Virus record (IMG/VR): IMGVR_UViG_2568526312_000010
From: a virus
Taxonomy: Duplodnaviria; Heunggongvirae; Uroviricota; Caudoviricetes
Reading direction: 5' to 3' (one strand)
Length of the DNA: 64,000 nucleotides
Numbering within the stretch: the first letter of the stretch is position 1; each line of letters opens with the position of its first letter. Positions 1 through 64,000 of the stretch are shown here, piece after piece. The notes under the pieces were generated by a model. The model was not told the origin of the DNA. It did no database searches and worked only from the letters and a program-made list of their open reading frames with translations. A program made the translations under genes and the position numbers.

Positions 1-1285
1 TCAGCAAATCGTTAACGGCATCAGATGCCGGGTTACCTGCAGCCAGCGGTGCCGGTGCCCCTGCATCAGACGATCCAGCGCAGTATCACTGCGCGCCTGT
101 GCACTCTGTGGTGCTGCGGCCAGAATGCGGCGGGCCGTTTCCACGGTCATACCGGGGGTTTCTGCCAGCACGCGGGCCTGTTCTTCGCGTCCGTGAGCCT
201 CCTCACAGTTGAGGATCCCCATAATGCGGCTGTTTTCTGCCGCAACCGCAGCGGTGATCTGCGCGTTCACGTCCGGCTGCGCCGCGCTGGCGTTTTCGCC
301 CTCCGTCGCTGGCACCACGCCAGTAACGTCAGCCTGCGAAGCAGTGGCTGAAACAGTTGTTGATTGAGTCTCTTTGGTCATTCGCCCTCCTGAGAGACGG
401 GATTTACGTGCATCCAGTGCATCACGCATAACGGTGATCGCATCGGTGCTGTTGACAAGTTCATCAGCCAGTCCGGCATCAATGGCCTCCTGACCGCTGT
501 ACACTGCAGCCTCGGTATCCAGCACAGCCTGCACGGACAGGCCGGTATATGCCGACACCTTCTGCGCAAACATCCGGCGGGTTGCATCCATCCGGGACTG
601 CAGTGTTTCCCGGACATCACCCGGTAGATGGCTGTAGGGGTTGCCATCCACCTTATGGCTGCCGCTGTAAATCAGCGTGATTTCCACGCCCTGTTTCTCC
701 AGGGCAGCACCGTAATTACTGTGAGCCATCATGACGCCGATGGAGCCTGTCCGGGCGGTCTGCGTGACCAGACGCCGGGAGGCGGCGCTGGCAAGCAGCT
801 GACCTGCACTGCAGTTCATGTCGTTGGCCAGCGCCCATACCGGTTTTATGTCTCGCACACGGGCGATGATGTCAGCACAGTCAAATGCTCCCGCCACCAT
901 CCCGCCCGGTGTGTCCATATCGAGCAGAATGCCGTCCACCATCGGATCGCTGGCAGCCTGTTGCAGACGGGCGATAATGCCGTTGTAACCGGTCATTCCC
1001 GAATACGGCTGCAGCGCCCGCGTCCGGCTGACCAGCGTACCGGACACCGGCAGCACGGCGATGCCGTTCATGACCTGATAACTCCGGGCCTGTCGTGGTC
1101 CGTCATCATCACCGGATAACGCCAGCGCCGCGGGTGCCTCTCCGGCAGTCAGGCTGTCGCCGGATACTGCATCCGTCAGGCGGCTGATCCCAAGCTGGCC
1201 TGCAAGCGCACAAAAGAAAACCCGCGCATAGGCGGGTTCAAGCATCAGCGGCTCATTAAAAGCCATGCTGGCAATATGCGGGAGA

Positions 1286-1305
<20 letters not shown>
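1..1305 (-). CDS. C: head protease/scaffold protein gpC-like (S49 peptidase family), 3' end beyond window
   Basis: ORF 1..1440 contains TAELRNLPHIASMAFNEPLMLEP, recalled as lambda gpC N-terminus; probable GTG start at 1305 preceded by GGAGGAG; follows portal in lambda order. Confidence 0.75.
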
Positions 1306-4986
<3,681 letters not shown>

Positions 4987-5012
<26 letters not shown>

Positions 5013-5532
5013 TCAGCAACCCCGGTATCAGTTCATCCAGCGCGGCTGCTTTGTTCATGGCTTTGATGATATCCCGTTTCAGGAAATCAACATGTCGGTT
5101 TTCCAGTTCCGGAAAACGCCGCTGTACTGAGAGAGGGATCCCGTCAAGAATACTGGCAATTTCACCTGCGATCCGTGACAGCACGAAAGTACAGAATGCG
5201 GTTTCCACCACTTCTGCGGAGTCTCTGGCATTCTTCAGCTCCTGGGCGTCAGCCTGCGCACGCGTAAGTCGATGGCGTTCGTACTCAATAGTCCCAGGCT
5301 GGAGATCTGCCTCGCTGGCAGCCCTGTAATCCTCAACCTCTTTACGGAGTTTTTCATTTTCGATATCAGCTTCCCTCTGCGCATACCACTGAATTGCCGT
5401 GGCGGTATCAAATACAGATTCAACGCCCTTACCACCTCCGGAGACGCAAGGGAGCCCCTGAGACTGCCAGCGTTCAATCGTTCGCGGATCCACGTTGAAA
5501 ATTTCGGCAAGTTTCTTTTTATTAACCTTCAT
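4987..5532 (-). CDS. Nu1: terminase small subunit (Nu1-like), N-terminal DNA-binding domain divergent from lambda
   Basis: 181 aa; C-terminal two thirds (EIENEKLR...LSEYIEQS) match recalled lambda Nu1, first ~60 aa differ. Confidence 0.8.
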
Positions 5533-5556
5533 GAAACAGTCTCACAACAAATACAG

Positions 5557-5670
5557 GGTCCGACATGAAAGTGCCCGAAAATGACTTTTTCAGGCGTTTT
5601 CATGTCGGACCTTTACGGATTCGATATTAGAAAAAACAAATAGTTATGTTCGAGAAGTACCGACATGATT
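5557..5670 (-). promoter_or_regulatory. candidate cosB: three CCGACATGA elements, two forming a 14-bp perfect inverted repeat
   Basis: GGTCCGACATGAAA at 5557-5570 and its reverse complement at 5598-5611, third copy at 5660-5668; lies between Nu1 start and cosN. Confidence 0.5.
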
Positions 5671-5707
5671 TTCCCCGGAAAATTTTCATAAATAGCGAAA
5701 ACCCGCG

Positions 5708-5719
5708 AGGTCGCCGCCC
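5708..5719 (-). other. cos: cosN cohesive-end sequence (lambda-type)
   Basis: minus strand reads GGGCGGCGACCTCGCGGGTTTTCGCTATTTATGAAAATTTTCC, recalled lambda left-end sequence, upstream of Nu1. Confidence 0.75.
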
Positions 5720-5918
5720 CGTAACCGGTCGGATCGCCGGAAAGGACCCGCAAAATGATAATAATTATCATCTACATGTCACAACGTGCATCTACGCCAT
5801 CAAACCACGTCAAATAATCAATTATGACGCAGGTATCGTATTAATTGATCTGCATCAAATTAACGTAAAAGCAACTTCAGATAATACAAATCAGCAACAC
5901 TGAATATGGGGCAACATT

Positions 5919-6143
5919 ATGTCATCAAAGAACAGAACCCGCAGAACAACAACCCGCAACATCCGATTTCCAAACCAGATGATTGAACAAATTAACATCG
6001 CTCTTGATCTGAAAGGTTCAGGAAATTTTTCAGCGTGGGTTATTGAAGCCTGCAGAAGAAGATTAATTAATGAAAAATATTCTCAATTTGTACCCAACAA
6101 AGACAAACACGACCAGAGAACCTGTTCAGACAGGTTTACTTAA
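5919..6143 (+). CDS. ribbon-helix-helix-like small DNA-binding protein
   Basis: 74 aa; RNIRFPNQMIEQINIAL...NFSAWVIEACRRRL resembles RHH (Arc/MetJ/CopG) fold; opposite strand to the late genes; diverged homologue at 55560. Confidence 0.45.
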   Translation: MSSKNRTRRTTTRNIRFPNQMIEQINIALDLKGSGNFSAWVIEACRRRLINEKYSQFVPNKDKHDQRTCSDRFT

Positions 6144-6224
6144 ACGACTTATATATGACACAAAAAGCGACCACTAAAGTCGCTTTTTCTTATGGTAACA
6201 GGCAATAACGCTCTCAGATATTTT

Positions 6225-6539
6225 TTAGCATTTTTTTGACCGCGCGTTTCCGGACGTATTCTGTTCTCCTGTCCCTTTATATCGTCGGAATACCCGCCGC
6301 TCTTCAAATCCCATTCCCAACTCAGAATGTAGTCTGTTGACCGCTTGTTTTATTTCGGTCAGGTTCACCGGTGAAACCGGAGTCCGGCGCGCCTTACGCA
6401 AACACTCTGCTCGTTTCTGTGCCGCCACTTTTCTTTTCTGGTCATCACTTAGCTGTACCATCACTTTTGCCCATCGTTCAGCTGCTCTCCGGTACAGTCC
6501 TTTTTTCTCCAGACATTCTGCCAGGTGATCATGTAGCAT
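6225..6539 (-). CDS. PerC-family (Pch-like) transcriptional regulator homologue
   Basis: 104 aa with LEKKGLYRRAAERW and FRRYK motifs recalled from PerC/Pch proteins; sits in the Rz-to-cos moron slot; AT-rich region follows. Confidence 0.5.
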   Translation of the reverse strand: MLHDHLAECLEKKGLYRRAAERWAKVMVQLSDDQKRKVAAQKRAECLRKARRTPVSPVNLTEIKQAVNRLHSELGMGFEERRVFRRYKGTGEQNTSGNARSKKC

Positions 6540-7002
6540 AAGTAACCTCCGTTTATCTACAGACTGCCATCCTGAATTTACCGTCCTTAATAAGACAACA
6601 ATAAAAAACTAATTATATAAAAACAATAAAAATAATATACAAAAAAACTAAACAACAAAGAAAAGCAAATCATATCTGGCATTTTAATTGAAAGAGCAAT
6701 TACCGAACAAAAGACGCTGACTATATACTCAAAACCAAACAACAATTCTGCCAATCAGGTATCATGGCAACACACGGAATTACCATGTTTTTGCCTTCTC
6801 TGCCCATACAATACGGGCATATACTTCATACTCTATTGTAATATTTCTATCCATGTGCCCCACTCCATTTACCTGTAAATAATATTCAAAATATTTATCA
6901 CAGAAATCGTTTTTGGCCATGAACTGAGCACACTATAAAGTCCGGAACTGACTCTTTGTTAAATTACCTTAACGTTACCAGTAACACCTTCGTAACAAAA
7001 CA

Positions 7003-7476
7003 TCACGGTATACACTGGGTACGGATATATTCCTGTGCTCCTTCCAGTTGCTTCTGCATTGCCATCAGCCGTTCTCTGAGGATGAAATAATCCCGTTCAG
7101 CGGCTTCTGCCAGTCGGGGACCGGTTGCATTATCCACGCCGGAGGTGATGGGGGCTTTACGCAAGGAGCCTGGACAGTTGGCGTTGATGCGCAGGCGCTT
7201 ACGACCAGCGGCAACATCAGCACGCAGAGTTTCATTTTCAGCTCTCGCATCAGCTAATTCCCTCGAGTATCTGGCATCAAGTGCAGCAACATCACGCTGG
7301 CGCTGCTGCATATCAGTAATGGTTGCATTTGCCAGCTCCAGCTCACTGACTTTTTTATCGCGCTGCTCTTTGTAGGTTATGGCGTTATCGCGGTAATGAT
7401 TCAGCCCCAGACTAAGCGCACCACAGACCACCAGCAGAATAACGGTAAACGCGGAAAGCATTCGGTTTATGCTCAC
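7003..7476 (-). CDS. Rz: Rz i-spanin
   Basis: 157 aa with N-terminal TM segment and coiled-coil body, last gene of lysis cassette; contains Rz1 in +1 frame. Confidence 0.8.
   Translation of the reverse strand: MSINRMLSAFTVILLVVCGALSLGLNHYRDNAITYKEQRDKKVSELELANATITDMQQRQRDVAALDARYSRELADARAENETLRADVAAGRKRLRINANCPGSLRKAPITSGVDNATGPRLAEAAERDYFILRERLMAMQKQLEGAQEYIRTQCIP
7065..7250 (-). CDS. Rz1: Rz1 o-spanin lipoprotein (embedded in Rz)
   Basis: [15 protein letters not shown] lipobox then proline-rich PPSPPAW; nested inside Rz. Confidence 0.7.
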   Translation of the reverse strand: MRELKMKLCVLMLPLVVSACASTPTVQAPCVKPPSPPAWIMQPVPDWQKPLNGIISSSENG

Positions 7477-7618
7477 CCCACCAGCCCTGCCGAAGTCAAC
7501 GCCATCCAGGCCATGGAAAGAAAAAGAGCAACCAGCATTAGTGAAAATGAAATGCCGACAAGTACACAGAGGCTCTTCACCAGCGTTATGAGTTTATCTG
7601 ATATCATTAGCCACCCCA

Positions 7619-8188
7619 TCAATCCGCCTTTGTTATTTTCCCTTTGCCTGTATCAGCCAGGACAAAATCAATCAGCATATTCGCTTCATTTACCAGCGTA
7701 CGGATTTTTGATACATGCGCGGCTTTAACCTGTTTCCACTCATTCAGCCCGGTAGCAAACACACTGGCAATGTTTTTATCCCGTTTCATGTCAGCACAAG
7801 CCTGGTTGAGTTCTTCCATCACGCTCATTTTACGGGGATTAACGACAAAACCCTTCGTCCAGTACTCGTAAAGAACATCGTCGCACTCTTCCTGATACCG
7901 GATGACCTTATCGCGGATTTCGGGTTTTACTTTGTTGGGATTAATGGTTTGTAGCCAGCCGGCAAGTTTTCGAAGTGGCATGGACACCATATTGCGTTGT
8001 TTCCCATCCTCAGCAACCATAACGATTTCCGTTATAGTTGACGCAAAACGCTGTCTTAACTTAGCCAACTGTGATTGCCAGGCCAGCCCCATCCCCGCAA
8101 CGACAGGTTTCATGGGAACGTATGGTTCGCCATTATGGTTAACTACATAAAGAGAGTTGCCGTGAAACGGCACGGCCATCATATTCAT
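7619..8188 (-). CDS. antirepressor-like protein (Bro-N / KilA-C-like)
   Basis: 189 aa between endolysin and Rz; N-terminal AVPFHGNSLYVVNHNGEPYVPMKPV resembles Bro-N; has its own 270-bp upstream region. Confidence 0.5.
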   Translation of the reverse strand: MNMMAVPFHGNSLYVVNHNGEPYVPMKPVVAGMGLAWQSQLAKLRQRFASTITEIVMVAEDGKQRNMVSMPLRKLAGWLQTINPNKVKPEIRDKVIRYQEECDDVLYEYWTKGFVVNPRKMSVMEELNQACADMKRDKNIASVFATGLNEWKQVKAAHVSKIRTLVNEANMLIDFVLADTGKGKITKAD

Positions 8189-8297
8189 CGGTTATTTCCT
8201 TTTAGTGATGAACCTTGTCTCACAGGAATCCAGCCCACAGAAAGGCACCGACAGCCAAACCGGTATCCTCAAGGGTCATCCTGAAAGGTTCTGTGTT

Positions 8298-8319
8298 GTG
8301 AGATGCGCGTGAGATGCGC
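8298..8319 (-). repeat. tandem 11-bp direct repeat GTGAGATGCGC x2 upstream of antirepressor gene
   Basis: exact tandem duplication about 110 bp upstream of the ant-like start; possible operator. Confidence 0.5.
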
Positions 8320-8458
8320 AGAAATGACAAAGGCATCATTACGGTGCCTGAGTGTTAAACAACTGTTTTGACTTTATTCACTTACATTTTGCCAATTTGC
8401 AGGATTTCGTGTTATCCGTCCATGTAAGCAAACCTCATTTTTCAGCAAAATATTCTGC

Positions 8459-8992
8459 TTATCTGTCGATTCCCCAGCACGCCAGCGCGCTCTCCTGGTC
8501 ACGACGGGATACCTGACCGTAACAGTTATTTGAGCGAATACGGCAGTCCCTGCCACCGTCCTTAATCCACCAGCGAATCGCTTCGCAGGCACCTTTTCGA
8601 TCTCCTGCATTAATCCGTCTGTAAAACGTCGACGGGAAACACTTACCGGGGCCAATGTTGTACGGACAGAATGACGCGATCCCCGCTTTCTGGGGTTCGG
8701 TCAGCGGCACTCTGATGTTTTTCTCCACCCATGCCAGCGCCTTATCACGCTCAATGGCGTTAACCCGGTCGCATTTTTCCTTCGACAGCTTCATGCCAGG
8801 AATAACAGGCTTACCATCCCCCCGGGTGGCTCCACGGCAGATGGTCCAGATACCCGCACCATCACGGTATGCTGTGGTGTGGTTACCTTCCTTTTCATCC
8901 AGAAACTGGTCGAGGATTTCAGGCGCAGACGCCCCTGCACCAATCAGCGCCAGAACGGCAGCCGACAGGCCGTATCTGATTTTTGCGTTCAT
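8459..8992 (-). CDS. R: SAR endolysin (phage lysozyme, T4-lysozyme-like fold)
   Basis: 177 aa; weakly hydrophobic N-terminal segment YGLSAAVLALIGAGA then E..D..T catalytic spacing (EGNHTTAYRDGAGIWTICRG). Confidence 0.85.
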   Translation of the reverse strand: MNAKIRYGLSAAVLALIGAGASAPEILDQFLDEKEGNHTTAYRDGAGIWTICRGATRGDGKPVIPGMKLSKEKCDRVNAIERDKALAWVEKNIRVPLTEPQKAGIASFCPYNIGPGKCFPSTFYRRINAGDRKGACEAIRWWIKDGGRDCRIRSNNCYGQVSRRDQESALACWGIDR

Positions 8993-9042
8993 GGATATTT
9001 ATCAGGGTTTATCGATTTCAAATCCCTGGATATGTTAAGTCT

Positions 9043-9390
9043 TCAGGCCAGCGGTGGAGTCTTCAGAGAACCCGTAATTATTCCCGGTAGTTTTCCTCTG
9101 TAGGTTATCAACACATCCTGCGCCTCTAAAATTACGGGACGCTTTTCCGGTAACGGACCATCCCCTTCACATAACCCGGCAGCAACATCCATGAAAAACT
9201 GCTTCGCCTGCTTTTTCGCCTCAGCTTCGTAAAACTCCAGCGTGGCACCTTCAGTACGGTCAAGACTAATCGCCACATCTGGCAACAACAGTGACGGATA
9301 CCCACCAATTTCCGGTGCCACAGTAACAGTAATCTTATCCGGGTAATTATTTATCCCTTTAACAACCAGTTCGTATTTTTTCTTCATCAC
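9043..9390 (-). CDS. hypothetical protein within lysis cassette
   Basis: 115-aa ORF between holin and endolysin, identical in both prophages. Confidence 0.45.
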   Translation of the reverse strand: MMKKKYELVVKGINNYPDKITVTVAPEIGGYPSLLLPDVAISLDRTEGATLEFYEAEAKKQAKQFFMDVAAGLCEGDGPLPEKRPVILEAQDVLITYRGKLPGIITGSLKTPPLA

Positions 9391-9391
9391 T

Positions 9392-9598
9392 TTACTCTCC
9401 CCGCGCCGCCTTACGCCGGTCTTCTTTAATCTTGAAATACAGGTTCGTCAGATATGTCAGCAGCCCAAACAGCAGACTCCCCAGCACGCCTATCGCCACC
9501 CACTGGGACGGAGAGACTTTGTCCAGCAGCTGCAGTAACCAGTATCCCGTCCCCACCGCTGACGTGGTGTATGACACACCCGTTGTGATTTTTTCCAT
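9392..9598 (-). CDS. S: class II holin / pinholin (phage 21 S-like)
   Basis: 68 aa, two TM segments and RKAARGE tail, close to recalled S21 sequence. Confidence 0.85.
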
Positions 9599-9854
9599 CT
9601 GATGTATGTCTCCGTCACCGCCGACAGAAAATGAAAGTAAAGAAAAACAAAAAAGCCGCCAGTGTCACCCACTGACGGCCAACGCCGGGAGCCGTGATTA
9701 TGGCATTCAGGCTCTGCTAAAAATGCCAGATAACATTCCGGCCACCCCCTGATTCAGGTTATAAATGACACAATATCTTGACAACATCCGTCACTGTCTG
9801 TCAGAAAATGTACTGCCATATAGAAGCAACATGTGAAGTACATCTATCCTTTTG

Positions 9855-9897
9855 AGCCAGCACCTCTCCACCGAAAGTCAGTGCTGGCTGTTTTTTT
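9855..9897 (+). terminator. rho-independent terminator on plus strand (antisense to late operon)
   Basis: AGCCAGCAC...GTGCTGGCT stem followed by T7 on the plus strand only. Confidence 0.5.
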
Positions 9898-10005
9898 CCT
9901 TAATAAAGCATCTGTAACTGAAACAATCCGCATATTGATAATATATTGACAGGCATCATTGCTGTCTGTGAAAAATAAGTCTCTACAAACATATAAGGCC
10001 TTTTA

Positions 10006-10045
10006 GCCAGCGTCTTCTTTCAGGTCAGTCGCTGGCTCTTTTTTT
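10006..10045 (+). terminator. second plus-strand rho-independent terminator abutting the nanS-p stop
   Basis: AGCCAGCG...CGCTGGCT stem followed by T7 on the plus strand. Confidence 0.5.
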
Positions 10046-10046
10046 A

Positions 10047-11897
10047 TTATGCTGCCGGTGCATTTATCTCCAGCACCAGACTTTCTATCTCAACGCCATA
10101 CGCTGCATTTTTTGTAACATCCGTCAGCGTCAGCGCATTCAGTCCCAGTGTCAGACTGTCTTTTATAACCTGGAATGCCGGGCCAGCCACTCCATTCAGT
10201 TTCGGAGTAACCGTGGCACTGCCGGCGGTGAACACCAGCTCCAGCGTCTGCCAGTCGTTACCGTAATCGCCGAACTCCCCCAGCTTCGTGTTTCCGGCTT
10301 TCCTGTGATGCATCAGATTCACTCTGCCGTCAGTGGTCTGAGTAAAGTACGACATCAGGAACGGATTACCGGTACCCGTCATCGCCACACCATCAGGAAC
10401 GGGAGCATCCGTATACAGATAAATCCCCAGCCCGAACTGATTGTTGGTCAGCGCGCCTGACAGGCGGAACTTACAGGTCAGTCTGCCGCCCTGTGTCAGC
10501 AGGGTAATTGCGTCATCCACCGGATGCGTCAGGGACCAGGTTTTATTGCTCTGCCTGGTGATCTTAAATACACCATCTGACAACTGAATTCCGCCATCCT
10601 TAATGCTCCAGCCCTGCGCAGCAGCCTCTCCGGCTGCCGGCAGCAGGGAGATTGTGCGAACGGACGTATCTGCAGACGGACCCGATGGCGTGTTGCCGCC
10701 GGGCGAGGGTTTGATTTCCGGTGCCTTACCACTGATGAAGGCTGAGGTGCGCCCGGCTGCGTTCAGAATAGCGGTTGCCAGACGCTCCGGAATAATGCTC
10801 CTGCGCGCCCATGAACTGAAATGTGTCGGGCGGTTTGATGATACCTGGTTTCCATTCGTTCTCGATGCCGCACCGTAATATCCTGATGCCGGAATATCCG
10901 GATCTTCTGCCGGCGCGTTAGTGGCGGTATTGACGCCGTTACCGTCTGTCATGAAGGGCACAAAATAAACGCCCTCACTCTCCCTGTTTTTATACCCGCC
11001 GTACACGGTGTCGTACTGGGTAGCGTATGTATTTTTCCAGTAATACGTCGTGTCACCACAAATCCACGGCACATCTGCAGCACTGCCACCATGGCACTGC
11101 GCGTTAAACACGGAGAGGTCAGCACGAAACTGTGCCAGCATGGCTGTAAACAGCGCAGGTTGCTGTGCGTGGGTGGCGGCGCTCATGTCAAACTCTCCCT
11201 GCATCCAGCAGACGGCCAGCAGAACGTTTTTGGGATTTTTCTGCAATGCCGCTTTTGTGCGGGAAATCAGATCCTGATATAACGGCTTGCCCACCCCCCA
11301 GCGTGCCGAATCCTGGCTGGCCCCCGTGGACTCGCTGAATGTCCCCTCCGCGCCCTGGGTAAATGCCGAACCACCACGACAGCATGGTACCAGCAGGATC
11401 CCCGCGTTATTCGGGATATACGGGAGCAGTTTTTTGGCAATATGTAACCCCTGGCCGACACAGCCGTACTGCCCTTTGCTCAGGTCTGCCTTCGGATGAT
11501 TCAGCGTACTCATATCCTGCACATCATGCAGGCAGTGGTCGGCCGGAATAATATCGTTATATCTGCAGGCAGCCCCACCCGGCGTCACTGTACTGCGGCG
11601 CGCCAGCTGTTTAATGCGCGGATCCGGAGCATCGTATGAATCCGGCAGCGGAAGCCCTTCACCGTAAGCCATGGCATTGGACTGCCCGGCCAGTACGATG
11701 ACGTAGTACCAATCCGGCTCAGTTGCACCACTGACCACCACATCACCTTCTGCTGTAATCGCCTGCATCAGGGTATAAGGGGTTATGGCCACCGGACTAC
11801 CAAACGGCTGCCAGCCCTCTTTCAGTTTGTGTGTCAGCTTTTCCGCAAGGTCTGACGGCGACGCCGCCCTGACAACATCATAATGTTTAATCGACAT
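10047..11897 (-). CDS. nanS: prophage sialate O-acetylesterase NanS-p (DUF1737 N-terminal domain plus SGNH-type esterase)
   Basis: 616 aa; GQSNAMAYG esterase motif; position upstream of the holin as in Stx-type phages. Confidence 0.8.
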   Translation of the reverse strand: MSIKHYDVVRAASPSDLAEKLTHKLKEGWQPFGSPVAITPYTLMQAITAEGDVVVSGATEPDWYYVIVLAGQSNAMAYGEGLPLPDSYDAPDPRIKQLARRSTVTPGGAACRYNDIIPADHCLHDVQDMSTLNHPKADLSKGQYGCVGQGLHIAKKLLPYIPNNAGILLVPCCRGGSAFTQGAEGTFSESTGASQDSARWGVGKPLYQDLISRTKAALQKNPKNVLLAVCWMQGEFDMSAATHAQQPALFTAMLAQFRADLSVFNAQCHGGSAADVPWICGDTTYYWKNTYATQYDTVYGGYKNRESEGVYFVPFMTDGNGVNTATNAPAEDPDIPASGYYGAASRTNGNQVSSNRPTHFSSWARRSIIPERLATAILNAAGRTSAFISGKAPEIKPSPGGNTPSGPSADTSVRTISLLPAAGEAAAQGWSIKDGGIQLSDGVFKITRQSNKTWSLTHPVDDAITLLTQGGRLTCKFRLSGALTNNQFGLGIYLYTDAPVPDGVAMTGTGNPFLMSYFTQTTDGRVNLMHHRKAGNTKLGEFGDYGNDWQTLELVFTAGSATVTPKLNGVAGPAFQVIKDSLTLGLNALTLTDVTKNAAYGVEIESLVLEINAPAA

Positions 11898-12374
11898 CGA
11901 ATTTCTCCCGTGTACAGGAACAGAGTTAAAAAGCCGGAACCGGAATCAAATCACAGGATGACCATCTGCCAGTGGCTGGTCGTAAAAAAAAGCCGCGCCA
12001 TGCGCAGCCGGAAATAAAGGGATAACGATGATAGTTTGAGAAAAACAGAAACAACACTTTTGTGGCAAAGCATGGTGCCGGGTGCCTCCCGGTGAATTCA
12101 GTATCAGCACCTGAATCCGCGATTATCCCATATACCTGGTTGCTGATCGCCCCTCCGCACAGGGGGATTCACCATGCAGAAGTGTTTTTAATAAACAGCA
12201 AACAAAAAAATCAAGCATTATGCAGGCTGTTTCTTTTTATCACCGGCCACAGCAATACCACAATGCCGCAGACCAGCACCCCATCCGCCAGCACCGACAT
12301 GATTCTGCTGGTGAAATCCACCATCACCACCAGAAACAGCAGGAGTGCAGCCACAGCCAGGCGCAGTTTTACCG

Positions 12375-12806
12375 TCACAGGTGATTCTCCAGACGAAGAC
12401 CCAGAACACCGGCAATCTCTTCCAGCACCTTGCGCTCTTCCGGCTCAATTTCGCCGTCTGCCTCCGCAATGGCCACCGCCACATCCAGCACATCTTCCGC
12501 TTCACGCGTATCGTGTTTCACATCCTCAATCTCACGTAACGCCGCACGACGACCAGTTTTAAAGTTCGTATCCAGCTGACCGATAATGGTTGCGCTAATC
12601 GCATTAATTTCTGACGTAAACGCGGACAGCGCAGGCTGATTACGCAGTACCTGTTCGATCTTCGCTTTCTCGGATGCCTCACATTCACCATCTGCACAGG
12701 CCACCAGGTATGCGGCGTTAATCACCACCTGTGCCAGATCGCGTTTTTCAAACTTTTTAATTTCCGTTGCCGCTCTGCGGGTTTTCTTTTTGAAGATTCC
12801 AAACAT
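12375..12806 (-). CDS. TerB-like (tellurite-resistance-like) protein
   Basis: ACADGECEASEKAKIEQVL...AIAEADGEIEPEERKVLEEIAGVLG pattern; start taken at ATG 12806 with AAGGA RBS. Confidence 0.65.
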   Translation of the reverse strand: MFGIFKKKTRRAATEIKKFEKRDLAQVVINAAYLVACADGECEASEKAKIEQVLRNQPALSAFTSEINAISATIIGQLDTNFKTGRRAALREIEDVKHDTREAEDVLDVAVAIAEADGEIEPEERKVLEEIAGVLGLRLENHL

Positions 12807-12936
12807 CGTGACGTTCCTTTGGGTGGGTGAGCCAACGCCCGGGAGCGATCTGCCCACAGAGAAAGTCACACTGACCACTCCGTAAGCTCACCCCCGAAAG
12901 GCTCTGTGGTTGGTATGCGCCGGGCGTGGCGCAGAT

Positions 12937-12962
12937 ACAAAAAAGGCCCGCCGAAGCGAGCC
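12937..12962 (-). terminator. rho-independent terminator downstream of tRNA cluster
   Basis: minus strand GGCTCGC-TTCG-GCGGGCC hairpin followed by T6. Confidence 0.55.
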
Positions 12963-12975
12963 TGGAAAATAAGTG

Positions 12976-13052
12976 TGGCGCGTTGTAGTGGAGTCGAACC
13001 ACTGACCGATTGCTTAGAAGGCAATTGCTCTGTCCGGCTGAGCTAACAACGC
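12976..13052 (-). tRNA. tRNA-Arg (anticodon TCT)
   Basis: hand-folded cloverleaf with perfect 7-bp acceptor stem, CTTCTAA anticodon loop, TTCGACT T-loop, CCA end. Confidence 0.8.
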
Positions 13053-13065
13053 AGAATACCGATAA

Positions 13066-13145
13066 TGGACCGCCATCGGGGACCCGGCCCCGCACCAACA
13101 ACCCTGTTATGGTGTCGTCTGCTCTTCCTGATAAGCTAATGGCGG
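13066..13145 (-). pseudogene. degenerate tRNA-like remnant (position of tRNA-Arg(TCG) in prophage 2)
   Basis: acceptor-stem halves conserved but interior replaced; no canonical T-loop or anticodon stem. Confidence 0.4.
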
Positions 13146-13152
13146 TTTGTGA

Positions 13153-13228
13153 TGGTGGCCCTTGCTGGATTTGAACCAGCGACCTGGCGATTATGAGTCG
13201 CTCGCTCTCACCACTGAGCTAAAGGGCC
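13153..13228 (-). tRNA. tRNA-Ile2-like (anticodon CAT)
   Basis: GGCCCTTTAGCTCAGTGGTGAGAGCG...CTCATAATCGC...GGTTCAAATCC...GGGCCACCA, resembles recalled ileX-type tRNA. Confidence 0.8.
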
Positions 13229-13256
13229 GAGCCAAAAAATAATAATCAGATGAAAA

Positions 13257-13970
13257 TCAATAATCAAGCCCTTGCCTGGATACATATCTGTCTGGCGGGA
13301 AGCCATAATAGCGGTGAAATACAGAAATAAAGTAGGACCGGCTTGAATAACCACATTTTTCTGCTACAGCCTGTCCATATCCATACCGGGAACATAACAT
13401 ATTTACAGCAACACGCATCCGCTCTTCCAGCAACAAGCGACTGAACATGCCCCCTTCATTTTTCAGTTTTGTCTTTAACAAACTCTCACTCATATGCAAC
13501 TGTAGAGCAATCGCACCAAGCGTCCAGCTTGCTGATATATCTGTCTGAATTATCGCCCTGACTTTGGCACTTATGCTGGATAAACATCCACTTAAAAACA
13601 ATGACATCCGTTCATCTGTTTCAAACAGAGACAGGCAGGCCATCATAAGAAACATATCCGTGACCTCTCCGGAAAATCCCTGGCTGGTAATTAAAGCCGC
13701 AGCCAACGCAGGATTGTTGGGTTCCAGCAACAGGTAAAGCGGAATGTCAGTCAGACGAGTCCTCGTCAGCTTATGCTGACTTTCCAGATATTGACTTACG
13801 ACGGATTCGCTTATATCGACAATTTTAACTTTGCCATAATGCATAAGGAAAAGCTCCCTGATGCATTTGGTGGCCAGAACGACTGAGCCTGGCTTAAGTG
13901 ACAACGTATCCTTTTCAAGAAAAATATTAATTGGGGAGCAAACCATGATAACTGAACAGACAACAGCCAT
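13257..13970 (-). CDS. AraC-family transcriptional regulator (AppY/PerA-like architecture)
   Basis: 237 aa; C-terminal AraC-type HTH (AVAEKCGYSSRSYFISVFHRYYGFPP); AT-rich gene; present only in prophage 1. Confidence 0.75.
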   Translation of the reverse strand: MAVVCSVIMVCSPINIFLEKDTLSLKPGSVVLATKCIRELFLMHYGKVKIVDISESVVSQYLESQHKLTRTRLTDIPLYLLLEPNNPALAAALITSQGFSGEVTDMFLMMACLSLFETDERMSLFLSGCLSSISAKVRAIIQTDISASWTLGAIALQLHMSESLLKTKLKNEGGMFSRLLLEERMRVAVNMLCSRYGYGQAVAEKCGYSSRSYFISVFHRYYGFPPDRYVSRQGLDY

Positions 13971-14105
13971 TATAATTTTACTTTCATTAGCAATTGGTTA
14001 GCTCAATTATAGCCCCAAAAGGTAAATTATCATCAACACATAAGCAAAGGACTGACAGGTGCCGCCCCCCCCACCAGCCGCCCATTTACCACAAATAAAA
14101 AGCCT

Positions 14106-14426
14106 TCAGGACTGAATGCGTCTGTAACAACCGCACTGATAGTCTGCCAGACCCGCCATAACCAGCTGGGTCAGTATTAACTGGCAGCGTTCGCGTGAAA
14201 GGTAAGTATTCTGCGCAATCTCCCCGACTGTCGCCGGTTCGGTAACGCTTAATTCATTAAACACCACTCTGGCGGTTTCTGTCATATCCTGCTGTTTTAG
14301 CATGTCTTTTTCCCTTTTCCGGTTAACGTGACATACCAATAACTCTTGTCGAAAAAGCCAGCAAGTTGAAAGACCGGTATTAGCAACCACCAGCGCGTTT
14401 AACGCCCCGTGCCGTTTTTCAGTCAT
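14106..14426 (-). CDS. hypothetical small protein (true start may be internal, about 14288)
   Basis: ORF directly after the tR'-like terminator; first ATG lacks an RBS, internal ATG has AGGA. Confidence 0.3.
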   Translation of the reverse strand: MTEKRHGALNALVVANTGLSTCWLFRQELLVCHVNRKREKDMLKQQDMTETARVVFNELSVTEPATVGEIAQNTYLSRERCQLILTQLVMAGLADYQCGCYRRIQS

Positions 14427-14452
14427 AAAAAAACCCGCAAAAAGCGGGCTCT
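14427..14452 (-). terminator. tR'-like intrinsic terminator downstream of Q
   Basis: minus strand CCCGC-TTTTT-GCGGG hairpin followed by T7, about 75 bp downstream of the Q stop. Confidence 0.6.
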
Positions 14453-14527
14453 TTCAAATGTCCATGTCTGCTATTCGCCTCGCGGTACAGCTTTGCGAAG
14501 CTTACCGGAATTGAAGCAGTTTTTACG

Positions 14528-15094
14528 TCAAAAAGCAATAACTTTTTTCTCTATACCAAAAGCCATAACCATTGGTTTGTACAAAATAAATTCTGCCACC
14601 TTTAGCCAATGCTCAATGCGTCTTTCACAGGTTCTTAAACTCCATTCCGGATGTGCATCATTCAGCAATTCAGCCATTTTGCGCTTAGTCATCCCCCGCC
14701 CCACATAACGCTGACTCAGAACATTGAGCAGCCCGGGATAACCTGCCAGTACTTCACCAATAACCCTATCGATTATTAACGCCTCTGAATCGGTACAATG
14801 TGCCAGCCAGCTTTTTTGATTGCCGTTGATCATATCCCGCAAAAAAGCCTCAAGTTCAGGTTTGTCCAGACCCGCTTTTTTCATCCTCCGGAGCGCCTCG
14901 TTAATTGCCGTTTTTGTCAGCTTTTTAGAGGTCAGTAATTGGTTGAACATATTTCCCGTCTTACCGTCGCCAATATACGACCAACGCCCCCACATACGCA
15001 GTTTCCCCTGGATCCAGACACTTTCCAGCGTTTTCAGGCGTAAATGCTCACCGCTTTTGCCTGTAATTTCCGGGTATATCATATTTATGCTCAC
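14528..15094 (-). CDS. late antiterminator Q-like protein (allele 1)
   Basis: 188 aa in the canonical slot between rusA and terminator/tRNAs; family assignment from position and vague similarity. Confidence 0.5.
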   Translation of the reverse strand: MSINMIYPEITGKSGEHLRLKTLESVWIQGKLRMWGRWSYIGDGKTGNMFNQLLTSKKLTKTAINEALRRMKKAGLDKPELEAFLRDMINGNQKSWLAHCTDSEALIIDRVIGEVLAGYPGLLNVLSQRYVGRGMTKRKMAELLNDAHPEWSLRTCERRIEHWLKVAEFILYKPMVMAFGIEKKVIAF

Positions 15095-15144
15095 TCACTT
15101 TCAATTTTGTAAATCTTCACGCCCAGCCGCCCACCAGAAACGAG

Positions 15145-15450
15145 CTAGCCGCGCACAATATTGATTTCATCAAACTGCTCGTCGTCTATGAGAAGTCCGG
15201 CATGCGTCAGCGCATCCAGTGGTGCTTTCAGGATATTGTCCAGGTCACGACGGCGCTTATCCGGTGGCTCTGCAATAATCTTTATCGCCAGCCTTCCGGA
15301 CAGGTTTAATTTCAGCCGCTGCTGGCGAACAATAAGTGCCACATCCCGGCGATAACGCTCACCGGCTTTTGATACAAAATATGTGCTGCCACGACGTCGC
15401 CAGTAGGTGTTCACCGTCGGCGGGTAAGGCAAAACAAACTCTATACGCAT
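15145..15450 (-). CDS. rusA: Holliday-junction resolvase RusA, truncated by a nonsense codon relative to prophage 2 copy
   Basis: PPDKRRRDLDNILKAPLDALTHAGLLIDDEQ matches RusA; ends INIVRG-stop where copy 2 continues QLVPGERLGIKITELECA. Confidence 0.8.
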   Translation of the reverse strand: MRIEFVLPYPPTVNTYWRRRGSTYFVSKAGERYRRDVALIVRQQRLKLNLSGRLAIKIIAEPPDKRRRDLDNILKAPLDALTHAGLLIDDEQFDEINIVRG

Positions 15451-15462
15451 CAGTAACCTCTT

Positions 15463-16566
15463 TTACCCGAGCACGCCGGTTGCAAAGGCGTGATCAAGAA
15501 AACGAAAAATTAAATCAACCTGGGAACCATGCTTTTCTTCGAACGCCAGCGGATCCGCATGAAGCTCGTTGTGATGCTCCCGACACAGCGGTAGCGTGAA
15601 AATATCGTGGGATTTTGTTCCCATTCCGCCCTGACCATGACCAATCAGATGATGAGGATCGTCCGCTGGCTTACCACAACACGCACACGGCTGTGTCTTT
15701 ACCCAGCGTGTGTATTTCTCATTTACCCAGCGGCGACGTTTAGGTCGTTTCATGAAGGATTCCGGAGACTCCGGATCAACGGCAATGCTGACCACCGTCT
15801 TTTCCTGTGGTGGGTTCTGTTGCTGGTGGGTGTGAGGCGGTAGCGCAATATTTTTTGTGCGCTGCTTCAGTATGCTGGTGGCGGTCTGTTCTCCCGGTAT
15901 GATGTCGCTTTCACGGTATACGGAGCGGATTTTTTCCGCCGGTAATCCCAGAGAGCGACGCGATACTGCCTCAGGTAATGCGTCCACCACCTGATTGCAG
16001 ACTGCCCACCAGGATAATTCAGCCAGCGATAATTCCCGCTCCTGCGTGCCATTCATTACATGGCGTATGACGTCAATCATCCAGGCTGTCAGATTTTGTT
16101 GAGTAAGTTGCTCAAGTGATTCGGAGGTCTGGTCGCGCAGCTGGTTGTCGCAGTGCCAGCACAACACCATTGCGCCAGCACCGTAACTGTGAATAACGGT
16201 TTCGCTGTGATGATAATCGCCGTGTGGCCACTGGCAGGATTTCACGTGACGTAATAACCAGTCAGACAGTGCACCAGCGCCGCCAGCTGCACGAATCACC
16301 CGCTCATCGCTGAAAAATGGCAGCAGTGATTTATCTTCCGCCAGCGGCTGGCGAACAGCAGGAACCGCTCCAGATGGCAGCGCCCGCATGTTTTTCGGTT
16401 CCGGCTCCACCAGCACCCTGCCGCGATGAAAAACTGGCAATGATTCACGACCGGGCTTAAGGACCACCAGCCCGAGTTCCGGAACCAGAACAGGTCGAAG
16501 TAATACCCGCACATTACCTCCAGACGCGCTGACGGTAGCAGGCATGTGTCCGTGGCAGATGTGCAC
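15463..16566 (-). CDS. DUF968 (YdfU-like) protein with HNH-like Cys/His motif
   Basis: C-terminal CACCGKPADDPHHL...LCREHHNELH; adjacent to rusA/Q as ydfU is in Qin. Confidence 0.65.
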   Translation of the reverse strand: MHICHGHMPATVSASGGNVRVLLRPVLVPELGLVVLKPGRESLPVFHRGRVLVEPEPKNMRALPSGAVPAVRQPLAEDKSLLPFFSDERVIRAAGGAGALSDWLLRHVKSCQWPHGDYHHSETVIHSYGAGAMVLCWHCDNQLRDQTSESLEQLTQQNLTAWMIDVIRHVMNGTQERELSLAELSWWAVCNQVVDALPEAVSRRSLGLPAEKIRSVYRESDIIPGEQTATSILKQRTKNIALPPHTHQQQNPPQEKTVVSIAVDPESPESFMKRPKRRRWVNEKYTRWVKTQPCACCGKPADDPHHLIGHGQGGMGTKSHDIFTLPLCREHHNELHADPLAFEEKHGSQVDLIFRFLDHAFATGVLG

Positions 16567-16907
16567 GAACAGGAAGATATACAGAAACGGTCCAGGTCAG
16601 ACGATCAGCGTTCAGACTCCGCTCCACACGGACACCGCGACGCAGATACGCCTCTTGAAGCATATCTGCCTCATCGATCGTACAGAACAGATAGTGAAAC
16701 CAGCCATACTGAGGCGCACGAAAACGCCTCCCCTGCTTAATTTCCGGGTCGGCTTCAGAATTGTGGGATTTTATGTGTTGTGTCATCGGATTCTCCGGTG
16801 ACAGCAGGTGTCAGTTGTTCAGGCTGACTGCGCGAATTGTAAGGCAATACGCCGGAATGTACAAACAGAAAACCCGTCAGTAAGACGGGCTTAACAAGCA
16901 GGGGCGG

Positions 16908-17252
16908 TTACTTTAATAATTTCAGTGCCTTTACATCAACTTCAACACTGCTCAGGTCTTTATCAATTTCACCCTCAATTCTTACTTTGTCTTTCGGAGA
17001 AACATTCTGCCCGGCCCATACGCTGTCATCAATATCCGTGACAATTGTCCCGCTATTGTCACGAAACTCATAACGTTCATCACCCACTTTTTTAACGATG
17101 CTCCCTTCAAGGATAACCCATGCATCATCCTTCAGTTCTTTTGCCTGCGCTACTGTTGAACGCTCTGCTTCTGGCCCCTGGAAACCACCCTGCTGTGCAA
17201 AAGCGCCAAAAGACACACCGGAAATAAGTGCTGCAATCAATACCTTTTTCAT
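16908..17252 (-). CDS. YgiW/BOF-family periplasmic OB-fold protein
   Basis: 114 aa with signal peptide MKKVLIAALISGVSFGAFAQQ and YgiW-like body. Confidence 0.7.
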   Translation of the reverse strand: MKKVLIAALISGVSFGAFAQQGGFQGPEAERSTVAQAKELKDDAWVILEGSIVKKVGDERYEFRDNSGTIVTDIDDSVWAGQNVSPKDKVRIEGEIDKDLSSVEVDVKALKLLK

Positions 17253-17371
17253 TCATAGTCCTCTTTCAGAGATGAACATTCAAACAGCATTTTCAGTATG
17301 GTAAAGCGCGGGTGCGTTGAGGATGCCTGACACATCAGAGGTGGCGGGAGATTACTCCCCCGCCTGGTCTC

Positions 17372-17527
17372 TTACTTCTCAGATTCGTAGTCTACGAAGA
17401 CAGCGACCTCCGTCTGACCGGTTCGGATTCGCACCTCGCAGAGGTCTTTCCTCGTTACCAGTGCCGTCACTATGACGGTTAAACAGATGACGATCAGGGC
17501 GATTAACATCGCCTTTTGCTGCTTCAT
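17372..17527 (-). CDS. hok: Hok/Gef-family membrane toxin (HokD/RelF-like)
   Basis: MKQQKAMLIALIVICLTVIVTALVTRKDLCEVRIRTGQTEVAVF matches recalled Hok family; RBS AAGGAG upstream. Confidence 0.8.
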   Translation of the reverse strand: MKQQKAMLIALIVICLTVIVTALVTRKDLCEVRIRTGQTEVAVFVDYESEK

Positions 17528-17817
17528 AGCCTGCTTCTCCTTGCCTTTCGGCACGTAAGAGGCTAACCTACATGTGTTCAGCATGGATTGAGCCTCAGAT
17601 TAATGTTAAGCGTCTTGCAGGACGCGTAATGTTAACTGGGGCTTTTCTCTATCTGCCGTTGGTGTTCATGCCCGAGGCAGATAGCCTCAAGCACCCGCAG
17701 CAATTCTACTTAACTATCCTTTTCCCGCAAACCGTTTTTATCCCCAGCGGCAAATCGAATACACCACCAGCGCCACCGCCATCGCAATTCCTACCGTTGT
17801 GAATGCTTCAGGCCAGG

Positions 17818-18375
17818 TCATTGATTCACCTCCTGCGGCGGTTCTGGTAGCGACATCCAGTGGGTTGCTTGCCTAAGATCATTACCCGGACTAACTGCTA
17901 TACCTCCGCGCCGGAACGTGCCTCCGAGATAGCGTGCGGAATATATTAATGGCCCAGCCTCGCTATCGATATTCATCGAAATAAGCACGTTCTGGCTCTT
18001 TTCAGGCATTCGCTCAGTACAGCTTATCCAGCCATCCAGAGTTATCGGAGATCTGGTTGACGTTTCCGAGATTTCCCGAAAATTGTTGGTTGACGAATTC
18101 TTATTTTCCCGAAAGTTTCCGGCCTGAAGCATGGCGACGCGGCAGGCGTTCCAGCCATCAGCATATGTTTTAGTTACACCGTCGAGATGGCAGGTAAGCA
18201 AATCCATTTCATCAGGCACTACCATTGCTATCGGCTCTGCTTCCAGTGATGCCAGCGCGATACGAAACACATTAGCCAGCAGGCTGTCTGAAGACTTGTT
18301 ATCGTGCGCCGAGTCGCTCAGGAAGCCTGTGATGTATGATTTAATCTCCGCGCGTTCTCTGGTAATAGTGCTCAT
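17818..18375 (-). CDS. hypothetical phage protein (DUF551-like C-terminus)
   Basis: 185 aa; family guess from C-terminal DGWISCTERMPE...WMSLPEPP. Confidence 0.45.
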   Translation of the reverse strand: MSTITRERAEIKSYITGFLSDSAHDNKSSDSLLANVFRIALASLEAEPIAMVVPDEMDLLTCHLDGVTKTYADGWNACRVAMLQAGNFRENKNSSTNNFREISETSTRSPITLDGWISCTERMPEKSQNVLISMNIDSEAGPLIYSARYLGGTFRRGGIAVSPGNDLRQATHWMSLPEPPQEVNQ

Positions 18376-18376
18376 A

Positions 18377-18595
18377 TCAGTTTTCCTTATACGGATTAAT
18401 TTTATTGTGCAGTGCGCTGAATGATTCCCATGTCACATCGGTATATAGCTCAATAACTGGTTCAAATGTCCTTCCAATTATCCAGACCAGTAATAGCGGG
18501 GATATCGGTATCATCAACACTATAAACAGAATGAAAAACAGAAACTCTGTTGTTCTGCTCTTTCGTGGGTAATTTTTTTCTAAATAATGTTTCAT
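18377..18595 (-). CDS. small hydrophobic protein
   Basis: 72 aa with one strongly hydrophobic segment FLFFILFIVLMIPISPLLLVWII. Confidence 0.35.
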   Translation of the reverse strand: MKHYLEKNYPRKSRTTEFLFFILFIVLMIPISPLLLVWIIGRTFEPVIELYTDVTWESFSALHNKINPYKEN

Positions 18596-18722
18596 TTCTT
18601 ACCGCCCTTTCGGGCGGCCTCCTGATGTTCTGAGGGTGCAGGAATCCCTCCGGTTAAGGATTTAATAAAAATCGTTTCTGATTTAAATCTTCAGTATTTA
18701 GTTGTTAGTTGGTTTATCGCCT

Positions 18723-19034
18723 TTATGCTTCAGCCTTATTTCGCAACCAGACACAAACCGGGCCATCTTCCGTATCATGAATGGAACCAATAAACCAGCC
18801 ATCGCCCTCTGGTCGTTCCGGTTCCCATGCAGAAATATCAGCATCACACGCATCAAGGTCAGCACATCCTTCATCTCTGAAGCAGAGGACGTATTGAAGA
18901 TTATTTTCCTCCATCCAGGCGTTAAACTCTTCCGTTGAAATATATTCCCGACCATCACAGAATTTTTCATATTCAGGATGTGTCCAGTAGCCATATCCGT
19001 CACGAACTACCGGCATTTCTTTAATTTCACTCAC
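18723..19034 (-). CDS. hypothetical phage protein
   Basis: 103-aa ORF in the nin-like region. Confidence 0.4.
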   Translation of the reverse strand: MSEIKEMPVVRDGYGYWTHPEYEKFCDGREYISTEEFNAWMEENNLQYVLCFRDEGCADLDACDADISAWEPERPEGDGWFIGSIHDTEDGPVCVWLRNKAEA

Positions 19035-19250
19035 TGTTAACCTCCTGCAACGCTACACGATACGCCTTCTTTATCCACGCCTTACTGCCATATAATTTCG
19101 TCTTCATAATAAACACACCTGCACGACTCGCCGATATCCCCGGACAGGTTAACAGCACAGCATCCACCACACGGTTATGCTTCCGAAACTCCATTACAGT
19201 ACTGCTGATAACCACCTGCCCCACCGGGCCGTAATCCTGATACAGGATTT

Positions 19251-19532
19251 TCACGCAGACACCCTCCTGTCGAAATAAACGTAGTTATTCACTATGCGCA
19301 GCGGCATGCCTAATTTTCTGGCAATTTCCCTTCTTTGCATGCCTCTCTGATGCAGTTGCCGCGCCAGCTCAATATCACGCTGAGAATATTTTGCCGACGG
19401 GTGAAAATCACCACGTAACATCATGCTGATGCCCAGCTCCCGTGCCTTCGTTCTCACTGCCGCTTCAGTTCGTCCGATAAGTGCGCCAACGCTTTTTACC
19501 TTCATCGTTCCCGCACACTGCCGGAGTATCAT
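19251..19532 (-). CDS. small HTH-containing protein
   Basis: C-terminal QRGMQRREIARKLGMPLRIVNNYV helix-turn-helix-like; start chosen internal to avoid overlap. Confidence 0.35.
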   Translation of the reverse strand: MILRQCAGTMKVKSVGALIGRTEAAVRTKARELGISMMLRGDFHPSAKYSQRDIELARQLHQRGMQRREIARKLGMPLRIVNNYVYFDRRVSA

Positions 19533-19564
19533 GATTTCCGCCCGGCACCACGTCTTCCACCCAC

Positions 19565-20299
19565 TCACCGCTGCTGTTCTCTGGTGGCGGTAATATCCCG
19601 GAGAATATCCCGGCACTTGTTCAGCTCCCGCAGCGCGGCGCAGACTCGCTCCCACTTCTGAACCTGACCTTTTGCCCGGCGCAGCTCGCGGTTAGCCACA
19701 TGCAGCGATGGTAAAATCAGACCATCCGGATGCTTTCTGGTGAACGACGGCTGTGACTGCACTGTGACCGCCACACTTTCCGTTTTTATTTCTTCCTGTG
19801 TTTCCGCTTCCCCGACTGGTAACGCAACACCTGCTGGCTGAGGAAAGGCTTTACCATCCGTTTCCGTTATGGATGCGGCTTTCGGCTCTGCCGGTAAATC
19901 AGCGCCCGGTATGCAGTACCGAAATTTACCGCCCTGATTCACGCGAATCAGACGCCCTTTGCTGATTGCCATGGCCAGTGATGAATTCGCCCGGCGGGAG
20001 GTAATCCCGAACATCAGTGCCAGCTCATCCGCCGTTTGTGGGCCATGATGTTCAATCGCCTCAGTCAGCATTTGCGCTGTCACTTTCGGTACCGGTGACA
20101 CTGGTTCACTTTCACCAGTCTGAGTCAGCCACCACATCGACCCCTTGTTATCCGCTTCACCACGGCGCTTCAGTTTCCACAGTTCGTTGACAGCATCTTC
20201 GCGGCTGATTCCAAGGCGCGATGCCACTACCTGTGAAGAGGCTTTTTTCAGTGCTTTCAGTGCGTCAAATACGGTTTCCATTAATATTTCCTCCGACAA
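19565..20299 (-). CDS. hypothetical phage protein with N-terminal winged-helix-like region
   Basis: 244-aa ORF upstream of P-like gene. Confidence 0.4.
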
Positions 20300-20314
20300 A
20301 ATCGTTTCTCAGAT

Positions 20315-20977
20315 TCAAATAAAACCAGCTGCCTTCCGGCGTTCGTATTCCTGTTTCAGCCGTTCAATTGGCGTTGGCCCTTGCGGGTGTTTCGCCCCTT
20401 CCAGTTGTCGTCGCACTGGCGGAACACTCATCCCGTTACCAACATGCTTTGCCCATTTCGTCAGTTGCCGTTCCGCAAGTCGTTTTAACTCACCTTGCGT
20501 CATCTGGCGCTCAATCCCTCTGGTACGCATTTCGAGGCAGATGTGGTACAGCACAGGCTGTGGCCACGGGTATTTATCACTCCCGTCGTATCGCCAGGAT
20601 TCATTGCGCCAGCGCCGGTACTCTTCCATCACGGCATCCACCGTAAGACCAAATGGATTTGCCCCACTCTCCGAAATCAGCGCAACAAACTCAGCCAGGT
20701 CCGGGGGCCACGTTTCACCCGCCCGGCAGCGGTCCATGCACTGACGGCACACCAGACGGATTTGCTGTTCAGTCATCGCACCAATCTGGGCAATCCAGAG
20801 CTTCGAAGGTGCGGCCCCGTTCTTCTGAGTCCAGCGGTTCGAATACACCTCCCCCATGAGCTCCCACAGCTTCCAGGCCGTTTCCGTTGCTGATAAATCC
20901 GTTGTCACGTTCCCACTGTTCGCGTGCAGCCCGGATTTCCTGAACTGCCCGTGATGCCGTGCCACCTGATGCTGCAT
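20315..20977 (-). CDS. replication protein P-like (helicase loader)
   Basis: 220 aa; DKYPWPQPVLYHI and C-terminal region resemble recalled lambda P; 5' end overlaps O ORF by about 200 nt, start uncertain. Confidence 0.65.
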   Translation of the reverse strand: MQHQVARHHGQFRKSGLHANSGNVTTDLSATETAWKLWELMGEVYSNRWTQKNGAAPSKLWIAQIGAMTEQQIRLVCRQCMDRCRAGETWPPDLAEFVALISESGANPFGLTVDAVMEEYRRWRNESWRYDGSDKYPWPQPVLYHICLEMRTRGIERQMTQGELKRLAERQLTKWAKHVGNGMSVPPVRRQLEGAKHPQGPTPIERLKQEYERRKAAGFI

Positions 20978-21818
20978 GGCTTCCCCCCTTGCTGACTGGT
21001 TTTACCTGTGCCCTGACGTGCTGCACGTGGCGGGCAAATTTCTGCTCCCACTGAACCTGCGTGAAAACCTTCCCCTCCGCCATCCAGTAATCCCGGAATG
21101 CGGCAAGCTCAGCAGGTGTAAATTCCGGCTCAGGCAGAGCCATACCCCACACTGCTGCCCGTTGTCGAAAATCCGGCGACGGCTGCCAGACAGTAGTCAT
21201 CGAAAATTTCCCGATCGGTTCGCTCAGGCCGTCCAGGTATTCAGGTTCGGCTGTCTGCAACGGCGCACCATTCGACTCACTGGTCGGAATACTCTCGCGC
21301 GCGTTATGTGTGGGGTTTAATTCTGTATCTGTATCTTTATCTGTATCTTTATCTGTCGTGACTTGTCGTGACAGATGCGTGACACGTCGTGACTCATCGT
21401 GACAATCAGCATTATGTTTCCGCAGCTTTTCCCGCTCCCGCTGCGCTCTCTTGCGCTCTGCCGGGGATTTTGCCGTTTGCGAAACGTTACCATTGTCCTC
21501 TTTCAGCACCTGACGTTTTTCCCATCCGGAAATAAGGTCACCATCCAGAACCCGCCCCTGCATTGCATGCAAAATTGAATCAATTACGTCTTCCGTCACA
21601 TCAAGCGCACTTGCTAAATCTTCCGTCGTGACATCAATGTGACCACGTAGTGACACGCCGTGACATGTCGTGACATTTCGTGACGCGCTCACCAGAAGAT
21701 GGATATACACTGCCATCACTGTTGCGATTGGCTGTCCTGATACCCTGGCAATCGTTCGCCACTTGGGGTCATTTGGCATGTCATGCCACAATCTGAGCCA
21801 GGCATTAGCCATACTCAC
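20769..21818 (-). CDS. replication initiator O-like protein with internal origin
   Basis: 349 aa; two CGTGAC iteron clusters and AT-rich repeats inside the ORF; upstream of P. Confidence 0.6.
   Translation of the reverse strand: MSMANAWLRLWHDMPNDPKWRTIARVSGQPIATVMAVYIHLLVSASRNVTTCHGVSLRGHIDVTTEDLASALDVTEDVIDSILHAMQGRVLDGDLISGWEKRQVLKEDNGNVSQTAKSPAERKRAQREREKLRKHNADCHDESRRVTHLSRQVTTDKDTDKDTDTELNPTHNARESIPTSESNGAPLQTAEPEYLDGLSEPIGKFSMTTVWQPSPDFRQRAAVWGMALPEPEFTPAELAAFRDYWMAEGKVFTQVQWEQKFARHVQHVRAQVKPVSKGGSHAASGGTASRAVQEIRAAREQWERDNGFISNGNGLEAVGAHGGGVFEPLDSEERGRTFEALDCPDWCDD
21353..21402 (-). repeat. iteron cluster B: five (T/C)CGTGAC repeats at about 10-bp spacing, next to TATCTGTATCTTTA direct repeats at 21321-21352
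   Basis: ctgtcgtgacttgtcgtgacagatgcgtgacacgtcgtgactcatcgtgac. Confidence 0.65.
21624..21686 (-). repeat. iteron cluster A: six (G/T)TGAC-containing repeats
   Basis: cgtcgtgacatcaatgtgaccacgtagtgacacgccgtgacatgtcgtgacatttcgtgac. Confidence 0.6.
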
Positions 21819-21880
21819 CTCTTCTGATACCGAACTTTACCCTCGAACATCCGGAAGAAATCCGGCATGAATATTGTTGG

Positions 21881-22306
21881 TCAATGCACGACAACAGCAT
21901 TACCAGGCTGACCCCCACTGTTAGTCAGGGTGCCCCAGGCGATCGCCGCTGCGACAAAATCATCCACATCTTTCACCAGCCGATCCCTCCGTTCGACGAT
22001 CTCACGGTAATATTCAGAGCTGTGACTGCGCATACGGGCCACCAGCAGAGGCGGCATTGCCTTTTCGATCGCCGGTAACAGAGCCTGCATTTTTTCAACT
22101 GCATCAGGGGTGTCTTTCTCTATCCAGCGGAAAATTTTCTGGGTATTGCGAGCCAGGGCTTCCGGATGGCTGTCGTCGTACAGTTCAGGAAACGTCATAC
22201 CCAACTCAAAATAAGCCTGGGTTATTCCAGCTGCCGGAACTTTTTCGCCATCAGGACGCGCCCAGGCATTCATCGCCATGCGGATGTGTTCATGCTTGAT
22301 TTTCAT
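21881..22306 (-). CDS. YdaT-like protein in the cII position
   Basis: internal start MKIKHEHIRMAMN...; family from memory of Rac ydaT, not certain. Confidence 0.45.
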   Translation of the reverse strand: MKIKHEHIRMAMNAWARPDGEKVPAAGITQAYFELGMTFPELYDDSHPEALARNTQKIFRWIEKDTPDAVEKMQALLPAIEKAMPPLLVARMRSHSSEYYREIVERRDRLVKDVDDFVAAAIAWGTLTNSGGQPGNAVVVH

Positions 22307-22532
22307 GAATCCCCCCTTGGTTAGAAGGCGGATTATGATCAGAATCGGGAATGACAACCGTCGGTATGTGTAACTCATATTTGAGCGCCCCGGCAGTGAC
22401 TGCCTGAATTAGCAACGCCCATTTCCACGGAACGTCTTCCCCCCACATGCTGACTGTGGTTTTTGACGTTCCTAGAGCGGCGGCTGTTTTAACAACTCCG
22501 CCAAAATAGCCTAATACTTCTGATTTTTTCAT
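22290..22532 (-). CDS. Cro-like repressor (DicC-like)
   Basis: VLGYFGGVVKTAAALGTSKTTVSMW...GALKYE resembles recalled DicC; divergent from the cI-like gene. Confidence 0.55.
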   Translation of the reverse strand: MKKSEVLGYFGGVVKTAAALGTSKTTVSMWGEDVPWKWALLIQAVTAGALKYELHIPTVVIPDSDHNPPSNQGGIHENQA

Positions 22533-22623
22533 GAGTCGCTCCATAAAACTGAACGCCAAAAGTTTAATAATCAAAACCAAAGAAAGTCAAGAAACAAAAC
22601 CATCTGTGTTTTAAAATCAAAAC
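22533..22623. promoter_or_regulatory. cro/cI divergent promoter-operator region
   Basis: two similar motifs TTTAATAATCAAAAC and TTTAAAATCAAAAC between the divergent starts. Confidence 0.45.
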
Positions 22624-23262
22624 ATGAACAAGCAAACAATATCTGAACGCATAACCCAACGTATGCATGCGCTAAACTTGAAAGGCAAAGACCTTGTCAA
22701 TGCCACTGGCGCATCAAAAGGCTCCGTAAGTCAATGGATGAACGGTGGAGGAGCGCCGTCCTCGCGTTACATAAGTTCACTGGCAAAGATATTGAAAGTA
22801 AACGAAAATTGGCTTCTTAATGGAGGAGAGTTAAATACAGGTGATTCGCTTGATCTATCTTTACCGCCGATAAAAACGGTTCCGCTACTATCACTTCAGC
22901 AGGCAGCAAGCTGGAGTGATTATATGAAAAATTCCTCAATAACCTCTTGTGTGCAGCTTGTCGGAGAAATCCCGGCCAATACCTTTGCTGTTGTTCTAGA
23001 GAGTGACAGTATGTCGACATCTGGTGGTGGAGTTTCCATCCCAAATGGTTCAACAGTTTTTGTTGATCCCGATCGAATCGTACAACCAGGAAATATTGTC
23101 CTTGCCTTACCCAAAGGGACCACAACGCCTGTCATTCGCAAACTGGAGATAGAAGGGCCGGATATTCTTTTAGTCCCCACGAATCCTCGCTACCCTTCAA
23201 TTATGCTGGATGATCTATCTTGCATATTGGGAGTATGCTTTAAAATTCAACAAGATATTTAA
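22624..23262 (+). CDS. CI-like repressor (HTH_XRE plus LexA-like S24 peptidase domain)
   Basis: N-terminal HTH (ISERITQRMHALNLKGKDLVNATGASKGSVSQWMNG); C-terminal DSM...IRKL serine/lysine dyad. Confidence 0.85.
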   Translation: MNKQTISERITQRMHALNLKGKDLVNATGASKGSVSQWMNGGGAPSSRYISSLAKILKVNENWLLNGGELNTGDSLDLSLPPIKTVPLLSLQQAASWSDYMKNSSITSCVQLVGEIPANTFAVVLESDSMSTSGGGVSIPNGSTVFVDPDRIVQPGNIVLALPKGTTTPVIRKLEIEGPDILLVPTNPRYPSIMLDDLSCILGVCFKIQQDI

Positions 23263-23325
23263 CCAACCTCATCTATTTGATTAACTGTATGCCATCGTAG
23301 TGATGGCGTAACAGCTGCCTGCTTA

Positions 23326-23375
23326 AAATGTTTTGATAAAAAAACATTGACCTTAAATGTTCGTTTTTCTAAACT
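23326..23375 (+). promoter_or_regulatory. candidate early-left promoter with overlapping inverted repeat
   Basis: TTGACC (23346) and TAAACT (23370) with 18-bp spacer; AAAATGTTTT..AAAACATT inverted repeat overlaps the -35. Confidence 0.35.
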
Positions 23376-23554
23376 TCATTCATTCCCTCACCCCGCCCCA
23401 CAGAATGCAGGGCAATACTTCGAGTTACCAGGCAGTGGTCAGGGGTTAAGTAGCCAGCCCGAGGCGTAAGAACATGACGGCAGGGTTCAACTTTAATAAC
23501 TATGCAGCAGGTTTTTGTTCCGCTACCCCGGCGTTAAGGGGAAATGAGGTCAAC

Positions 23555-23707
23555 ATGGATACGCTCAATCTTGGCAACAACGAATCTCTGGTATGTGGCG
23601 TGTTCCCCAACCAGGACGGTACGTTCACCGCGATGACGTATACCAAAAGCAAAACGTTTAAAACTGAAGCTGGCGCGCGTCGCTGGTTAGCCAGAAACAC
23701 TGACTGA
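23555..23707 (+). CDS. small protein (about 50 aa), possibly YdfA/DUF1391-like
   Basis: internal start MDTLNLGNNE with GAGG RBS; stop overlaps next start (TGATGA). Confidence 0.35.
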   Translation: MDTLNLGNNESLVCGVFPNQDGTFTAMTYTKSKTFKTEAGARRWLARNTD

Positions 23708-24357
23708 TGAGGTTGACGATGGAATTTAAAGATTTACCTCCTTCAATCCAGGAGATTGCAGCACACACACTTCGTCATCGTCTGAACGAACTTGAATTGG
23801 AATCGGTAACGAAAAAAGACACTGATAATATGGCTCGTAATGTGCGCGATGCGTTTACCGGATTGTATTTCTGTGCGTCTATAAATAAACACGACTCAGA
23901 GAGTGTGGCAAATAAAATTGCAGAAACGACAGCGCAAAACATCAATACGAAACCAACGGAAGAAGAAATTGATCAGTTTGCTCATGATGCTGGTTTAAAA
24001 AACAAGAAAGAAAAATCGCCATATGCGGGGAACATGTTTGTTTATGACAATCTCATCAGAATTCGTGGCGAAATTCCGGCGGAATACCTGGCAAGAGTCC
24101 ATCAGGCATTGCTTAAAAATTTGGAAACAGAATTATTTGATGGCAACACTAACGGTTTCTTCATGGTATCAGGCCTTGAGAAAGACTGGGATGCAGAAAA
24201 ACGCTGGAATGTTGCTACATGGTTATTCAGTAACAGAGCCGCTGCACTGGAAGCTTCGGCATGTATTTGCGGCCTGTTCTTAACAGACCACAAATATAAT
24301 CTGGATGTGTACAGTTATATTTACGCTGAACACGGTCCACTCTGGATTGACTGGTAA
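23707..24357 (+). CDS. hypothetical 216-aa protein, no recognisable family
   Basis: ORF directly downstream of cI on the same strand; AT-richer than neighbours; alternative start at 23719. Confidence 0.5.
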   Translation: MRLTMEFKDLPPSIQEIAAHTLRHRLNELELESVTKKDTDNMARNVRDAFTGLYFCASINKHDSESVANKIAETTAQNINTKPTEEEIDQFAHDAGLKNKKEKSPYAGNMFVYDNLIRIRGEIPAEYLARVHQALLKNLETELFDGNTNGFFMVSGLEKDWDAEKRWNVATWLFSNRAAALEASACICGLFLTDHKYNLDVYSYIYAEHGPLWIDW

Positions 24358-24567
24358 TTATAAGGAAACACCAGCAGGGCCGCGGCGACCAACAGAACGA
24401 TTAAAATCAATAATGCCATTATAAAGGACATTATTTAATTTATCGTCGAATGCTGATTCTGTGAGCCTCAACTCTGAATGAGTTTTTAATAACCCTGATT
24501 GCCTGAGTTGATTTACCAGGCATTCAATCTGTTTTTCAATAAGCGGATTTCTTTTTTTGTTTGGCAT
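24358..24567 (-). CDS. hypothetical 69-aa protein, convergent with the 216-aa gene
   Basis: GGAGG 5 nt upstream of ATG (MPNKKRNPLIEKQIECLV...); stop codons of the two genes abut at 24357/24358. Confidence 0.4.
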   Translation of the reverse strand: MPNKKRNPLIEKQIECLVNQLRQSGLLKTHSELRLTESAFDDKLNNVLYNGIIDFNRSVGRRGPAGVSL

Positions 24568-24904
24568 TTTATCCTCCATTGAGGTTCTGGGTTAAAAATG
24601 GAGACCAACACGCTGTCACGTGTGGTCGTGCGCCGGACACGGATAAGAATCCGGTACTGACAGTTTACTGAAAGGATATTTCCCTGAAAAGTCAGTGCAT
24701 AACGCGAAAGCGTACGGCGAAGCTCTTTCCCTTAGAAGGCTTGTCGTTAGATTTCTTCGAACGTGCGCTTCCGGTTGTGGCACTCCGCGAAATGGCGCGG
24801 CGGTAAGTATGGCGGGGTTATTCCTTCCCCATTGAGGACACCGGGTTGTCAGGTTGACCATACGCTTAAGTGACAACCCCGCTGCAACGCCCTCTGTTAT
24901 CAAT

Positions 24905-24962
24905 TTTCTGGTGACGTTTGGCGGTATCAGTTTTACTCCGTGGCTGCTCTGCCGCCCTTTTT
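24905..24962 (+). ncRNA. dicF: DicF small RNA
   Basis: tttctggtgacgtttggcggtatcagttttactccgtggctgctctgccgcccttttt matches recalled DicF with one mismatch; terminator hairpin plus U-tract; upstream of dicB. Confidence 0.8.
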
Positions 24963-25131
24963 AAAGTGAATTTTGTGATGCGGTGAATGCGGCTAAGCGC
25001 ACGCGGAACAGTTAAAACCAAAAACAGTGTTATGGGTGGATTCTCTGTATCCGGCGTTAATTGTTAACTGGTTAACGTCACCTGGAGGCACCAGGCACTG
25101 CATCACAAAATTCATTGTTGAGGACGCGATA

Positions 25132-25320
25132 ATGGAAACGTTATTACCAAACGTTAATACGTCTGAAGGTTGTTTTGATATTGGTGTTCTGCTCAGTAAC
25201 CGGGAGTTTACTGAAGATGCCATTAACATGAGGAAATATGAGCCTTATCTGCTCAATGATAATTCCATACTTTCCCGAATTGCTCTTCTTGAACTTGGTA
25301 TTTTCGGAGAACGTCAATGA
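25132..25320 (+). CDS. dicB: cell-division inhibitor DicB-like
   Basis: METLLPNVNTSEGCFDIGV...TEDAIN matches recalled DicB N-terminus; GAGGA RBS; follows dicF. Confidence 0.7.
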   Translation: METLLPNVNTSEGCFDIGVLLSNREFTEDAINMRKYEPYLLNDNSILSRIALLELGIFGERQ

Positions 25321-25505
25321 CTTCAGCATTTGCACTGATGATGACGGTTTTTCTTATAACGGGTGAATCACAGAATGTGATTACCGGAATTTATGCCAGT
25401 AAAGAATCCTGCCTCCAGGCAAGAGACGAGCAAAAAATTTCTGGTGAATGCCTCCCGGTAAAAAAAGTATCGCTGTACCTGAATAACGAAACACCGGCTG
25501 GATAA
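25317..25505 (+). CDS. YdfD-like small protein with hydrophobic N-terminus
   Basis: 62 aa, MTSAFALMMTVFLITG signal-like segment, two Cys; start overlaps dicB stop (ATGA). Confidence 0.5.
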   Translation: MTSAFALMMTVFLITGESQNVITGIYASKESCLQARDEQKISGECLPVKKVSLYLNNETPAG

Positions 25506-25597
25506 CCCTCCAGCCATATTAACACCATACCAACGGATTAAAAATGCCAGCAATGGCAGGGATTTGTTCACCCTTAAATCTGTAATGAGGTTTATCA

Positions 25598-26842
25598 ATG
25601 AGCACTGATAAAGAAGAATTTGCGCTATATTGCGAAGCAAAAAATGACAAAGTCAGAAAACGTCTGGGAATTAAAGGTGGTTTTTACTGGACTACAGCAA
25701 AAAAATTATCTGTTGCCATCTCCCGCTGCATTACCGCAATGGATGACAACGATTATGATGAAGACGACTTTAAAAAACCCGTTCGCGTCCATTTACCCGT
25801 TGTGAATGACCTTCCACCTGAAGGCGTGTTTGATACCGAATTCTGCAACCGATACGAAAAAGGCGGGGAAGATGGCATTACAATGGTATTTATCGCGCCC
25901 TCTCCCTCCGTGCAGGAGAAACCAGCCAGTACTGACAATACCAACGTCAACGGCGAAGACATGACGGAGATTGAGGAGAATATGCTCCTGCCGGTTTCTG
26001 GTCAGGAGCTGCCCATTCGCTGGCTTGCGCAACACGGCAGCGAAAAACCAGTAACGCACGTTGCACGGGAAGAACTTCAGGCATTACATATAGCACGGGC
26101 GGAAGAACTGCCGGCTGTTACTGCCCTGGCCATTTCTCACAAAACAAAGCTGCTCGACCCGCTGGAGATTCGCGACCTTCACAAACTGGTACGCGACACT
26201 GACAAAGTTTTCCCTAATCCCGGTAATTCAGACCTGGGACTGATAACTGCTTTTTTCGAGGCATACCTGGACGCTGACTACACTGATCGGGGTCTGCTGA
26301 CAAAAGAGTGGATGAAAGGAAATCGTGTTTCGCGTATCACCCGTACGGCTTCCGGTGCAAATGCCGGTGGCGGGAACAAAACCGATCGCAATCCGAATTT
26401 AGTACACACCTTCGATACGCTGGATGTGGAGATTGCAGCAGCCACACTTCCGATGGATTTTAATATTTATGAAATTCCGGGCAGCGTTTATCGTCGCGCA
26501 AAAGAAATCGTCCTGAAAAGAGAAAGTCCGTTCAAAGAATGGTCCGCAGCACTTCGCGCAACCCCGGGTATTCTGGACTATTCCCGCGCCGCTATTTTTG
26601 CACTTATCCGGAGCGCTCACCCTGAGTTTTATCACTACCCGGGACGCCTTCAGGGGTATATCAACGCCTACTTAACGGAGACTGATCACGAGAACCCCAG
26701 CAAGGAAACTCTCACTGCTGCACGACATACACCGGAAAAAGATATCCTGGAAGAAGTTAACCGCGAACTGTCTGCTAAGCAGGAAACAGAAGAAGAAAAT
26801 GATGAAGAAAAACCGCAACCATCTTGCGCAATGGCAGAATGA
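25598..26842 (+). CDS. hypothetical 414-aa protein (YdfE position), acidic C-terminus
   Basis: long ORF with no recognisable motif; between ydfD-like gene and truncated integrase. Confidence 0.5.
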   Translation: MSTDKEEFALYCEAKNDKVRKRLGIKGGFYWTTAKKLSVAISRCITAMDDNDYDEDDFKKPVRVHLPVVNDLPPEGVFDTEFCNRYEKGGEDGITMVFIAPSPSVQEKPASTDNTNVNGEDMTEIEENMLLPVSGQELPIRWLAQHGSEKPVTHVAREELQALHIARAEELPAVTALAISHKTKLLDPLEIRDLHKLVRDTDKVFPNPGNSDLGLITAFFEAYLDADYTDRGLLTKEWMKGNRVSRITRTASGANAGGGNKTDRNPNLVHTFDTLDVEIAAATLPMDFNIYEIPGSVYRRAKEIVLKRESPFKEWSAALRATPGILDYSRAAIFALIRSAHPEFYHYPGRLQGYINAYLTETDHENPSKETLTAARHTPEKDILEEVNRELSAKQETEEENDEEKPQPSCAMAE

Positions 26843-27375
26843 TAATCAGAAGAAATCTGGCAAAAGACCGTTTTACAGTACCAAAAACACAGGCGGGAAC
26901 CAATCGTGTGATTCACCTTATTAAGCCCGCAATCGACGCTCTCCGGAGTCAGATGGCACTAACGAGACTGAGCAAAGAGCATATCATCGATGTTCACCTC
27001 AGAGAATTCGGCAGAACAGAGAAACAAAAATGTACCTTTGTTTTTCAACCTGAAGTGTCAGCGAAAGTAAAAAATTATGGCGACCATTTTACCGTTGACT
27101 CAATAAGGCAGATGTGGGACGCAGCGGTAAAGCGTGCCGGAATCCGCCATCGCAAATCGTATCAGTCGAGACACACTTATGCCTGCTGGTCGTTAACAGC
27201 AGGAGCTAACCCGGCATTCATTGCAAACCAGATGGGCCATGCAGATGCGCAAATGGTGTTTCAGGTGTACGGGAAATGGATGTCAGAAAATAATAATGCG
27301 CAGGTAACGCTGTTAAATACACAGTTAAGCGAGTTTGCCCCAACCATGCCCCATAACGAAGCGATGAAAAGTTAA
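26824..27375 (+). pseudogene. tyrosine integrase, C-terminal catalytic fragment only
   Basis: 183 aa with H-x-x-R and Y (SRHTYACWSL...GHADAQMVFQVYGKWM) but no N-terminal domain or box-I Arg region. Confidence 0.7.
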
Positions 27376-27447
27376 TTTTTTATTTATCAATTAGTTAGAT
27401 TGAATGACTCTTGAAATCCATAATTCATAGATGTTTTTTACTATTCT

Positions 27448-27795
27448 GTGGGTTTTTGGGTGTTTTCTAAGTTTTTTCAGATGGTTGTATTTTTTCTAAA
27501 AATCCCTAATCTCGATTTTGCTGTTTATTTGAGGCCTTTTTATGTCCCATATATGCCCCACAGATACCCCGCAGCCAAAATCAACAAAATGCCAAAAGGT
27601 TCTGTTCCTGCCCTGCAACAAGAAATGCTGCGACGTGTCAGTAAACGTTATGACGATGTAGAAGTGATCATCAAATCCACCAGCAACGATGGCCTTTCAG
27701 TTACTCGCACCGCCGATAAAGATTCTGCAAAAACTTTTGTTCAGGAGACGCTGAAAGATACCTGGGAGTCTGCTGACGAGTGGTTTGTTCGCTAA
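27448..27795 (+). CDS. hypothetical small protein at the prophage junction
   Basis: likely internal start [14 protein letters not shown]...; not recognised. Confidence 0.3.
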
Positions 27796-27844
27796 TTAAC
27801 GAGTAAAATCGACCCTGTACACGATTCTGTGTAAATGCCTTTTC

Positions 27845-28665
27845 TCAGAAGTGACCGTCCAGGCGGTCACCGAACTCGATAATAAAGCGGCTCATTGCCA
27901 TACGCCAGTCCCGCAGTGGCATCGTCCATTTCTGTGAAGCCGCCTGGATTGCCAGCCACACGACCTTTTTCACTGAGTCATCCGTCGGGAACACCTTGCG
28001 TTTTTTGATGGCATGCCGGATTACGCTGTTCAGCGACTCGATGGCGTTGGTTGTGTAGATGACTTTGCGGATATCTGCCGGGTAAGCGAAGAACATCGCC
28101 AGGTTGGTCCAGTTTGCCTGCCAGCTCCGGCTTATCTGCGGGTAGCGACTGTCCCAGGCGCTGGCGAACGCTTCCAGCGCCTGCTGGCCTGCTTCTTCTG
28201 TGGGGGCCTGGTAGATGGCTTTCAGGTCGCGGGTGACGGCTTTGTAGTCCTTCCAGGAAACGAACCGCAGGCTGTTGCGCACCATATGCACGATGCACAG
28301 CTGGATGCGGGCTTCCGGATACACCGTGTTGATAGCGTCCGGGAAGCCTTTCAGCCCGTCGACACAGGCTATGAGAATATCGTTCAGGCCGCGGTTTTTT
28401 AGTTCAGTCAGCACATTGAGCCAGAACTTCGCTCCCTCGTTTTCGGCCAGCCACATACCCAGTAACTCTTTCTGGCCTTCGATATTGATACCCAGTGCGA
28501 GGAATACGGATTTATTGATTACGCGACTGTCCTGCCGAACCTTCAGGACAATACAGTCAAGATAAACAATGGGATAGACCGCATCCAGTGGCCGGTTTTG
28601 CCATTCGACTACCTGCTCCATAACGGCATCGGTGACCTTCGATACCAGCGCCGGTGAGACATCAG
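27845..28665 (-). pseudogene. IS256-family transposase, C-terminal fragment
   Basis: mutator-type transposase body; reading frame continues from the N-terminal fragment at 31109-31503 once the nested IS is removed. Confidence 0.75.
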
Positions 28666-28757
28666 GTAAGCGTACAGCCTGAACCGTCTGGTCAGAATCT
28701 GACGAATTAGACAAAGTGGTGTCCACCAAATAAGTAGTGGGAACCAAAGTATCAGAT

Positions 28758-29138
28758 ATGCAGAAAAATGTGACTCCCGGCAGGCGAAAAGGCTGCCCTA
28801 ATTATCCTCCCGAATTTAAACAGCAGCTCGTTGCTGCCTCCTGTGAACCCGGGATATCCATCTCAAAACTTGCTCTTGAAAATGGCATTAACGCCAATCT
28901 GTTGTTCAAATGGCGACAACAATGGCGCGAGGGAAAGCTGCTATTACCTTCTTCAGAGAGCCCCCAGCTACTTCCTGTGACTCTCGATGCAGCTGCCGAA
29001 CAGCCAGAATCGCTCGCAGAGGACCCGGAAACCCTCAGTATCAGCTGTGAGGTAACGTTCCGGCACGGGACGCTCCGCTTCAATGGCAATGTCAGCGAAA
29101 AGCTCCTGACTCTGCTGATACAGGAACTGAAGCGATGA
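28758..29138 (+). CDS. IS66-family TnpA (orf1)
   Basis: first ORF of the three-gene IS66 unit. Confidence 0.7.
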   Translation: MQKNVTPGRRKGCPNYPPEFKQQLVAASCEPGISISKLALENGINANLLFKWRQQWREGKLLLPSSESPQLLPVTLDAAAEQPESLAEDPETLSISCEVTFRHGTLRFNGNVSEKLLTLLIQELKR

Positions 29139-29482
29139 TCCCGTTACCTTCCGGGACCAAAATTTGGCTGGTTGCCGGTATCACCGATATGAGAAATGGC
29201 TTCAACGGCCTGGCTGCGAAAGTACAAACGGCGCTGAAAGACGATCCCATGTCCGGCCATGTTTTCATTTTCCGGGGCCGCAGCGGCAGTCAGGTTAAAC
29301 TGCTGTGGTCCACCGGTGACGGACTGTGCCTCCTGACCAAACGGCTGGAGCGTGGGCGCTTCGCCTGGCCGTCAGCCCGTGATGGCAAAGTGTTCCTTAC
29401 GCAGGCGCAGCTGGCGATGCTGCTGGAAGGTATCGACTGGCGACAGCCTAAGCGGCTGCTGACCTCCCTGACCATGCTGTAA
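29135..29482 (+). CDS. IS66-family TnpB (orf2)
   Basis: 115 aa, overlapping start, typical middle ORF. Confidence 0.75.
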
Positions 29483-29531
29483 ATCTCTTTATCCTGGTTG
29501 TCACAGAATAAGCCCGGTAAAATACGGGCTT

Positions 29532-31070
29532 ATGAACGACATCTCTTCTGACGACATCTTCCTGCTGAAACAGCGCCTGGCCGAACAGGAAGCGCTGATC
29601 CACGCCCTGCAGGAAAAGCTGAGCAACCGGGAGCGCGAAATAGACCATCTGCAGGCGCAGCTGGATAAACTCCGCCGGATGAACTTCGGCAGTCGTTCCG
29701 AAAAAGTCTCCCGCCGTATCGCACAAATGGAAGCCGATCTGAACCGGCTTCAGAAAGAGAGCGATACGCTGACTGGTAGGGTGTATGACCCGGCAGTACA
29801 GCGTCCGTTGCGTCAGACCCGCACCCGTAAGCCGTTCCCTGAATCACTACCCCGTGACGAAAAGCGACTGTTGCCTGCGGCGCCGTGCTGCCCGAACTGC
29901 GGCGGTTCACTGAGCTATCTGGGCGAGGATACCGCCGAACAGCTGGAGTTGATGCGTAGCGCCTTCCGGGTTATCCGGACGGTACGGGAAAAACATGCCT
30001 GTACTCAGTGCGATGCCATCGTGCAGGCACCTGCACCTTCGCGGCCCATCGAGCGGGGTATCGCCGGACCGGGGCTGCTGGCCCGCGTGCTGACCTCGAA
30101 GTATGCAGAGCACACCCCGCTGTATCGCCAGTCAGAAATATACGGCCGGCAAGGTGTGGAGCTGAGGCGTTCACTGCTGTCGGGCTGGGTGGATGCATGC
30201 TGCCGGCTGCTGTCTCCGCTGGAAGAGGCGCTTCATGGCTATGTCATGACTGACGGCAAACTCCATGCCGATGATACCCCGGTCCAGGTACTGCTGCCGG
30301 GTAATAAGAAGACGAAGACCGGGCGGTTGTGGGCGTATGTTCGTGATGACCGCAATGCAGGGTCAGCGTTGGCACCTGCAGTGTGGTTCGCTTACAGCCC
30401 GGACAGAAAAGGCATCCATCCGCAGACTCATCTTGCCTGCTTCAGCGGTGTGCTGCAAGCGGATGCGTACGCCGGGTTCAACGAGCTGTATCGCAATGGT
30501 GGGATAACGGAAGCTGCCTGCTGGGCTCATGCCCGCCGAAAGATCCACGATGTGCACGTCCGCATCCCGTCAGCACTGACGGAAGAAGCCCTGGAGCAGA
30601 TCGGTCAGTTGTACGCCATAGAGGCGGATATAAGGGGAATGCCGGCAGAGCAGCGGCTTGCTGAACGTCAGCGAAAAACGAAACCGTTGTTGAAATCCCT
30701 GGAAAGCTGGTTGCGTGAAAAGATGAAGACCCTGTCGCGACACTCAGAGTTGGCGAAGGCGTTCGCGTACGCACTTAACCAGTGGCCGGCACTGACGTAC
30801 TATGCGAACGATGGCTGGGTGGAAATCGACAACAACATCGCTGAAAATGCCCTGCGGGCGGTCAGTCTGGGTCGTAAAAACTTCCTGTTCTTCGGCTCTG
30901 ATCATGGTGGTGAGCGGGGAGCGCTACTGTACAGCCTGATCGGGACGTGCAAACTGAATGACGTGGATCCAGAAAGCTACCTTCGCCATGTGCTTGGCGT
31001 CATAGCAGACTGGCCGGTCAACCGGGTCAGCGAACTGCTTCCGTGGCGCATAGCACTGCCAGCTGAATAA
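29532..31070 (+). CDS. IS66-family transposase TnpC (orf3)
   Basis: 512 aa with N-terminal coiled-coil/leucine zipper and Cys cluster (CCPNCGG...CTQC). Confidence 0.85.
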
Positions 31071-31108
31071 CACATCCCCGTCAATACGGCCCTCGCTGTA
31101 CGCTTACG

Positions 31109-31503
31109 ACATCAGCGTCATACAGCTCTTTAAACGCAGCCGCTATTTCGCGGGTTGTCAGGCCTTTGGCGTACAACGACAGGATCTGGTTATCCATCCC
31201 GGTGATCCGGGTCTGGTTTTTCTTCACAAGTTGCGGTTCAAAAGAGCCATCACGATCGCGCGGAGTGCGTAGTTCCAGGTGGCCATCACCGGTGATAACG
31301 GTCTTTGTGGAATAGCCATTGCGGGAGTTGGCACCCGGTTTAGGCTGGTTTTTATCGTAGCCCAGATGGTGGGACATTTCAGCGTTGAGAGCTGCCTCAA
31401 CGCTGATTTTCTTCAGCAGGCGATCGAACTGGCTGAGATCTTCAGGGGTTTTGAGATTTTTGGCCAGTTCGTTAGCCAGAGCCTGCAACTGTTTTTCGTC
31501 CAT
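31109..31503 (-). pseudogene. IS256-family transposase, N-terminal fragment
   Basis: KGLTTREIAAAFKELYDADV then ISEc8 end; continues in the 27845-28665 fragment. Confidence 0.75.
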
Positions 31504-31652
31504 AAATTAACCTGCTTTTGATGTTGGATTGAACATATCAAAATCAGGCAATTACACAAATCTATGTACAGGCTCCTCAGTAAATATCAATACGGTTCTG
31601 GCGAGCCGCTTACGATGCATGAGAATCACTAATAGTATGTAATTATTACATT

Positions 31653-50640: not shown

Positions 50641-52578
50641 TCAGCCGCCGGACGCACTGCCGTAGTTCACTCCGGTGATCACCGCCACCGCCGCAGTACG
50701 GCGACGACGCCAGTTGATCCAGCGCTCCGCACGGATGGCCACGCTGCCTGTCTGGAACATGGAAACCAGCTCCACCGGGGACGGCGTGGTACTGTCGCCG
50801 CCCGGCTCAGACTGCATTTCCAGTGATGCCTCGCGGGACATATCCACTGCCACGCCGCCGTCATCCGCCAGATAAATATCCGGGGCATTCACCAGCACCA
50901 GCTGGTCACCCACGTACTGGGAGACAATCACCGGCAGCCCCTGGAAGGAGCCACCCAGCAGGGTCATGTCCGGGTATTCCTTCTGACCCAGCGCATTTTT
51001 ACGCATGGACAGTGCCAGGGCATTGGTGCTGGACATCAGCCAGACCGCACCGGTGGGCTGCAGGTTTGCTGCCACAAACTGTCCAAACGCAGCCTCGGCA
51101 TCCGCATCCGGGTTACCGGTTGATGCCGTGCCCTTCACATCATGGGTGATGGACGCCGGGGAGACATCTGCCACTGCGGCTTTTTTCGGGTCCACAAAGT
51201 CTGTATCCAGACGCGCCACCACCGCTTCCGCCAGCGCATTACGGACCAGTGCATCAGCAGCCGGACTGGAAAAACGGATCAATTCTTCCGTCAGTACCGC
51301 AATGGCCGACACCTTCGCATGACTGAAGGTGATGGATTCAAAATCAAACTTCGTCAGGGGTTTTGCCTTACCCTCACCCACCCAGCCGGCAGCACCGCCG
51401 GACACCTGGGCGTGCACACGGATATTGAATGGCACCTGACGAAGTGCAGGGATCCCGCCCTGACCAAATCGCCCGATAATGGTCTGCGGACGCAGGTAAT
51501 CAATAAAGTCCTGTGCGTATTCCTGATATTCAGACAGGCTGCCTGCCCACTGCGGATCCGTGGTGGTCCCCGCGCCCACTGCCGATTTCAGGACATGATG
51601 CAGACGACTGTCATCCGGATACTGACGACGGGCCACTTCCAGGGCTTCAGATCGGACGCCTTTAGCCGCAGCCAGCGATTTGGCAAAGCGGGCGAAGCCA
51701 ATCCCCTTATCCAGTTTCTGCTCCACACGGATCACCGGCGCAGAAGCCACCGCGGCCACATTCCCGTTACCGGCCTGTTTCACCGGCTGCGCCGTGGCGG
51801 CCTTACCGGCTTCCAGTTCACGCAGGCGCTTCAGGTGCGCATCCACCTGACGGATTTCCGCTGCGGTGTTGTCGTAATGCTCTTCCTCCTCCACATCCAG
51901 CGTGCGCCCTTCCTCTGCGGCTTTGGTCATGACCTCCTCAAGGGAGGCTGCCAGCGCTGCACGCTTGTTTTCAAAACTTTTAATCTGTTCGCCAATATTC
52001 ATTATGGTCTTTTCCTTATGAAAAACGGTTGTTGACTGTGCCGCAGCGCCGGCAGAAGATGCGATTTTCACCACCGGTTTCCGGTTGCCGGACGCGGCAG
52101 AAAACGGGCGGTCGTAAGATTTAATGGTCCGGATGGTGCATTCCGCATTCGCGGGCATGGTGACGGCAGACACCTCCATCAGTTCCCAGCGCAGAAAATG
52201 CAGTCCGCCTCCGTCCAGAAAGGTGTATTCATGGGGACGGAAGCCCACGGACAGCCCCCTGACCAGCCCGGTCTTAATGGCCGCCCAGACCTCATCCAGC
52301 CGGGCAGCCAGTTGCGACGGCATATCCGGTACGGGCTTCACCAGTGTTGCCGTGATTTCCAGCCCTTCGCTGACCCGGCGCACCGTACACTGCCCCACCG
52401 GGCGGGAATGGTCATGCTGCCAGAGAAACGGGATCGCACTGCCAAACTCCGCGCCCTCCGGCTCCAGGATGTCACCATCCCGATCCGGAGAAGGCGTTGA
52501 CGCAATCCCGGTGATCACCCGTTCATCCTCACTGAAGGATTTCACCGTCAGCAGGGAACAGGCCCGTTTAAGAGTCAC
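50641..52578 (-). CDS. prohead protease fused to major capsid protein (HK97-type)
   Basis: N-terminal protease-like domain (SAIPFLWQHDHSRPVGQ), central coiled-coil, C-terminal capsid-like region. Confidence 0.75.
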   Translation of the reverse strand: MTLKRACSLLTVKSFSEDERVITGIASTPSPDRDGDILEPEGAEFGSAIPFLWQHDHSRPVGQCTVRRVSEGLEITATLVKPVPDMPSQLAARLDEVWAAIKTGLVRGLSVGFRPHEYTFLDGGGLHFLRWELMEVSAVTMPANAECTIRTIKSYDRPFSAASGNRKPVVKIASSAGAAAQSTTVFHKEKTIMNIGEQIKSFENKRAALAASLEEVMTKAAEEGRTLDVEEEEHYDNTAAEIRQVDAHLKRLRELEAGKAATAQPVKQAGNGNVAAVASAPVIRVEQKLDKGIGFARFAKSLAAAKGVRSEALEVARRQYPDDSRLHHVLKSAVGAGTTTDPQWAGSLSEYQEYAQDFIDYLRPQTIIGRFGQGGIPALRQVPFNIRVHAQVSGGAAGWVGEGKAKPLTKFDFESITFSHAKVSAIAVLTEELIRFSSPAADALVRNALAEAVVARLDTDFVDPKKAAVADVSPASITHDVKGTASTGNPDADAEAAFGQFVAANLQPTGAVWLMSSTNALALSMRKNALGQKEYPDMTLLGGSFQGLPVIVSQYVGDQLVLVNAPDIYLADDGGVAVDMSREASLEMQSEPGGDSTTPSPVELVSMFQTGSVAIRAERWINWRRRRTAAVAVITGVNYGSASGG

Positions 52579-52641
52579 ATCAGCCTCCTGAAAATAAAAA
52601 AACCGCCGCAGCGGTTCATGATGGTTACAGTGTGAACAGGG

Positions 52642-54303
52642 TTATATGAAAAAAACCGCATATTCTTTCTTTTTCGGTTCCGGGTTAAGGGACATCAGGG
52701 AGACCGCATTGAACAGCGCCATCAGCGGGTCAATTTTTCCCCGTCCACTGGCCTGTTTGGTGATAAGAATGGCGTTACCTTTAGGCTCCACCCGGGCATT
52801 GCCGACACACCAGGCCATCAGGGGCTGGTCACCATGCACCAGCACCCCTTCAGCCAGTTTGCGCTCGGTGGTTTTAATGGCCCCGCCCAGTTTCCAGCCC
52901 TGGCTTATCCCCACCACAATTCCGTCGGGGATCCCGGCTTCCGCCAGTGAATCCAGAATCTGCCCCACCCCTGACGGGTCAATACCGATATGGTCCAGTA
53001 ACTCAGCCTCATGAATGCGACGCACATATTCCGCCACTTCCGCCGTGTCATCCCCGACACGCCGGACAATGGTCATATCTCCACAGGCAACAAGATCCTG
53101 AAACCGGGACGCCTCGCTCTTCCGTCGGACCACCGCGGTTTCATGCGCCCAGGCATGGCCCCAGCCCAGCCATTCGCGGGTTTCCCTGTCACGGCCAATC
53201 ACGTACATTCCCAGCAGATCATCCAGGCCCCCGCCGTCAATCCCCACCGTCACCACATCAGCGCGCTGCAGGATATCGTCCAGGCTGACGCGCCTGCCCT
53301 GCTGCTCCCAGAAATCCGCACCCGCCCAGCGGTCAGAACGCAGGGCAAGACCAATTTCCACATTGGCATGTTTTGACATGAAGCCACGAAATGCTTCCTC
53401 ACCAGCCTCCCGGGCTTTACGGTACTCCCGGTACAGAAAAGCCTCATCCACCGAATAACCGAGATTCGGGTTAACCATGGCGAGGTTTTCCATCAGCAGG
53501 TGAGCCCCGCTTTCCACCATTTCAGGAGGATGCTCAAAAATCACCGGCAGAAAGTGCGGATCATGAATTTTGCCGTCACGGACATCCCGGGCGTACTGCA
53601 GTTTCTGTCTGAACACCCCGGCTGGCGGCTCATTCGACTGGGTGGTCGTATACACCACAAACCCTTCCGGGCGGGAGGCAAGGCCGCCTATGGCTTCACG
53701 TAACATGTCCTCCGCTTTGTACTGCTTGCCAAATAACCACAGTTCATCAATCAGCGTCCCCACGGACTTGATACCGGATACCGTATTCGGATCGGCAGCC
53801 ACCACCTTCAGGGTGGTGTCCGTCACCCTGTGGGTGATGGTCCGGATATGTGTCTGCACCTGACAGAGGTCATCCAGATCATCGTCCCGTCGTACCATAT
53901 CCCTGGCAGGGTTGAAGGCGTTGGCCGCCACCTCCACGGTCGGGGCCAGAATGGTGTAGCCCGCCGCCTGCCGCCAGTTCAGTAACAGCGCCGTCATCAT
54001 GATCCCGGCAGCCAGCGTGGACTTGCTGTTTTTCTTGGGGATAAGGATAAAAACTTCCTTGATATGGCGTACACCGGTCTGCGCATCGTAGGAGCCAAAC
54101 AGGGCCGCCACCAGGTCAAACACCCACTGTGCGCAGGACTCCCCGAACGTCGGGCTGCCCGGTGCATCCACAATCCGCAGTTGTTTAAAAATCGCCAGGG
54201 CATGTGCGGCCTGCTCCGGATAAATCGGAGCCGGAATAATCGACAGCCCCTTTTTCAGGCGCTCTGCCCAGTCCGGGCAGGCCGTGCTCCACACAGGTAT
54301 CAT
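52642..54303 (-). CDS. terminase large subunit
   Basis: 553 aa, P-loop-like LIPKKNSKST, follows small subunit with 4-nt overlap. Confidence 0.8.
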   Translation of the reverse strand: MIPVWSTACPDWAERLKKGLSIIPAPIYPEQAAHALAIFKQLRIVDAPGSPTFGESCAQWVFDLVAALFGSYDAQTGVRHIKEVFILIPKKNSKSTLAAGIMMTALLLNWRQAAGYTILAPTVEVAANAFNPARDMVRRDDDLDDLCQVQTHIRTITHRVTDTTLKVVAADPNTVSGIKSVGTLIDELWLFGKQYKAEDMLREAIGGLASRPEGFVVYTTTQSNEPPAGVFRQKLQYARDVRDGKIHDPHFLPVIFEHPPEMVESGAHLLMENLAMVNPNLGYSVDEAFLYREYRKAREAGEEAFRGFMSKHANVEIGLALRSDRWAGADFWEQQGRRVSLDDILQRADVVTVGIDGGGLDDLLGMYVIGRDRETREWLGWGHAWAHETAVVRRKSEASRFQDLVACGDMTIVRRVGDDTAEVAEYVRRIHEAELLDHIGIDPSGVGQILDSLAEAGIPDGIVVGISQGWKLGGAIKTTERKLAEGVLVHGDQPLMAWCVGNARVEPKGNAILITKQASGRGKIDPLMALFNAVSLMSLNPEPKKKEYAVFFI

Positions 54304-54863
54304 CCGTTGCCCTCATTATCATTATTCACCACCAGGCGGGGTGGTGGTGGCACCGCAAAACGGTTAGCCGCTTTTTTCGCCGCGTCACCTTTTGCCGATT
54401 TTTTACCGGCATCCCCTTTTTTGTGGTGCGTGAACTGCGCCAGCTTATAAGCCGCATCCAGCGCCAGCCTGGGGTCGGTATTAATGTTCTCCACCAGAAG
54501 ACGCCCCATCGCTTTCACCGGATCGGGAAGACCGTCCTCCATATACTCAATACCAGGAGATATCACCACGGGCGGTGGCATCTCCGGATTTGTTTCGTCC
54601 GGCTGTGGTATTGCAGCCGCCTCACGGCGACGGGGTTTATCCTCCTGCTCTGATTTTTTCTGCCGGTAAACAGGAACCTCATCCACCTCCACCGTCTCGC
54701 ATTGTTTACGGGCTATAAACGCAAGCACCTCAGGATCTTTTGCCAGCTGCGAGCCTTTAACCCTGGCGGTCTTCGCCGAATAACCGGCGGCAATGGCTGA
54801 CGCTGTTTTGTTTTTCCCGGACATGAGCGCCAGCGCAAATTTTCGTTTTTGCGTTGTCAGCAC
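54300..54863 (-). CDS. terminase small subunit
   Basis: 187 aa, N-terminal HTH-like, basic C-terminus, directly upstream of large subunit. Confidence 0.65.
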   Translation of the reverse strand: MLTTQKRKFALALMSGKNKTASAIAAGYSAKTARVKGSQLAKDPEVLAFIARKQCETVEVDEVPVYRQKKSEQEDKPRRREAAAIPQPDETNPEMPPPVVISPGIEYMEDGLPDPVKAMGRLLVENINTDPRLALDAAYKLAQFTHHKKGDAGKKSAKGDAAKKAANRFAVPPPPRLVVNNDNEGNG

Positions 54864-54937
54864 AGCCTCCTCCCGGGTCCATAACGCACTCAGCCGGGTA
54901 TGGTTCAGCCCATTTTTCCCGGCATCTCATGCCGCAA

Positions 54938-55059
54938 ATGTTAACTGCTGCCTGGTTAACATTTGCTGAAAAAGCCAGTTAACATTTTTTCCGCACAACA
55001 AACTGAATAATAAAGATAAAAACCGCAAAAATGCCCGGACAGCCAGTTAACATGTTAAC
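54938..55059. repeat. array of five GTTAAC-core motifs (CAGTTAACAT / ATGTTAACTG) upstream of terminase small subunit
   Basis: motifs in both orientations within 120 bp between HNH and terS genes. Confidence 0.6.
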
Positions 55060-55152
55060 TGCCCTGAAACGGGAATTTTTTCTCTGCGTGAGAGGGGGCG
55101 CGGTGTCCAGGGCGATCGTTTTTTTTCGCCGGATGATCCCCCCCGGGTCTGG

Positions 55153-55518
55153 TCACAGGCCAGTGATTCCGTCGGCCCTGAGCGTGCCATCAGGAAGCTC
55201 AGGCAACGTCGGATCAGGCATACCACCCGCCGCTTCACTCGCTGACTTCTGGCGATGGCATTCAGTACAGAGGGTCCAGAGGTTCGTCTCCTCATTACCA
55301 CCACCGAACTGAAGTGCAATGCGGTGATCGAGTTCACTGTCACAAAGGTCAACCACGCGTCTACAGAGACAACAGTGTCCGGCATCCCTCCGCCAGATAC
55401 GACGTTTGAGGGAAACCCGGGCACTGCCACTGACACGACGCTGTTCCCCCCTCAGGACATTTATCCGCCGGGTGTTCAGAGTTTTGATTCTGCCCGGTAA
55501 CGTACGAAGCACAGCCAT
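55153..55518 (-). CDS. HNH endonuclease
   Basis: CCLCRRVVDL...LDHRIALQFGGGNEETNLWTLCTECHRQK HNH motif; adjacent to terminase. Confidence 0.8.
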   Translation of the reverse strand: MAVLRTLPGRIKTLNTRRINVLRGEQRRVSGSARVSLKRRIWRRDAGHCCLCRRVVDLCDSELDHRIALQFGGGNEETNLWTLCTECHRQKSASEAAGGMPDPTLPELPDGTLRADGITGL

Positions 55519-55559
55519 GTAAAATCCTCGCCATATAGCTTGTCACCAGAGGAAAGAAA

Positions 55560-55787
55560 ATGTCATCGAAAAACCGGCCCCGCAGAACAACAACCCGCAA
55601 CATCCGATTTCCAAACCAGATGATTGAACAAATTAACATCGCTCTTGACCAGAAAGGTTCAGAAAATTTTTCTGCGTGGGTCATTGAATCTTGCCGCCGG
55701 GAGCTGGCAGCAGACATAAAATATGCCCGTCAGTTGACTATAAAAAAGAATGATACACAGTATGCTCTGCGATGGCTGTTCATATAA
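55560..55787 (+). CDS. ribbon-helix-helix-like small protein (paralogue of 5919..6143)
   Basis: first 50 aa about 90 percent identical to the prophage 1 copy, C-terminus different. Confidence 0.45.
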   Translation: MSSKNRPRRTTTRNIRFPNQMIEQINIALDQKGSENFSAWVIESCRRELAADIKYARQLTIKKNDTQYALRWLFI

Positions 55788-56149
55788 CTATTTCTTTATA
55801 TTGCTGAATTTATAAAAACTCACAGACATTAGCTGTATTAATTCCGAATTGAAATAATCAGCCATATAGAATAAAAATAAAGCATAACAATAATAATCTT
55901 CTACCCAATCAGTACATTACTGCTGTGACTCCAACACGGCAGTTTTTTTATTGAACAGATTCCAGTTTCTTCCACCATCGCACCGGACGGGCGACCATGA
56001 GGGGAGAACGCCGCGCTCCGTTTACGCGGTAAACCCCGGTGTGTATCGTTTTTGATTATCCCCGCACACTCTCGCAGAGGAGTCTCCCTGTCGGGCTGCG
56101 GTCTCTGTTAATGCAGGAATACGGCGACGATACGGCGCATCAGCAAAAC

Positions 56150-56617
56150 TTAGTTCAGGCACTGAGTGCGGATATAGTCCTGTGCCCCTTCCAGCTGCTT
56201 CTGCATTGTCATCAACCGTTCTCTGAGGATGAAATAATCCCGTTCAGCGGTGTCTGCCAGTCGGGGGCCGGTTGCATTATCCACGCCGGAGGTGCCGGTG
56301 GCTTCACGCACGGTACCGGAGCAGGTGGCGTTGATCCGCAGGCGCTTACGACCAGCGGCAACATCAGCACGCAGAGTTTCATTTTCAGCTCTCGCATCGG
56401 CTAACTCCCTCGAGTATTTTGCATCGAGCGCAGCAACATCACGCTGGCGCACCTGCATGTCAGTAATGGTGGCATTCGCCTGTTCCAGCTCTCTGGCTTT
56501 TTTATCGCGCTGCGCTTTGTAGGTGAGCGCGTTGTCACGGTAATGGTTTGTTGCCAGCCACAGCGCACCATAGCCAACCGCCAGGACAATAATCACCACA
56601 CACAGAACACGGTTCAT
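56150..56617 (-). CDS. Rz: Rz i-spanin (diverged allele)
   Basis: 155 aa, about 85 percent identical to prophage 1 Rz. Confidence 0.8.
56212..56397 (-). CDS. Rz1: Rz1 o-spanin lipoprotein
   Basis: lipobox LVVSAC, proline-rich, nested in Rz. Confidence 0.7.
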
Positions 56618-56770
56618 CTCTCTTTCACCCCACCAGTCCCGATAACGTCAGGACTCGCCAGGCGGTGGAAAAGAAAATGGCAACCAGCATGACTAAAAAT
56701 GAAATGCCGACAAGTACACAGAGGCTCTTCACCAGCGTTATGAGTTTATCTGATATCATTAGCCACCCCA

Positions 56771-57340
56771 TCAATCCGCCTTTGTTATTTTCCCTTTGCC
56801 TGTATCAGCCAGGACAAAATCAATCAGCATATTCGCTTCATTTACCAGCGTACGGATTTTTGATACATGCGCGGCTTTAACCTGTTTCCACTCATTCAGC
56901 CCGGTAGCAAACACACTGGCAATGTTTTTATCCCGTTTCATGTCAGCACAAGCCTGGTTGAGTTCTTCCATCACGCTCATTTTACGGGGATTAACGACAA
57001 AACCCTTCGTCCAGTACTCGTAAAGAACATCGTCGCACTCTTCCTGATACCGGATGACCTTATCGCGGATTTCGGGTTTTACTTTGTTGGGATTAATGGT
57101 TTGTAGCCAGCCGGCAAGTTTTCGAAGTGGCATGGACACCATATTGCGTTGTTTCCCATCCTCAGCAACCATAACGATTTCCGTTATAGTTGACGCAAAA
57201 CGCTGTCTTAACTTAGCCAACTGTGATTGCCAGGCCAGCCCCATCCCCGCAACGACAGGTTTCATGGGAACGTATGGTTCGCCATTATGGTTAACTACAT
57301 AAAGAGAGTTGCCGTGAAACGGCACGGCCATCATATTCAT
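56771..57340 (-). CDS. antirepressor-like protein (identical to 7619..8188)
   Basis: identical translation. Confidence 0.5.
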   Translation of the reverse strand: MNMMAVPFHGNSLYVVNHNGEPYVPMKPVVAGMGLAWQSQLAKLRQRFASTITEIVMVAEDGKQRNMVSMPLRKLAGWLQTINPNKVKPEIRDKVIRYQEECDDVLYEYWTKGFVVNPRKMSVMEELNQACADMKRDKNIASVFATGLNEWKQVKAAHVSKIRTLVNEANMLIDFVLADTGKGKITKAD

Positions 57341-57610
57341 CGGTTATTTCCTTTTAGTGATGAACCTTGTCTCACAGGAATCCAGCCCACAGAAAGGCAC
57401 CGACAGCCAAACCGGTATCCTCAAGGGTCATCCTGAAAGGTTCTGTGTTGTGAGATGCGCGTGAGATGCGCAGAAATGACAAAGGCATCATTACGGTGCC
57501 TGAGTGTTAAACAACTGTTTTGACTTTATTCACTTACATTTTGCCAATTTGCAGGATTTCGTGTTATCCGTCCATGTAAGCAAACCTCATTTTTCAGCAA
57601 AATATTCTGC

Positions 57611-58144
57611 TTATCTGTCGATTCCCCAGCACGCCAGCGCGCTCTCCTGGTCACGACGGGATACCTGACCGTAACAGTTATTTGAGCGAATACGGCAGTC
57701 CCTGCCACCGTCCTTAATCCACCAGCGAATCGCTTCGCAGGCACCTTTTCGATCTCCTGCATTAATCCGTCTGTAAAACGTCGACGGGAAACACTTACCG
57801 GGGCCAATGTTGTACGGACAGAATGACGCGATCCCCGCTTTCTGGGGTTCGGTCAGCGGCACTCTGATGTTTTTCTCCACCCATGCCAGCGCCTTATCAC
57901 GCTCAATGGCGTTAACCCGGTCGCATTTTTCCTTCGACAGCTTCATGCCAGGAATAACAGGCTTACCATCCCCCCGGGTGGCTCCACGGCAGATGGTCCA
58001 GATACCCGCACCATCACGGTATGCTGTGGTGTGGTTACCTTCCTTTTCATCCAGAAACTGGTCGAGGATTTCAGGCGCAGACGCCCCTGCACCAATCAGC
58101 GCCAGAACGGCAGCCGACAGGCCGTATCTGATTTTTGCGTTCAT
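57611..58144 (-). CDS. R: SAR endolysin (identical copy)
   Basis: identical translation to 8459..8992. Confidence 0.85.
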   Translation of the reverse strand: MNAKIRYGLSAAVLALIGAGASAPEILDQFLDEKEGNHTTAYRDGAGIWTICRGATRGDGKPVIPGMKLSKEKCDRVNAIERDKALAWVEKNIRVPLTEPQKAGIASFCPYNIGPGKCFPSTFYRRINAGDRKGACEAIRWWIKDGGRDCRIRSNNCYGQVSRRDQESALACWGIDR

Positions 58145-58194
58145 GGATATTTATCAGGGTTTATCGATTTCAAATCCCTGGATATGTTAAGTCT

Positions 58195-58542
58195 TCAGGC
58201 CAGCGGTGGAGTCTTCAGAGAACCCGTAATTATTCCCGGTAGTTTTCCTCTGTAGGTTATCAACACATCCTGCGCCTCTAAAATTACGGGACGCTTTTCC
58301 GGTAACGGACCATCCCCTTCACATAACCCGGCAGCAACATCCATGAAAAACTGCTTCGCCTGCTTTTTCGCCTCAGCTTCGTAAAACTCCAGCGTGGCAC
58401 CTTCAGTACGGTCAAGACTAATCGCCACATCTGGCAACAACAGTGACGGATACCCACCAATTTCCGGTGCCACAGTAACAGTAATCTTATCCGGGTAATT
58501 ATTTATCCCTTTAACAACCAGTTCGTATTTTTTCTTCATCAC
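58195..58542 (-). CDS. hypothetical protein within lysis cassette (identical copy)
   Basis: identical translation to 9043..9390. Confidence 0.45.
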   Translation of the reverse strand: MMKKKYELVVKGINNYPDKITVTVAPEIGGYPSLLLPDVAISLDRTEGATLEFYEAEAKKQAKQFFMDVAAGLCEGDGPLPEKRPVILEAQDVLITYRGKLPGIITGSLKTPPLA

Positions 58543-58543
58543 T

Positions 58544-58750
58544 TTACTCTCCCCGCGCCGCCTTACGCCGGTCTTCTTTAATCTTGAAATACAGGTTCGT
58601 CAGATATGTCAGCAGCCCAAACAGCAGACTCCCCAGCACGCCTATCGCCACCCACTGGGACGGAGAGACTTTGTCCAGCAGCTGCAGTAACCAGTATCCC
58701 GTCCCCACCGCTGACGTGGTGTATGACACACCCGTTGTGATTTTTTCCAT
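58544..58750 (-). CDS. S: pinholin S21-like (identical copy)
   Basis: identical translation to 9392..9598. Confidence 0.85.
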
Positions 58751-59006
58751 CTGATGTATGTCTCCGTCACCGCCGACAGAAAATGAAAGTAAAGAAAAAC
58801 AAAAAAGCCGCCAGTGTCACCCACTGACGGCCAACGCCGGGAGCCGTGATTATGGCATTCAGGCTCTGCTAAAAATGCCAGATAACATTCCGGCCACCCC
58901 CTGATTCAGGTTATAAATGACACAATATCTTGACAACATCCGTCACTGTCTGTCAGAAAATGTACTGCCATATAGAAGCAACATGTGAAGTACATCTATC
59001 CTTTTG

Positions 59007-59049
59007 AGCCAGCACCTCTCCACCGAAAGTCAGTGCTGGCTGTTTTTTT
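59007..59049 (+). terminator. plus-strand terminator (copy of 9855..9897)
   Basis: same hairpin plus T7 at offset +49152. Confidence 0.5.
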
Positions 59050-59157
59050 CCTTAATAAAGCATCTGTAACTGAAACAATCCGCATATTGATAATATATTG
59101 ACAGGCATCATTGCTGTCTGTGAAAAATAAGTCTCTACAAACATATAAGGCCTTTTA

Positions 59158-59197
59158 GCCAGCGTCTTCTTTCAGGTCAGTCGCTGGCTCTTTTTTT
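59158..59197 (+). terminator. plus-strand terminator (copy of 10006..10045)
   Basis: same hairpin plus T7. Confidence 0.5.
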
Positions 59198-59198
59198 A

Positions 59199-61049
59199 TT
59201 ATGCTGCCGGTGCATTTATCTCCAGCACCAGACTTTCTATCTCAACGCCATACGCTGCATTTTTTGTAACATCCGTCAGCGTCAGCGCATTCAGTCCCAG
59301 TGTCAGACTGTCTTTTATAACCTGGAATGCCGGGCCAGCCACTCCATTCAGTTTCGGAGTAACCGTGGCACTGCCGGCGGTGAACACCAGCTCCAGCGTC
59401 TGCCAGTCGTTACCGTAATCGCCGAACTCCCCCAGCTTCGTGTTTCCGGCTTTCCTGTGATGCATCAGATTCACTCTGCCGTCAGTGGTCTGAGTAAAGT
59501 ACGACATCAGGAACGGATTACCGGTACCCGTCATCGCCACACCATCAGGAACGGGAGCATCCGTATACAGATAAATCCCCAGCCCGAACTGATTGTTGGT
59601 CAGCGCGCCTGACAGGCGGAACTTACAGGTCAGTCTGCCGCCCTGTGTCAGCAGGGTAATTGCGTCATCCACCGGATGCGTCAGGGACCAGGTTTTATTG
59701 CTCTGCCTGGTGATCTTAAATACACCATCTGACAACTGAATTCCGCCATCCTTAATGCTCCAGCCCTGCGCAGCAGCCTCTCCGGCTGCCGGCAGCAGGG
59801 AGATTGTGCGAACGGACGTATCTGCAGACGGACCCGATGGCGTGTTGCCGCCGGGCGAGGGTTTGATTTCCGGTGCCTTACCACTGATGAAGGCTGAGGT
59901 GCGCCCGGCTGCGTTCAGAATAGCGGTTGCCAGACGCTCCGGAATAATGCTCCTGCGCGCCCATGAACTGAAATGTGTCGGGCGGTTTGATGATACCTGG
60001 TTTCCATTCGTTCTCGATGCCGCACCGTAATATCCTGATGCCGGAATATCCGGATCTTCTGCCGGCGCGTTAGTGGCGGTATTGACGCCGTTACCGTCTG
60101 TCATGAAGGGCACAAAATAAACGCCCTCACTCTCCCTGTTTTTATACCCGCCGTACACGGTGTCGTACTGGGTAGCGTATGTATTTTTCCAGTAATACGT
60201 CGTGTCACCACAAATCCACGGCACATCTGCAGCACTGCCACCATGGCACTGCGCGTTAAACACGGAGAGGTCAGCACGAAACTGTGCCAGCATGGCTGTA
60301 AACAGCGCAGGTTGCTGTGCGTGGGTGGCGGCGCTCATGTCAAACTCTCCCTGCATCCAGCAGACGGCCAGCAGAACGTTTTTGGGATTTTTCTGCAATG
60401 CCGCTTTTGTGCGGGAAATCAGATCCTGATATAACGGCTTGCCCACCCCCCAGCGTGCCGAATCCTGGCTGGCCCCCGTGGACTCGCTGAATGTCCCCTC
60501 CGCGCCCTGGGTAAATGCCGAACCACCACGACAGCATGGTACCAGCAGGATCCCCGCGTTATTCGGGATATACGGGAGCAGTTTTTTGGCAATATGTAAC
60601 CCCTGGCCGACACAGCCGTACTGCCCTTTGCTCAGGTCTGCCTTCGGATGATTCAGCGTACTCATATCCTGCACATCATGCAGGCAGTGGTCGGCCGGAA
60701 TAATATCGTTATATCTGCAGGCAGCCCCACCCGGCGTCACTGTACTGCGGCGCGCCAGCTGTTTAATGCGCGGATCCGGAGCATCGTATGAATCCGGCAG
60801 CGGAAGCCCTTCACCGTAAGCCATGGCATTGGACTGCCCGGCCAGTACGATGACGTAGTACCAATCCGGCTCAGTTGCACCACTGACCACCACATCACCT
60901 TCTGCTGTAATCGCCTGCATCAGGGTATAAGGGGTTATGGCCACCGGACTACCAAACGGCTGCCAGCCCTCTTTCAGTTTGTGTGTCAGCTTTTCCGCAA
61001 GGTCTGACGGCGACGCCGCCCTGACAACATCATAATGTTTAATCGACAT
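59199..61049 (-). CDS. nanS: NanS-p sialate O-acetylesterase (identical copy)
   Basis: 616 aa identical to 10047..11897. Confidence 0.8.
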   Translation of the reverse strand: MSIKHYDVVRAASPSDLAEKLTHKLKEGWQPFGSPVAITPYTLMQAITAEGDVVVSGATEPDWYYVIVLAGQSNAMAYGEGLPLPDSYDAPDPRIKQLARRSTVTPGGAACRYNDIIPADHCLHDVQDMSTLNHPKADLSKGQYGCVGQGLHIAKKLLPYIPNNAGILLVPCCRGGSAFTQGAEGTFSESTGASQDSARWGVGKPLYQDLISRTKAALQKNPKNVLLAVCWMQGEFDMSAATHAQQPALFTAMLAQFRADLSVFNAQCHGGSAADVPWICGDTTYYWKNTYATQYDTVYGGYKNRESEGVYFVPFMTDGNGVNTATNAPAEDPDIPASGYYGAASRTNGNQVSSNRPTHFSSWARRSIIPERLATAILNAAGRTSAFISGKAPEIKPSPGGNTPSGPSADTSVRTISLLPAAGEAAAQGWSIKDGGIQLSDGVFKITRQSNKTWSLTHPVDDAITLLTQGGRLTCKFRLSGALTNNQFGLGIYLYTDAPVPDGVAMTGTGNPFLMSYFTQTTDGRVNLMHHRKAGNTKLGEFGDYGNDWQTLELVFTAGSATVTPKLNGVAGPAFQVIKDSLTLGLNALTLTDVTKNAAYGVEIESLVLEINAPAA

Positions 61050-61527
61050 CGAATTTCTCCCGTGTACAGGAACAGAGTTAAAAAGCCGGAACCGGAATCA
61101 AATCACAGGATGACCATCTGCCAGTGGCTGGTCGTAAAAAAAAGGCCGCGCCATGCGCAGCCGGAAATAAAGGGATAACGATGATAGTTTGAGAAAAACA
61201 GAAATAACACTTTTGTGGCAAAGCATGGTGCCGGGTGCCTCCCGGTGAATTCAGTACCAGCACCTGAATCCGCGATTATCCCATATACCTTCTTGCTGAT
61301 CGCCCCTCCGCACAGGGGGATTCACCATGCAGAAGTGTTTTTAATAAACAGCAAACAAAAAAATCAAGCATTATGCAGGCTGTTTCTTTTTATCACCGGC
61401 CACAGCAATACCACAATGCCGCAGACCAGCACCCCATCCGCCAGCACCGACATGATTCTGCTGGTGAAATCCACCATCACCACCAGAAACAGCAGGAGTG
61501 CAGCCACAGTCAGGCGCAGTTTTACCG

Positions 61528-61989
61528 TCACAGGTGATTCTCCAGACGAAGACCCAGAACACCGGCAATCTCTTCCAGCACCTTGCGCTCTTCCGGCTCA
61601 ATTTCGCCGTCTGCCTCCGCAATGGCCACCGCCACATCCAGCACATCTTCCGCTTCACGCGTATCGTGTTTCACATCCTCGATCTCACGTAACGCCGCAC
61701 GACGACCAGTTTTAAAGTTCGTATCCAGCTGACCGATAATGGTTGCGCTAATCGCATTAATTTCTGACGTAAACGCGGACAGCGCAGGCTGATTACGCAG
61801 TACCTGTTCGATCTTCGCTTTCTCGGATGCCTCACATTCACCATCTGCACAGGCCACCAGGTATGCGGCGTTAATCACCACCTGTGCCAGATCGCGTTTT
61901 TCAAACTTTTTAATTTCCGTTGCCGCTCTGCGGGCTTTTTTTACCAAAAATACCAAACATCGTGACGTTCCTTTGGGTGGGTGAGCCAA
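61528..61989 (-). CDS. TerB-like protein, 5' end frameshifted relative to prophage 1 copy (possible pseudogene or alternative start)
   Basis: conserved ATG at 61960 reads MFGIFGKKSPQSGNGN-stop because of a 1-nt insertion in an A-run; longest ORF uses an upstream ATG. Confidence 0.5.
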   Translation of the reverse strand: MAHPPKGTSRCLVFLVKKARRAATEIKKFEKRDLAQVVINAAYLVACADGECEASEKAKIEQVLRNQPALSAFTSEINAISATIIGQLDTNFKTGRRAALREIEDVKHDTREAEDVLDVAVAIAEADGEIEPEERKVLEEIAGVLGLRLENHL

Positions 61990-62131
61990 CGCCCGGGAGC
62001 GATCTGCCCACAGAGAAAGTCACACTGACCACTCCGTAAGCTCCCCCCCCCGAAAGGCTCTGTGGTTGGTATGTGCCGGGCGTGGCGCAGATACAAAAAA
62101 GGCCCGCAAAAGCGAGCCGGGAAAATAAGTG

Positions 62132-62208
62132 TGGCGCGTTGTACTGGAGTCGAACCAGTGACCGATTGCTTAGAAGGCAATTGCTCTGTCCTGCTGAGCT
62201 AAAAACGC
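62132..62208 (-). tRNA. tRNA-Arg (anticodon TCT), variant allele
   Basis: same cloverleaf as copy 1 with compensatory T-stem change and one acceptor-stem T-C mismatch. Confidence 0.7.
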
Positions 62209-62221
62209 AGAATACCGATAA

Positions 62222-62298
62222 TGGACCGCCATCGGAGACTCGAACCCCGCGAAACCAGCTTCGAAGGCTGGCGTTCTATCCCGATGAGCTAATGGCGG
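62222..62298 (-). tRNA. tRNA-Arg (anticodon TCG)
   Basis: acceptor CCGCCAT/ATGGCGG, anticodon loop CTTCGAA, T-loop TTCGAGT, CCA end. Confidence 0.7.
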
Positions 62299-62305
62299 TA
62301 TGTGA

Positions 62306-62381
62306 TGGTGGCCCTTGCTGGATTTGAACCAGCGGCCTGGCGATTATGAGTCGCTCGCTCTCACCACTGAGCTAAAGGGCC
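62306..62381 (-). tRNA. tRNA-Ile2-like (anticodon CAT)
   Basis: near-identical to the copy at 13153..13228. Confidence 0.8.
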
Positions 62382-62501
62382 GGGCGCAGGATAATAACGT
62401 TACGAAATCAATGTTGCAAGCATTCAAGAATCACCTGGTTAAAAATTACCCTTACTTCCTCCACCAGCGCATTCACCATGTCTATCCGAGATAAGTGGCA
62501 C

Positions 62502-62530
62502 AAAAAAACCCGCTTGTGGGCGGGTTTTGT
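62502..62530 (-). terminator. tR'-like intrinsic terminator downstream of Q (prophage 2)
   Basis: minus strand CCCGCCCACAAGCGGG hairpin followed by T7, about 60 bp after the Q stop. Confidence 0.6.
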
Positions 62531-62591
62531 TTGCTTTTGCCATCACGTACAAAATCGGCAAAATATCAGATTTGCATGAAATATATGCCTT

Positions 62592-63287
62592 TCAATCTAC
62601 TTTTGCAACACTTTGCTTTGAAAATGCCGCCTTTTGTTTTGAACGCGTTCTCATTACAAACAATAAAGCCTCACTATCCAGTCGGTGAAAAATGTGTTTC
62701 ATTGCAACCCAGTGACGAGTAAATGTTTTGGACCAGTTTTTAGTTGTCACTCCCACCAGTAATGCCAGCTCCTTGTATTCATAACCTTCCCCACCAAAAA
62801 GTTCTGCTTTTACTGCCTGCGCCGCCAGCCAGATTAATTTTTTCAGGCGTTCCTGCGTTTTCCCTGCAATTTTTCTGGTACCGGATTGAGTATTAAATTC
62901 ATTCCACGCCCACTGTGTTATCGCGATCTGATATTCCCAACAAATACTCCCGCTGTAACACCACAACAACCAGGCTTTATGATGTTCTTCAAGAGACAGA
63001 ACAGCCCGCCGCCACGATGATGTCGAAAACTCAACCGGACTGACCAGAGGAATTGACGTCACCTTCGCCAGCGATTGCTTTCCCGGGATTGGTGGATTAT
63101 CCCGCGTTATCATTTTTCCAGTCACTTCATCGCGGTACCGGATTTTTTTTCGCCTGTAACGCCCTGTATCGAACATGGCATTCTCCTGCCAGGCTTCAAG
63201 CTGACCTTTTGTTGCCCCACTCAAATCAGCGGTGGCGATAATGAGCTGCTCACGCACAAACTGTAAATAGTGGTTATTCATGCGCAC
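62592..63287 (-). CDS. late antiterminator Q-like protein (allele 2, unrelated in sequence to allele 1)
   Basis: 231 aa in the same slot as 14528..15094. Confidence 0.5.
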   Translation of the reverse strand: MRMNNHYLQFVREQLIIATADLSGATKGQLEAWQENAMFDTGRYRRKKIRYRDEVTGKMITRDNPPIPGKQSLAKVTSIPLVSPVEFSTSSWRRAVLSLEEHHKAWLLWCYSGSICWEYQIAITQWAWNEFNTQSGTRKIAGKTQERLKKLIWLAAQAVKAELFGGEGYEYKELALLVGVTTKNWSKTFTRHWVAMKHIFHRLDSEALLFVMRTRSKQKAAFSKQSVAKVD

Positions 63288-63637
63288 TCCAGTTCTGTGA
63301 TTTTTATCCCCAGCCGCTCACCAGGAACGAGCTGACCGCGCACAATATTGATTTCATCAAACTGCTCGTCGTCTATGAGAAGTCCGGCATGCGTCAGCAC
63401 ATCCAGTGGTGCTTTCAGGATATTGTCCAGGTCACGACGGCGCTTATCCGGTGGCTCTGCAATAATCTTTATCACCAGCCTTCCGGACAGGTTTAATTTC
63501 AGCCGCTGCTGGCGAACAATAAGTGCCACATCCCGGCGATAACGCTCACCGGCTTTTGATACAAAATATGTGCTGCCACGACGTCGCCAGTAGGTGTTCA
63601 CCGTCGGCGGGTAAGGCAAAACAAACTCTATACGCAT
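63278..63637 (-). CDS. rusA: Holliday-junction resolvase RusA (full length)
   Basis: 119 aa, RusA motifs, intact C-terminus. Confidence 0.85.
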   Translation of the reverse strand: MRIEFVLPYPPTVNTYWRRRGSTYFVSKAGERYRRDVALIVRQQRLKLNLSGRLVIKIIAEPPDKRRRDLDNILKAPLDVLTHAGLLIDDEQFDEINIVRGQLVPGERLGIKITELECA

Positions 63638-63649
63638 CAGTAACCTCTT

Positions 63650-64000
63650 TTACCCGAGCACGCCGGTTGCAAAGGCGTGATCAAGAAAACGAAAAATTAA
63701 ATCAACCTGGGAACCATGCTTTTCTTCGAACGCCAGCGGATCCGCATGAAGCTCGTTGTGATGCTCCCGACACAGCGGTAGCGTGAAAATATCGTGGGAT
63801 TTTGTTCCCATTCCGCCCTGACCATGACCAATCAGATGATGAGGATCGTCCGCTGGCTTACCACAACACGCACACGGCTGTGTCTTTACCCAGCGTGTGT
63901 ATTTCTCATTTACCCAGCGGCGACGTTTAGGTCGTTTCATGAAGGATTCCGGAGACTCCGGATCAACGGCAATGCTGACCACCGTCTTTTCCTGTGGTGG
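63650..64000 (-). CDS. DUF968 (YdfU-like) protein, 5' end beyond window
   Basis: C-terminal 110 aa identical to 15463..16566 copy. Confidence 0.65.
   Translation of the reverse strand, partial: PPQEKTVVSIAVDPESPESFMKRPKRRRWVNEKYTRWVKTQPCACCGKPADDPHHLIGHGQGGMGTKSHDIFTLPLCREHHNELHADPLAFEEKHGSQVDLIFRFLDHAFATGVLG

Follow-up and report, generated by a model that had tools for sequence, protein, structure and literature searches.

pchB and a YlcI/YnfO-family gene between Rz and cos at the right end of a probable Sp11-type lambdoid prophage of Escherichia coli O157:H7

Escherichia coli O157:H7 carries five prophage-borne homologues of perC, and full expression of ler and the LEE, as well as adherence, requires only those of group 1, namely pchA, pchB and pchC (PMC6265319, PMC5931665, PMC4456613). 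The three group 1 genes are told apart by positions 16, 172 and 183 of their coding sequences (PMC5931665). Among the five Pch proteins, PchB was the strongest driver of ler::lacZ in K-12 when supplied on a plasmid (12,513 versus 1,577 Miller units; PMC5931665). Activation of LEE1 by Pch takes place only where H-NS/StpA/Hha/YdgT silence the promoter (Fukui et al., PMC4764244). PchA occupies the LEE1 region with or without H-NS/StpA, and H-NS occupancy at LEE1 falls upon Pch expression, in vivo as well as in vitro with reconstituted components (PMC4764244). PerC of enteropathogenic E. coli (EPEC) is, like Pch, an activator of LEE1, and LEE expression in EPEC needs PerC under some conditions only (PMC4764244).

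The pch genes are themselves subject to control. LrhA controls pchA and pchB differentially, with Lrp/butyrate also acting upstream (PMC4456613), the group 1 pch transcripts climb late after SOS induction, and pch expression in lysogens has been published (PMC5931665). For pchA, the sRNA DicF is reported to activate translation by exposing a ribosome-binding site that is otherwise sequestered (PMC7769764, PMC7873438).

Here, we examined a 64,000-nt stretch of DNA deposited as a tailed-phage record (IMGVR_UViG_2568526312_000010; hereafter the window), in which a first-pass annotation had noticed a PerC-like regulator and a small neighbouring gene between Rz and cos. Very probably, the region represents the right-hand end of a lambdoid E. 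coli O157:H7 prophage of the Sp11 type, with pchB as a moron having the roles proposed below. In the phage direction the order is Rz/Rz1, an AT-rich tract, pchB, a hairpin, a convergent ylcI/ynfO-family gene, cosN and Nu1. The features that the argument needs are the following (coordinates in the window, strand, what it is):

3087..5012, minus strand: terminase large subunit
4987..5532, minus strand: terminase small subunit Nu1
5557..5611: 25-nt inverted repeat between cosN and Nu1 (repeat search)
5660-5668: third copy of CCGACATGA, between cosN and Nu1 (repeat search)
5708-5719, minus strand: cosN, GGGCGGCGACCT, the same letters as the lambda cohesive end
5919..6143, plus strand: YlcI/YnfO-family gene (DUF3950), 74 aa, with the N-terminal 49 aa conserved and a variable tail
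6162..6188, both strands: hairpin A5-GCGAC-loop-GTCGC-T5 between the two stop codons
6225..6539, minus strand: pchB, PerC-family (group 1 Pch) regulator, 104 aa (Pfam PF06069, Sakai identity)
6540..7002, minus strand: AT-rich tract from the Rz stop to the pchB start, 463 bp, 33.0% GC
6780..6920, minus strand: 46-codon reading frame in the AT-rich tract (full-length phrog_2157 match, E=1.1e-37)
7003..7476, minus strand: Rz
7065..7250, minus strand: Rz1, nested inside Rz
7619..8188, minus strand: P22-AR/ORF11CD3 antirepressor-like gene
8459..8992, minus strand: endolysin
24906..24957, plus strand: DicF sRNA gene of the same prophage (Rfam RF00039, 75 bits against a gathering score of 48)
55560..55787, plus strand: second DUF3950 gene, in the Sp12-like prophage 2 (PF13132 E=3.1e-17; Sakai ECs_2255)

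The genes flanking the two reading frames all lie on the minus strand. Because Rz and the single exact match of GGGCGGCGACCT in the whole window (chance expectation 0.01) bracket them, both are placed between Rz/Rz1 and cosN, ahead of Nu1, where the first reading had put them. By their position, the repeats between cosN and Nu1 are candidate terminase-binding (cosB-like) sites. Between 5400 and 7200, Rfam models at E<=1 gave chance eukaryotic families only, those at 5554-5616 stemming from the cos-proximal inverted repeat.

Over 1478 bp (5533-7010), the window is 100% identical in DNA to Sakai prophage Sp11 at ECs_2182 (pchB). With 5560-7010 as the query, a megablast search of complete E. coli genomes gave O157:H7 matches at 100% by the hundred, and RefSeq labels the two genes of these identical loci 'PerC family transcriptional regulator' and 'YlcI/YnfO family protein'. 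The remaining window corresponds to the Sakai Sp11-Sp12 tandem. In strain TR01, the first identical match, the module is found in a prophage adjoining ompW without a second prophage; a layout of this type was rejected for the window, which fits the Sakai Sp11-Sp12 arrangement instead. The Sakai PchB locus agrees with the window in its DNA sequence, across the gene plus 1.1 kb around it, in its slot between Rz and cos and in its neighbouring prophage. There is no detectable difference between them, and the window is another copy of that locus.

The 104-aa reading frame is where the first-pass annotation had seen it, at 6225..6539 on the minus strand. Pfam PerC (PF06069) matches it with E=5.4e-44 and 148.8 bits (gathering score 22.6), aligning residues 1-89 of the protein with positions 1-89 of the 90 in the model. 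Since the Pfam E-values are 5.4e-44 here and 1.8e-18 for the DUF3950 match of the neighbouring gene, both family calls lie beyond chance. The homologue search gave only 16 close PchB relatives, so the breadth of the family was taken from a tblastn search of plasmids, which found perC of EPEC E2348/69 plasmid pMAR2 at 47.1% identity (E=1e-17), located behind perA and perB. In the pairwise alignment of PchB with EPEC PerC (49% identity), LEKKGLYRRAAERW at residues 10-23 stands opposite LEEKGFYRRAADRW, and FRRYK at residues 84-88 stands opposite FRNYK. Both motifs, noticed when the gene was first described, are conserved there and are genuine motifs of the PerC family. The PerC-like call had rested on these motifs and was to fall if an alignment displayed no conservation of the PerC domain; the alignment displays that conservation, the PF06069 match is full-length, identity to EPEC PerC is 47-49%, and the gene is identical to Sakai pchB.

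EPEC PerC and PchB belong to the same Pfam family and conserve LE.KG.YRRAA.RW and FR.YK over residues 2-88. In contrast to PchB, EPEC PerC is plasmid-borne, is encoded in an operon behind the AraC-type PerA, has 89 aa and lacks the basic 15-aa tail. No further PerC-like sequence was found in the window by tblastn.

Membership in the family leaves room for a different reading, in which the 104-aa reading frame would be an inactive PerC paralogue of group 2/3 (PchD/PchE-like) or a silent remnant, without control over the LEE. O157:H7 does have five pch genes, of which only those of group 1 activate ler strongly (PMC6265319, PMC5931665). However, the DNA here is that of Sakai pchB and differs from Sakai pchC (Sp14) only at coding positions 172 and 183 (99.4% identity), two of the three positions by which the group 1 alleles differ among themselves. 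In addition, the reading frame is intact and preceded by a GGAGG Shine-Dalgarno sequence at -11 to -7, and PchB is the strongest ler activator tested (PMC5931665). We consider an inactive paralogue extremely improbable, and sequence identity already refutes it. On the same grounds, the 104-aa gene is to be regarded as pchB, and nothing speaks against this identification.

What does the region upstream of pchB contribute? An AT-rich tract of about 460 bp had been described as following the gene. The tract exists (463 bp, 33.0% GC, falling to a minimum of 18% GC at 6600-6699, against 52.3% for the whole window), but it is upstream of pchB and follows it only in window coordinates. Identity to the pchC locus amounts to 88% in the tract, 99.4% in the coding sequence and 100% in the intergenic spacer, which makes the tract the portion of the module that has diverged furthest from pchC. 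Most of its differences are concentrated at 6583-6713, between 45 and 175 nt ahead of the start codon. The tract presumably carries the promoter and leader of pchB and, from its composition, is a likely target of H-NS. A sigma-70 consensus scan found no site within the tract, the supplements of PMC4764244 contain no H-NS/Pch binding table covering the pchB locus, and our search of the literature on the pch promoter yielded nothing usable. Because the tract holds the greatest divergence between pchB and pchC, paralogue-specific regulation would fit, and such regulation has been reported for pchA and pchB (PMC4456613).

The 46-codon reading frame inside the tract is doubtful as a gene. Compared with the pchC locus it shows one synonymous and seven non-synonymous changes, a pattern that argues against it together with the missing Shine-Dalgarno sequence, and it is not part of the RefSeq annotation.

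At its other end, pchB faces the 74-aa gene across the hairpin at 6162..6188. RNA folds of the surrounding 61-81 nt reach -12.3 kcal/mol on the plus strand and -17.3 kcal/mol on the minus strand, with a 10-bp stem flanked by U-runs. The hairpin is common to both convergent genes and looks terminator-like on both strands; a consensus terminator scan did not pick it up.

As regards function, the sequence supplied identity, family, gene order, composition and the comparison of paralogues, and the literature supplied LEE activation, displacement of H-NS and control by DicF and LrhA. Since the sequence is identical, the published activation of LEE1/ler by PchA, PchB and PchC carries over to this locus. 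PchB would bind the LEE1 promoter region and lower the occupancy of H-NS/StpA there. De-repression of ler would in turn, via Ler, switch on the entire type III secretion island, and the group 1 paralogues pchA, pchB and pchC act additively. Published control is exerted at two levels: transcription, through LrhA, Lrp/butyrate and prophage/SOS induction, and, for pchA, translation through DicF.

A DicF gene is present in the same prophage, and pairing of DicF with pchB was considered and rejected. The duplex calculated by RNAduplex involved nearly the whole of DicF at -48.9 kcal/mol, yet the controls were comparable: -42.0 +/- 3.3 kcal/mol for shuffled DicF, with a minimum of -54, and a mean of -44.8 kcal/mol elsewhere in the window. 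The duplex energy is an artefact of unconstrained duplex folding.

A second family of proteins that target H-NS-controlled virulence genes deserves comparison with PerC and Pch. ANR proteins, such as Aar of EAEC and Rnr of EPEC, bind H-NS and Ler directly (PMC10148876, PMC5570504). The first ~50 residues of PerC-family proteins have in common with them the pattern E..G.Y..A...W...R...A..RAE.C. Eight of nine PerC-family proteins matched the NCBIfam ANR model NF033650, all in the same register and with E-values from 5.3e-5 to 0.046, and for seven of these eight it was the best or only match. PchB itself gave E=0.046 and 13.6 bits. E-values from 5.3e-5 to 9.8e-3 were obtained with EPEC PerC, with a Pch relative of 78% identity and with five plasmid-encoded members of the PerC family (31-42% identical to PchB), the scores of PerC-family proteins other than PchB being 15.7-23.0 bits, compared with 56.9 bits for the genuine ANR protein Rnr and a curated cut-off of 32. 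BLASTP of EPEC PerC against EPEC Rnr gave E=0.002, and hhalign against the single Rnr sequence a probability of 1.7%. Because all scores are under the cut-off and the hhalign comparison with Rnr is weak, ANR membership is not claimed for PchB. That the N-terminal half of PerC/Pch, LEKKGLYRRAAERW included, is a distant relative of the Aar/Rnr ANR domain is a doubtful possibility. If true, Pch could relieve silencing partly through contact with H-NS-family proteins, besides competing for DNA, and the LEE activators (PerC/Pch) and repressors (ANR) would descend from one ancestral module.

The two families also differ. PerC proteins have an additional C-terminal half, their effect on the LEE is opposite, and ANR proteins are described as working via protein contacts whereas Pch works via DNA binding; two ANR papers examined, PMC10148876 being one, do not mention PerC. 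These points bear on the idea that Pch acts mainly by contacting H-NS-family proteins in an ANR-like manner rather than by competitive DNA binding. The in-register matches of the eight PerC-family proteins, the BLASTP match between PerC and Rnr and the direct binding of H-NS and Ler by ANR proteins (PMC10148876, PMC5570504) would agree with it. However, the ANR scores of 13.6-23 bits are below the cut-off and the hhalign value is low, in published ChIP, PchA is on LEE1 DNA with or without H-NS/StpA and gadE shows no change in H-NS binding (PMC4764244), and ANR proteins repress the LEE that Pch activates. Protein contact as the main mode of action is rather unlikely, and competition for LEE1 DNA is the preferred reading.

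The second gene of the module, at 5919..6143 on the plus strand, was correctly noticed as a 74-aa reading frame. Its orientation had been given as divergent; in fact, it and pchB converge tail to tail, with their stop codons 81 bp apart. The protein matches PF13132 (DUF3950; E=1.8e-18, 66.6 bits, threshold 25), NCBIfam NF041551 (34.6 bits, threshold 30) and phrog_949 (E=1.7e-31). The family is small, with 106 cluster representatives in 1.84 billion proteins, and its members are nearly uniform over the first 49 residues and have tails of freely varying sequence and length. YlcI (prophage DLP12), YnfO (prophage Qin) and a homologue in lambda share this near-invariant DUF3950 domain with the 74-aa protein and differ from it in the length and sequence of the C-terminal tail. 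The lambda homologue is an intact 64-codon reading frame (48109-48303, complement) that is unannotated in NC_001416. It lies ~200 bp inside the right end, with a spacing to cos and an orientation matching those of the gene in the window. Because this homologue occupies the same place in lambda, the YlcI-like gene belongs to the lambdoid backbone and is not a moron. In K-12, ylcI and ynfO presumably adjoin the Nu1 homologues nohD and nohA.

Prophage 2 keeps a diverged copy of the 74-aa gene (55560..55787) and has no PerC gene, as the earlier reading had it. The two copies are 82% identical over residues 1-55 and their tails are unrelated. The gene order of prophage 2 is that of Sp12 (TerL, TerS, HNH DNase, ECs_2255, Rz), so that its DUF3950 gene is found between the HNH endonuclease and Rz, next to a different packaging module (HNH, TerS, TerL). 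Weak tblastn matches of YlcI at 15691-15867 (E=0.004) and 63878-64000 (E=0.014) fall inside paralogous DUF968 genes.

Is the 74-codon reading frame a gene at all? Its conservation could instead come from a cis-acting DNA element near cos, involved in packaging termination or something similar. The start of the frame is ~200 bp from cosN, as in lambda, and a 69-nt stretch is identical in the two copies of the window; we found no published function for the YlcI/YnfO family, and neither the lambda reference nor the current Sakai record annotates the gene at this position. Against a DNA element, the two copies are homologous from exactly the ATG to about codon 49 and unrelated on either side, and the codon changes comprise nine synonymous and six non-synonymous ones. 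Furthermore, diverged homologues (31-59% identity) retain the same residues, copies occur in satellites beside integrase and alpA genes, and the structure model has a confident two-helix core. A cis-acting element is quite unlikely, and the 74-aa reading frame appears, from these comparisons, to be a real coding module.

The product had been called ribbon-helix-helix (RHH)-like. In support of this label, the AF2 model has an extended segment (residues 1-18) followed by two helices (residues 19-32 and 34-55), with a core pLDDT of about 88 and a mean of 69.4; the model is of a monomer, and the strand can form only in a dimer. A profile search of the PDB placed the RHH protein CdbA on top, in register, at a weak E=0.41, and the N-x-R-x-P and G...S positions appear to align with Arc and Mnt. 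Foldseek of the model against the PDB gave no match, BLASTP against Arc no alignment and hhalign against Arc a probability of 2%, and no Pfam RHH family was found at E<=1 with the 74-aa protein or at E<=0.01 with 28 diverse homologues. Repressors of the Arc/Mnt/CopG type share no significant sequence match with it, PDB sequence searches revealed no solved structure for the YlcI/YnfO family, and those with PchB and the YlcI-like protein gave nothing meaningful. An RHH fold is weakly compatible with every test. The 74-aa protein is somewhat more probably than not a small dimeric DNA-binding protein, and its most likely form would be a dimeric ribbon-helix-helix protein, with DNA binding as a putative activity. 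That it might be the antitoxin of a toxin-antitoxin pair is very unlikely, and we retain the putative DNA-binding dimer as the preferred reading.

DUF3950 proteins are also found in other settings. In two distant members, the C-terminal part is a small-terminase N-terminal domain (Pfam Terminase_2, E=1.6e-11), and their genes are located in integrase-alpA-...-primase elements that resemble phage satellites, where they are divergent from alpA and int and, in one case, sit beside a second DUF3950 gene. One such satellite-like element is inserted in an Sp12-like prophage, adjoining its terminase genes. YlcI/YnfO genes have been recorded in capsid-forming PICIs in a survey (PMC13612085). This context hints, short of proof, at a regulatory or packaging-linked role. 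The cos-adjacent DUF3950 protein may be a putative DNA-binding factor tied to packaging or to satellite control, which is the weaker lead of this study.

The slot between Rz and cos had been described as a moron slot in which lambda carries bor, and this holds for pchB. The gene is encoded in a lambdoid prophage between Rz/Rz1 and cosN/Nu1, at the place that bor occupies in lambda, from which pchB is absent. It is likewise absent from prophage 2 and from nearly all phage records, 4 of 50,697 being the exceptions. An AT-rich flank, a hairpin after the gene, published expression in lysogens and absence from related phages at the site are the features of a moron, and pchB is a moron inserted at the lambda bor position. 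The description does not extend to the 74-aa gene, a backbone gene with its lambda homologue at the same place.

The identity of pchB, its position in the prophage and its role in LEE expression have been documented since 2004 and annotated in RefSeq, and are already known; since all of this is published, the window adds no new knowledge of pchB. Its 74-aa neighbour belongs to a family that is named but uncharacterised. Together with pchA and pchC, pchB is the master switch by which prophages govern the type III secretion island LEE and the adherence of EHEC O157:H7; it ranks among the best-studied regulators of EHEC virulence and is a textbook example of a phage moron that rewires the regulation of host virulence. 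To this picture the present analysis makes modest additions: a fast-diverging AT-rich tract upstream of the gene, a DUF3950 backbone gene with an unannotated lambda homologue and an RHH-like fold, fusions of DUF3950 to a terminase small-subunit domain in satellites, and a sub-threshold similarity between PerC and ANR proteins that, if real, bears on how Pch counteracts H-NS.

The N-terminus of the PerC-family regulators weakly resembles another family, the AraC negative regulators (ANR; Aar and Rnr). In profile searches, 8 of the 9 PerC-family proteins tested matched the NCBIfam ANR model (E 5.3e-5 to 0.046), in the same register and all under cut-off; the observation concerns PchB from the window and loci L006 and L013-L018. 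The ANR-like segment covers residues 5-52 of PchB (gene at 6225-6539, minus strand). Because ANR proteins bind H-NS and Ler (PMC10148876), the resemblance may reflect remote homology; no mention of it was found in the ANR papers checked.

Upstream of pchB, the AT-rich tract contains a 46-codon ORF (6780-6920, minus strand) that matches phrog_2157 over its full length. Since it shows 7 non-synonymous changes and 1 synonymous change relative to the pchC locus and is not preceded by a Shine-Dalgarno sequence, it is probably not a gene. The prophage that carries pchB also carries the gene for DicF, the published activator of pchA translation (PMC7769764, PMC7873438). Rfam matches to RNA elements, at 75 bits for DicF and at gathering level for the others, were:

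24906-24957, plus strand, DicF sRNA gene
12034-12206 and 61187-61359, minus strand, STnc100 sRNA, one per prophage
17522-17696, minus strand, sok antitoxin RNA
39799-39915, plus strand, ALIL frameshift pseudoknot of an IS3-family element

Two further features lie between cosN and the start of Nu1 and are candidate binding repeats for the terminase small subunit:

5557-5611, 25-nt inverted repeat
5660-5668, third copy of CCGACATGA

Rfam microRNA matches at these repeats, on both strands, were rejected as spurious products of the repeats themselves.

Relatives of the DUF3950 (YlcI/YnfO) gene occur in other elements too. In integrase-alpA-primase elements, which resemble phage satellites, the domain is fused to the N-terminal domain of a small terminase, and a second DUF3950 gene adjoins the fusion gene. 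At loci L010 and L011, such a satellite-like element lies within an Sp12-like prophage, next to the terminase genes of the latter. Near the right end of phage lambda, at a distance of about 200 bp, stands an intact 64-codon homologue that the reference record leaves unannotated. The DUF968 genes of both prophages contain a stretch weakly similar to the YlcI-like protein (tblastn, E=0.004 and 0.014). The positions are:

L007 4001-4390, DUF3950 gene of the satellite-like element
L010, L011 and L012 5001-5363 and 4590-4772, DUF3950 genes of the satellite-like elements
NC_001416 48109-48303 complement (L009 2710-2904, minus strand), lambda homologue
15691-15867 and 63878-64000, minus strand, weak similarity in the DUF968 genes

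The pch module was also met in other contexts. P0225, a 138-aa protein from an E. coli contig and the single one of its kind in the database, begins with residues 1-43 of a small terminase of the Sp12 type and continues with PchABC, entering it at residue 10, apparently through a deletion that fused neighbouring prophage modules. In strain TR01, an identical pch-ylcI module resides in a prophage integrated beside ompW that also carries paa (NZ_CP033605.1 1679541-1707373, locus L002), and no second prophage follows downstream at this locus. O157:H7 strains therefore differ in the prophage background or position of the pch-ylcI module.

Follow-up and report, generated by a model that had tools for sequence, protein, structure and literature searches.

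Locus and prophage identity

Judged by its sequence, the window (the whole stretch of 64,000 nucleotides that was analysed) comes from the Sp11-Sp12 tandem region of an O157:H7 strain of E. coli, with two defective lambdoid prophages lying head to tail in the same orientation. Hayashi 2001 reportedly described Sp11-Sp12 as tandem prophages of E. coli O157:H7 Sakai. Three segments of the window matched Sakai with the order kept: positions 1-27696 (99.8%, Sp11), 27693-34285 (99.9%), and 40928-64000 (98.1%, Sp12). In the Sakai annotation, 'prophage Sp11' is followed directly by 'prophage Sp12', and the gene order is the same as in the window. The nearest relative was C1-057, collinear with all 64 kb at 99.69%, and positions 24000-44000, which contain the inter-prophage junction, were at least 80% matched at one place in 205 genomes. 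The earlier note had proposed two tandem prophages, and this was borne out by the collinearity with Sakai Sp11-Sp12 and C1-057, as well as by the integrase remnant, DinI, and IS elements between the prophages:

26824-32303, no strand, junction of the two prophages (annotation, exact mapping, Sakai prophage borders)
26824-27375, Sp11 integrase remnant (annotation, exact mapping)
27553-27795, DinI (annotation, exact mapping)
27845-31503, IS256 interrupted by ISEc8 (annotation, exact mapping)
31653-32303, nleG7, first gene of the right prophage (annotation, exact mapping)

The disrupted integrase typical of Sp11-Sp12 was thus present as the remnant at 26824-27375; Sp11 and Sp12 are described as tandem, int-disrupted, and non-excising (Asadulghani 2009, PMC2669165). 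Both ends of the window lie inside prophages. C1-057 runs on to the right into int'-rspA'-ynfA and the left neighbour in Sakai is ydfJ; the site in the source strain is probably between ydfJ and rspA/ynfA.

Gene content of the shared cassette

Both prophages carry the same late-gene/lysis cassette, which forms a direct repeat. The copies were placed by self-BLAST and alignment, and their identical core by column-by-column alignment:

7013-13229, minus strand, copy A of the direct repeat, the cassette of the left, Sp11-type prophage
56160-62382, minus strand, copy B, the same cassette in the right, Sp12-type prophage
7544-11990, no strand, perfectly identical core in copy A (4,447 bp)
56696-61142, no strand, perfectly identical core in copy B

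The genes of copy A are listed below with their positions in copy B:

7003-7461, minus strand, Rz spanin gene with Rz1 embedded at 7065-7250 (PF03245, annotation; B 56150-56617; 120/152 residues match)
7473-7619, minus strand, 48-aa ORF with the boundary between diverged and identical sequence inside it (annotation; B 56625-56771; 40/48 residues match)
7619-8188, minus strand, Ant-like protein with a P22_AR_N domain (Pfam; B 56771-57340; A and B identical)
8459-8992, minus strand, endolysin R (PF00959; B 57611-58144; A and B identical)
9043-9387, minus strand, YdfR / DUF1327 protein (Pfam; B 58195-58539; A and B identical)
9392-9598, minus strand, class II holin S (annotation; B 58544-58750; A and B identical)
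10047-11897, minus strand, 616-aa NanS-p-type sialate O-acetylesterase with DUF1737, SASA, and DUF6645 (Pfam; B 59199-61049; A and B identical)
12211-12378, minus strand, DUF3927 small protein (annotation; B 61364-61531; 1 residue differs)
12375-12806, minus strand, TerB-like protein (PF05099; B 61528-61956; ~137/143 residues match)
12976-13052, minus strand, tRNA-Arg(UCU) (ARAGORN; B 62132-62208)
13053-13152, minus strand, decayed tRNA-Arg(UCG) remnant (ARAGORN, alignment; intact gene in B 62222-62298)
13153-13228, minus strand, tRNA-Ile2, anticodon CAU, labelled Met by ARAGORN and ileZ in Sakai (ARAGORN; B 62306-62381)

The cassette lies downstream of Q/qut regions that differ between the two prophages, and its order is tRNA-Ile2, tRNA-Arg, TerB-like, DUF3927, NanS-p-type esterase, holin, YdfR, endolysin, Ant-like, 48-aa ORF, and Rz/Rz1. 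Identical protein translations had been claimed for the two copies; this held for five of the nine ORFs (Ant-like, endolysin, YdfR, holin, and the 616-aa esterase), and failed for DUF3927, TerB, the 48-aa ORF, and Rz. The ileZ-argN-argO cluster comprises three tRNAs in copy B, and two plus the remnant in copy A (ARAGORN). As in lambdoid late operons, holin, endolysin, and Rz/Rz1 follow in order downstream of a Q antiterminator (Pfam Phage_lysozyme, Phage_lysis for Rz, and Phage_antiter_Q or DUF1133/Phage_antitermQ; holin and Rz1 from annotation), and as in EHEC late operons, a tRNA cluster and a NanS-p-type esterase (DUF1737 + SASA) lie between Q and holin.

The late regions of Stx phages (phage YYZ-2008, Stx1a phages) contain the core from 7544 to 11890 at 98-99% identity, and their order is Q, tRNAs, stx, nanS-p, S, R, Rz. 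The window prophages resemble them in the domain make-up of the esterase and in the order of holin, endolysin, and Rz, but are defective, have no stx, and carry TerB-like and DUF3927 genes between the tRNAs and the esterase. The TerB-like gene occupies the site where Stx phages carry stx. An esterase homologue is annotated in phage as 'yjhS 9-O-acetyl-N-acetylneuraminic acid deacetylase', and the known diversity of NanS-p esterases (PMC10462455) supports the assignment of the 616-aa protein. Lambdoid phages of EHEC carry this cassette as a standard, exchangeable module.

Flanking genes

The genes that flank the cassette are specific to each copy:

1-5532, lambda-type terminase, portal, and protease genes, beyond the copy-A left flank (annotation)
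5533-7012, no strand, copy-A-specific left flank (Pfam, annotation)
5919-6143, plus strand, ylcI-like gene, copy-A left flank (annotation)
6225-6539, minus strand, pchB / PerC-family regulator, copy-A left flank (Pfam PerC)
13257-15094, minus strand, copy-A-specific right flank (Pfam)
13257-13970, minus strand, AraC-type regulator, copy-A right flank (Pfam)
14528-15094, minus strand, DUF1133-type antiterminator, copy-A right flank (Pfam)
50641-56159, no strand, copy-B-specific left flank with HK97-type capsid and terminase large and small subunits (annotation, mapping)
55153-55518, HNH endonuclease, copy-B left flank (annotation, mapping)
55560-55787, ylcI-like gene, copy-B left flank (annotation, mapping)
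62592-63287, minus strand, copy-B-specific right flank with the Q antiterminator, PF06323 (Pfam)

In the left prophage the head module is annotated with S49 protease, portal, and terminase, and in the right prophage with HK97-gp10, HNH, and terminase. Their designation as lambda-type and HK97-type agrees with the RefSeq annotation of near-identical DNA and with Asadulghani 2009 (PMC2669165). The antiterminators, described earlier as unrelated Q alleles, are indeed unrelated (BLASTP E = 0.77): the right one belongs to PF06323 and the left one to DUF1133/PF06530.

Anatomy of the repeat

By self-BLAST, positions 7013-13229 match 56160-62382 at 97.66% over 6,233 columns, with 120 mismatches and 19 gap openings. 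Column-by-column alignment divided this length into four parts. The core (7544-11990) is 100% identical at an offset of 49,152 and is bounded by differences at 7543 and 11991. To its right, 11991-12781 contains 7 differences (offset 49,153), and 12782-13229 contains 48 differing columns (~90% identity, offset 49,154-49,156); to its left, 7013-7543 contains 100 differing columns (~60-90%). The repeat is real, and 4.4 kb of exact identity did not arise by chance. It had been given as a 5.7-kb near-identical repeat at 7545-13230 and 56697-62383: these coordinates and the offsets were accurate, but the homology reaches a further 530 bp leftward, through Rz, and identity drops to ~90% over the final ~450 bp. 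The placement of the module boundaries near Rz and just past tRNA-Ile was precise, as the left outer edge lies 10 bp inside the Rz 3' end and the right edge 1 bp beyond tRNA-Ile2(CAU) at 13153-13228 (ARAGORN). The left edge of near-identity falls inside the 147-bp ORF adjoining Rz.

A second shared block, reported earlier for rusA/DUF968, was recovered as follows:

15122-15813, minus strand, second direct repeat, rusA and the start of DUF968 (self-BLAST)
63309-64000, minus strand, its partner, with rusA at 63278-63637 and the C-terminal part of DUF968 (self-BLAST, mapping)

These segments are 99.1% identical (6 mismatches in 692 bp; self-BLAST), and the block is cut off by the window end. Locus L005, which matches window positions 62000-64000 at 100%, served as a proxy for the sequence past that end. 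With this proxy the block spans 15082-16524 at ~93% overall, and 79 of its 85 mismatches lie beyond the part visible in the window.

Sakai Sp11-Sp12 resembles the window in locus, gene order, and repeat, and both of its integrases are disrupted. Its two repeat copies are 96.8% identical over 6,239 bp, with 51 differences in the core against none in the window, and they are spaced ~50,960 bp apart as compared with 49,152 bp, a discrepancy attributable to IS differences. The window lacks the IS629 at the junction, and its right prophage has an IS3-family insertion and has lost tail genes.

Exchange between the copies

Within 7544-11890, copies A and B differ at 0 positions in the window, 51 in Sakai, 26 in Z1835, and 20 in 7409. 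The differences are clustered in patches of 13, 8, and 19 SNPs, which occur in different copies in different strains; the patch at 9787-9852, for example, is in copy B in Sakai and Z1835, and in copy A in C1-057. Sites 8366 and 10785 are concerted, with A equal to B within a strain and different between strains, and the repeat flanks are near-invariant among strains (0-4 differences). Copy-switching patches, concerted sites, and stable flanks are the marks of concerted evolution. Given the clustered patches in Sakai, Z1835, and 7409, the perfect core of the window is most simply explained as one gene-conversion tract. The 4,447-bp identity would then be a derived state, produced by a single B-to-A tract of at least ~3 kb from a 7409-like ancestor, with this direction and timing taken as probable.

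Deletion between the copies

A chimeric query (A left flank + repeat + B right flank) was searched for coverage in one piece. It was 100% covered in this way in 22 genomes; ordinary Sp11 covered 89-90%. The simple junction was present in 18 of the 22, all complete genomes (H41-H58), and the remaining four (the ERL06-2442 group) had a different rearrangement. The context was inspected in three of the 18 simple-junction genomes, two of them end to end: RIMD 0509939 and PNUSAE145745 each had one hybrid prophage between ydfJ' and rspA'-ynfA. In NE 1092-2, the right side, where it was inspected, agreed with the simple junction. RIMD 0509939 and NE 1092-2 were A-type at 488/488 diagnostic sites left of 7544 and B-type at 55/55 from 11991, and in PNUSAE145745 the diagnostic sites switched from A to B between 11991 and 12052. 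Two distinct crossover intervals, both inside the repeat, indicate at least two independent events.

The copies lie on the same strand and share an exact match of 4,447 bp, far longer than the tens of bp that make up the minimal efficient processing segment for recombination. Since they are direct repeats separated by the length of one prophage, a homologous exchange between them takes out 49,152 bp. Such an event would lose the Sp11 early region and the Sp12 tail and head region and would leave a single hybrid prophage whose structural genes come from Sp11 and whose regulatory genes come from Sp12. It would presumably be RecA-dependent and proceed at a rate that we infer. The earlier view of the repeat as a substrate for deletion of the ~49-kb segment is upheld by single hybrid prophages with the crossover inside the repeat in complete genomes, and by Sp11-Sp12 deletions in the literature. 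Spontaneous Sp11-Sp12 deletions in Sakai were reported by Chen et al. 2013 (Appl Environ Microbiol 79:1934), as related in PMC7430833. Two isolates from one patient were found to differ by a 50-kb indel in a compound stx2a prophage resembling Sp11/Sp12, which was attributed to homologous recombination between shared prophage sequence (Yara 2020, PMC7645076).

The tandem pair and its deletion by homologous recombination are thus already published (Chen 2013; Yara 2020) and known. The case of Yara et al. shares with the window the prophage pair, the ~50-kb event, the homologous recombination, and the confounded short-read mapping, but the Sp11 part there also harbours an additional stx2a phage. 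In PMC7430833, the Sakai deletions are described beside a direct-repeat-flanked deletion between adjacent prophages. The FRIK O157:H7 Phi804-9/Phi804-10 deletion, as presented there, likewise ends in direct repeats common to adjacent lambdoid prophages, but in another strain lineage and after an inversion; the likeness noted here is in the type of deletion. Prophage-bounded rearrangements of O157:H7 (Fitzgerald et al. 2021, PMC8743559) also involve homologous recombination between shared prophage modules; in most of these, inverted copies lying in different prophages recombine to give an inversion, whereas the window copies are direct and adjacent, and the outcome is deletion or conversion.

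In strain 7409, for instance, an inversion of ~390 kb ends on one side within the right (Sp12-type) prophage.

Alternative explanations

An assembly artefact, in which one copy is spurious, or in which consensus building or short-read polishing made two real copies alike and their identity is not biological, is considered unlikely. Copy A with its flanks was found at 100% in none of the 5,426 genomes of the collection (best match, 99.9%), and copy B with its flanks was found at 100.0% in strain 7409, which singles out copy A of the window as unusual. Its differences from the 7409 copy A fall exactly where copies A and B of 7409 differ, and polishing across copies would give the same pattern. 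False short-read mapping has been reported at the Sp11-Sp12 locus (Yara 2020, PMC7645076), which also makes the earlier warning of assembly collapse at this repeat reasonable. However, the flanks of the two copies differ on both sides, the outermost 530 bp and 450 bp of the repeat show divergence that is particular to each copy and the same across strains, and the tandem structure is also found in Sakai, Z1835, C1-057, and ~200 other complete assemblies. Several independent assemblies show patches shuffled from copy to copy, which makes conversion a genuine process here. A spurious duplication was refuted by the copy-specific edges (148 differing columns), the unrelated flanks, and the arrangement in independent assemblies; consensus or polishing across repeats may account for part of the perfect identity of the core.

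That the identity reflects recent and separate events, in which each copy was acquired or converted from some third prophage or phage, such as an Stx1 phage, rather than exchange between the tandem partners, is rather improbable. The cassette occurs at 10-17 places per O157 genome, and some patches may therefore stem from third-party prophages; the 98-99% identity extends to Stx1a-converting phages, and copy B of Z1835 ends at 11890, exactly where the phage matches end. Yet the best phage match is 98.9% and not 100%, the same SNP patches lie in copy A of one strain and copy B of another within clonal O157:H7 (9787-9852), two sites are concerted within strains, and a single tract with the strain's own copy B as donor explains the window state. 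It is most improbable that a single hybrid prophage was ancestral and that the pair arose when a circular phage genome of ~49 kb entered the shared cassette by Campbell-type homologous insertion, which would make the presumed deletion products the older state. Such an insertion exactly mirrors the deletion and would leave the same direct repeats, and the 49,152-bp spacing is that of a lambdoid genome. Against this, the hybrids show two distinct crossover points and occur in scattered lineages (18 versus ~200 or more tandem genomes), and both prophages possess an integrase remnant, DinI, and nleG end of their own, as expected of two Int-mediated integrations. Deletions have, moreover, been seen to arise in the laboratory (Chen 2013, as related in PMC7430833) and within a patient (PMC7645076).

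Implications for O157 prophages

In other genomes, the same cassette was used for module replacement, and it also serves as a crossover site for such replacement among O157 prophages. Overall, we regard it as highly probable that the window holds tandem Sp11-Sp12 prophages with a shared cassette, which is a site of deletion by homologous recombination, of module exchange, and probably of B-to-A conversion.

Tandem prophages and their gene content

The window matched E. coli O157:H7 genomes and was collinear with strain Sakai, in which RefSeq annotates 'prophage Sp11, lambda-like phage' directly before 'prophage Sp12, lambda-like phage'. It was also collinear over all 64 kb with strain C1-057 (99.69% identity; 100.0% for window 24000-44000, with copy A of the repeat differing). 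The two tandem prophages described in the earlier note were thus recognised as Sp11-type (left, with repeat copy A) and Sp12-type (right, with copy B).

Features of the window (late genes all on the minus strand)
1-5532: lambda-type protease, portal and terminase genes, left prophage
6225-6539: pchB (PerC family), followed by the repeat
7013-13229: repeat copy A
Past copy A: AraC-type regulator and DUF1133-type antiterminator, then rusA, DUF968 and lambda-type O/P replication genes
End of left prophage: immunity region, RecE remnant, integrase remnant (26824-27375)
Between the prophages: DinI, then an IS256-family element interrupted by a complete ISEc8 (IS66 family), 27845-31503
31653-32303: nleG7, start of right prophage, then tail fibre genes and a frameshifted J gene (35874-39352)
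39518-40731 (flanks 39466-40772): IS3-family (IS629/IS1203-like) insertion, tail region of right prophage
After the insertion: HK97-type tail, head and terminase genes and an HNH endonuclease
56160-62382: repeat copy B
62592-63287: PF06323 Q gene, then rusA and DUF968
Members of the repeat: tRNA-Ile2(CAU), tRNA-Arg(UCU), TerB-like, DUF3927, 616-aa esterase (domains DUF1737, SASA and DUF6645; NanS-p type), class II holin, YdfR, endolysin, Ant-like, 48-aa ORF, Rz/Rz1

The repeat is a late-operon cassette. Stx1a-converting phages carry the same cassette with 98-99% identity in its core, so it is a standard exchangeable module. Copy B additionally carried tRNA-Arg(UCG), intact at 62222-62298. In copy A this gene was a decayed remnant (13053-13152; partner 62209-62305) with conserved ends, a diverged middle and no ARAGORN call; the Sakai annotation has the same difference of two versus three tRNAs. 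The Q alleles, a PF06323 Q and a DUF1133-type antiterminator, were unrelated as proposed (BLASTP E=0.77). The right boundary of the repeat, which falls 1 bp past tRNA-Ile2, thus divides the Q region peculiar to each prophage from the downstream genes that the two have in common. The proposed difference in heads was also found, with lambda-type portal and terminase genes on the left and HK97-type head and terminase genes on the right.

In the right prophage, minor tail protein L was truncated, the tail assembly genes of Sakai Sp12 were missing, and J was frameshifted according to the annotation of C1-057, whose sequence is identical there. In the window's strain the right prophage is thus defective in morphogenesis. 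Its large portal-annotated gene contained a tandem repeat at 48310-48902 (162 bp × 3.7 copies, 97% matches), also present in Sakai Sp12; lying within a gene, the 162-bp unit encodes an in-frame 54-aa repeat. Two shorter repeats were observed. One pairs the ylcI/ynfO-like gene of each prophage (5919-6047 and 55560-55688, 129 bp at 92%), and the other pairs 32763-32928 with 33631-33805 (87%, approximately 170 bp) near nleG-family (DUF1076) genes that lie downstream of the tail fibre genes in the right prophage.

Structure of the repeat

Self-comparison of the window aligned 7013-13229 with 56160-62382 as a direct repeat (97.66% identity, 6,233 aligned columns, 120 mismatches, 19 gap openings). 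In the column-by-column alignment, 7544-11990 was perfectly identical to 56696-61142 over 4,447 bp at an offset of exactly 49,152 bp. To the right of this core, 7 differences were found in 11991-12781 and 48 differing columns in the edge at 12782-13229 (approximately 90% identity); the left edge, 7013-7543, had 100 differing columns. The structure is thus nested, with a perfect core inside more diverged edges. A second repeat, in rusA/DUF968 of both prophages, aligned 15122-15813 with 63309-64000 (99.1%) and reached the window end.

These comparisons bore out the coordinates and offsets of the earlier note and the shared rusA/DUF968 block. The near-identical repeat of about 5.7 kb was present where it had been placed, with approximately 530 bp more homology on its left and only about 90% identity in its final 450 bp. 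The interpretation as a whole was supported; its sole overstatement was that all encoded proteins were identical, which held for five of the nine, the other four differing between copies.

Tandem arrangement in finished genomes

At least 80% of the inter-prophage-junction segment was matched in one place in 205 genomes, and the tandem structure was present in the independent finished genomes of Sakai, Z1835 and C1-057. The repeat edges were invariant among strains, with 0-4 differences when the same copy was compared (Z1835 copy B, which has an unrelated allele beyond 11890, was left out). The arrangement is real, because the edges diverge copy-specifically and constantly across strains, the flanks are unrelated, and independent finished genomes have the same structure.

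The offset of 49,152 equals 3 × 2^14 and was considered as a data-chunking artefact. The same repeat pair occurred at other offsets (47,848 in Z1835, 49,144 in C1-057, approximately 50,957 in Sakai), and the value is a coincidence. The spacing varies between strains because their IS content differs: Z1835 was without the approximately 1.3-kb IS3-family insertion, and an extra IS629 at the prophage junction explains part of the different spacing in Sakai.

Strain 7409 (NZ_CP038423.1), in which the two halves of the window were 350 kb apart on opposite strands, was rejected as a contradiction of the tandem arrangement. An inversion of approximately 390 kb ends there in the HK97-type terminase region of the right prophage (window approximately 52,000-54,900), joining that prophage's tail and head genes to the late and early region of an ompW-side prophage. 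Window 54000-64000 (100.0%) was found at 2.57 Mb on the opposite strand, beside ynfA. The inversion fits known prophage-bounded rearrangements of O157:H7 (PMC8743559).

Deletions by crossover within the repeat

A deletion-junction query, window 5533-13229 joined to 62383-63308 (left flank of copy A, repeat, right flank of copy B), was searched in 5,426 complete E. coli genomes. It was found as one collinear piece at 100% coverage in 22 of them, and ordinary Sp11 copies reached 89-90% only. Four of the 22, the ERL06-2442 group, were ruled out as deletions, since Rz and the 48-aa ORF were of the copy B type and the lambda-type structural module ended at nleA/nleH1-2; these genomes carry a different rearrangement. 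Two of the remaining 18 candidates were verified end to end and one on one side.

In RIMD 0509939 and PNUSAE145745, a single hybrid prophage filled the interval from truncated ydfJ to rspA'-ynfA. On one side this prophage had the effector end of Sp11, tail and head genes of the lambda type, pchB and an Rz of the copy A type. Then came the shared core, a TerB of the copy B type, three tRNAs, the PF06323 Q gene and the early region of Sp12. NE 1092-2 agreed with the hybrid on the side inspected. At sites distinguishing the copies, RIMD 0509939 and NE 1092-2 were A-type at 488/488 left of 7544 and B-type at 55/55 from 11991, and PNUSAE145745 kept the A-type base at 11991 and was B-type only from 12052 onward. 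These two crossover positions indicate at least two independent deletions, each by crossover inside the repeat, so the predicted loss of the approximately 49-kb interval has occurred in nature. The length of the identical stretch, together with what is generally known of E. coli genetics, leads us to infer RecA dependence.

According to PMC7430833, Chen et al. 2013 characterised deletions that arose spontaneously in Sp11-Sp12 of Sakai. Two isolates from the same patient differed by a 50-kb indel in a compound prophage resembling Sp11/Sp12; it was attributed to homologous recombination and gave false SNP calls (PMC7645076). The false short-read mapping reported there makes the assembly risk proposed for the repeat reasonable.

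Gene conversion between the copies

Both copies were compared in four strains. Differences between A and B in 7544-11890 numbered 0 in the window, 51 in Sakai, 26 in Z1835 and 20 in 7409, and were clustered (13 SNPs at 9787-9852, 8 at 10017-10452 and 19 at 11211-11341). The patches occupied different copies by strain; that at 9787-9852 was in copy B of Sakai and Z1835 and in copy A of C1-057. Sites 8366 and 10785 were alike in both copies of a strain and unlike between strains. To judge from these alignments, the clustered, copy-switching patches are the signature of repeated patchy gene conversion.

Window copy B differed from 7409 copy B at one core site, and window copy A from 7409 copy A at 21 sites, including the 20 that separate 7409's own copies. 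One B-to-A tract spanning at least 8366-11341 would therefore yield the window's perfect core. Cross-copy polishing during assembly may also have produced the identity: it would give the same picture as such a tract, and the best match to copy A in the genome collection was 99.9%. The pattern of sites is evidence that the perfect identity in the window's strain is a recent, derived state, most simply explained by conversion of copy A.

In the right prophage of Z1835 the match ran as far as 11890, where the esterase gene has its start-codon end, and was followed by an unrelated tRNA and DNA-methyltransferase region. Matches to Stx1a phages also ended at 11890. Going by these alignment ends, 11890/11891 is a second, strain-variable mosaic boundary within the repeat.

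Module replacement and larger rearrangements

A reciprocal-junction query, window 55460-62382 joined to 13230-14529 (copy B with its left flank, then the right flank of copy A), was used to seek evidence of duplication or a triple array, and was found at 100% coverage in at least 10 genomes. A triple array was ruled out in ATCC 43889 (NZ_CP015853.1). Its first prophage kept the Sp11 effector end and early region, but an Sp12-type, HK97-like module of tail, head and terminase genes had taken the place of the lambda-type structural module, bounded by a chimeric J gene on one side and by the shared core on the other. By its sequence this is a module replacement, with one crossover placed in J/tail-fibre homology and the other in the cassette. 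As a result of the replacement, the direct repeat that the two prophages share is far longer.

In ERL06-2442 (NZ_CP032801.1; 2.61-2.66 Mb and 3.207 Mb), both junction types were present approximately 580 kb apart on opposite strands, and the end of the lambda-type structural module was Sp9-like. This layout implies what would be a larger multi-prophage rearrangement.

A possible excision route

The integrases of Sp11 and Sp12 are disrupted and neither prophage excises (PMC2669165), so that the repeat could offer the sole route of excision left to them. Pop-out by recombination would yield a circle of 49,152 bp, which is as large as a lambdoid genome. From Sp11 it would carry the replication and immunity region, from Sp12 the terminase and head genes, and in addition a Q gene and the lysis cassette common to both. 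Helper structural proteins of other O157 prophages might let this hybrid replicon be packaged and move nleG7 and neighbouring genes, and ongoing gene conversion, keeping the cores identical, would maintain the route. We regard such an alternative route as very improbable, because the circle would carry the defective tail genes of the right prophage in the window's strain and because Asadulghani 2009 found no circularisation, replication or packaging of either prophage (PMC2669165).

Significance

The prophage pair, its tandem arrangement and its recombinational deletions have all been published, and all results fit the established view of the lambdoid prophages of O157:H7 as mosaics that have modules in common and recombine there. 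The survey is a modest addition, with at least two natural deletion events and crossover intervals mapped within the repeat. Further additions are that the cassette also serves whole-module replacement, and that identity between the copies varies by strain through patchy conversion, the window's perfect identity being apparently recent and derived.

In a major food-borne pathogen, the Sp11-Sp12 locus is one practical reason why the genome is unstable. The locus alters PFGE and long-read profiles, can be collapsed or homogenised by assemblers, and misleads short-read mapping and SNP-based outbreak typing. Deletion at the locus also decides which type III effector and regulator genes are lost or kept: nleG7 and an AraC-type regulator lie in the interval, and pchB is retained.

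Follow-up and report, generated by a model that had tools for sequence, protein, structure and literature searches.

The Holin-Esterase Gap and Its Second Copy

In the window (the whole 64,000-nucleotide stretch analyzed here, IMG/VR record IMGVR_UViG_2568526312_000010), a gap at 9599-10046 separates two genes that both lie on the minus strand. On one side is a class II holin of the P21 type (9392-9598, minus, 68 aa, PF04971); on the other is a SASA-family sialate esterase of the nanS-p type (10047-11897, minus, 616 aa, PF03629 plus DUF1737 and DUF6645), whose stop codon occupies 10047-10049 (minus). The gap holds two units on the plus strand, each with a promoter-like element and an intrinsic terminator. 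It has no plus-strand open reading frame of 60 aa or more, as a preliminary description of this DNA had stated; the longest frames are 48 and 38 aa, with no Pfam match.

The same description had reported the pair of units a second time, in the other prophage, at 58922-59197. An identical copy of the two-unit locus does lie at 58930-59200 (plus) in the second prophage, at an offset of +49152 and identical across the gap, and both loci belong to a 6.2-kb duplication of the late region (7013-13229 against 56160-62382; 97.7% identity). The gap also aligns nearly base for base with the PP2 locus of enteropathogenic Escherichia coli (EPEC) E2348/69, with phage YYZ-2008, and with phage 434. The gap sequence is held by 698 of 5,426 complete E. 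coli genomes, at a median of five places per genome, and RefSeq carries no annotation under the locus in those 698 genomes. No Rfam 15 model matched the locus at the gathering threshold, and searching with E up to 10 returned chance-level hits only; those at E 1 to 9 (snoRNAs, the Bacillus RNA ncr982, and Hrs10) were accordingly dismissed.

The window contains further RNA features outside the gap. STnc100-family sRNA hits (RF02076) at 12034-12206 (minus, 105 bits) and 61187-61359 (minus, 102 bits) both lie just upstream of the esterase genes on the late-operon strand, which is where Zhu 2026 (bioRxiv 10.64898/2026.05.13.724894) places PasD2, a PasD/STnc100-like sRNA separated from the sRNA PasA by the esterase. 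The tRNA clusters downstream of Q (12979-13228, minus, two hits; 62135-62381, minus, three hits) resemble the ileZ-argN-argO set annotated in Sakai prophages. Rfam hits to DicF (24906-24957, plus, 75 bits), the sok antitoxin RNA (17522-17696, minus, 113 bits), and the ALIL frameshift pseudoknot of an IS3-family element (39799-39915, plus, 121 bits) represent ordinary E. coli prophage and insertion-sequence cargo.

Two Terminators and Two Promoter-Like Elements

Terminator 1 (9855-9897, plus) consists of a 9-bp stem with arms AGCCAGCAC (9855-9863) and GTGCTGGCT (9881-9889), a loop of ~17 nt, and a G followed by U7 (T7 at 9891-9897). Terminator 2 (10005-10045, plus) has an 8-bp stem with arms AGCCAGCG (10005-10012) and CGCTGGCT (10030-10037), followed by a C and U7 (T7 at 10039-10045), and ends one base short of the esterase stop codon. 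Both hairpins had been proposed as plus-strand terminators, and their folds and covariation bear this out: the 9-bp terminator stem is 96% paired over 24 distinct family members, with compensatory changes at three pairs, exemplified by C-G to U-A in the GCCAGUAC variant and by A-U to G-C between terminators 1 and 2. The record of phage 434 (OL657226) annotates both plus-strand terminators. The minus-strand versions of the hairpins also fold, with an A-run before them and no U-run after, and therefore only rightward transcripts would be terminated, as the preliminary description had argued. The fold of the 64-nt unit-2 RNA has z = -3.55, and that of the whole 85-nt unit-1 RNA has z = -1.32.

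Upstream of the hairpins, TTGACA elements are present at 9778 and 9946, again as previously noticed. The putative sigma-70 promoter of unit 1 (9778-9807, plus) combines a -35 TTGACA (9778-9783), a TG (9799-9800), and a weak -10 CAGAAA (9802-9807), and the paralogous promoter-like element of unit 2 (9946-9975, plus) combines TTGACA (9946-9951), TG (9967-9968), and GAAAAA (9970-9975). The shared motif, TTGACA-N10-CTGTCTGT-NANAAA, occurs at four sites in the window against none expected (100 shuffles), and the four sites are both units in both copies of the locus. The -10 elements are weak, with 3/6 matches, and a simple promoter scan called neither putative promoter. Similarity extends over the units as a whole, which align at 85/111 positions (z ~12 versus shuffles), so that the kinship of the two stems perceived earlier holds for the units. 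Judging by this alignment, unit 2 is a diverged tandem paralog of unit 1 with the same promoter layout.

Intrinsic-terminator-like hairpins were also seen on the late-operon strand, at 9654-9680 (minus) and 9725-9742 (minus), between the unit-1 promoter and the holin start. The former has an 11-bp stem with seven G-C pairs and a T-run, and phage 434 annotates a terminator for it. RNA interaction mapping by RIL-seq has recorded a sense-strand RNA here, pasA.E2348C_0689.IGR, in chimeras with PasB. The late-strand element at 9654-9680 may be a Q-antiterminated stop or may give rise to a 3'UTR-derived RNA.

Unit 1 Is PasA

Unit 1 contains, at 9813-9897 (plus), a sequence that is identical at 85/85 positions to the major 85-nt form of PasA from EPEC E2348/69 (NC_011601.1, 743499->743415, minus strand), and the second prophage carries the same exact 85-nt match at 58965-59049 (plus). 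PasA, for pathogenicity-associated sRNA A, was discovered by RIL-seq in prophage PP2 of that strain and confirmed by Northern blot at the expected size (Pearl Mizrahi et al. 2021, Sci Adv, PMC8550237). The Northern probe, GCCAGCACTGACTTTCGGTGGAGAG (PMC8550237), has its target at 9864-9888 in the window. Table S6 of the same study places PasA between E2348C_0688 and E2348C_0689 in the orientation '> < >' and names EcOnc51 and EcOnc52 as its homologues in enterohemorrhagic E. coli (EHEC) (PMC8550237). The layout in the window is that of NC_011601: by Pfam, unit 1 lies between a SASA esterase and a class II holin and runs opposite to both. It also has the 3' intrinsic terminator with its U-tract and the published seed GCCAGCACCU (9856-9865, plus; Fig. 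S5, PMC8550237), which lies inside the 5' arm of terminator 1. A seed buried within a terminator stem is unusual, and we count this against the PasA account. The esterase-PasA/PasC-holin-lysozyme arrangement has since been mapped over ~1,360 genomes (Zhu, Shabalina and Storz 2026, bioRxiv 10.64898/2026.05.13.724894), with YYZ-2008 (Stx1 phage, NC_011356) as the PasA reference phage.

We are therefore highly confident that the gap between the esterase and the class II holin carries the known prophage sRNA gene pasA together with a diverged tandem copy. The two terminator-bounded units are already known as the published PasA, its read-through form, and EcOnc51/52. The preliminary description had suggested prophage-encoded regulatory sRNAs on the plus strand and had proposed comparison with published coordinates and Hfq data; exact matches are found for PasA and, as set out below, for the EcOnc52 peak (78/78 positions), and the identical sequences are represented in RIL-seq, in an hfq-mutant experiment, and in an Hfq-CRAC peak. 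In the hfq mutant, PasA changes by a log2 fold of -2.78 under the activating condition (PMC8550237). Expression and Hfq dependence have thus been demonstrated for the identical E2348/69 sequence, from which we would expect expression in the present strain.

The published 5' end of PasA, 9813, falls 35 nt past the start of the -35 element. Because it lies at this distance from a perfect -35, we read 9813 as a primary start made from the 9778 promoter, which would presumably drive it despite a weak -10 that is preceded by TG; a function for the 9946 element is likewise presumptive. This reading conflicts with the statement that the PasA 5' end results from cleavage of a longer transcript (Zhu 2026, bioRxiv 10.64898/2026.05.13.724894).

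Unit 2: Read-Through Tail, Separate sRNA, or Spare Terminator

The literature regards unit 2 as the tail of a 236-nt PasA isoform, with a single gene at the locus (PMC8550237). This minor isoform (9813-10048, plus; Table S6, 743499->743264, PMC8550237) arises by read-through of terminator 1 to terminator 2. The earlier proposal of short plus-strand RNAs that end at these terminators is supported by published experiments, with this treatment of unit 2 as a refinement. When the read-through isoform is folded in silico, the two terminators exchange partners: each 5' arm pairs with the 3' arm of the other terminator, and one long structure results (-53.1 kcal/mol, z = -1.8). This modeled fold would hide the PasA seed in a manner different from that of the 85-nt form.

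Unit 2 has also been encountered as an Hfq-bound site. EcOnc51 and EcOnc52 were described as Hfq-CRAC sites at Rho-independent terminators in EHEC O157:H7 Sakai (Tree et al. 2014, Mol Cell, PMC4104026, Table S2), and the EcOnc52 peak (Sakai 1181998-1182075, minus) is identical at 78/78 positions to window 9980-10057, with terminator 2 at 10005-10045; the second copy matches at 59132-59209 (plus). The two Sakai loci differ from the one studied here. EcOnc51 (Sp12) covers terminator 1 of a PasA-2-type variant, and the Sp12 PasA copy has a 5' region unlike that of the window, whereas in Sp4 (EcOnc52) an IS629 element stands in place of unit 1.

If transcribed on its own, unit 2 would give an RNA predicted at ~64 nt (9981-10045, plus), corresponding to the EcOnc52 peak and to the RIL-seq entry pasA.E2348C_0688.IGR. 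We put the chance that unit 2 is such a separate sRNA gene, driven from TTGACA 9946 and producing a ~64-nt Hfq-binding RNA with a single-stranded 5' seed CUCUACAAACAUAUAAGG, at slightly below even. The argument for it begins with the promoter layout shared with pasA, including a perfect -35, and with the start of the EcOnc52 peak at 9980, 35 nt past the start of that -35, the same spacing as for PasA. The strongly scoring fold of the ~64-nt RNA consists of a free 23-nt 5' tail and then the terminator. In RIL-seq, the entry has a U-tract of 7, is always in the RNA2 position, and has five partners of its own, including escD (PMC8550237), and the 3' arm of terminator 2 is where one escD chimera maps. 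Unit 2 also stands alone at some loci, among them Sakai Sp4 and 6 IMG/VR loci, and the PasA Northern probe would miss an RNA made from unit 2 alone.

The abundance data can be read in two ways. Chimeric fragments of the unit-2 region relative to PasA numbered 119/4983 (2.4%) under activating and 54/116 (47%) under non-activating conditions (Table S5, PMC8550237), a shift of ~20-fold in the ratio that a fixed read-through fraction does not predict. It supports a separate unit-2 gene, but it could also reflect condition-dependent termination or stability. Standing against separate transcription, moreover, are the reading of the authors who mapped the locus, who saw a PasA isoform, and the existence of read-through RNA: an EHEC CLASH hybrid contains 9957-9981, upstream of the predicted unit-2 start. 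The unit-2-only copy of Sakai Sp4 was considered as proof of an own promoter and rejected, since identical copies in several prophages make the assignment of CRAC reads ambiguous.

A further explanation, which we consider rather unlikely, is that unit 2 has no RNA function and is a back-up terminator, beside a decaying duplicated promoter, that keeps pasA transcription from extending in antisense into the esterase gene. Terminator 2 is well placed for this, immediately before the esterase stop codon, and the 236-nt read-through product ends exactly at it. In single-unit loci (the PasC type and the GCCAGUAC type), the one terminator sits at the same position, and the five RIL-seq partners of unit 2 are few compared with 41 for PasA. 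A decaying promoter does not sit well, however, with a -35 that remains a perfect TTGACA, nor does a lack of RNA function with the few variants of the unit-2 5' tail among the IMG/VR members collected, with Hfq binding, or with an exclusive RNA2 position.

One role for the unit-2 tail was tried and discarded. The ACAAACA in the tail had suggested a GcvB sponge, and the pairing proved no better than that of shuffles: RNAduplex gave -11.1 kcal/mol between the tail and the GcvB R1 seed, which 38% of shuffled seeds equaled or bettered, and the RIL-seq rows examined held no GcvB chimera.

Targets and Proposed Mode of Action

PasA has 41 unique RIL-seq partners, of which 36 are CDS or 5'UTR regions, and 94-100% of its chimeric fragments have it as RNA2, the sRNA position (PMC8550237). 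The partners include ftsB, frr, bfp genes, and the 3' end of the neighboring esterase mRNA (PMC8550237). The target motif CUGNUGCUGG is present in ftsB, frr, bfpI/J, and that esterase mRNA 3' end (PMC8550237), and the seed core CCAGCACC is complementary to the GGUGCUGG of this motif. In the window, the esterase motif lies near the 3' end of the mRNA at ~10066-10076 (minus), with GGUGCUGG at ~10068-10075.

From these data, we propose that in lysogeny a plus-strand RNA would begin at 9813, as has been shown for identical sequences in other strains. Most transcripts would stop at terminator 1 and yield the 85-nt Hfq-associated PasA, and a minority would continue to terminator 2 and yield the 236-nt form. 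PasA would then act in trans as an Hfq-dependent base-pairing sRNA, using a proposed seed within the 5' arm of terminator 1, and unit 2, through its 3' hairpin and U7, would likewise bind Hfq and act as the sRNA partner in chimeras. The RNA ends, the Hfq association, and the partner list were shown in EPEC E2348/69 or EHEC Sakai on identical sequences; the regulatory outcome of PasA on any target is what we infer.

The preliminary description had called the units antisense to the late operon, and with regard to strand this is correct. An antisense role is another matter. In such a role, the RNAs would be cis-antisense regulators that pair with the esterase-holin intercistronic region on induction and affect its processing or the timing of lysis. 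Transcription is convergent, complementarity to a read-through late mRNA would be complete, and the PasA RIL-seq motif has one of its top hits at the 3' end of the esterase mRNA, all of which speak for this model. We nevertheless judge it improbable, because the RNAs run across neither a coding sequence nor a ribosome-binding site: 215 nt lie between the holin start codon (9598) and the PasA 5' end downstream of it, terminator 2 stops at 10045, and even the 236-nt form reaches no more than the last 2 nt of the esterase. The recorded partners, mostly CDS or 5'UTR regions with the core genes ftsB and frr among them, likewise point to action in trans. The esterase site GGUGCUGG itself is not within the stretch antisense to PasA, and this contact, too, is therefore pairing of the trans type. 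By RNAduplex, pairing of whole PasA or whole unit 2 with the esterase 3' end was no different from that of shuffles, and for the esterase contact we relied solely on the short match between the seed and the RIL-seq motif.

Architectures and Distribution of the Family

IMG/VR was scanned with the shared promoter motif, and the loci were sorted by architecture. Two units with 167-169 bp between their TTGACA hexamers were found at 66 loci; a single unit of the PasC type, with the unit-1 promoter and 5' part and a unit-2-type stem abutting the esterase stop codon, at 24; a single unit 1 with terminator 1 at 15; and unit 2 by itself at the 6 loci mentioned above. Outside these four counts, 10 more loci had one unit cut off or could not be classified. 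Across the set, the 5' region of PasA is hypervariable, and the terminator and seed are conserved; the variable 5' region may diversify the targets of different copies. Since the loci were gathered with the promoter motif, a conservation test of the unit-2 promoter in this set is biased, and from the per-region conservation we retained only the finding that the PasA 5' region is hypervariable. Of the representatives of 185,579 species, Escherichia albertii alone has the two-unit locus; the other 16 hits are as many as chance would give for 18 specified bases.

PasC of E2348/69 prophage PP5 and of phage 2B8 (NC_049952) resembles the locus described here in its promoter, its 5' end (CTGCCA...), and its position beside the esterase stop codon. 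PasC loci differ in having a single unit, in which a unit-1-type 5' part precedes a unit-2-type stem (AGCCAGCG/CGCTGGCT) whose loop differs. To judge from sequence, the 5' part of unit 1 has apparently been fused in them to a unit-2-type terminator to make one unit, and the PasC terminator is tied to unit 2 by one IMG/VR variant in which a unit-2 body carries the PasC loop. These forms suggest that a unit may be gained or lost by recombination between the CCTTTT(G)AGCCAGC repeats.

The gap may be a tandem array of two sRNA genes, in which unit 2 would be independently transcribed as a ~64-nt RNA with its own seed and regulation, and PasC-type loci would be one-unit recombinants of the repeats. 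We advance this combined view tentatively, as a possibility that stops short of being probable. Zhu 2026 (bioRxiv 10.64898/2026.05.13.724894) denies that the pasA copies are tandem duplicates; the terms 'promoter', '236', and 'EcOnc' do not occur in its text. On these grounds, the tandem paralogy of the units and the chimeric build of PasC are possibly undescribed, but they are refinements.

Comparison with Other Prophage sRNAs

The anti-sRNAs AgvB and AsxR (RF02702, RF02703) are likewise short, Hfq-binding, prophage-borne RNAs that are convergent with the late operon and combine a variable 5' region with a conserved terminator. They differ in position, being upstream of the esterase, whereas the units described here are downstream. 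Their covariance models gave no hit in 9550-10150, either at the gathering threshold or with E up to 10, and we rejected an identity with AgvB or AsxR, setting AgvB apart on these two grounds; by eye, the stretch at the published AsxR coordinates shows no similarity to the units.

HnrS (EcOnc10/11/12) is also a multicopy prophage sRNA of the late region, 66 nt long and found in EHEC and EPEC (Poudyal et al. 2025, bioRxiv 10.1101/2025.11.27.690950). Its length and its up to nine copies per genome prompted us to consider it for the units, and it was set aside because it occupies a different site in the late region; it differs from the pasA units in both locus and sequence. HnrS itself is present at 55884-55949 (plus) as a 66-nt copy that ends in a hairpin and T7 and contains the fragment ATAACAATAATAATCTTCTACCCAATCAG. 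The second prophage alone was found to carry it, at a point that the duplication does not cover. HnrS is reported to repress hha (bioRxiv 10.1101/2025.11.27.690950).

The closest known system remains PasA of E2348/69, which is among the prophage sRNAs already published as tying horizontally acquired elements to the core and virulence networks of EHEC and EPEC. For annotation, four features in the window, two per prophage, can be labeled pasA and pasA read-through/EcOnc52. The E2348/69 locus and the one described here are alike in the 85-nt sequence, the flanking genes, the opposing orientation, both terminators, and the 236-nt span. They do not differ in sequence; what distinguishes the present case is an O157:H7-like host and a locus that occurs twice in the window.

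Follow-up and report, generated by a model that had tools for sequence, protein, structure and literature searches.

A common frameshift allele of the TerB-like gene tciA, annotated with an alternative TTG start, in the stx slot of an stx-less lambdoid prophage of Escherichia coli O157:H7

Of the two TerB-like tciA genes described here, the second has a frameshift that is common as an allele and that reference annotations model from an alternative TTG start. The DNA analyzed, a continuous stretch of 64,000 nt (hereafter, the window), matched prophages of E. coli O157:H7, the first of the Sp11 type of strain Sakai (prophage 1) and the other of the Sp12 type (prophage 2), both of which are stx-less lambdoid prophages. 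Each carried one copy of tciA followed by tciB; copy 1 of tciA was intact, and in copy 2 a single added nucleotide separated the conserved start codon from the reading frame of the protein. The gene model by which RefSeq and the Sakai annotation present this second copy as “intact” probably hides a hypomorph or a pseudogene.

The tciA/tciB gene pair and its names are already known and annotated. The Sakai equivalents of copies 1 and 2 are ECs_2190 (Sp11) and ECs_2265 (Sp12), respectively, both labeled “TciA/TerB-like protein,” and a 561-nt piece around copy 2 matched 16 E. coli O157:H7 genomes at 100% identity. Searches with tblastn recovered exactly two copies of each protein, TciA and TciB, within the window. 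A literature search yielded no papers on ECs2190 or ECs2265 and, a screen for essentiality in phage P1 apart, no functional study of the gene pair; mentions of TerB in PMC7430833 and PMC2241611 referred to replication terminus sites or the ter island, which are different from the tciA/TerB-like gene.

An initial annotation of this DNA had described a TerB-like open reading frame (ORF) filling the interval from the tRNA genes to nanS-p in both prophages, with stx genes absent from that interval, and both statements were borne out. The ORF belonged with Pfam TerB and PHROG 632, and the 1,078-nt interval around copy 1 contained only this ORF, a DUF3927 ORF (tciB), and an STnc100 match, thus leaving no stx genes between the tRNA cluster and nanS-p. 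Prophage 2 repeated the layout of prophage 1, with tciA, tciB, STnc100, and the flanking hairpins in the same arrangement (Table 1). Together, tciA, tciB, and STnc100 make up a cassette of accessory genes. It fills the slot of stx in Stx phages, with Q and the tRNA genes on its upstream side and nanS-p and the lysis genes on its downstream side.

Table 1. Features of the two tciA cassettes, in coordinates of the window
Feature	Position	Strand	Description
tciA / TerB-like CDS, copy 1	12375..12806	-	143 aa, ATG, intact; Pfam TerB, PHROG 632, P1 TciA, 2JXU, Sakai ECs_2190
tciB / DUF3927 CDS, copy 1	12211..12378	-	55 aa, two hydrophobic segments; GTG start, GGAG 8 nt upstream; Pfam DUF3927, PHROG 1470, P1 TciB
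STnc100-family sRNA, copy 1	12034..12206	-	Rfam RF02076, 104.7 bits versus gathering score of 47; directly 3' of tciB
Terminator-like hairpin with T run, copy 1	12944..12963	-	Between tRNA-Arg and tciA; consensus scan
Terminator-like hairpin, copy 1	11991..12009	-	After STnc100, before nanS-p; consensus scan
tciA / TerB-like frame, copy 2	61528..61956	-	142 aa, MVFLVKKARR..., TTG 61956 model (RefSeq/PGAP, Sakai; WP_001303509.1, ECs_2265)
Ancestral start remnant, copy 2	61910..61960	-	Conserved ATG 61960, 16 codons MFGIFGKKSPQSGNGN, then TAA
A7 run (T7 on + strand), copy 2	61936..61942	-	+1 insertion relative to A6 alleles; alignments
tciB / DUF3927 CDS, copy 2	61364..61531	-	Intact; differs from copy 1 by one amino acid
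STnc100-family sRNA, copy 2	61187..61359	-	Rfam RF02076, 101.8 bits
Terminator-like hairpin, copy 2	62101..62118	-	Between tRNA-Arg and tciA
Terminator-like hairpin, copy 2	61144..61162	-	After STnc100

Copy 1 of tciA was encoded on the minus strand, its ORF ending at 12375. The 5' limit first proposed for it, GTG 12878, was not upheld, being no more than the start codon first met downstream of a stop; the start is most likely ATG 12806 rather than GTG 12878. This ATG is the conserved start and stands 8 nt after an AAGGA, and the 143-aa protein translated from it (MFGIFKKKTRRAATEIKKFEKRDL...) is the same as that given by RefSeq and Sakai (ECs_2190, 432 nt). The start of tciB overlapped the stop of tciA (GTGA), and tciB looks translationally linked to tciA. 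TciB itself matched Pfam DUF3927 (E = 4.3e-17) and PHROG 1470, “TciB-like” (E = 4e-30). In neither copy did a consensus scan find a promoter-like site between the upstream hairpin and the tciA start. According to a 2026 preprint, the conserved genes in the vicinity of the PasA and PasC sRNAs include TerB (PF05099), with STnc100 as a frequent neighbor.

TciA passed the gathering score of Pfam TerB PF05099 (E = 3.7e-14; 53.4 bits versus a cut-off of 24.4; residues 31 to 138), and the copy 2 protein, read in the TTG frame, scored 52.4 bits against the same profile. TciA also matched PHROG 632, “tellurite resistance,” along its whole length (residues 1 to 143 of 143; E = 1e-68) and the solved Klebsiella TerB, PDB 2JXU_A (E = 2.9e-7; query residues 15 to 137 against chain residues 21 to 144). 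Paired acidic ADG...E motifs are typical of TerB domains, and in TciA they read ADGECEASE (residues 38 to 46) and ADGEIEPEE (residues 116 to 124); among 31 homologs, D39, G40, and D117 were conserved in at least 90%, and E46, G118, and E124 were invariant. At the N terminus, the motif MFGxFKKK was kept in homologs down to 50% identity, with G3 conserved in at least 90% of the 31 sequences in the family alignment and K7 invariant. Intact ATG-start alleles had pN/pS values of 0.01 to 0.08, with pS reaching 0.47, and the tciA family is under strong purifying selection and hence useful to phages.

The AlphaFold (AF2) model of TciA, based on 31 homologs, had six predicted helices (pLDDT 81) and a low-confidence N-terminal segment at residues 5 to 19. 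Its top Foldseek match in the PDB was weak (2h5n, function unknown; TM 0.53 to 0.61; E = 7e-3), and 2JXU was not retrieved; because of this weak match, the assignment to TerB is one of sequence and not of fold. Two neighboring families were considered and rejected: the NCBIfam DjlA profile matched partially, over residues 87 to 138 (E = 4.2e-7; 29.8 bits versus a cut-off of 162), and DUF533 (PF04391) fell below its threshold (E = 1e-5; 25.6 bits versus a cut-off of 29.6). NCBIfam returned no family-level match for TciA; DjlA and YmfL alone gave hits, both of them partial and far under their cut-offs. Among the PADLOC defense models, TciA had just a sub-threshold partial match to PDC-S48 (E = 0.005) and TciB had none, so that membership in a known defense system is unsupported.

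The two copies of tciA were identical from codon 10 to the stop, bar one synonymous change. Codons 3 to 9 differed in several bases, reading GGAATCTTCAAAAAGAAAACC in copy 1 and GGTATTTTTGGTAAAAAAAGCC in copy 2, the latter being 1 nt longer and containing a run of seven A residues (A7). The copy 2 allele also occurs with an in-frame run of six (MFGIFGKKARRAA...) in O145:H28 strain RM13516, in phage JLK-2012, and in several other strains, and A7 is therefore a +1 insertion. This A6-to-A7 insertion, after codon 8, puts the conserved ATG and its Shine-Dalgarno sequence, both fully conserved in A7 copies, out of frame with the rest of the gene. The initial annotation had likewise proposed a 1-nt insertion in the A run that leaves 16 codons from ATG 61960, and alignment of both copies together with frame analysis agreed with it.

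It had also supposed that copy 2 must use an upstream ATG or be inactive. The first option fell away, as frame analysis found no in-frame ATG or GTG upstream in copy 2, whereas inactivity is the outcome that we judge most likely. The only in-frame candidates were TTG codons at 61989, 61956, and 61947. Of these, TTG 61956 lies 4 nt downstream of the A of ATG 61960 and gives a product that loses G3; the model built on it, WP_001303509.1, is not flagged as a pseudogene in RefSeq/PGAP. That RefSeq and Sakai both model copy 2 as an intact gene is a point against loss. The AAGGA core was spaced 8 nt from the ATG in copy 2 and 12 nt from TTG 61956. In E. coli, TTG initiates several-fold more weakly than ATG does, and a spacing of 12 nt is close to the limit at which initiation still works. 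When the leader and start region of either copy was folded as RNA, the result was not significant (z-scores of -1.0 and -1.2), and the idea that an upstream poly-G tract sequesters the Shine-Dalgarno sequence was dropped.

Alleles were counted by identity band, taking the best place per record, and 22 sampled loci were added to these counts. Copies of the gene occupied some 2,000 places in about 770 complete genomes. In this sampling, most of which consists of clonal O157 and other STEC genomes, the 70-nt 5' end with A7 was matched exactly in 557 complete-genome records, and the isogenic 69-mer with A6 was present in 8. Sources of the A7 70-mer included O157:H7, O55:H7, O103, and O111 strains and isolates from dog, pig, and chicken, as well as Sakai. 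A7 is thus some 70 times commoner than its isogenic A6 counterpart, and a strongly deleterious allele might not reach such a frequency, which is a point against loss. The A7 5' end was joined to an O157-type intact body in 287 records, and the body was undamaged in all 287; this, too, is a point against loss, although gene conversion by intact copies and the low diversity of O157 explain it equally well. All 17 O157-type loci that were read directly had A7, and the upstream non-coding poly-G tract varied among these loci from G5 to G17. A phase-variable homopolymer switch was considered and rejected, given A7 in 17 of 17 such loci and the ratio of 557 A7 to 8 A6 records.

The A7 allele is common across E. 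coli lineages and occurs in more than one prophage context. In CP051778, where the context is of the Sp11 type, the A7 5' end was joined to a body of the copy 1 type, and in a chicken isolate (locus L012) it sat on a body with variants also present in an intact allele (locus L006). We take the occurrence of A7 in more than one prophage context as pointing to exchange between prophages by recombination, and since 5' end and body recombine, the intact body of copy 2 is weak evidence of function. In five of the six sampled non-O157 A7 copies, codon 45 or thereabouts had gone from GAG to the stop TAG, and PGAP annotates these copies as pseudogenes. This stop haplotype differed from copy 2 by one synonymous change and three non-synonymous or nonsense changes, a composition that, set against the pN/pS of 0.01 to 0.08 above, suggests that the A7 lineage is not constrained, unlike the family. 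The same haplotype was also seen with A6 (locus L003), so that either lesion may have come first.

We consider copy 2 to be probably a null or hypomorphic allele, or a pseudogene, that makes little or no TciA, because its only full-length start would be a weak TTG, 12 nt from AAGGA, with a competing ATG 4 nt upstream and with the MFG motif lost. Beside the weakened copy 2 there would remain tciB, STnc100, and the intact copy 1. A less likely reading, though one to be taken seriously, is that copy 2 is functional from TTG 61956 and yields a 142-aa TciA with an altered N terminus, the frameshift then being an N-terminal variant only. The frame is indeed open from TTG 61956 to the normal stop and is annotated in that form (WP_001303509.1, ECs_2265), the allele is found in the 557 records and the intact body in 287 of them, and the TerB core begins near residues 15 to 30, with the low-confidence residues 5 to 19 of the model probably outside the fold. 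The N terminus in the +1 frame, MVFLVKKARR, retains a hydrophobic-then-basic pattern, which is also a point against loss. This reading has to contend, however, with the distance of the TTG from the AAGGA core and the better-placed ATG just upstream, with the loss of the nearly invariant G3, and with the second, nonsense lesion in most non-O157 A7 copies, and gene conversion accounts for the intact body without it.

Besides a reduced or absent product and a TTG-initiated one, three other explanations were weighed, and all are much less probable. The A7 run might be a recoding site: if tRNA-Lys slipped by +1 on AAA AAA A, or if RNA polymerase slipped and made A6 transcripts, MFGIFGKKARR... would be restored at a low, set level. 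Although a +1 shift in the run would give exactly the protein of the A6 allele, and although the ATG and Shine-Dalgarno sequence persist unchanged in A7 copies, no stimulatory element is visible and no Shine-Dalgarno-like motif stands just upstream of the run; the 0-frame codon after the run is an ordinary AGC, neither a stop nor rare; the reading frame is simply unbroken in most alleles and in every distant homolog aligned; and stop codons accumulate in A7 copies. We regard recoding as very improbable on these grounds. Seven A residues are, moreover, short for efficient polymerase slippage. Just as little weight is given to the broader proposal that the 5' region of copy 2 is a tunable expression element, in which low-level +1 recoding at A7 would be combined with modulation of the leader by the poly-G tract, which lies some 85 nt upstream and ranges from G5 to G17; if true, tciA would be a dosage-set or contingency gene in hosts with several prophages. 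The initial annotation had allowed for a homopolymer sequencing error, and an extra A introduced by sequencing or assembly of the window would be of the kind to which homopolymers are prone, but the identical 70 nt that many laboratories obtained in 557 complete-genome records, Sakai among them, and the constancy of A7 in all 17 O157-type loci read, even though the nearby poly-G tract varies, effectively exclude it. The use of an upstream in-frame ATG by copy 2 is ruled out by the sequence: the frame is open upstream to 61989, yet that stretch is without ATG or GTG, and the 20 nt before TTG 61989 (GGGCAGATCGCTCCCGGGCG) are without a Shine-Dalgarno-like motif.

As for what the intact gene may do, homology to the TerB family suggests that TciA would be soluble and helical, with a TerB domain bearing two acidic ADG...E motifs and with a flexible hydrophobic-basic N terminus, and that it would probably act at the inner membrane with TciB, as TerB partners TerC. 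Its expression would be expected mainly on the Q-antiterminated late transcript in lytic growth, as for stx, because tciA follows a terminator-like hairpin, without a promoter-like site, downstream of Q. The gene would be likelier to buffer membrane stress, to set the timing of lysis, or to keep out other phages or colicins than to give resistance to tellurite.

The significance of these observations is modest, and nothing in them will surprise a specialist. They bear chiefly on annotation, in that the TTG alternative-start model makes the frameshifted allele appear intact in hundreds of RefSeq genomes, and counts of “intact” tciA/TerB genes in STEC prophages would mislead. They also show a conserved cassette of tciA, tciB, and STnc100 in the stx slot of stx-less lambdoid prophages, and they offer in this locus a clean marker (A6/A7, codon-45 stop, and poly-G length) for exchange between co-resident prophages.

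Among characterized relatives, TerB of the terZABCDEF cluster (Klebsiella 2JXU; plasmid R478) shares with TciA the Pfam family PF05099, the two ADG...E motifs, and perhaps, going by the model of TciA, an all-helical structure, whereas sequence similarity to the solved Klebsiella protein is low (E = 2.9e-7). The E. coli co-chaperone DjlA, with its TerB-like N-terminal region, and DUF533 gave weak partial profile matches only, and TciA has neither a J domain nor a fused transmembrane segment. Unlike TerB within the ter cluster, TciA has a 55-aa membrane partner as its sole companion: next to neither copy was there a terZ, terA, terC, terD, or terE, the neighbors being tRNA genes, DUF3927, STnc100, and nanS-p. 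A tellurite phenotype of TciA is unlikely, since the rest of the ter cluster is absent; a tellurite role for tciA goes back to the family name only. The authors who described another phage terB also think a tellurite phenotype unlikely without the rest of the cluster (PMC8421299). TerB has been reported as a partner of the membrane protein TerC, and the ter cluster has been linked to the inhibition of phages and to resistance against colicins and tellurite (both as cited in PMC11003894).

The closest known counterpart is the gene pair of phage P1, whose TciA is 41% identical to TciA here over its full length (E = 4e-31) and whose TciB is 53% identical. The two systems share gene order, with tciB starting at or within the tciA stop, and in both the gene pair lies beside phage tRNA genes in a lytic-cycle operon. 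They differ in setting, as P1 tciABC belongs to the C1-repressed ban operon among tRNA genes and the cassette here belongs to the Q-dependent late region of lambdoid prophages. They differ as well in what follows tciB, where the STnc100 sRNA takes the place of P1's tciC; the window held no tciC homolog (best tblastn match of P1 TciC, E = 1.1; stops in all three frames downstream of tciB). In P1, tciA, tciB, and tciC were non-essential in a CRISPRi screen (PMC10695390). More widely, TciA homologs were found in 131 phage records, including P1, P7, D6, jumbo phages of Erwinia and Salmonella, and phages of Vibrio, Pseudomonas, and Klebsiella; the family spans P1-like, N4-like, jumbo, and lambdoid phages.

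Within the lambdoid phages themselves, the comparison is with stxAB. The cassette here encodes no toxin, and its proteins bear no relation to those of stxAB; Stx phages in the phage collection matched the cassette over the STnc100-like part only. By position, stxAB of Stx phages is nonetheless its analogue: Q, the late promoter region, and the ileZ/argN/argO tRNA genes precede stxAB, and the STnc100-like region, nanS-p, and the lysis genes follow.

The TerB-like gene tciA appears to have been reshuffled between prophages. At one sampled tciA locus, from an O157:H7 strain (L024; CP051778.1, gene at 4001-4429), the 5′ end bearing the one-nucleotide A7 insertion of copy 2 was fused to a body of the copy 1 type. 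This hybrid lies in an Sp11-type prophage, with an AraC-type regulator upstream of tciA, and suggests that prophages sharing one host have exchanged sequence between their tciA copies. The nanS-p-type esterases of prophages 1 and 2 were apparently identical in protein sequence, which fits homogenisation of the whole late-region segment. The two RusA-family ORFs diverge immediately after ...EINIVRG, with different Q-type antiterminator genes beyond, and this point is probably a mosaic junction.

Two TciA homologues from copy-1-type alleles (P0015 and P0103) seemingly carry a 5′ frameshift distinct from A7, since gene callers place their starts upstream or at another codon, giving ...KERHNAWNLQKKTRR and MNLQKKTRR; this would fit a -1 change in the AAAAAG run. 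The A-rich 5′ end of tciA may be a recurrent indel hot spot. The poly-G tract upstream of copy 2 differs in length among otherwise near-identical genomes: it is G9 in the window and G13 in Sakai, while other O157:H7 strains have G10-G12, an O111:H8 strain has G17, and lengths of G5-G7 occur elsewhere. Assembly error could lie behind part of this variation. At the matching position, copy 1 has an interrupted G5TG.

Features of the two prophages and their coordinates in the window
Feature	Window position	Strand	Description
Homopolymer tract	62043-62051		poly-C on + strand, poly-G on coding strand; ~85 nt upstream of copy 2 ATG
AraC-family regulator ORF	13257-13970	-	237 aa; Pfam HTH_AraC and HTH_18
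tRNA genes, prophage 1	12976-13228		two: CAT and Arg-tct
tRNA genes, prophage 2	62132-62381		three: CAT, Arg-tcg and Arg-tct
sok antitoxin RNA	17522-17696	-	Rfam match
DicF	24906-24957	+	Rfam match
ALIL pseudoknot	39799-39915	+	Rfam match
STnc100 sRNA family, two copies	12034-12206 and 61187-61359	-	Rfam RF02076, about 102-105 bits
nanS-p-type esterase ORFs, two	10047-11897 and 59199-61049	-	616 aa; DUF1737, SASA and DUF6645 domains
RusA-family ORF, prophage 1	15145-15450	-	101 aa
RusA-family ORF, prophage 2	63278-63637	-	119 aa

The AraC-family regulator ORF, flanked by the Q region and the tRNAs, was found in prophage 1 only; its Sakai counterpart is the shorter ECs_2191, annotated as "phage regulatory protein". 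The CAT tRNA was called Met by ARAGORN but is tRNA-Ile (ileZ) in the RefSeq and Sakai annotations. Among the other Rfam matches, the sok antitoxin RNA adjoins a hok/mok-type gene (Sakai annotation). IS3-family insertion sequences use the ALIL pseudoknot as a frameshift element, so the tail region of the second prophage probably contains an insertion sequence near 39.8-41.2 kb. In both prophages, the STnc100 sRNA comes immediately after tciB (the DUF3927 gene overlapping the tciA stop) and is followed by a terminator-like hairpin; the STnc100 segment is also present in Stx phages, where it is instead downstream of stx.

Follow-up and report, generated by a model that had tools for sequence, protein, structure and literature searches.

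An AraC-family gene between a Q antiterminator gene and tRNA genes in a tandem O157:H7 prophage is psrB

The Psr family of regulators, PsrA and PsrB, was reportedly described by Tree et al. in 2011. The family is prophage-located and is associated with effector loci and with Pch (PerC-like) regulators. According to reviews and later papers, on which all functional statements on Psr in this work rest, the AraC-like proteins PsrA and PsrB are "prophage-encoded secretion regulators", which repress LEE type III secretion by raising GadE and YhiF (PMC10877973, PMC8565820). PsrB binds the promoter regions of hdeA and gadE, activates both genes, represses type III secretion, and increases acid resistance as well as passage through the mouse stomach (PMC10877973, PMC8565820). 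Deletion of psrA led to higher secretion, whereas deletion of psrB alone had little effect on it, and the psrA mutant was complemented by psrB (PMC10877973, PMC8565820). A 2026 paper again treats PsrA and GadE as a cascade that is active in uninduced cultures and after attachment to host cells. PsrB is thus part of an established picture, in which the prophages of O157:H7 bring the host's GAD circuit for acid resistance under their control and adjust type III secretion.

Several described systems are close to PsrB. YdeO is the EvgA-dependent gadE activator of Escherichia coli K-12, AppY is a regulator carried by the DLP12 prophage of the same strain, and GadX, also of K-12, is a relative of PsrB at the C-terminus. 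PatE (Z0321, OI-8/CP-933H) is, like PsrB, a prophage-borne AraC-like activator of acid resistance acting on gadE and hdeA. As for genomic position, the Q-dependent stx genes are the obvious comparison.

We analyzed a stretch of 64,000 nucleotides, referred to below as the window, which holds two prophages in tandem. The AraC-family gene in prophage 1 is psrB (Z2104), encoding prophage-encoded secretion regulator B of E. coli O157:H7 (Table 1). Its product is 100% identical to WP_000301797.1, which is encoded at 1,906,697-1,907,410 of strain ATCC 43894 (EDL933 lineage). The literature places psrB, as z2104, in OI-57, with an interval of 1,849,324-1,929,825 (PMC8565820; also PMC10877973). The published real-time PCR primers for Z2104 (PMC4763077) match exactly at 13553-13572 and 13691-13710 and give the 158-bp amplicon as stated. 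Since the ATCC 43894 position falls inside OI-57 and the Z2104 primers match, the gene is psrB. The primers of the same study for Z2100, Z2101, Z2102 (Q), Z2104, and Z2108 (esterase) all match in the expected order, those for Z2102 exactly (14790-14809 and 14892-14912). Compared with PsrB of EDL933 (Z2104, OI-57/CP-933O), this is the same gene, and no difference was found.

The window is 99.8% identical to ATCC 43894 over 34 kb. The difference of about 0.2% indicates that it comes from another O157:H7 strain. The 1.5-kb stretch with psrB is 100% identical in many O157:H7 chromosomes. The identical PsrB protein occurs on about 1000 contigs, and psrB was found at a nucleotide identity of at least 99% in 588 complete-genome records. 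The gene has a GC content of 43.8% as compared with 52.3% for the window, so that the AT-richness described in the initial annotation is real, if moderate. An intact open reading frame for an AraC-family regulator between the terminator and the tRNA genes was likewise confirmed. The comparison with characterized prophage AraC-like regulators, which had been proposed there, led to psrB itself. The observation is real, but it concerns an already characterized gene and is not new. Finding PsrB again adds nothing on the regulator, and the by-products of the analysis are cartographic.

Taking all lines together, we assign a probability of about 0.9 to the following joint reading: the gene is psrB, its location is the late-operon leader in the Sp11-like member of the CP-933O pair, and it is a moron-type gene with its own expression and incidental late read-through. 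The earlier interpretation, in which an AraC-like regulator carried by a prophage governs acid resistance and virulence and stands behind a tR'-type terminator, was right in kind. It was imprecise on the slot, on the insertion, and on the small open reading frame, and speculative on induction coupling; as a whole, it is partly supported.

Table 1. Positions of the features discussed, in window coordinates; the first nine rows follow the direction of transcription.
Feature	Positions	Strand	Description
Q antiterminator gene of prophage 1 (Z2102)	14528-15094 (RefSeq start 15082)	minus	DUF1133 type
Conserved leader after Q	14457-14538	minus	Candidate late promoter/qut region and short leader RNA
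Intrinsic terminator T1	14427-14456	minus	tR'-equivalent; GCCCGC-UUUUU-GCGGGU, then U7
ORF65 (presumably Z2103)	14106-14303	minus	65 aa; RefSeq WP_000917763.1; PHROG 331
Predicted sigma-70 promoter of psrB	14006-14033	minus	ATGATA-16-TATAAT, 36 nt upstream of the start codon
psrB (Z2104)	13257-13970	minus	237-aa YdeO-like AraC/XylS regulator
tRNA gene, CAT anticodon (ileZ-type)	13153-13228	minus	Met by ARAGORN, Ile by RefSeq
tRNA-Arg (TCT) gene	12976-13052	minus	
Intrinsic terminator T3, after the tRNA genes	12944-12963	minus	From the terminator scan
PerC-family gene	6225-6539		Same prophage as psrB
NleG effector gene	31653-32321		

PsrB has the C-terminal domain of about 100 residues with two helix-turn-helix motifs that defines the AraC/XylS family. 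The initial annotation had allowed for a truncation of this region; the double helix-turn-helix is complete. Pfam HTH_18 covers residues 155-230 (model positions 2-78 of 80; E = 2.4e-9; 37.8 bits against a cut-off of 33.6), and HTH_AraC matches in two stretches (E = 2.9e-13; 50 bits against 26.6). PsrB also matches PHROG 1450 with an E-value of 3.8e-99. Alignment with YdeO, AppY, and the PatE candidate showed conserved residues up to the C-terminus. Residues 1-229 align with positions 1-230 of the 253 of the NCBIfam YdeO model NF007407 (E = 2e-30). Although this alignment is full length, the score of 106.1 bits stays far below the cut-off of 348, and PsrB is not a YdeO equivalog. Judged by sequence, PsrB is best described as a distant paralogue, over the full length, of the chromosomally encoded activator of acid resistance YdeO, and not as its orthologue. 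The published mechanism of PsrB would fit this full-length resemblance to the YdeO model.

The amino acid identities of PsrB in the alignment were 91% with PsrA, 38% with the AraC regulator of OI-8, 30% with YdeO, and 29% with AppY. The OI-8 protein is the AraC regulator in the CP-933H region, which we took as PatE from its position; its identity was 37% by tblastn. This PatE candidate is collinear with PsrB over the full length, but its gene lies beside tail-fibre and invertase genes and not in a Q-to-lysis leader. Pairwise dN/dS values among the psr alleles were 0.22-0.43, that is, purifying selection. The association known for the Psr family was found here as well, with a PerC-family gene in prophage 1, which also carries psrB, and an NleG effector gene in the window. 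That prophage AraC-like regulators rewire acid resistance and virulence in EHEC had been stated in general terms; the gene found here is the named example, PsrB (PMC10877973, PMC8565820).

The tandem arrangement of the two prophages matches that of CP-933O (Sakai Sp11 plus Sp12). We infer that prophage 1 is Sp11-like and prophage 2 Sp12-like, because prophage 1 has a lambda-type P loader and lambda-like head genes and an NleG7-like gene ends prophage 2. The two are homologous: 9000-13232 corresponds to 58152-62385 with 98.8% identity, and the homology is found again from 15082, which corresponds to 63275. Read along the minus strand, it resumes 4 nt upstream of the CAT tRNA gene. The block in between (13233-15081, 1.85 kb) contains the DUF1133-type Q gene, T1, ORF65, and psrB. 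The counterpart in prophage 2 measures 0.89 kb and carries a lambda-Q-type antiterminator gene (PF06323, E = 7e-92), nearly abutting the tRNA genes. Neither psrB nor ORF65 has a homologue in prophage 2. The initial annotation had regarded both genes as an insertion that is absent from prophage 2. Their absence was borne out, but a simple insertion was not, as the whole 1.85-kb Q block is exchanged. Rather than an insertion behind a terminator common to both, the difference between the prophages is a mosaic exchange of the entire Q cassette.

The order on the minus strand is RusA, Q, leader, T1, ORF65, psrB, tRNAs, T3, TerB/DUF3927, a sialate-esterase-like gene, and the lysis genes. All are on one strand, and psrB follows Q and the tR'-like T1 and precedes the lysis genes, which is the position of late-operon cargo. 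The Q protein is full length, with a Pfam DUF1133 match (E = 3.7e-105), a weak match to Phage_antitermQ, and a match to PHROG 753, "anti-termination protein Q-like" (E = 5.8e-81). The T1 hairpin has a folding energy of -18.2 kcal/mol (z = -4.2 against shuffles), and the values for T3 are -14.9 kcal/mol and -3.2. T1 escaped the automatic terminator scan, as pairing of its stem can continue into the U tract.

The leader between Q and T1 was compared with that of phages vB_EcoS-666R9 and 683R6, whose DUF1133-type Q is 74-80% identical. The stretch of about 75 nt from the Q stop codon to the hairpin is almost invariant in these phages and is better conserved than the end of the Q gene. Behind the hairpin, their cargo is unrelated (a hypothetical gene, or tRNA-Thr and tRNA-Gly) and is followed by holin and endolysin genes. 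An invariant Q-linked leader that precedes unrelated cargo and then lysis genes looks like a late promoter/qut/tR' unit. This comparison supports the label tR'-like that the initial annotation had given to the terminator. We infer that the late promoter would lie within this leader, where a weak TTGCTT-17-TTCAAT can be seen by eye; the consensus scan found no promoter at threshold between Q and T1.

In an alignment of seven ORF65 loci, a similar CCCGC...GCGGG-T6-7 hairpin stands exactly where the homology starts. These loci have four different upstream contexts, namely this Q, a CPBP protease gene, a TfpB-like gene, and reverse-strand genes. Because the hairpin is located at the homology boundary whatever lies upstream, T1 is the upstream edge of a mobile ORF65 module.

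The position of psrB had initially been equated with the slot of the toxin genes in Stx phages. This did not hold. Like psrB, the Q-dependent stx genes are on the late strand, after Q/tR' and before the lysis genes. However, stx is found downstream of the ileZ-argN-argO tRNA genes, whereas psrB is upstream of the tRNA genes and has a promoter-like site of its own. In phage Stx2a_1447, the order is Q, two reverse genes, ORF65, methylase, ileZ, argN, argO, stx2A, and stx2B. In phiSTEC1575-Stx2k and related contigs, Q is followed, at some distance, by ORF65, a psr gene (91% identical), three tRNAs, stx2A, and stx2B, so that psr and stx coexist in Stx2k phages. In both prophages of this window, the post-tRNA position, equivalent to that of stx, is taken by TerB and DUF3927 genes. 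From the compared gene orders, the psr and stx slots are adjacent, not identical, and can be occupied together, and the psr slot alternates with the methylase. The architecture of the cargo region can accordingly be fixed as Q, conserved leader, T1, ORF65, psr or methylase, tRNAs, and stx or TerB.

The small open reading frame reported in the initial annotation is present, but its reading as a 106-aa protein reaching 14426, which begins immediately behind T1 and is implied by the annotated span up to 14452, was rejected. The conserved and RefSeq-called unit is the 65-aa ORF65. The longer version is an allele-specific extension, as in related loci a stop closes the frame 2, 4, 6, or 25 codons upstream. 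ORF65 belongs to PHROG 331, of unknown function (E = 3.9e-37). Its Pfam matches to TrmB, MarR, and wHTH families are weak and all below the cut-off (TrmB, 18.3 bits against 25.6). The AlphaFold model is a three-helix bundle of low confidence, with a pLDDT of 67. Among the top Foldseek matches, winged-helix domains (MarR, ArsR/CzrA-type, Z-alpha, and SelB) prevail, but none of the matches is significant, with E-values of at least 0.29. ORF65 is probably a winged-helix protein. The dN/dS values of the gene were 0.13-0.20, which indicates purifying selection. The conserved leader upstream of ORF65 showed no excess RNA stability (z = -0.45 against shuffles). A second terminator after ORF65, which was seen by eye in the consensus of the relatives, was rejected for this window (z = +1.16).

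The promoter-like site of psrB has a perfect TATAAT and agrees with the consensus at 10 of 12 positions; it is a consensus match only, as the scan found 3 sites where 3.1 are expected from shuffled sequence. By alignment, the site is kept in all psr loci examined and is gone where a methylase replaces psr. The predicted promoter, the lower GC content, and the flanking terminators would make up the standard architecture of a moron, which would allow expression without induction. As "moron"-like cargo bracketed by T1 (upstream of ORF65) and T3, psrB could be expressed from the repressed prophage through its own predicted promoter. Q-modified polymerase would also transcribe it, since Q and T1 precede psrB and the lysis genes follow it, all in one orientation. 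Read-through of psrB would then be an unavoidable by-product of late transcription. Such read-through is positionally plausible. Autonomous expression is probably the main mode, however, and we rank it above Q-dependent coupling. It agrees with the published Psr phenotypes in uninduced cells, namely the psrA deletion phenotype and the psrA/gadE regulation.

The initial annotation had gone further and coupled psrB to induction. On this account, the gene would owe most of its expression to the late promoter and to antitermination by Q, and its regulon would be switched on at prophage induction, as in the case of stx. The uninterrupted minus-strand order from Q to the lysis genes is favorable to it, and so are the strong terminator T1 and the full-length Q. 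In other phages, the leader co-varies with this type of Q, and a PR'/qut/tR' unit would be expected to do so. The window also contains a CI-like open reading frame of 212 aa with a Peptidase_S24 domain and an HTH_3 match just below the Pfam cut-off. The evidence on the inducibility of an Sp11-like prophage is mixed. In strain PA20, Sp11 was scored excision-positive, and about half of its genes changed after SMX-TM (PMC5931665). In contrast, Sakai Sp11 and Sp12, in which repressor and integrase are disrupted, showed neither excision nor replication with mitomycin C (PMC2669165). The conserved promoter-like site of psrB, the Psr phenotypes and psrA/gadE regulation seen in uninduced cultures, and the empty promoter scan between Q and T1 also speak against this account. 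Moreover, holin and lysozyme are made late as well, so that a cytoplasmic regulator confined to this phase would do its work while the cell is dying. We consider it unlikely that Q-dependent expression predominates. Induction-coupled expression of psrB is possible, but it would not be needed to explain the known biology. The little effect of the psrB deletion means that native expression may be low or conditional, which would leave room for another trigger, for instance late transcription. Defective prophages might in this way feed PsrB into the GadE/LEE network. The same weak deletion phenotype (PMC10877973, PMC8565820), together with the truncated integrase and the truncated exonuclease VIII of the host prophage, could be taken to mean that psrB has lost its function and survives in a defective prophage as a decaying remnant. 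The intact reading frame with its complete helix-turn-helix, the dN/dS values, and the conservation of the gene across contigs and complete genomes speak against this. It is contradicted by the published activity of PsrB, which, when expressed, gives acid resistance and binds DNA (PMC10877973). A remnant is extremely improbable, and a functional psrB expressed autonomously, with incidental late read-through, is the reading we retain.

The relationship between psrB and ORF65 was weighed in a similar manner. The two might form a functional pair, with ORF65 as, for example, a co-regulator or anti-activator, and might have been acquired as one two-gene insertion. ORF65 is indeed directly upstream of psr at psrB, at psrA, in Stx2k phages, and in other contexts, with four types of Q. 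However, a DNA methylase, and not psr, follows the same ORF65 in Stx2a phages and phiP27. ORF65 occurs in 55 phage records, including Stx2a, 2c, 2d, and 2k phages, phiP27, SfV, mEp460, and Klebsiella, Citrobacter, and Hafnia phages, and also in prophages across Enterobacteriaceae. At the psrA locus of O157, ORF65 is frameshifted although PsrA is functional. In addition, the homology between psr loci and methylase loci stops between ORF65 and the promoter-like site of psr. A functional pair is highly doubtful in view of these findings. We also rate as improbable that ORF65 regulates the late-leader cargo (psr, methylase, tRNAs, or even stx) or modulates read-through. In many lambdoid phages, the cargo region opens, immediately after a tR'-type terminator, with the gene for a protein of this type, 63-65 aa long, and in Stx2a, 2c, 2d, 2k, and phiP27 phages the gene lies just upstream of the tRNA-stx segment. 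If ORF65 had such a role, the output of PsrB would be tied to the late-transcription state of the phage. Its presence in many phages, with a methylase in the place of psr, shows that ORF65 is an ordinary lambdoid gene and not specific to psr. It is a separate, widespread gene that marks the start of the cargo region, and not one half of an "AraC insertion".

The psrA locus is the closest relative of the one described here. PsrA (z1789 in reviews; ecs1087 on Sp4 in Sakai) shares 94% nucleotide identity with psrB at the gene level, in addition to the amino acid identity given above, and the same published GadE/YhiF pathway. Both loci have the module of ORF65, psr, and ileZ/arg tRNAs downstream of Q. 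At psrA, however, Q is of the PF06530 type, a CPBP-protease gene stands between Q and the module, ORF65 is frameshifted, and psr is followed by three intact tRNAs and then the EvrS sRNA region. Reviews place psrA, as z1789, in OI-50/CP-933N. The psrA locus tag and island assignment of recent reviews do not match the resequenced EDL933 genomes. In the potC-integrated prophage of ATCC 43894 and of resequenced EDL933, where psrA was sought, no PsrB homologue was found. Among the best 40 records for the arrangement of an Antiterm-type Q with ORF65 and psr, none was labelled O157:H7. A psrA-type locus was found at about 1.17 Mb in O157 genomes.

Recent reviews place psrA, a relative of the AraC-type regulator gene psrB, in OI-50/CP-933N as z1789. 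No PsrB homologue was found in the potC-integrated prophage CP-933N of two resequenced genomes of the EDL933 lineage (ATCC 43894 and EDL933 CP008957; L003 and L005, respectively). The psrA-type gene lies at ~1.17 Mb in O157:H7 genomes, downstream of a CPBP-protease gene and a Q antiterminator gene that differs from the Q of the psrB locus. The designation 'ecs1087, Sp4' (PMC13502914) is consistent with a psrA-type gene at ~1.17 Mb. Probably, psrA was put in the wrong place by the old AE005174 assembly or by labelling. At the O157 psrA locus, a 1-nt deletion frameshifts the conserved 65-aa small ORF, ORF65 (L015, 5668-5864), whereas the psrB-locus copy is intact.

The published primers for the sRNA EvrS (PMC11774850) map to 7119-7239 of the psrA-type locus L006, directly 3' of the psrA tRNAs and 5' of an esterase gene. 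The psrB locus differs in carrying TerB-family and DUF3927 genes at this position. The window contained no exact copy of the EvrS primers; the sole approximate match was of one primer, with two mismatches, in prophage 2 (61292-61309). Stx phages carry stx in this post-tRNA position, whereas prophages 1 and 2 both have the TerB-family/DUF3927 genes there. The CP-933N copy contains an internal stop (L003, L005).

Coordinates, strands and supporting observations for the listed features
Feature	Position	Strand	Observation
psrA-type gene	L015 6002-6715; L006 6001-6714		matches to the published z1789 and EvrS primers
Promoter-like site TTGATT-17-TATTAT	window 13239-13267	-	9/12 consensus match
TerB-family and DUF3927 genes	window 12211-12878 and 61528-61989		post-tRNA position in both prophages
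CI-like repressor ORF, 212 aa	window 22624-23262	+	Peptidase_S24 domain; HTH_3 slightly under the Pfam cut-off

The middle tRNA gene, argN (anticodon TCG), is intact in prophage 2 (62222-62298), and prophage 1 keeps a remnant alone (13053-13152), in which both ends are retained and ~45 internal nucleotides differ; ARAGORN called no tRNA at this remnant. In one stem of the flanking tRNA-Arg(TCT), the two prophages differ by a compensatory exchange of G-C for C-G. The promoter-like site is located within the 3' end of psrB and stops ~10 nt short of the first tRNA. It could support independent transcription of the tRNAs.

In phages 666R9 and 683R6, conservation of the leader between Q and the tR'-like terminator T1 (14457-14538, minus strand) exceeds that of the Q 3' end. 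The leader contains the small hairpins AGCTT-CGCA-AAGCT and CGC-GAG-GCG. This leader is a candidate for the late promoter/qut site and a short leader RNA; we know of no late promoter described so far for the DUF1133-type Q family. The ~120 nt from T1 to the start of ORF65 (14300-14426, minus strand) are as conserved as coding sequence across loci with differing upstream genes. Searches of this stretch for a sigma-70 site and a stable RNA fold gave no convincing candidate for either (fold z = -0.45). The promoter of ORF65, or a signal of some other kind, presumably resides here.

In prophage 1, the ORF for the CI-like repressor spans 212 aa; the RefSeq annotation of ATCC 43894 has just a 112-aa LexA-family protein. 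The Sakai repressors of Sp11 and Sp12 have been reported as disrupted (PMC2669165).

Follow-up and report, generated by a model that had tools for sequence, protein, structure and literature searches.

Comparison of about 200 related loci places the two-gene cassette described here, from a 64,000-nucleotide stretch of prophage DNA (the window), as one allele (X1/y0) of a hypervariable locus in which two genes converge. By its gene content and its operator-bearing promoter, the locus sits inside a Qin-type dicBF operon, the equivalent of the PL operon. Gene X lies on the plus strand and gene y on the minus strand, both are under purifying selection, and the C-terminal domain of X is linked to y. 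We infer, as the best reading, a cognate effector and modulator pair tied to the lysis-lysogeny switch, and tentatively propose, at somewhat less than an even chance, that X is an early effector and y its cognate antagonist or modulator.

Position of the cassette in the dicBF operon

The gene order ydfA-X-(y)-DicF-dicB-ydfD is found downstream of the immunity repressor, with the operon genes in one orientation. The repressor (22624-23262, + strand, 212 aa) is of the CI/LexA type, with HTH_3 and Peptidase_S24 (8e-13) matches in Pfam and a match to phrog_4, transcriptional repressor. The ydfA homologue that follows (23555-23707, + strand; DUF1391, PF07151, 102 bits) is the first gene of the early operon, so that the CI-like repressor and small YdfA-like ORF named in the first-pass annotation are both borne out. 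In the RefSeq annotation of an identical sequence, the repressor is annotated as its C-terminal 112 aa alone.

The first-pass annotation likened the slot to the one that holds rexAB in lambda. In lambda, rexAB lies between cI and OL/PL and is co-transcribed with cI in the lysogen. The likeness fails here, where an operator-bearing promoter (23347-23375) lies between the repressor gene and ydfA-X. Only two perfect TGTTTT-N6-AAAACA palindromes occur in the 64-kb window (repeat family D1). One is the OR-type, operator-like palindrome TGTTTTAAAATCAAAACA in the cro/cI intergenic region (22607-22624, strand not assigned). The other (23329-23346) abuts the −35 element TTGACC (23347-23352) of a promoter with a 17-nt spacer and the −10 element TAAACT (23370-23375), and together the promoter scan and the palindrome define a putative OL/PL equivalent, a dicBp-like promoter, at 23329-23375 on the plus strand. 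Sequence common to different immunity types starts at about 23389, just past the predicted start site. In K-12, dicBF is a PL-equivalent operon repressed by DicA (PMC10448788), and by analogy the dicBp-like promoter is predicted to be repressed by the immunity repressor. Because this promoter separates the repressor gene from ydfA-X, X is predicted to be an early gene induced on derepression rather than expressed in the lysogen. Some read-through from the repressor gene into ydfA-X may occur in the lysogen, since the promoter and terminator scan found no clear intrinsic terminator after the repressor gene.

Downstream of the cassette lies a conserved structured untranslated region (24628-24905, + strand; folding z about −2.3 on both strands), which is also present in K-12 Qin and whose left end overlaps the promoter-like site and first leader hairpin of y. 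It leads into the DicF small RNA (24906-24957, + strand; Rfam RF00039, 75 bits against a gathering score of 48), followed by dicB (25132-25320, + strand; Pfam DicB, 123 bits) and a DUF1482/ydfD homologue (25317-25505, + strand; Pfam DUF1482, 56 bits), both of which are also in the RefSeq annotation. Part of the untranslated region (24698-24891) shares 81% identity with Cox-type Salmonella prophages.

As the first-pass annotation stated, the genes between ydfA and the pre-dicF region of K-12 Qin are ydfB and ydfC, and the cassette stands in their place between homologous flanks, with 88% DNA identity over ydfA and 93% over 24627-25236. The K-12 operon follows the logic predicted here, with a promoter of the dicBp/PL type under the control of the immunity repressor (PMC10448788). 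The ydfB and ydfC genes likewise have no assigned function, but YdfB and YdfC are unrelated in sequence to X and y and are both encoded on the plus strand. K-12 Qin keeps only the promoter-like site and first hairpin of y, with no second hairpin, ribosome site, or minus-strand gene. In other prophages, the cassette comes after ydfB/ydfC instead. The earlier remark that the cassette is AT-richer than its surroundings applies to the immediate flanks (GC 0.408 for 23699-24626, against 0.503 for ydfA and 0.523 for the leader at 24627-24905), while relative to the immunity genes (0.44-0.45) the GC content was judged no lower.

Genes X and y

The longest open reading frame of X encodes 216 aa (23707-24357, + strand), as first annotated, but the true start is likely the later ATG at 23719, since a GAGG ribosome site precedes it and both the homologues and the PGAP call (WP_000394548.1, starting at 23719) agree. 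The predicted product is an acidic, soluble protein of 212 aa (23719-24357) that matches phrog_2151 (1.9e-147), and MEFKDLP forms the first residues of all X homologues and of phrog_2151. It is composed of an N-terminal helical domain of the MEFKDLP family (about aa 1-60), a linker, and an allele-specific alpha/beta C-domain (about aa 98-212, 24010-24357), with an AlphaFold2 model at pLDDT 71. The N-domain also matches phrog_1363, phrog_9419, phrog_6937, and phrog_33007, and is homologous to early-left ORFs of Stx phages that have no assigned function. Kinship with ordinary early phage genes, which would have counted against the idea of a defence cassette, is thus found for this domain of X.

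Gene y (24358-24567, − strand) encodes a basic, soluble protein of 69 aa that matches phrog_4274 (1.4e-51) and has two predicted helices and a conserved RRGPAGVxL tail; its AlphaFold2 model (pLDDT 60) is too uncertain for a fold search. Neither protein has a membrane segment, with hydropathy maxima over a 19-residue window of 1.16 for X and 0.22 for y. The strong ribosome site of y noted earlier is GGAGGA at 24577-24572, four bases ahead of the ATG, and the stop codons of y and X do abut at 24357/24358. This zero spacing is retained in 71 of about 80 related Escherichia loci. The convergent arrangement without a terminator predicts that the X and y RNAs overlap.

Both genes are genuine and not chance open reading frames. 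The median dN/dS is 0.20 over 203 pairs for the C-domain of X (reported range 0.16-0.20) and 0.23 over 142 pairs for y, or about 0.2 for each, as expected under purifying selection. The five other frames over the y region, in a single comparison with locus L004, gave dN/dS above 1 in four and 0.49 in the fifth.

A conserved leader and promoter-like site upstream of y

A structured 5′ leader precedes y (24568-24654, − strand) and was defined by RNAalifold on an alignment (A7) of 19 distinct leaders that stand ahead of more than 10 unrelated cargo genes. Its elements are, in order, hairpin 1 (24654-24633), CGCAC, hairpin 2 (24627-24603), and CUCCAU (24602-24597), the last of which is predicted to pair with an AUGGAG that overlaps the y ribosome site. 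Of the three helices recovered, hairpin 2 has compensatory changes in six of its seven pairs, and the anti-SD/SD helix is invariant. The ribosome site appears to be masked by default. The leader has no match in Rfam.

Upstream of the leader lies a promoter-like site (24662-24690, − strand), with a −35 element TTTTCA (24690-24685), a 17-nt spacer, and a −10 element TAAACT (24667-24662). The predicted transcript start, at about 24655, is the first base of hairpin 1. The site has 8 of 12 consensus matches, which is why the consensus promoter scan missed it, and like the dicBp-like promoter it is a consensus-level prediction. Each of six unrelated upstream sequence types has a −10-like hexamer 5-9 nt ahead of hairpin 1, the best promoter among them being TTGAGA-17-GATAAT. 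A minus-strand promoter that the scan did report (24595-24566) was rejected, as it covers the start codon of y itself. No operator palindrome was found near the promoter-like site, nor, by eye, a LexA box upstream of y. Encoded opposite to the operon and with its own operator-free promoter-like site, y is the only member of the pair for which expression in the lysogen is plausible. The earlier expectation that the cassette is expressed in the lysogen could thus survive for y, while X falls in the repressed early operon.

Different genes stand behind this leader platform in other genera; one of them, convergent with the repressor gene, encodes a 156-aa protein for which two membrane segments are predicted.

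Linkage and polymorphism of the locus

Of 5426 complete E. coli genomes, exactly 597 have X and exactly 597 have y at a coverage of at least 80%, and the two co-occur. The order of X C-domain followed by y on the minus strand is kept in nearly all of 86 loci. Remote homologues of the X C-domain (31-39% identity), joined to a different N-domain, are found in int-C-Cox prophages and are also accompanied by an overlapping convergent y homologue (46-52% identity). A Cox-type Salmonella prophage carries the X C-domain and y together, and no DicF was found in the searched flanks of the Cox-type X/y loci.

Comparison across related prophages bore out the suggestion that the slot holds different cargo at the same position. 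Among the 116 loci that carry the leader hairpin, the plus-strand gene has a shared N-terminal domain (MEFKDLP...) and at least 8 unrelated C-terminal parts, while the minus-strand gene has at least 10 unrelated bodies that always start at the same ribosome site. The two sets of classes correspond strictly, one to one. The locus is thus polymorphic, with a conserved N-terminal part and unrelated C-domains, each tied to its own small neighbour. In 8 of 8 alleles compared, the variable region ends on the right at the y ATG (24556-24568); its left limit lies within the X N-domain. In other alleles, the plus- and minus-strand genes overlap at their 3′ ends by 4 to about 130 nt. The one-to-one linkage could come from nothing more than the physical closeness of the two genes between conserved recombination flanks.

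The plus-strand gene can stand alone: 31 of 116 loci carry the commonest allele (124 aa), which lacks y altogether. In addition, y is deleted in three loci (L080, L083, and L089), and it is frameshifted in 4 of 22 X1 loci, with X intact in the deleted and frameshifted cases. Because y is often lost while X stays intact, y is not an essential antidote. Alleles of the X N-domain reshuffle independently of its C-domain, and as X remains intact and still exchanges N-domain alleles in lineages without y, it would have a function independent of y.

Searches for function and comparison with known systems

As the first-pass annotation had it, no motif could be assigned, and profile and fold searches gave neither X nor y a named early phage function. 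Searches of X, y, and ydfA against Pfam, NCBIfam, PADLOC, and PHROGs returned only function-unknown PHROGs for X and y and DUF1391 for ydfA. PDB sequence searches gave nothing below E 0.28, so that no Pfam, NCBIfam, PADLOC, PDB, or fold match provides X or y with a function. A HMMER search of X against 1.84 billion representatives gave only 35 matches, which are fragments, N-domain relatives, and two remote C-domain relatives. A scan of the genome collection with the X C-domain gave no matches. Searched up to E 1, PADLOC-DB v2 had no match to any of the three proteins X, y, and ydfA; for 14 alternative allele proteins it gave nothing of note. Charge complementarity between X and y alleles showed no consistent pattern. 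A reading of X as a protease was rejected because the Cys and His are not conserved in the remote homologues, and a relationship of y to the y5 and y8 alleles was rejected by hhalign, despite a similar-looking L..AGK motif. The literature search found no paper on this locus and no match for WP_000394548, WP_001133037, Ybl81, or the PHROG numbers; a paper on the prophage small RNA svsR is unrelated to it.

Lambda rexA-rexB is likewise an accessory two-gene unit beside an immunity repressor that varies between phages, although the strand matches for X only. RexB is a membrane protein. The X-y cassette instead lies downstream of an operator-bearing promoter, its genes are convergent, both products are soluble, and neither Pfam nor PADLOC shows homology to RexA or RexB. 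SieB-type exclusion has no Pfam match here and the soluble X and y are not membrane proteins, while a type II toxin-antitoxin system is at odds with genes that are convergent and not co-directional and that match no toxin or antitoxin family in Pfam or NCBIfam. The nearest approach to an antitoxin is allele y4 (94 aa, minus strand), not the y of the window, which scores 21.2 bits against GhoS, a type V antitoxin (PF11080; cut-off 21, E 2.8e-4). This marginal match was not reproduced against solved-structure sequences and the identity was rejected, but antitoxin-like proteins may occupy the slot.

In the lambda cII/oop RNA and Rac RalR/RalA (a type I toxin-antitoxin) pairs, a short unit is also convergent with a promoter-proximal early gene and overlaps its 3′ end, and mutual interference between the two RNAs is therefore predicted. 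However, oop and RalA are non-coding RNAs, whereas y codes for a protein that purifying selection maintains; its ribosome site is conserved, and more than 10 protein bodies alternate in its place. The CdiA-CT/CdiI modules of CDI and the Rhs-CT/immunity modules share the design of a conserved N-terminal part with swappable, unrelated C-domains, each linked to its own small gene. CDI and Rhs toxins are large and secreted and their immunity genes are co-directional, while X and y are small, cytoplasmic, and convergent, and no known toxin or immunity domain was detected at the locus; the likeness is one of locus architecture alone. Like the lysogen-expressed morons of the lambda bor type, y has its own promoter-like site antisense to the lytic operon, and its leader platform bears different cargo across prophages and genera. 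It differs in being paired with the 3′ half of a sense early gene and in its structured leader, predicted to mask the ribosome site. To our knowledge, neither feature has been described for bor-type morons.

Proposed mechanism and alternative explanations

In the mechanism that we propose, X would share its transcript with ydfA, DicF, and dicB, all read from the early promoter under repressor control, and would be made on derepression only. From the opposite strand, y would be made from its own operator-free promoter-like site, behind a leader whose CUCCAU can mask the ribosome site. As the abutting stops leave no room for a terminator, the transcription units would collide and their RNAs would be complementary, and hence y expression would be confined to the lysogen, where the early operon is silent, and X expression to times when the operon fires. 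The X C-domain and y would form a cognate pair, in which X is an early effector on the host or a competing phage. Its matched antagonist or modulator, y, would be dispensable and would buffer early transcription that is leaky or arises spontaneously. We infer these expression states, together with any physical or functional antagonism and any phenotype, from the anatomy, operon membership, coding status, polymorphism, one-to-one linkage, and conserved expression signals described above.

The first-pass annotation favoured an exclusion or abortive-infection cassette like rexAB, with both genes of the repressor-proximal slot active in the lysogen and directed against superinfecting phages. This is quite improbable. 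Variable cargo beside an immunity region, AT-richer than its immediate flanks and without homology to a named early function, would suit such a cassette, as would the absence of a clear intrinsic terminator after the repressor gene, and the dicBF operon is itself reported to give phage protection through DicB (PMC6832061). Yet the operator-bearing promoter puts X in a repressed PL-type operon, its N-domain family is found in the early-left regions of Stx phages, X and y are convergent rather than co-transcribed, and there is no RexA/RexB, SieB, or PADLOC match and no membrane segment. What stands of that proposal is a set of real, uncharacterised, linked genes in a variable slot, while homology to known defence systems was not found. 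An unlikely variant reverses the roles, making y the lysogen effector (for exclusion, defence, or other lysogenic conversion) and the allele-matched X C-domain the early antidote at induction. The operator-free promoter-like site of y and its conserved expression platform, which elsewhere drives other cargo such as the 156-aa protein with predicted membrane segments, are consistent with this, and X, which pairs one to one with y, takes the promoter-proximal place in the early operon of both prophage architectures. Even the frequent loss of y would fit, as costly lysogen-expressed genes can be lost. However, X stays intact and swaps N-domain alleles in lineages without y, y matches no defence model, and its ribosome site is apparently masked by default.

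It is somewhat unlikely that the two proteins are not partners at all, and that X and y are swapped together through their conserved outer flanks (the X N-domain and the y leader) while y acts mainly in cis, its convergent transcription and antisense pairing damping read-through into the toxic dicF-dicB. The boundaries of the variable region do match conserved flanks, the abutting or overlapping 3′ ends leave no space for a terminator, and the commonest allele does without y. Moreover, DicF and DicB are both toxic, and in a K-12 strain that lacks dicBF about 1% of cells show spontaneous firing of dicBp (PMC10448788). Against a role solely in cis, purifying selection acts on the y protein, interference alone would not call for over 10 distinct, conserved bodies, and in a prophage type where X has a different N-domain, and where the searched flanks showed no DicF, the X C-domain still comes with a y homologue. 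Decay is extremely improbable and is disfavoured: the prophage is defective, with a truncated RecE, a fragmentary integrase, and insertion sequences, and several copies of y are frameshifted or deleted, but both genes are under purifying selection and intact in 11% of complete E. coli genomes, and prophages of different types, some with full-length RecE, excisionase, and integrase, share the pair at 31-52% protein identity.

A broader form of the effector and modulator reading, which we regard as doubtful, is that the locus represents an undescribed class of module. Its members would be polymorphic, cytoplasmic effector and partner pairs placed head-on in the first kilobase of an early operon, with the effector made on derepression and the partner made in the lysogen, behind a conserved leader of its own that gates translation. 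Through such pairs, a function in conflict, be it inter-phage competition, exclusion, or addiction, would follow the state of the lysis-lysogeny switch, and an arms race would drive the allele diversity of the pairs.

Implications for enterobacterial prophages

The exact X/y pair is present in about one-ninth of complete E. coli genomes, including O157:H7, O121, O145, and O111 pathogens, and many more E. coli genomes carry other alleles at the same position, beside DicF and DicB. These regulators affect cell division, metabolism, virulence, and phage resistance. If X and y are merely linked accessory genes, the map is still corrected, as the slot belongs to a repressed early operon and not to an immunity transcript expressed in the lysogen. 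If they are cognate effector and antagonist systems tied to the prophage switch, they would constitute a new reservoir of genes for conflict among phages or between phage and host, would give a reason for the hypervariability of this position, and would reveal a compact platform of promoter and structured leader for cargo in prophages of several enterobacterial genera.

Position in a Qin-like prophage

The window is 100% identical to E. coli O157:H7 and O121 chromosomes, and the prophage that occupies this region is lambdoid, Qin-like and defective. In order, it carries a Cro-like gene (22290-22580, minus strand), a CI/LexA-type repressor gene with HTH and S24 domains (22624-23262, plus), a DUF1391/YdfA homologue (23555-23707, plus), the large ORF X (23719-24357, plus), the convergent small ORF y (24358-24567, minus), the DicF RNA (24906-24957, plus; 75 bits), dicB and a DUF1482/ydfD homologue (both plus), and lastly a truncated RecE gene, an integrase fragment and insertion sequences. 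The defects map, by correspondence with L001, to 25598-27375 and ~27800-31000; 414 aa of RecE and a C-terminal fragment of the integrase remain, and an IS256-family transposase is interrupted by an IS66/ISEc8 element. Just past the defective segment come a DinI-like gene and nleG7, which encodes a type III effector, and the replication genes have a Hok/Gef gene upstream. The repressor ORF is uninterrupted (212 aa), while RefSeq (PGAP) calls only the C-terminal 112 aa, the S24 domain, in identical sequence (WP_001416688.1). Stand-alone S24-only ORFs of 110-121 aa are present in related prophages (e.g., L090, L138, L158), adjoining a separate HTH protein in L090.

The first-pass annotation had placed X and y in the rexAB slot of lambda. 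The slot is a different one, as a promoter-like site (TTGACC-17-TAAACT, 23347-23375) separates the repressor gene from ydfA. Abutting its -35 element is TGTTTTGATAAAAAAACA (23329-23346), a TGTTTT-N6-AAAACA palindrome with only two perfect copies in the 64-kb window, the second between cro and cI (22607-22624). Homology with prophages of different immunity types starts at ~23389, just 3′ of the predicted start site; relative to K-12 Qin, ydfA is 88% identical and 24627-25236, from the pre-dicF region through dicB, is 93% identical. In K-12, ydfABC-dicF-dicB-ydfD form a single operon transcribed from dicBp, a DicA-repressed analogue of lambda PL (PMC10448788, PMC5069750). The cassette is a member of the equivalent operon, and the promoter-like site with its palindrome, the Qin flanks and the dicBp analogy together point to X as an early gene, predicted to be induced on derepression rather than expressed in the lysogen. 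As the first-pass annotation stated for Qin, K-12 carries ydfB and ydfC here, between matching flanks. Two other prophages (STEC306, RM10740) have ydfB and/or a ydfC-like gene as well as an intact X-y, which comes 3′ of them, and thus the cassette is an addition to the slot, not a strict replacement.

A structured region 5′ of dicF (24698-24891) is 81% identical to Cox-type Salmonella prophages (L007 7180-7378; L008 7181-7371). In L008 it precedes not DicF, but an isrK-like RNA (48 bits, just below the gathering score), with a C4 antisense RNA (74 bits) also 3′, and the small RNAs of early operons may share it as a processing or leader module. A sub-threshold Rfam STnc100 match (24955-25164, plus; 34.7 bits vs. 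a gathering score of 47) extends over the spacer between DicF and dicB and into the 5′ end of dicB.

Coding status of X and y

Both ORFs exist as originally described, with stop codons that abut at 24357/24358 and a strong ribosome site for y, GGAGGA, four bases 5′ of its ATG. X most likely starts at 23719 and has 212 aa, because all homologues, the PHROG profile and PGAP begin at MEFKDLP, with GAGG upstream. Median dN/dS is 0.23 for y (142 sequence pairs) and 0.20 for the X C-domain (203 pairs); for the other five frames over the y region, one comparison, against locus L004, gave values above 1 in four cases and 0.49 in the fifth. By these sequence measures, X and y are genuine genes. The GC content of the cassette is 0.408, compared to 0.503 for ydfA and 0.523 for the pre-dicF region, so its reported AT-richness holds against these two neighbors but not against the immunity genes.

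X is a soluble, acidic protein (pI 5.2), modelled by AlphaFold2 (pLDDT 71) as an N-terminal unit of three helices and a C-domain of beta-beta-alpha-beta-beta-alpha-beta topology. y, also soluble, is basic (pI 9.7), with two helices and a disordered tail predicted at low confidence.

A polymorphic locus with paired alleles

A scan of IMG/VR with the hairpin that lies directly 5′ of y (y strand) gave 116 loci. The plus-strand gene usually starts with a common N-terminal domain of ~55 aa (MEFKDLP…), followed by at least eight unrelated C-terminal parts, for total lengths of 52, 61, 101/122, 112, 124, 129, 133, 186 and 212 aa. On the minus strand, the gene starts in every case from the same ribosome site, GGAGGATAAA-ATG, and has at least ten unrelated bodies of 57 to 112 aa. 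The two sets of classes correspond 1:1: X of 212 aa pairs with y of 69 aa (the pair in the window; 18 loci, and four more with a frameshifted y), 112 aa with 64 aa (14 loci), 129/186 aa with a zinc-ribbon-like y of 61/80 aa (six loci), and 124 aa with no y (31 loci). Against eight other alleles, the variable DNA runs from 23741-23926, within the N-domain of X, to 24556-24568, the ATG of y, and the outer flanks are conserved. N-domain alleles recombine independently of the C-domain, and the 3′ overlap in other alleles is 4 to ~130 nt. X and y belong to no known family, and no allele of either gene matched Pfam or PADLOC except for one marginal case, a 94-aa alternative cargo protein (y4) that just reached the Pfam cut-off for GhoS, a type V antitoxin endoribonuclease (21.2 vs. 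21 bits), and was not confirmed against solved-structure sequences. The minus-strand alleles y4 and y9 (L124, L107, L126, L210) are both in phrog_8894.

The linkage between y and the allele-specific C-terminal domain of X is strict. At ≥80% coverage, the C-terminal half of X occurs in 597 of 5426 complete E. coli genomes, and y likewise in exactly 597; y follows this domain on the opposite strand in nearly all of 86 related loci, with zero spacing in 71. The X family is tiny: 1.84 billion representative proteins, searched exhaustively, gave 35 matches, two of which are remote, match the C-domain only (31-39% identity) and have a different N-terminal domain. Both lie directly after cox in Salmonella-type prophages with integrase, C-type repressor and Cox, and each has a convergent small gene (3′ overlap of 11 or 53 nt) whose product is a y homologue (46-52% identity) with the C-terminal RRGPAGVxL tail conserved. 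Association of the X C-domain with y has thus persisted in two prophage architectures, and in both the pair lies close to the promoter of the early lytic operon.

In three loci (L080, L083, L089), codons 1-54 of y are cleanly deleted (equivalent to 24404-24565), leaving its final 46 nt, the leader and an intact X of 211 aa ending in WIDWFKG. The protein database has many X proteins of this kind (e.g., P0063, 110 members), which suggests that the y-less lineage is successful.

The leader of y

The expression signals of y are conserved. The ~88 nt 5′ of its ATG are maintained before all cargo alleles, comprising more than 10 unrelated genes, and also in E. albertii, Edwardsiella, Pluralibacter and Salmonella-type contigs. 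With its promoter-like element the leader spans 24568-24690 (minus), and the same unit is present in L006-L008 and L090-L210. RNAalifold predicts three helices from 19 distinct leaders. Hairpin 1 (24654-24633) does not vary, six of the seven pairs of hairpin 2 (24627-24603) show compensatory changes, and the third, also invariant, is a CUCCAU:AUGGAG helix predicted over the ribosome site. A -10-like hexamer lies 5-9 nt 5′ of hairpin 1 in each of six unrelated sequence types, which places the predicted transcript start at ~24655. The site in the window is TTTTCA-17-TAAACT (24690-24662), and the best example elsewhere is TTGAGA-17-GATAAT. A window scan for TGTTTT-N6-AAAACA found no operator palindrome near this site, and Rfam has no family matching the leader, which appears to be a so far undescribed platform for cargo expression, with translation gated.

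Hairpin 2, the ribosome site and the cargo gene have been lost from K-12 Qin, in which the promoter-like site and hairpin 1 persist (L002 3603-3650, corresponding to 24627-24690) and lie antisense to the spacer between ydfC and dicF. The remnant promoter might fire an antisense transcript into ydfC. In L207, L208 and L210, from Edwardsiella ictaluri, E. anguillarum and a contig labelled Chryseobacterium (probably contamination or misassignment), the same leader precedes two genes, a short ORF rich in proline and one for a 156-aa protein that has two predicted membrane segments and no match in Pfam or PADLOC; in L208 both genes are convergent with a CI-type repressor gene.

Possible roles of the X-y pair

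Abutting or overlapping 3′ ends would leave no room for a terminator, and the early operon would read through y before reaching dicF and dicB, so that X and y expression would be mutually exclusive, with y made when the prophage is repressed and X upon derepression. y has been deleted or frameshifted repeatedly, while X in such loci is intact and its N-domains are still exchanged; X therefore appears to have its own function, with y as a dispensable partner. We tentatively favor X and y as a cognate effector/modulator pair coupled to the switch, a reading that is possible rather than probable.

Linkage alone plus cis interference, which the convergent arrangement would allow, is unlikely, given a C-domain and y that stay together in two architectures. 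Slightly less likely still is that the roles are reversed, y being the lysogen effector and the X C-domain its antidote: this is consistent with y being made under repression, and is set against the repeated loss of y beside an intact X. The rexAB-like lysogen cassette first proposed is improbable with X predicted in the repressed early operon, even though y would be expressed in the lysogen. That the locus is junk seems very improbable considering the low dN/dS of both genes, for all that y is often lost.

No paper or name for X, y or the locus was found in the literature or databases. Variable accessory slots are a known feature of lambdoid early operons, as are convergent antisense units such as oop and RalA, with which the X-y locus shares its convergent arrangement. 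What is new is a swappable C-domain strictly paired with a swappable convergent protein gene, together with the dedicated conserved leader.

Follow-up and report, generated by a model that had tools for sequence, protein, structure and literature searches.

The early-left operon of a defective Escherichia coli O157:H7 lambdoid prophage very probably carries a copy of the known dicBF-ydfD module

Lambda Kil and Rac KilR are division inhibitors encoded in the lambdoid pL operon, between the immunity region and the recombination and int genes. They share this niche, and the block of host division upon derepression, with the dicBF module, from which they differ in being single proteins of unrelated sequence that act on FtsZ/ZipA without MinC; to our knowledge, they have no sRNA partner. 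The multiple dicF/dicBF copies of EHEC O157:H7 (strains Sakai, EDL933 and 86-24) have been treated by Balasubramanian et al. in 2016 and, reportedly, by Melson and Kendall in 2019. The closest described system is the dicBF operon of the K-12 Qin prophage (ydfABC-dicF-dicB-ydfD-ydfE-intQ), for which it has been shown that DicF represses ftsZ, that DicB acts through MinC and that derepression leads to filamentation (PMC5069750, PMC6832061, PMC10448788). Further roles have been described for the module, namely the ManYZ-dependent phage exclusion brought about by DicB and, according to a published review, the activation of pchA/LEE by DicF in EHEC. The same review gives four dicF copies for EHEC strains, and Balasubramanian et al. 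2016 reported several dicBF loci, located in different prophages, for both Sakai and EDL933 (PMC5069750). DicF, DicB and YdfD are thus already characterised, and the multiplication of the module in EHEC prophages is published.

An earlier note had proposed a cell-division inhibition module composed of DicF, dicB and a ydfD-like gene at 24905-25505 of a 64,000-nt stretch of DNA (hereafter the window), positions that delimit the three elements exactly. We confirmed this observation, and the interpretation attached to it was supported with qualifications concerning the location of YdfD, the identity of the repressor and the added roles of the module. The locus is very probably a copy of the known dicBF-ydfD module that lies in the early-left operon of a defective O157:H7 lambdoid prophage and would work as it does in Qin. 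To the published picture, we add a candidate pL/operator arrangement with a cI-type repressor, a diverged dicB-ydfD cassette, a predicted 28-bp helix and the defectiveness of the prophage.

Gene order and sequence identity place the locus in a defective E. coli O157:H7 lambdoid prophage, of which it forms the early-left (pL-type) operon. The + strand carries, in this order, the repressor gene, the pL-like site with its operator, a ydfA-like gene, a 216-aa gene, the leader, DicF, dicB, the ydfD-like gene and the truncated recE and int genes (Table 1), while cro, replication genes, hok/sok, Q-region tRNAs, and lysis and head genes are found to the left of the module on the - strand. The 12-kb stretch around the module is 100% identical to O157:H7 chromosomes. 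Many O157:H7, O26 and O121 genomes carry a 1-kb segment of the locus at 100% identity, and this segment was found in some form in 4735 of the 5426 complete E. coli genomes.

Similar to Qin, the module shows the same gene order and the same orientation relative to the immunity region, a 4-nt ATGA overlap between dicB and ydfD, and a truncated recE-like gene with an int fragment at the same end, although the recE-like gene of the window is without IS2. Nucleotide homology to Qin is confined to four stretches, i.e. ydfA (88%), 24627-25236 (93%), a short piece after ydfD and the 3' end of int (91%); within the second of these, identity amounts to 93-99% in the leader and the dicF-dicB spacer, both of which are, here, strongly structured. 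The differences concern the immunity type, as the Qin repressor is the 135-aa DicA whereas the window encodes a 212-aa HTH+S24 protein of the cI type with different operator sequences; the ydfB/ydfC position, which is taken by the 216-aa gene and a convergent 73-aa gene; and a block covering the C-terminal half of DicB and YdfD, the whole proteins being 63% and 45% identical to their Qin counterparts. None of these differences takes the module outside the known kind. Compared to the EHEC O157:H7 dicF/dicBF copies, no difference is known. Since O157:H7 genomes match the window with 100% identity, and since the O157:H7 strain TR01 matches a 60-nt DicF query in 4 places, in agreement with the four published copies, the locus is almost certainly one of the published EHEC dicF copies.

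Table 1 Features of the immunity region and the early-left operon, with positions in the 64-kb window
Feature	Position	Strand	Evidence or remark
Cro-like regulator gene, transcribed away from the module, dicC analogue	22290..22532	-	Pfam P22_Cro, 57 bits, E=1.7e-15
Palindrome TGTTTT-N6-AAAACA, candidate OR operator	22607..22624	.	Perfect; in the cro/cI divergent region
cI-type repressor gene, 212 aa	22624..23262	+	Pfam HTH_3 and Peptidase_S24
Palindrome TGTTTT-N6-AAAACA, candidate OL operator	23329..23346	.	Perfect; abuts the -35 hexamer
Promoter-like site TTGACC-17-TAAACT, candidate pL, dicBp analogue	23347..23375	+	Consensus scan; downstream of the cI stop, upstream of the ydfA-like gene
ydfA-like DUF1391 gene	23474..23707	+	Pfam DUF1391, 102 bits; 88% nucleotide identity to K-12 ydfA; annotated start 23555
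216-aa gene, ydfB/ydfC position	23707..24357	+	PHROG 2151, full length; no Pfam match
73-aa gene, convergent with pL transcription	24358-24579	-	PHROG 4274; no Pfam/NCBIfam match
Structured untranslated leader	24600..24904	+	93% identical to K-12 from 24627; fold of 24600-25135, z=-5.1
DicF sRNA, G39 allele	24905..24957	+	53 nt; Rfam 75 bits; 52/53 identical to b1574
DicF terminator hairpin and T5 tract, forms the DicF 3' end	24920..24962	+	Stem 24920-24926 / 24950-24956, inner stem
Predicted long-range helix, 21+7 bp (28 bp)	24958-24985 paired with 25096-25124	+	Helix list of the minimum free energy fold
dicB, 62 aa	25132..25320	+	Pfam DicB, NCBIfam NF049927; internal start in ORF 25027-25320
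ydfD-like gene (DUF1482), 62 aa	25317..25505	+	Pfam DUF1482; start codon overlapping the dicB stop (ATGA)
N-terminal half of RecE (exonuclease VIII), truncated, K-12 ydfE counterpart	25598..26842	+	NCBIfam PRK09709, positions 1-409/877, below cutoff
C-terminal integrase fragment, intQ-like	26824..27375	+	Pfam Phage_integrase, partial; 91% nucleotide identity to the K-12 intQ 3' end

Several other features were observed in the surroundings. A promoter-like site at 24595-24566 (-) accompanies the 73-aa gene, which separates the 216-aa gene from the dicF leader. The same prophage holds a hok/sok type I toxin-antitoxin locus at 17372-17696 (-) in its nin-like region (Rfam sok, 113 bits, with a Hok/Gef family gene), and a DinI-like gene lies at ~27553-27795. 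The junction of the two prophages at 27845-32300 contains an IS256-family transposase gene split by ISEc8 (IS66-family), then the type III effector gene nleG7, and a second lambdoid prophage comes after this IS cluster and nleG7. The two tandem lambdoid prophages share a 6.2-kb near-repeat (7013-13229 and 56160-62382, 97.7%) with lysis genes, an STnc100 sRNA and tRNA genes; the first repeat has two tRNAs, Arg-tct and one with a CAT anticodon (Ile in RefSeq), and the second has three, the extra one being Arg-tcg at 62222-62298. Relative to strain 9000, the second prophage carries an inserted IS3-family element (IS1203/IS629 type) in its tail-gene region at 39464-40773, with an ALIL frameshifting pseudoknot at 39799-39915 inside the element.

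The sequence at 24905-24957 had been identified in the earlier note as DicF with one mismatch, ending in a terminator hairpin and a U-tract. An Rfam scan at gathering thresholds, which covered the whole 64-kb window, returned a full-length RF00039 match at 24906-24957 (+; model positions 1-52/52; 75.0 bits against a gathering score of 48; E=1e-14). Direct comparison with annotated K-12 dicF (b1574, 53 nt), for which the K-12 MG1655 Qin region served as reference, gave 52/53 identical bases with A39G, at window position 24943, as the sole mismatch; the identification was therefore accurate, and so was the description of the 3' end, where the hairpin is followed by TTTTT at 24958-24962. Both the minimum free energy and the centroid folds of DicF match the Rfam consensus pairs, with a single-stranded 5' region, the terminator stem-loop and an inner stem. 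U27 is the partner of position 39 both in the Rfam consensus and in the fold predicted here, so that A39G turns a U-A into a U-G pair and the inner stem is kept. The folding energy of DicF alone was unremarkable (z=-1.3 compared to shuffles), and its identification is consequently based on the covariance model and on sequence identity, not on stability. Terminator-like sites, among them the DicF terminator, numbered 11 compared to 5.3 expected. Chance is excluded by the Rfam E-value, by the Pfam and NCBIfam E-values (6e-37, 2e-33 and 3e-15) and by the 100% identity to hundreds of E. coli genomes. With the 60-nt DicF query, DicF was found in 3822 of 5426 genomes, at most 6 copies being present per genome, and the best match was at least 99% identical to the window allele in 492 records. 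Among the RefSeq O157-type genomes listed with an identical locus, no annotated feature lies under the DicF match, whereas K-12 has b1574.

The predicted duplex between DicF and ftsZ spans positions -29 to +25 of ftsZ and has the same energy (-38.5 kcal/mol) for the K-12 and the window alleles. Nucleotides 37-40 of DicF, where A39G falls, form an unpaired internal loop in this duplex. The ftsZ leader shows 100% identity in O157:H7; in 5388 of 5424 genomes, its identity is 99% or more. The predicted ftsZ-pairing potential of the G39 allele is unchanged. By analogy with K-12, we infer that DicF would accumulate from the window copy as a 53-nt Hfq-binding repressor of FtsZ. What the earlier note had said about DicF and ftsZ, DicB and MinC, and filamentation agrees with the published K-12 mechanisms, and the sequence features that these mechanisms require are kept here.

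In the K-12 leader, RNase III generates the 5' end of a 190-nt species and RNase E the 5' end of the 53-nt species (PMC10448788). Mapped by homology, the 5' end of the 190-nt species would be near 24768, inside another predicted hairpin, and the 93% identity of the leader suggests that DicF would be processed here, too, from a polycistronic transcript. The segment 24600-25135 folds far better than its shuffles. Its predicted long-range helix joins the U-tract of the DicF terminator and the bases following it to the dicB Shine-Dalgarno sequence GAGGA (25120-25124). A 72-nt DicF species has been described that owes its 3' end to RNase III acting on read-through transcripts (PMC5069750); its end would fall at ~24976, inside the predicted helix, which is likely an RNase III substrate. 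The dicF-dicB spacer has 172/174 bases in common with K-12, and one of the changes makes a U-G pair of the helix into C-G. By sequestering the Shine-Dalgarno sequence, the predicted helix could tie the translation of dicB to cleavage by RNase III. At the distal end of the operon, the longest transcript detected in K-12 ends after ydfD; in the window, a hairpin (GGCTGGA...TCCAGCC) at 25496-25516 overlaps the stop of the ydfD-like gene, with a terminator-like score on the - strand only.

The 62-aa DicB-like ORF that had been proposed downstream of DicF has the right length and passed both DicB cutoffs, matching Pfam PF05358 end to end (125.5 bits against a cutoff of 27) and NCBIfam NF049927 over positions 1-62/62 (114.2 against 100). 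Its ATG at 25132 is preceded by GAGGA, and its TGA stop lies at 25318-25320. This ATG was retained as the dicB start because it has its own GAGGA and because K-12 DicB starts at an in-phase internal ATG, as indicated by a reference cited in PMC8835842. The 97-aa ORF that begins with GTG at 25027 was ruled out as the reading of dicB, as the family models fit residues 1-62 from ATG 25132, and the minus-strand ORFs over the region (24866-25021, 24993-25229 and 25144-25335) had no support and were disregarded. The differences from K-12 DicB crowd in the C-terminal half. Of the first 15 residues (METLLPNVNTSEGCF compared to MKTLLPNVNTSEGCF), 14 are identical and the lone change affects residue 2. 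In K-12 DicB, the N-terminal ~14 residues are essential for activity and MinC binding, residue 2 is mutable but not deletable, and the last 8 residues are dispensable, while larger C-terminal deletions weaken activity without abolishing it (PMC4967827). The primers with which an O157:H7 study (PMC6915034) targeted dicB correspond exactly to the allele at 25132-25153 and 25298-25320, which means that the window allele has already been handled experimentally as 'dicB'. Based on its conserved N-terminus, the window DicB would plausibly inhibit division in a MinC-dependent manner.

Downstream of dicB, a translationally coupled 62-aa protein, secreted or located in the membrane, had been proposed. 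Its size and the ATGA overlap stood up, and it belongs to the YdfD family, with a full-length match to Pfam DUF1482 (PF07358; 56.3 bits against a cutoff of 25), a full-length match to PHROG 1092 and 45% identity to K-12 YdfD (b1576) over the full length; NCBIfam had no model matching the YdfD-like, the 216-aa or the 73-aa protein. The proposed location is unproven. That the protein is exported or membrane-anchored and acts in the envelope, and is not a cytoplasmic IspG inhibitor, is a minority reading that we consider unlikely: residues 2-15 (TSAFALMMTVFLIT) are hydrophobic and followed by G-E, as in a signal peptide or an anchor, and both cysteines are shared by the O157 and the K-12 proteins, but the hydrophobic N-terminus is short and uncharged, with no basic residue before it, and K-12 YdfD, a lysis protein, was placed by pull-down and FRET on cytoplasmic IspG, which it binds via its N-terminal domain (PMC8835842). 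Lysis on expression and IspG binding are published only for K-12 YdfD, and the window protein, as a homologue, may share both properties. An alternative explanation of another kind concerns the diverged cassette itself. Nucleotide homology to K-12 ends at dicB codon 35 (25236) and returns after the ydfD stop (25544), and the divergence of the 27 C-terminal codons of dicB and of ydfD from the K-12 alleles that were tested counts against the preferred reading of a module working as in Qin. Residues ~36-62 of DicB and the whole YdfD-like protein might then have a function or specificity unlike that in K-12, for example an altered partner or exclusion specificity, or a directly interacting toxin/antidote pair formed by the DicB C-terminus and YdfD. 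The overlap of the two genes would fit such a pair, as would the finding that co-expression of DicB prevents YdfD lysis in K-12; SulA, however, rescues YdfD lysis as well, which favours the division block over direct binding as the explanation (PMC8835842). Moreover, both proteins still fit their family models end to end, and the essential determinants of DicB are N-terminal, so that we regard a change of function or specificity as very improbable. The speculation that the DicB C-terminus neutralises its cognate YdfD directly, with the block co-evolving, and that, separately, the 28-bp helix gates dicB via RNase III, has a similarly slim chance of being right. If it were true, dicB-ydfD would be an allele-specific toxin/antidote cassette on top of its MinC function.

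Returning to the module as a working copy of the Qin type, its control probably differs from that of Qin. The Cro-like gene, which identical genomes list as a Cro/CI family regulator, and the gene of the HTH+S24 repressor are divergent, and a perfect palindrome occurs both at OR and at the pL-like promoter. The 212-aa repressor is 98% identical, over 100% of its length, to the 'repressor protein cI' of phages vB_EcoS-813R8 and 640R1, which also carry dicF-dicB; RefSeq annotates only its last 113 aa, as a 'LexA family protein'. The palindrome TGTTTT-N6-AAAACA has just two zero-mismatch copies in the 64 kb, i.e. the two sites in Table 1, and a degenerate related copy is present at 22561-22579. 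Copies with up to two mismatches numbered 6 compared to 3.5 by chance, which is not above chance, so that the case for operators comes from the two perfect copies and their positions. Likewise, the candidate pL matches the consensus at 9/12 positions, but the promoter scan of the region gave 7 sites compared to 8.6 expected from shuffles, and the site was called for its position and the adjoining operator. The two palindromes are read as putative OR and OL/pL of one immunity system, and the arrangement suggests that the module is likely repressed by the 212-aa cI-type protein and not by DicA. In an alignment, a serine of the repressor (in SDSM) corresponds to LexA S119 and UmuD S60, and a lysine is present in VIRKL. 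The segment QQAASW aligns to LexA VAAGEP, with A-A-S at LexA A84-G85 and no Gly. As the repressor is without a recognisable Ala-Gly cleavage site, SOS inducibility is uncertain.

At the other end of the operon, the N-terminal half of recE, annotated as a pseudogene, runs directly into the C-terminal fragment of the integrase gene, which lies close to the prophage's right end and carries the annotation of an incomplete pseudogene. From this junction, the sequence indicates a deletion that took the rest of recE, the genes of the recE-int interval and the front of int, and the prophage consequently cannot excise by its own means. Such losses of the C-terminal half of recE, the recE-int interval and the N-terminal part of int could also be taken to mean that the module is an inert remnant whose genes are intact but never expressed, with no contribution over and above that of the other dicF/dicB copies. 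Repression of the operon is expected, O157 genomes hold several redundant copies, and the convergent 73-aa gene that sits inside the operon could interfere with read-through, all of which is compatible with inertness. However, K-12 Qin is equally defective, and yet its copy is expressed during stationary phase and by a subpopulation of the cells (PMC10448788). Every ORF is intact and has a full-length HMM match, and the perfect conservation of the 1-kb segment across many O157:H7, O26 and O121 genomes also argues against inertness, as does the EHEC DicF phenotype, which came, according to the review, from published work on the four copies. We thus consider an inert remnant improbable.

In the lysogen, homology to K-12 Qin suggests that the repressor would hold the promoter off, and relief of the repressor would give a polycistronic transcript. 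Cuts that RNase III and RNase E make in the leader would then release the 53-nt DicF, with its 3' end set by the intrinsic terminator or, in read-through, by RNase III. Together with Hfq, DicF would pair with the ribosome-binding region of ftsZ and block FtsZ synthesis, and it may also activate pchA in EHEC. Read-through transcripts would yield DicB, which is expected to bind MinC and carry it to the septum via ZipA; there, DicB-MinC would block Z rings and cause filamentation, and phages that enter through ManYZ would be excluded. The translationally coupled YdfD-like protein would act as a lysis protein whose effect is countered by DicB.

Overall, the locus is useful mainly as annotation, since DicF is known from the literature yet missing from the RefSeq records of identical O157 genomes. 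As control is probably exerted by a cI-type repressor and not by DicA, the conditions under which the early-left operon is induced here may differ from those of K-12 Qin. Such a difference would bear on how DicF levels in EHEC, and thus pchA/LEE and stx2 regulation, are set.
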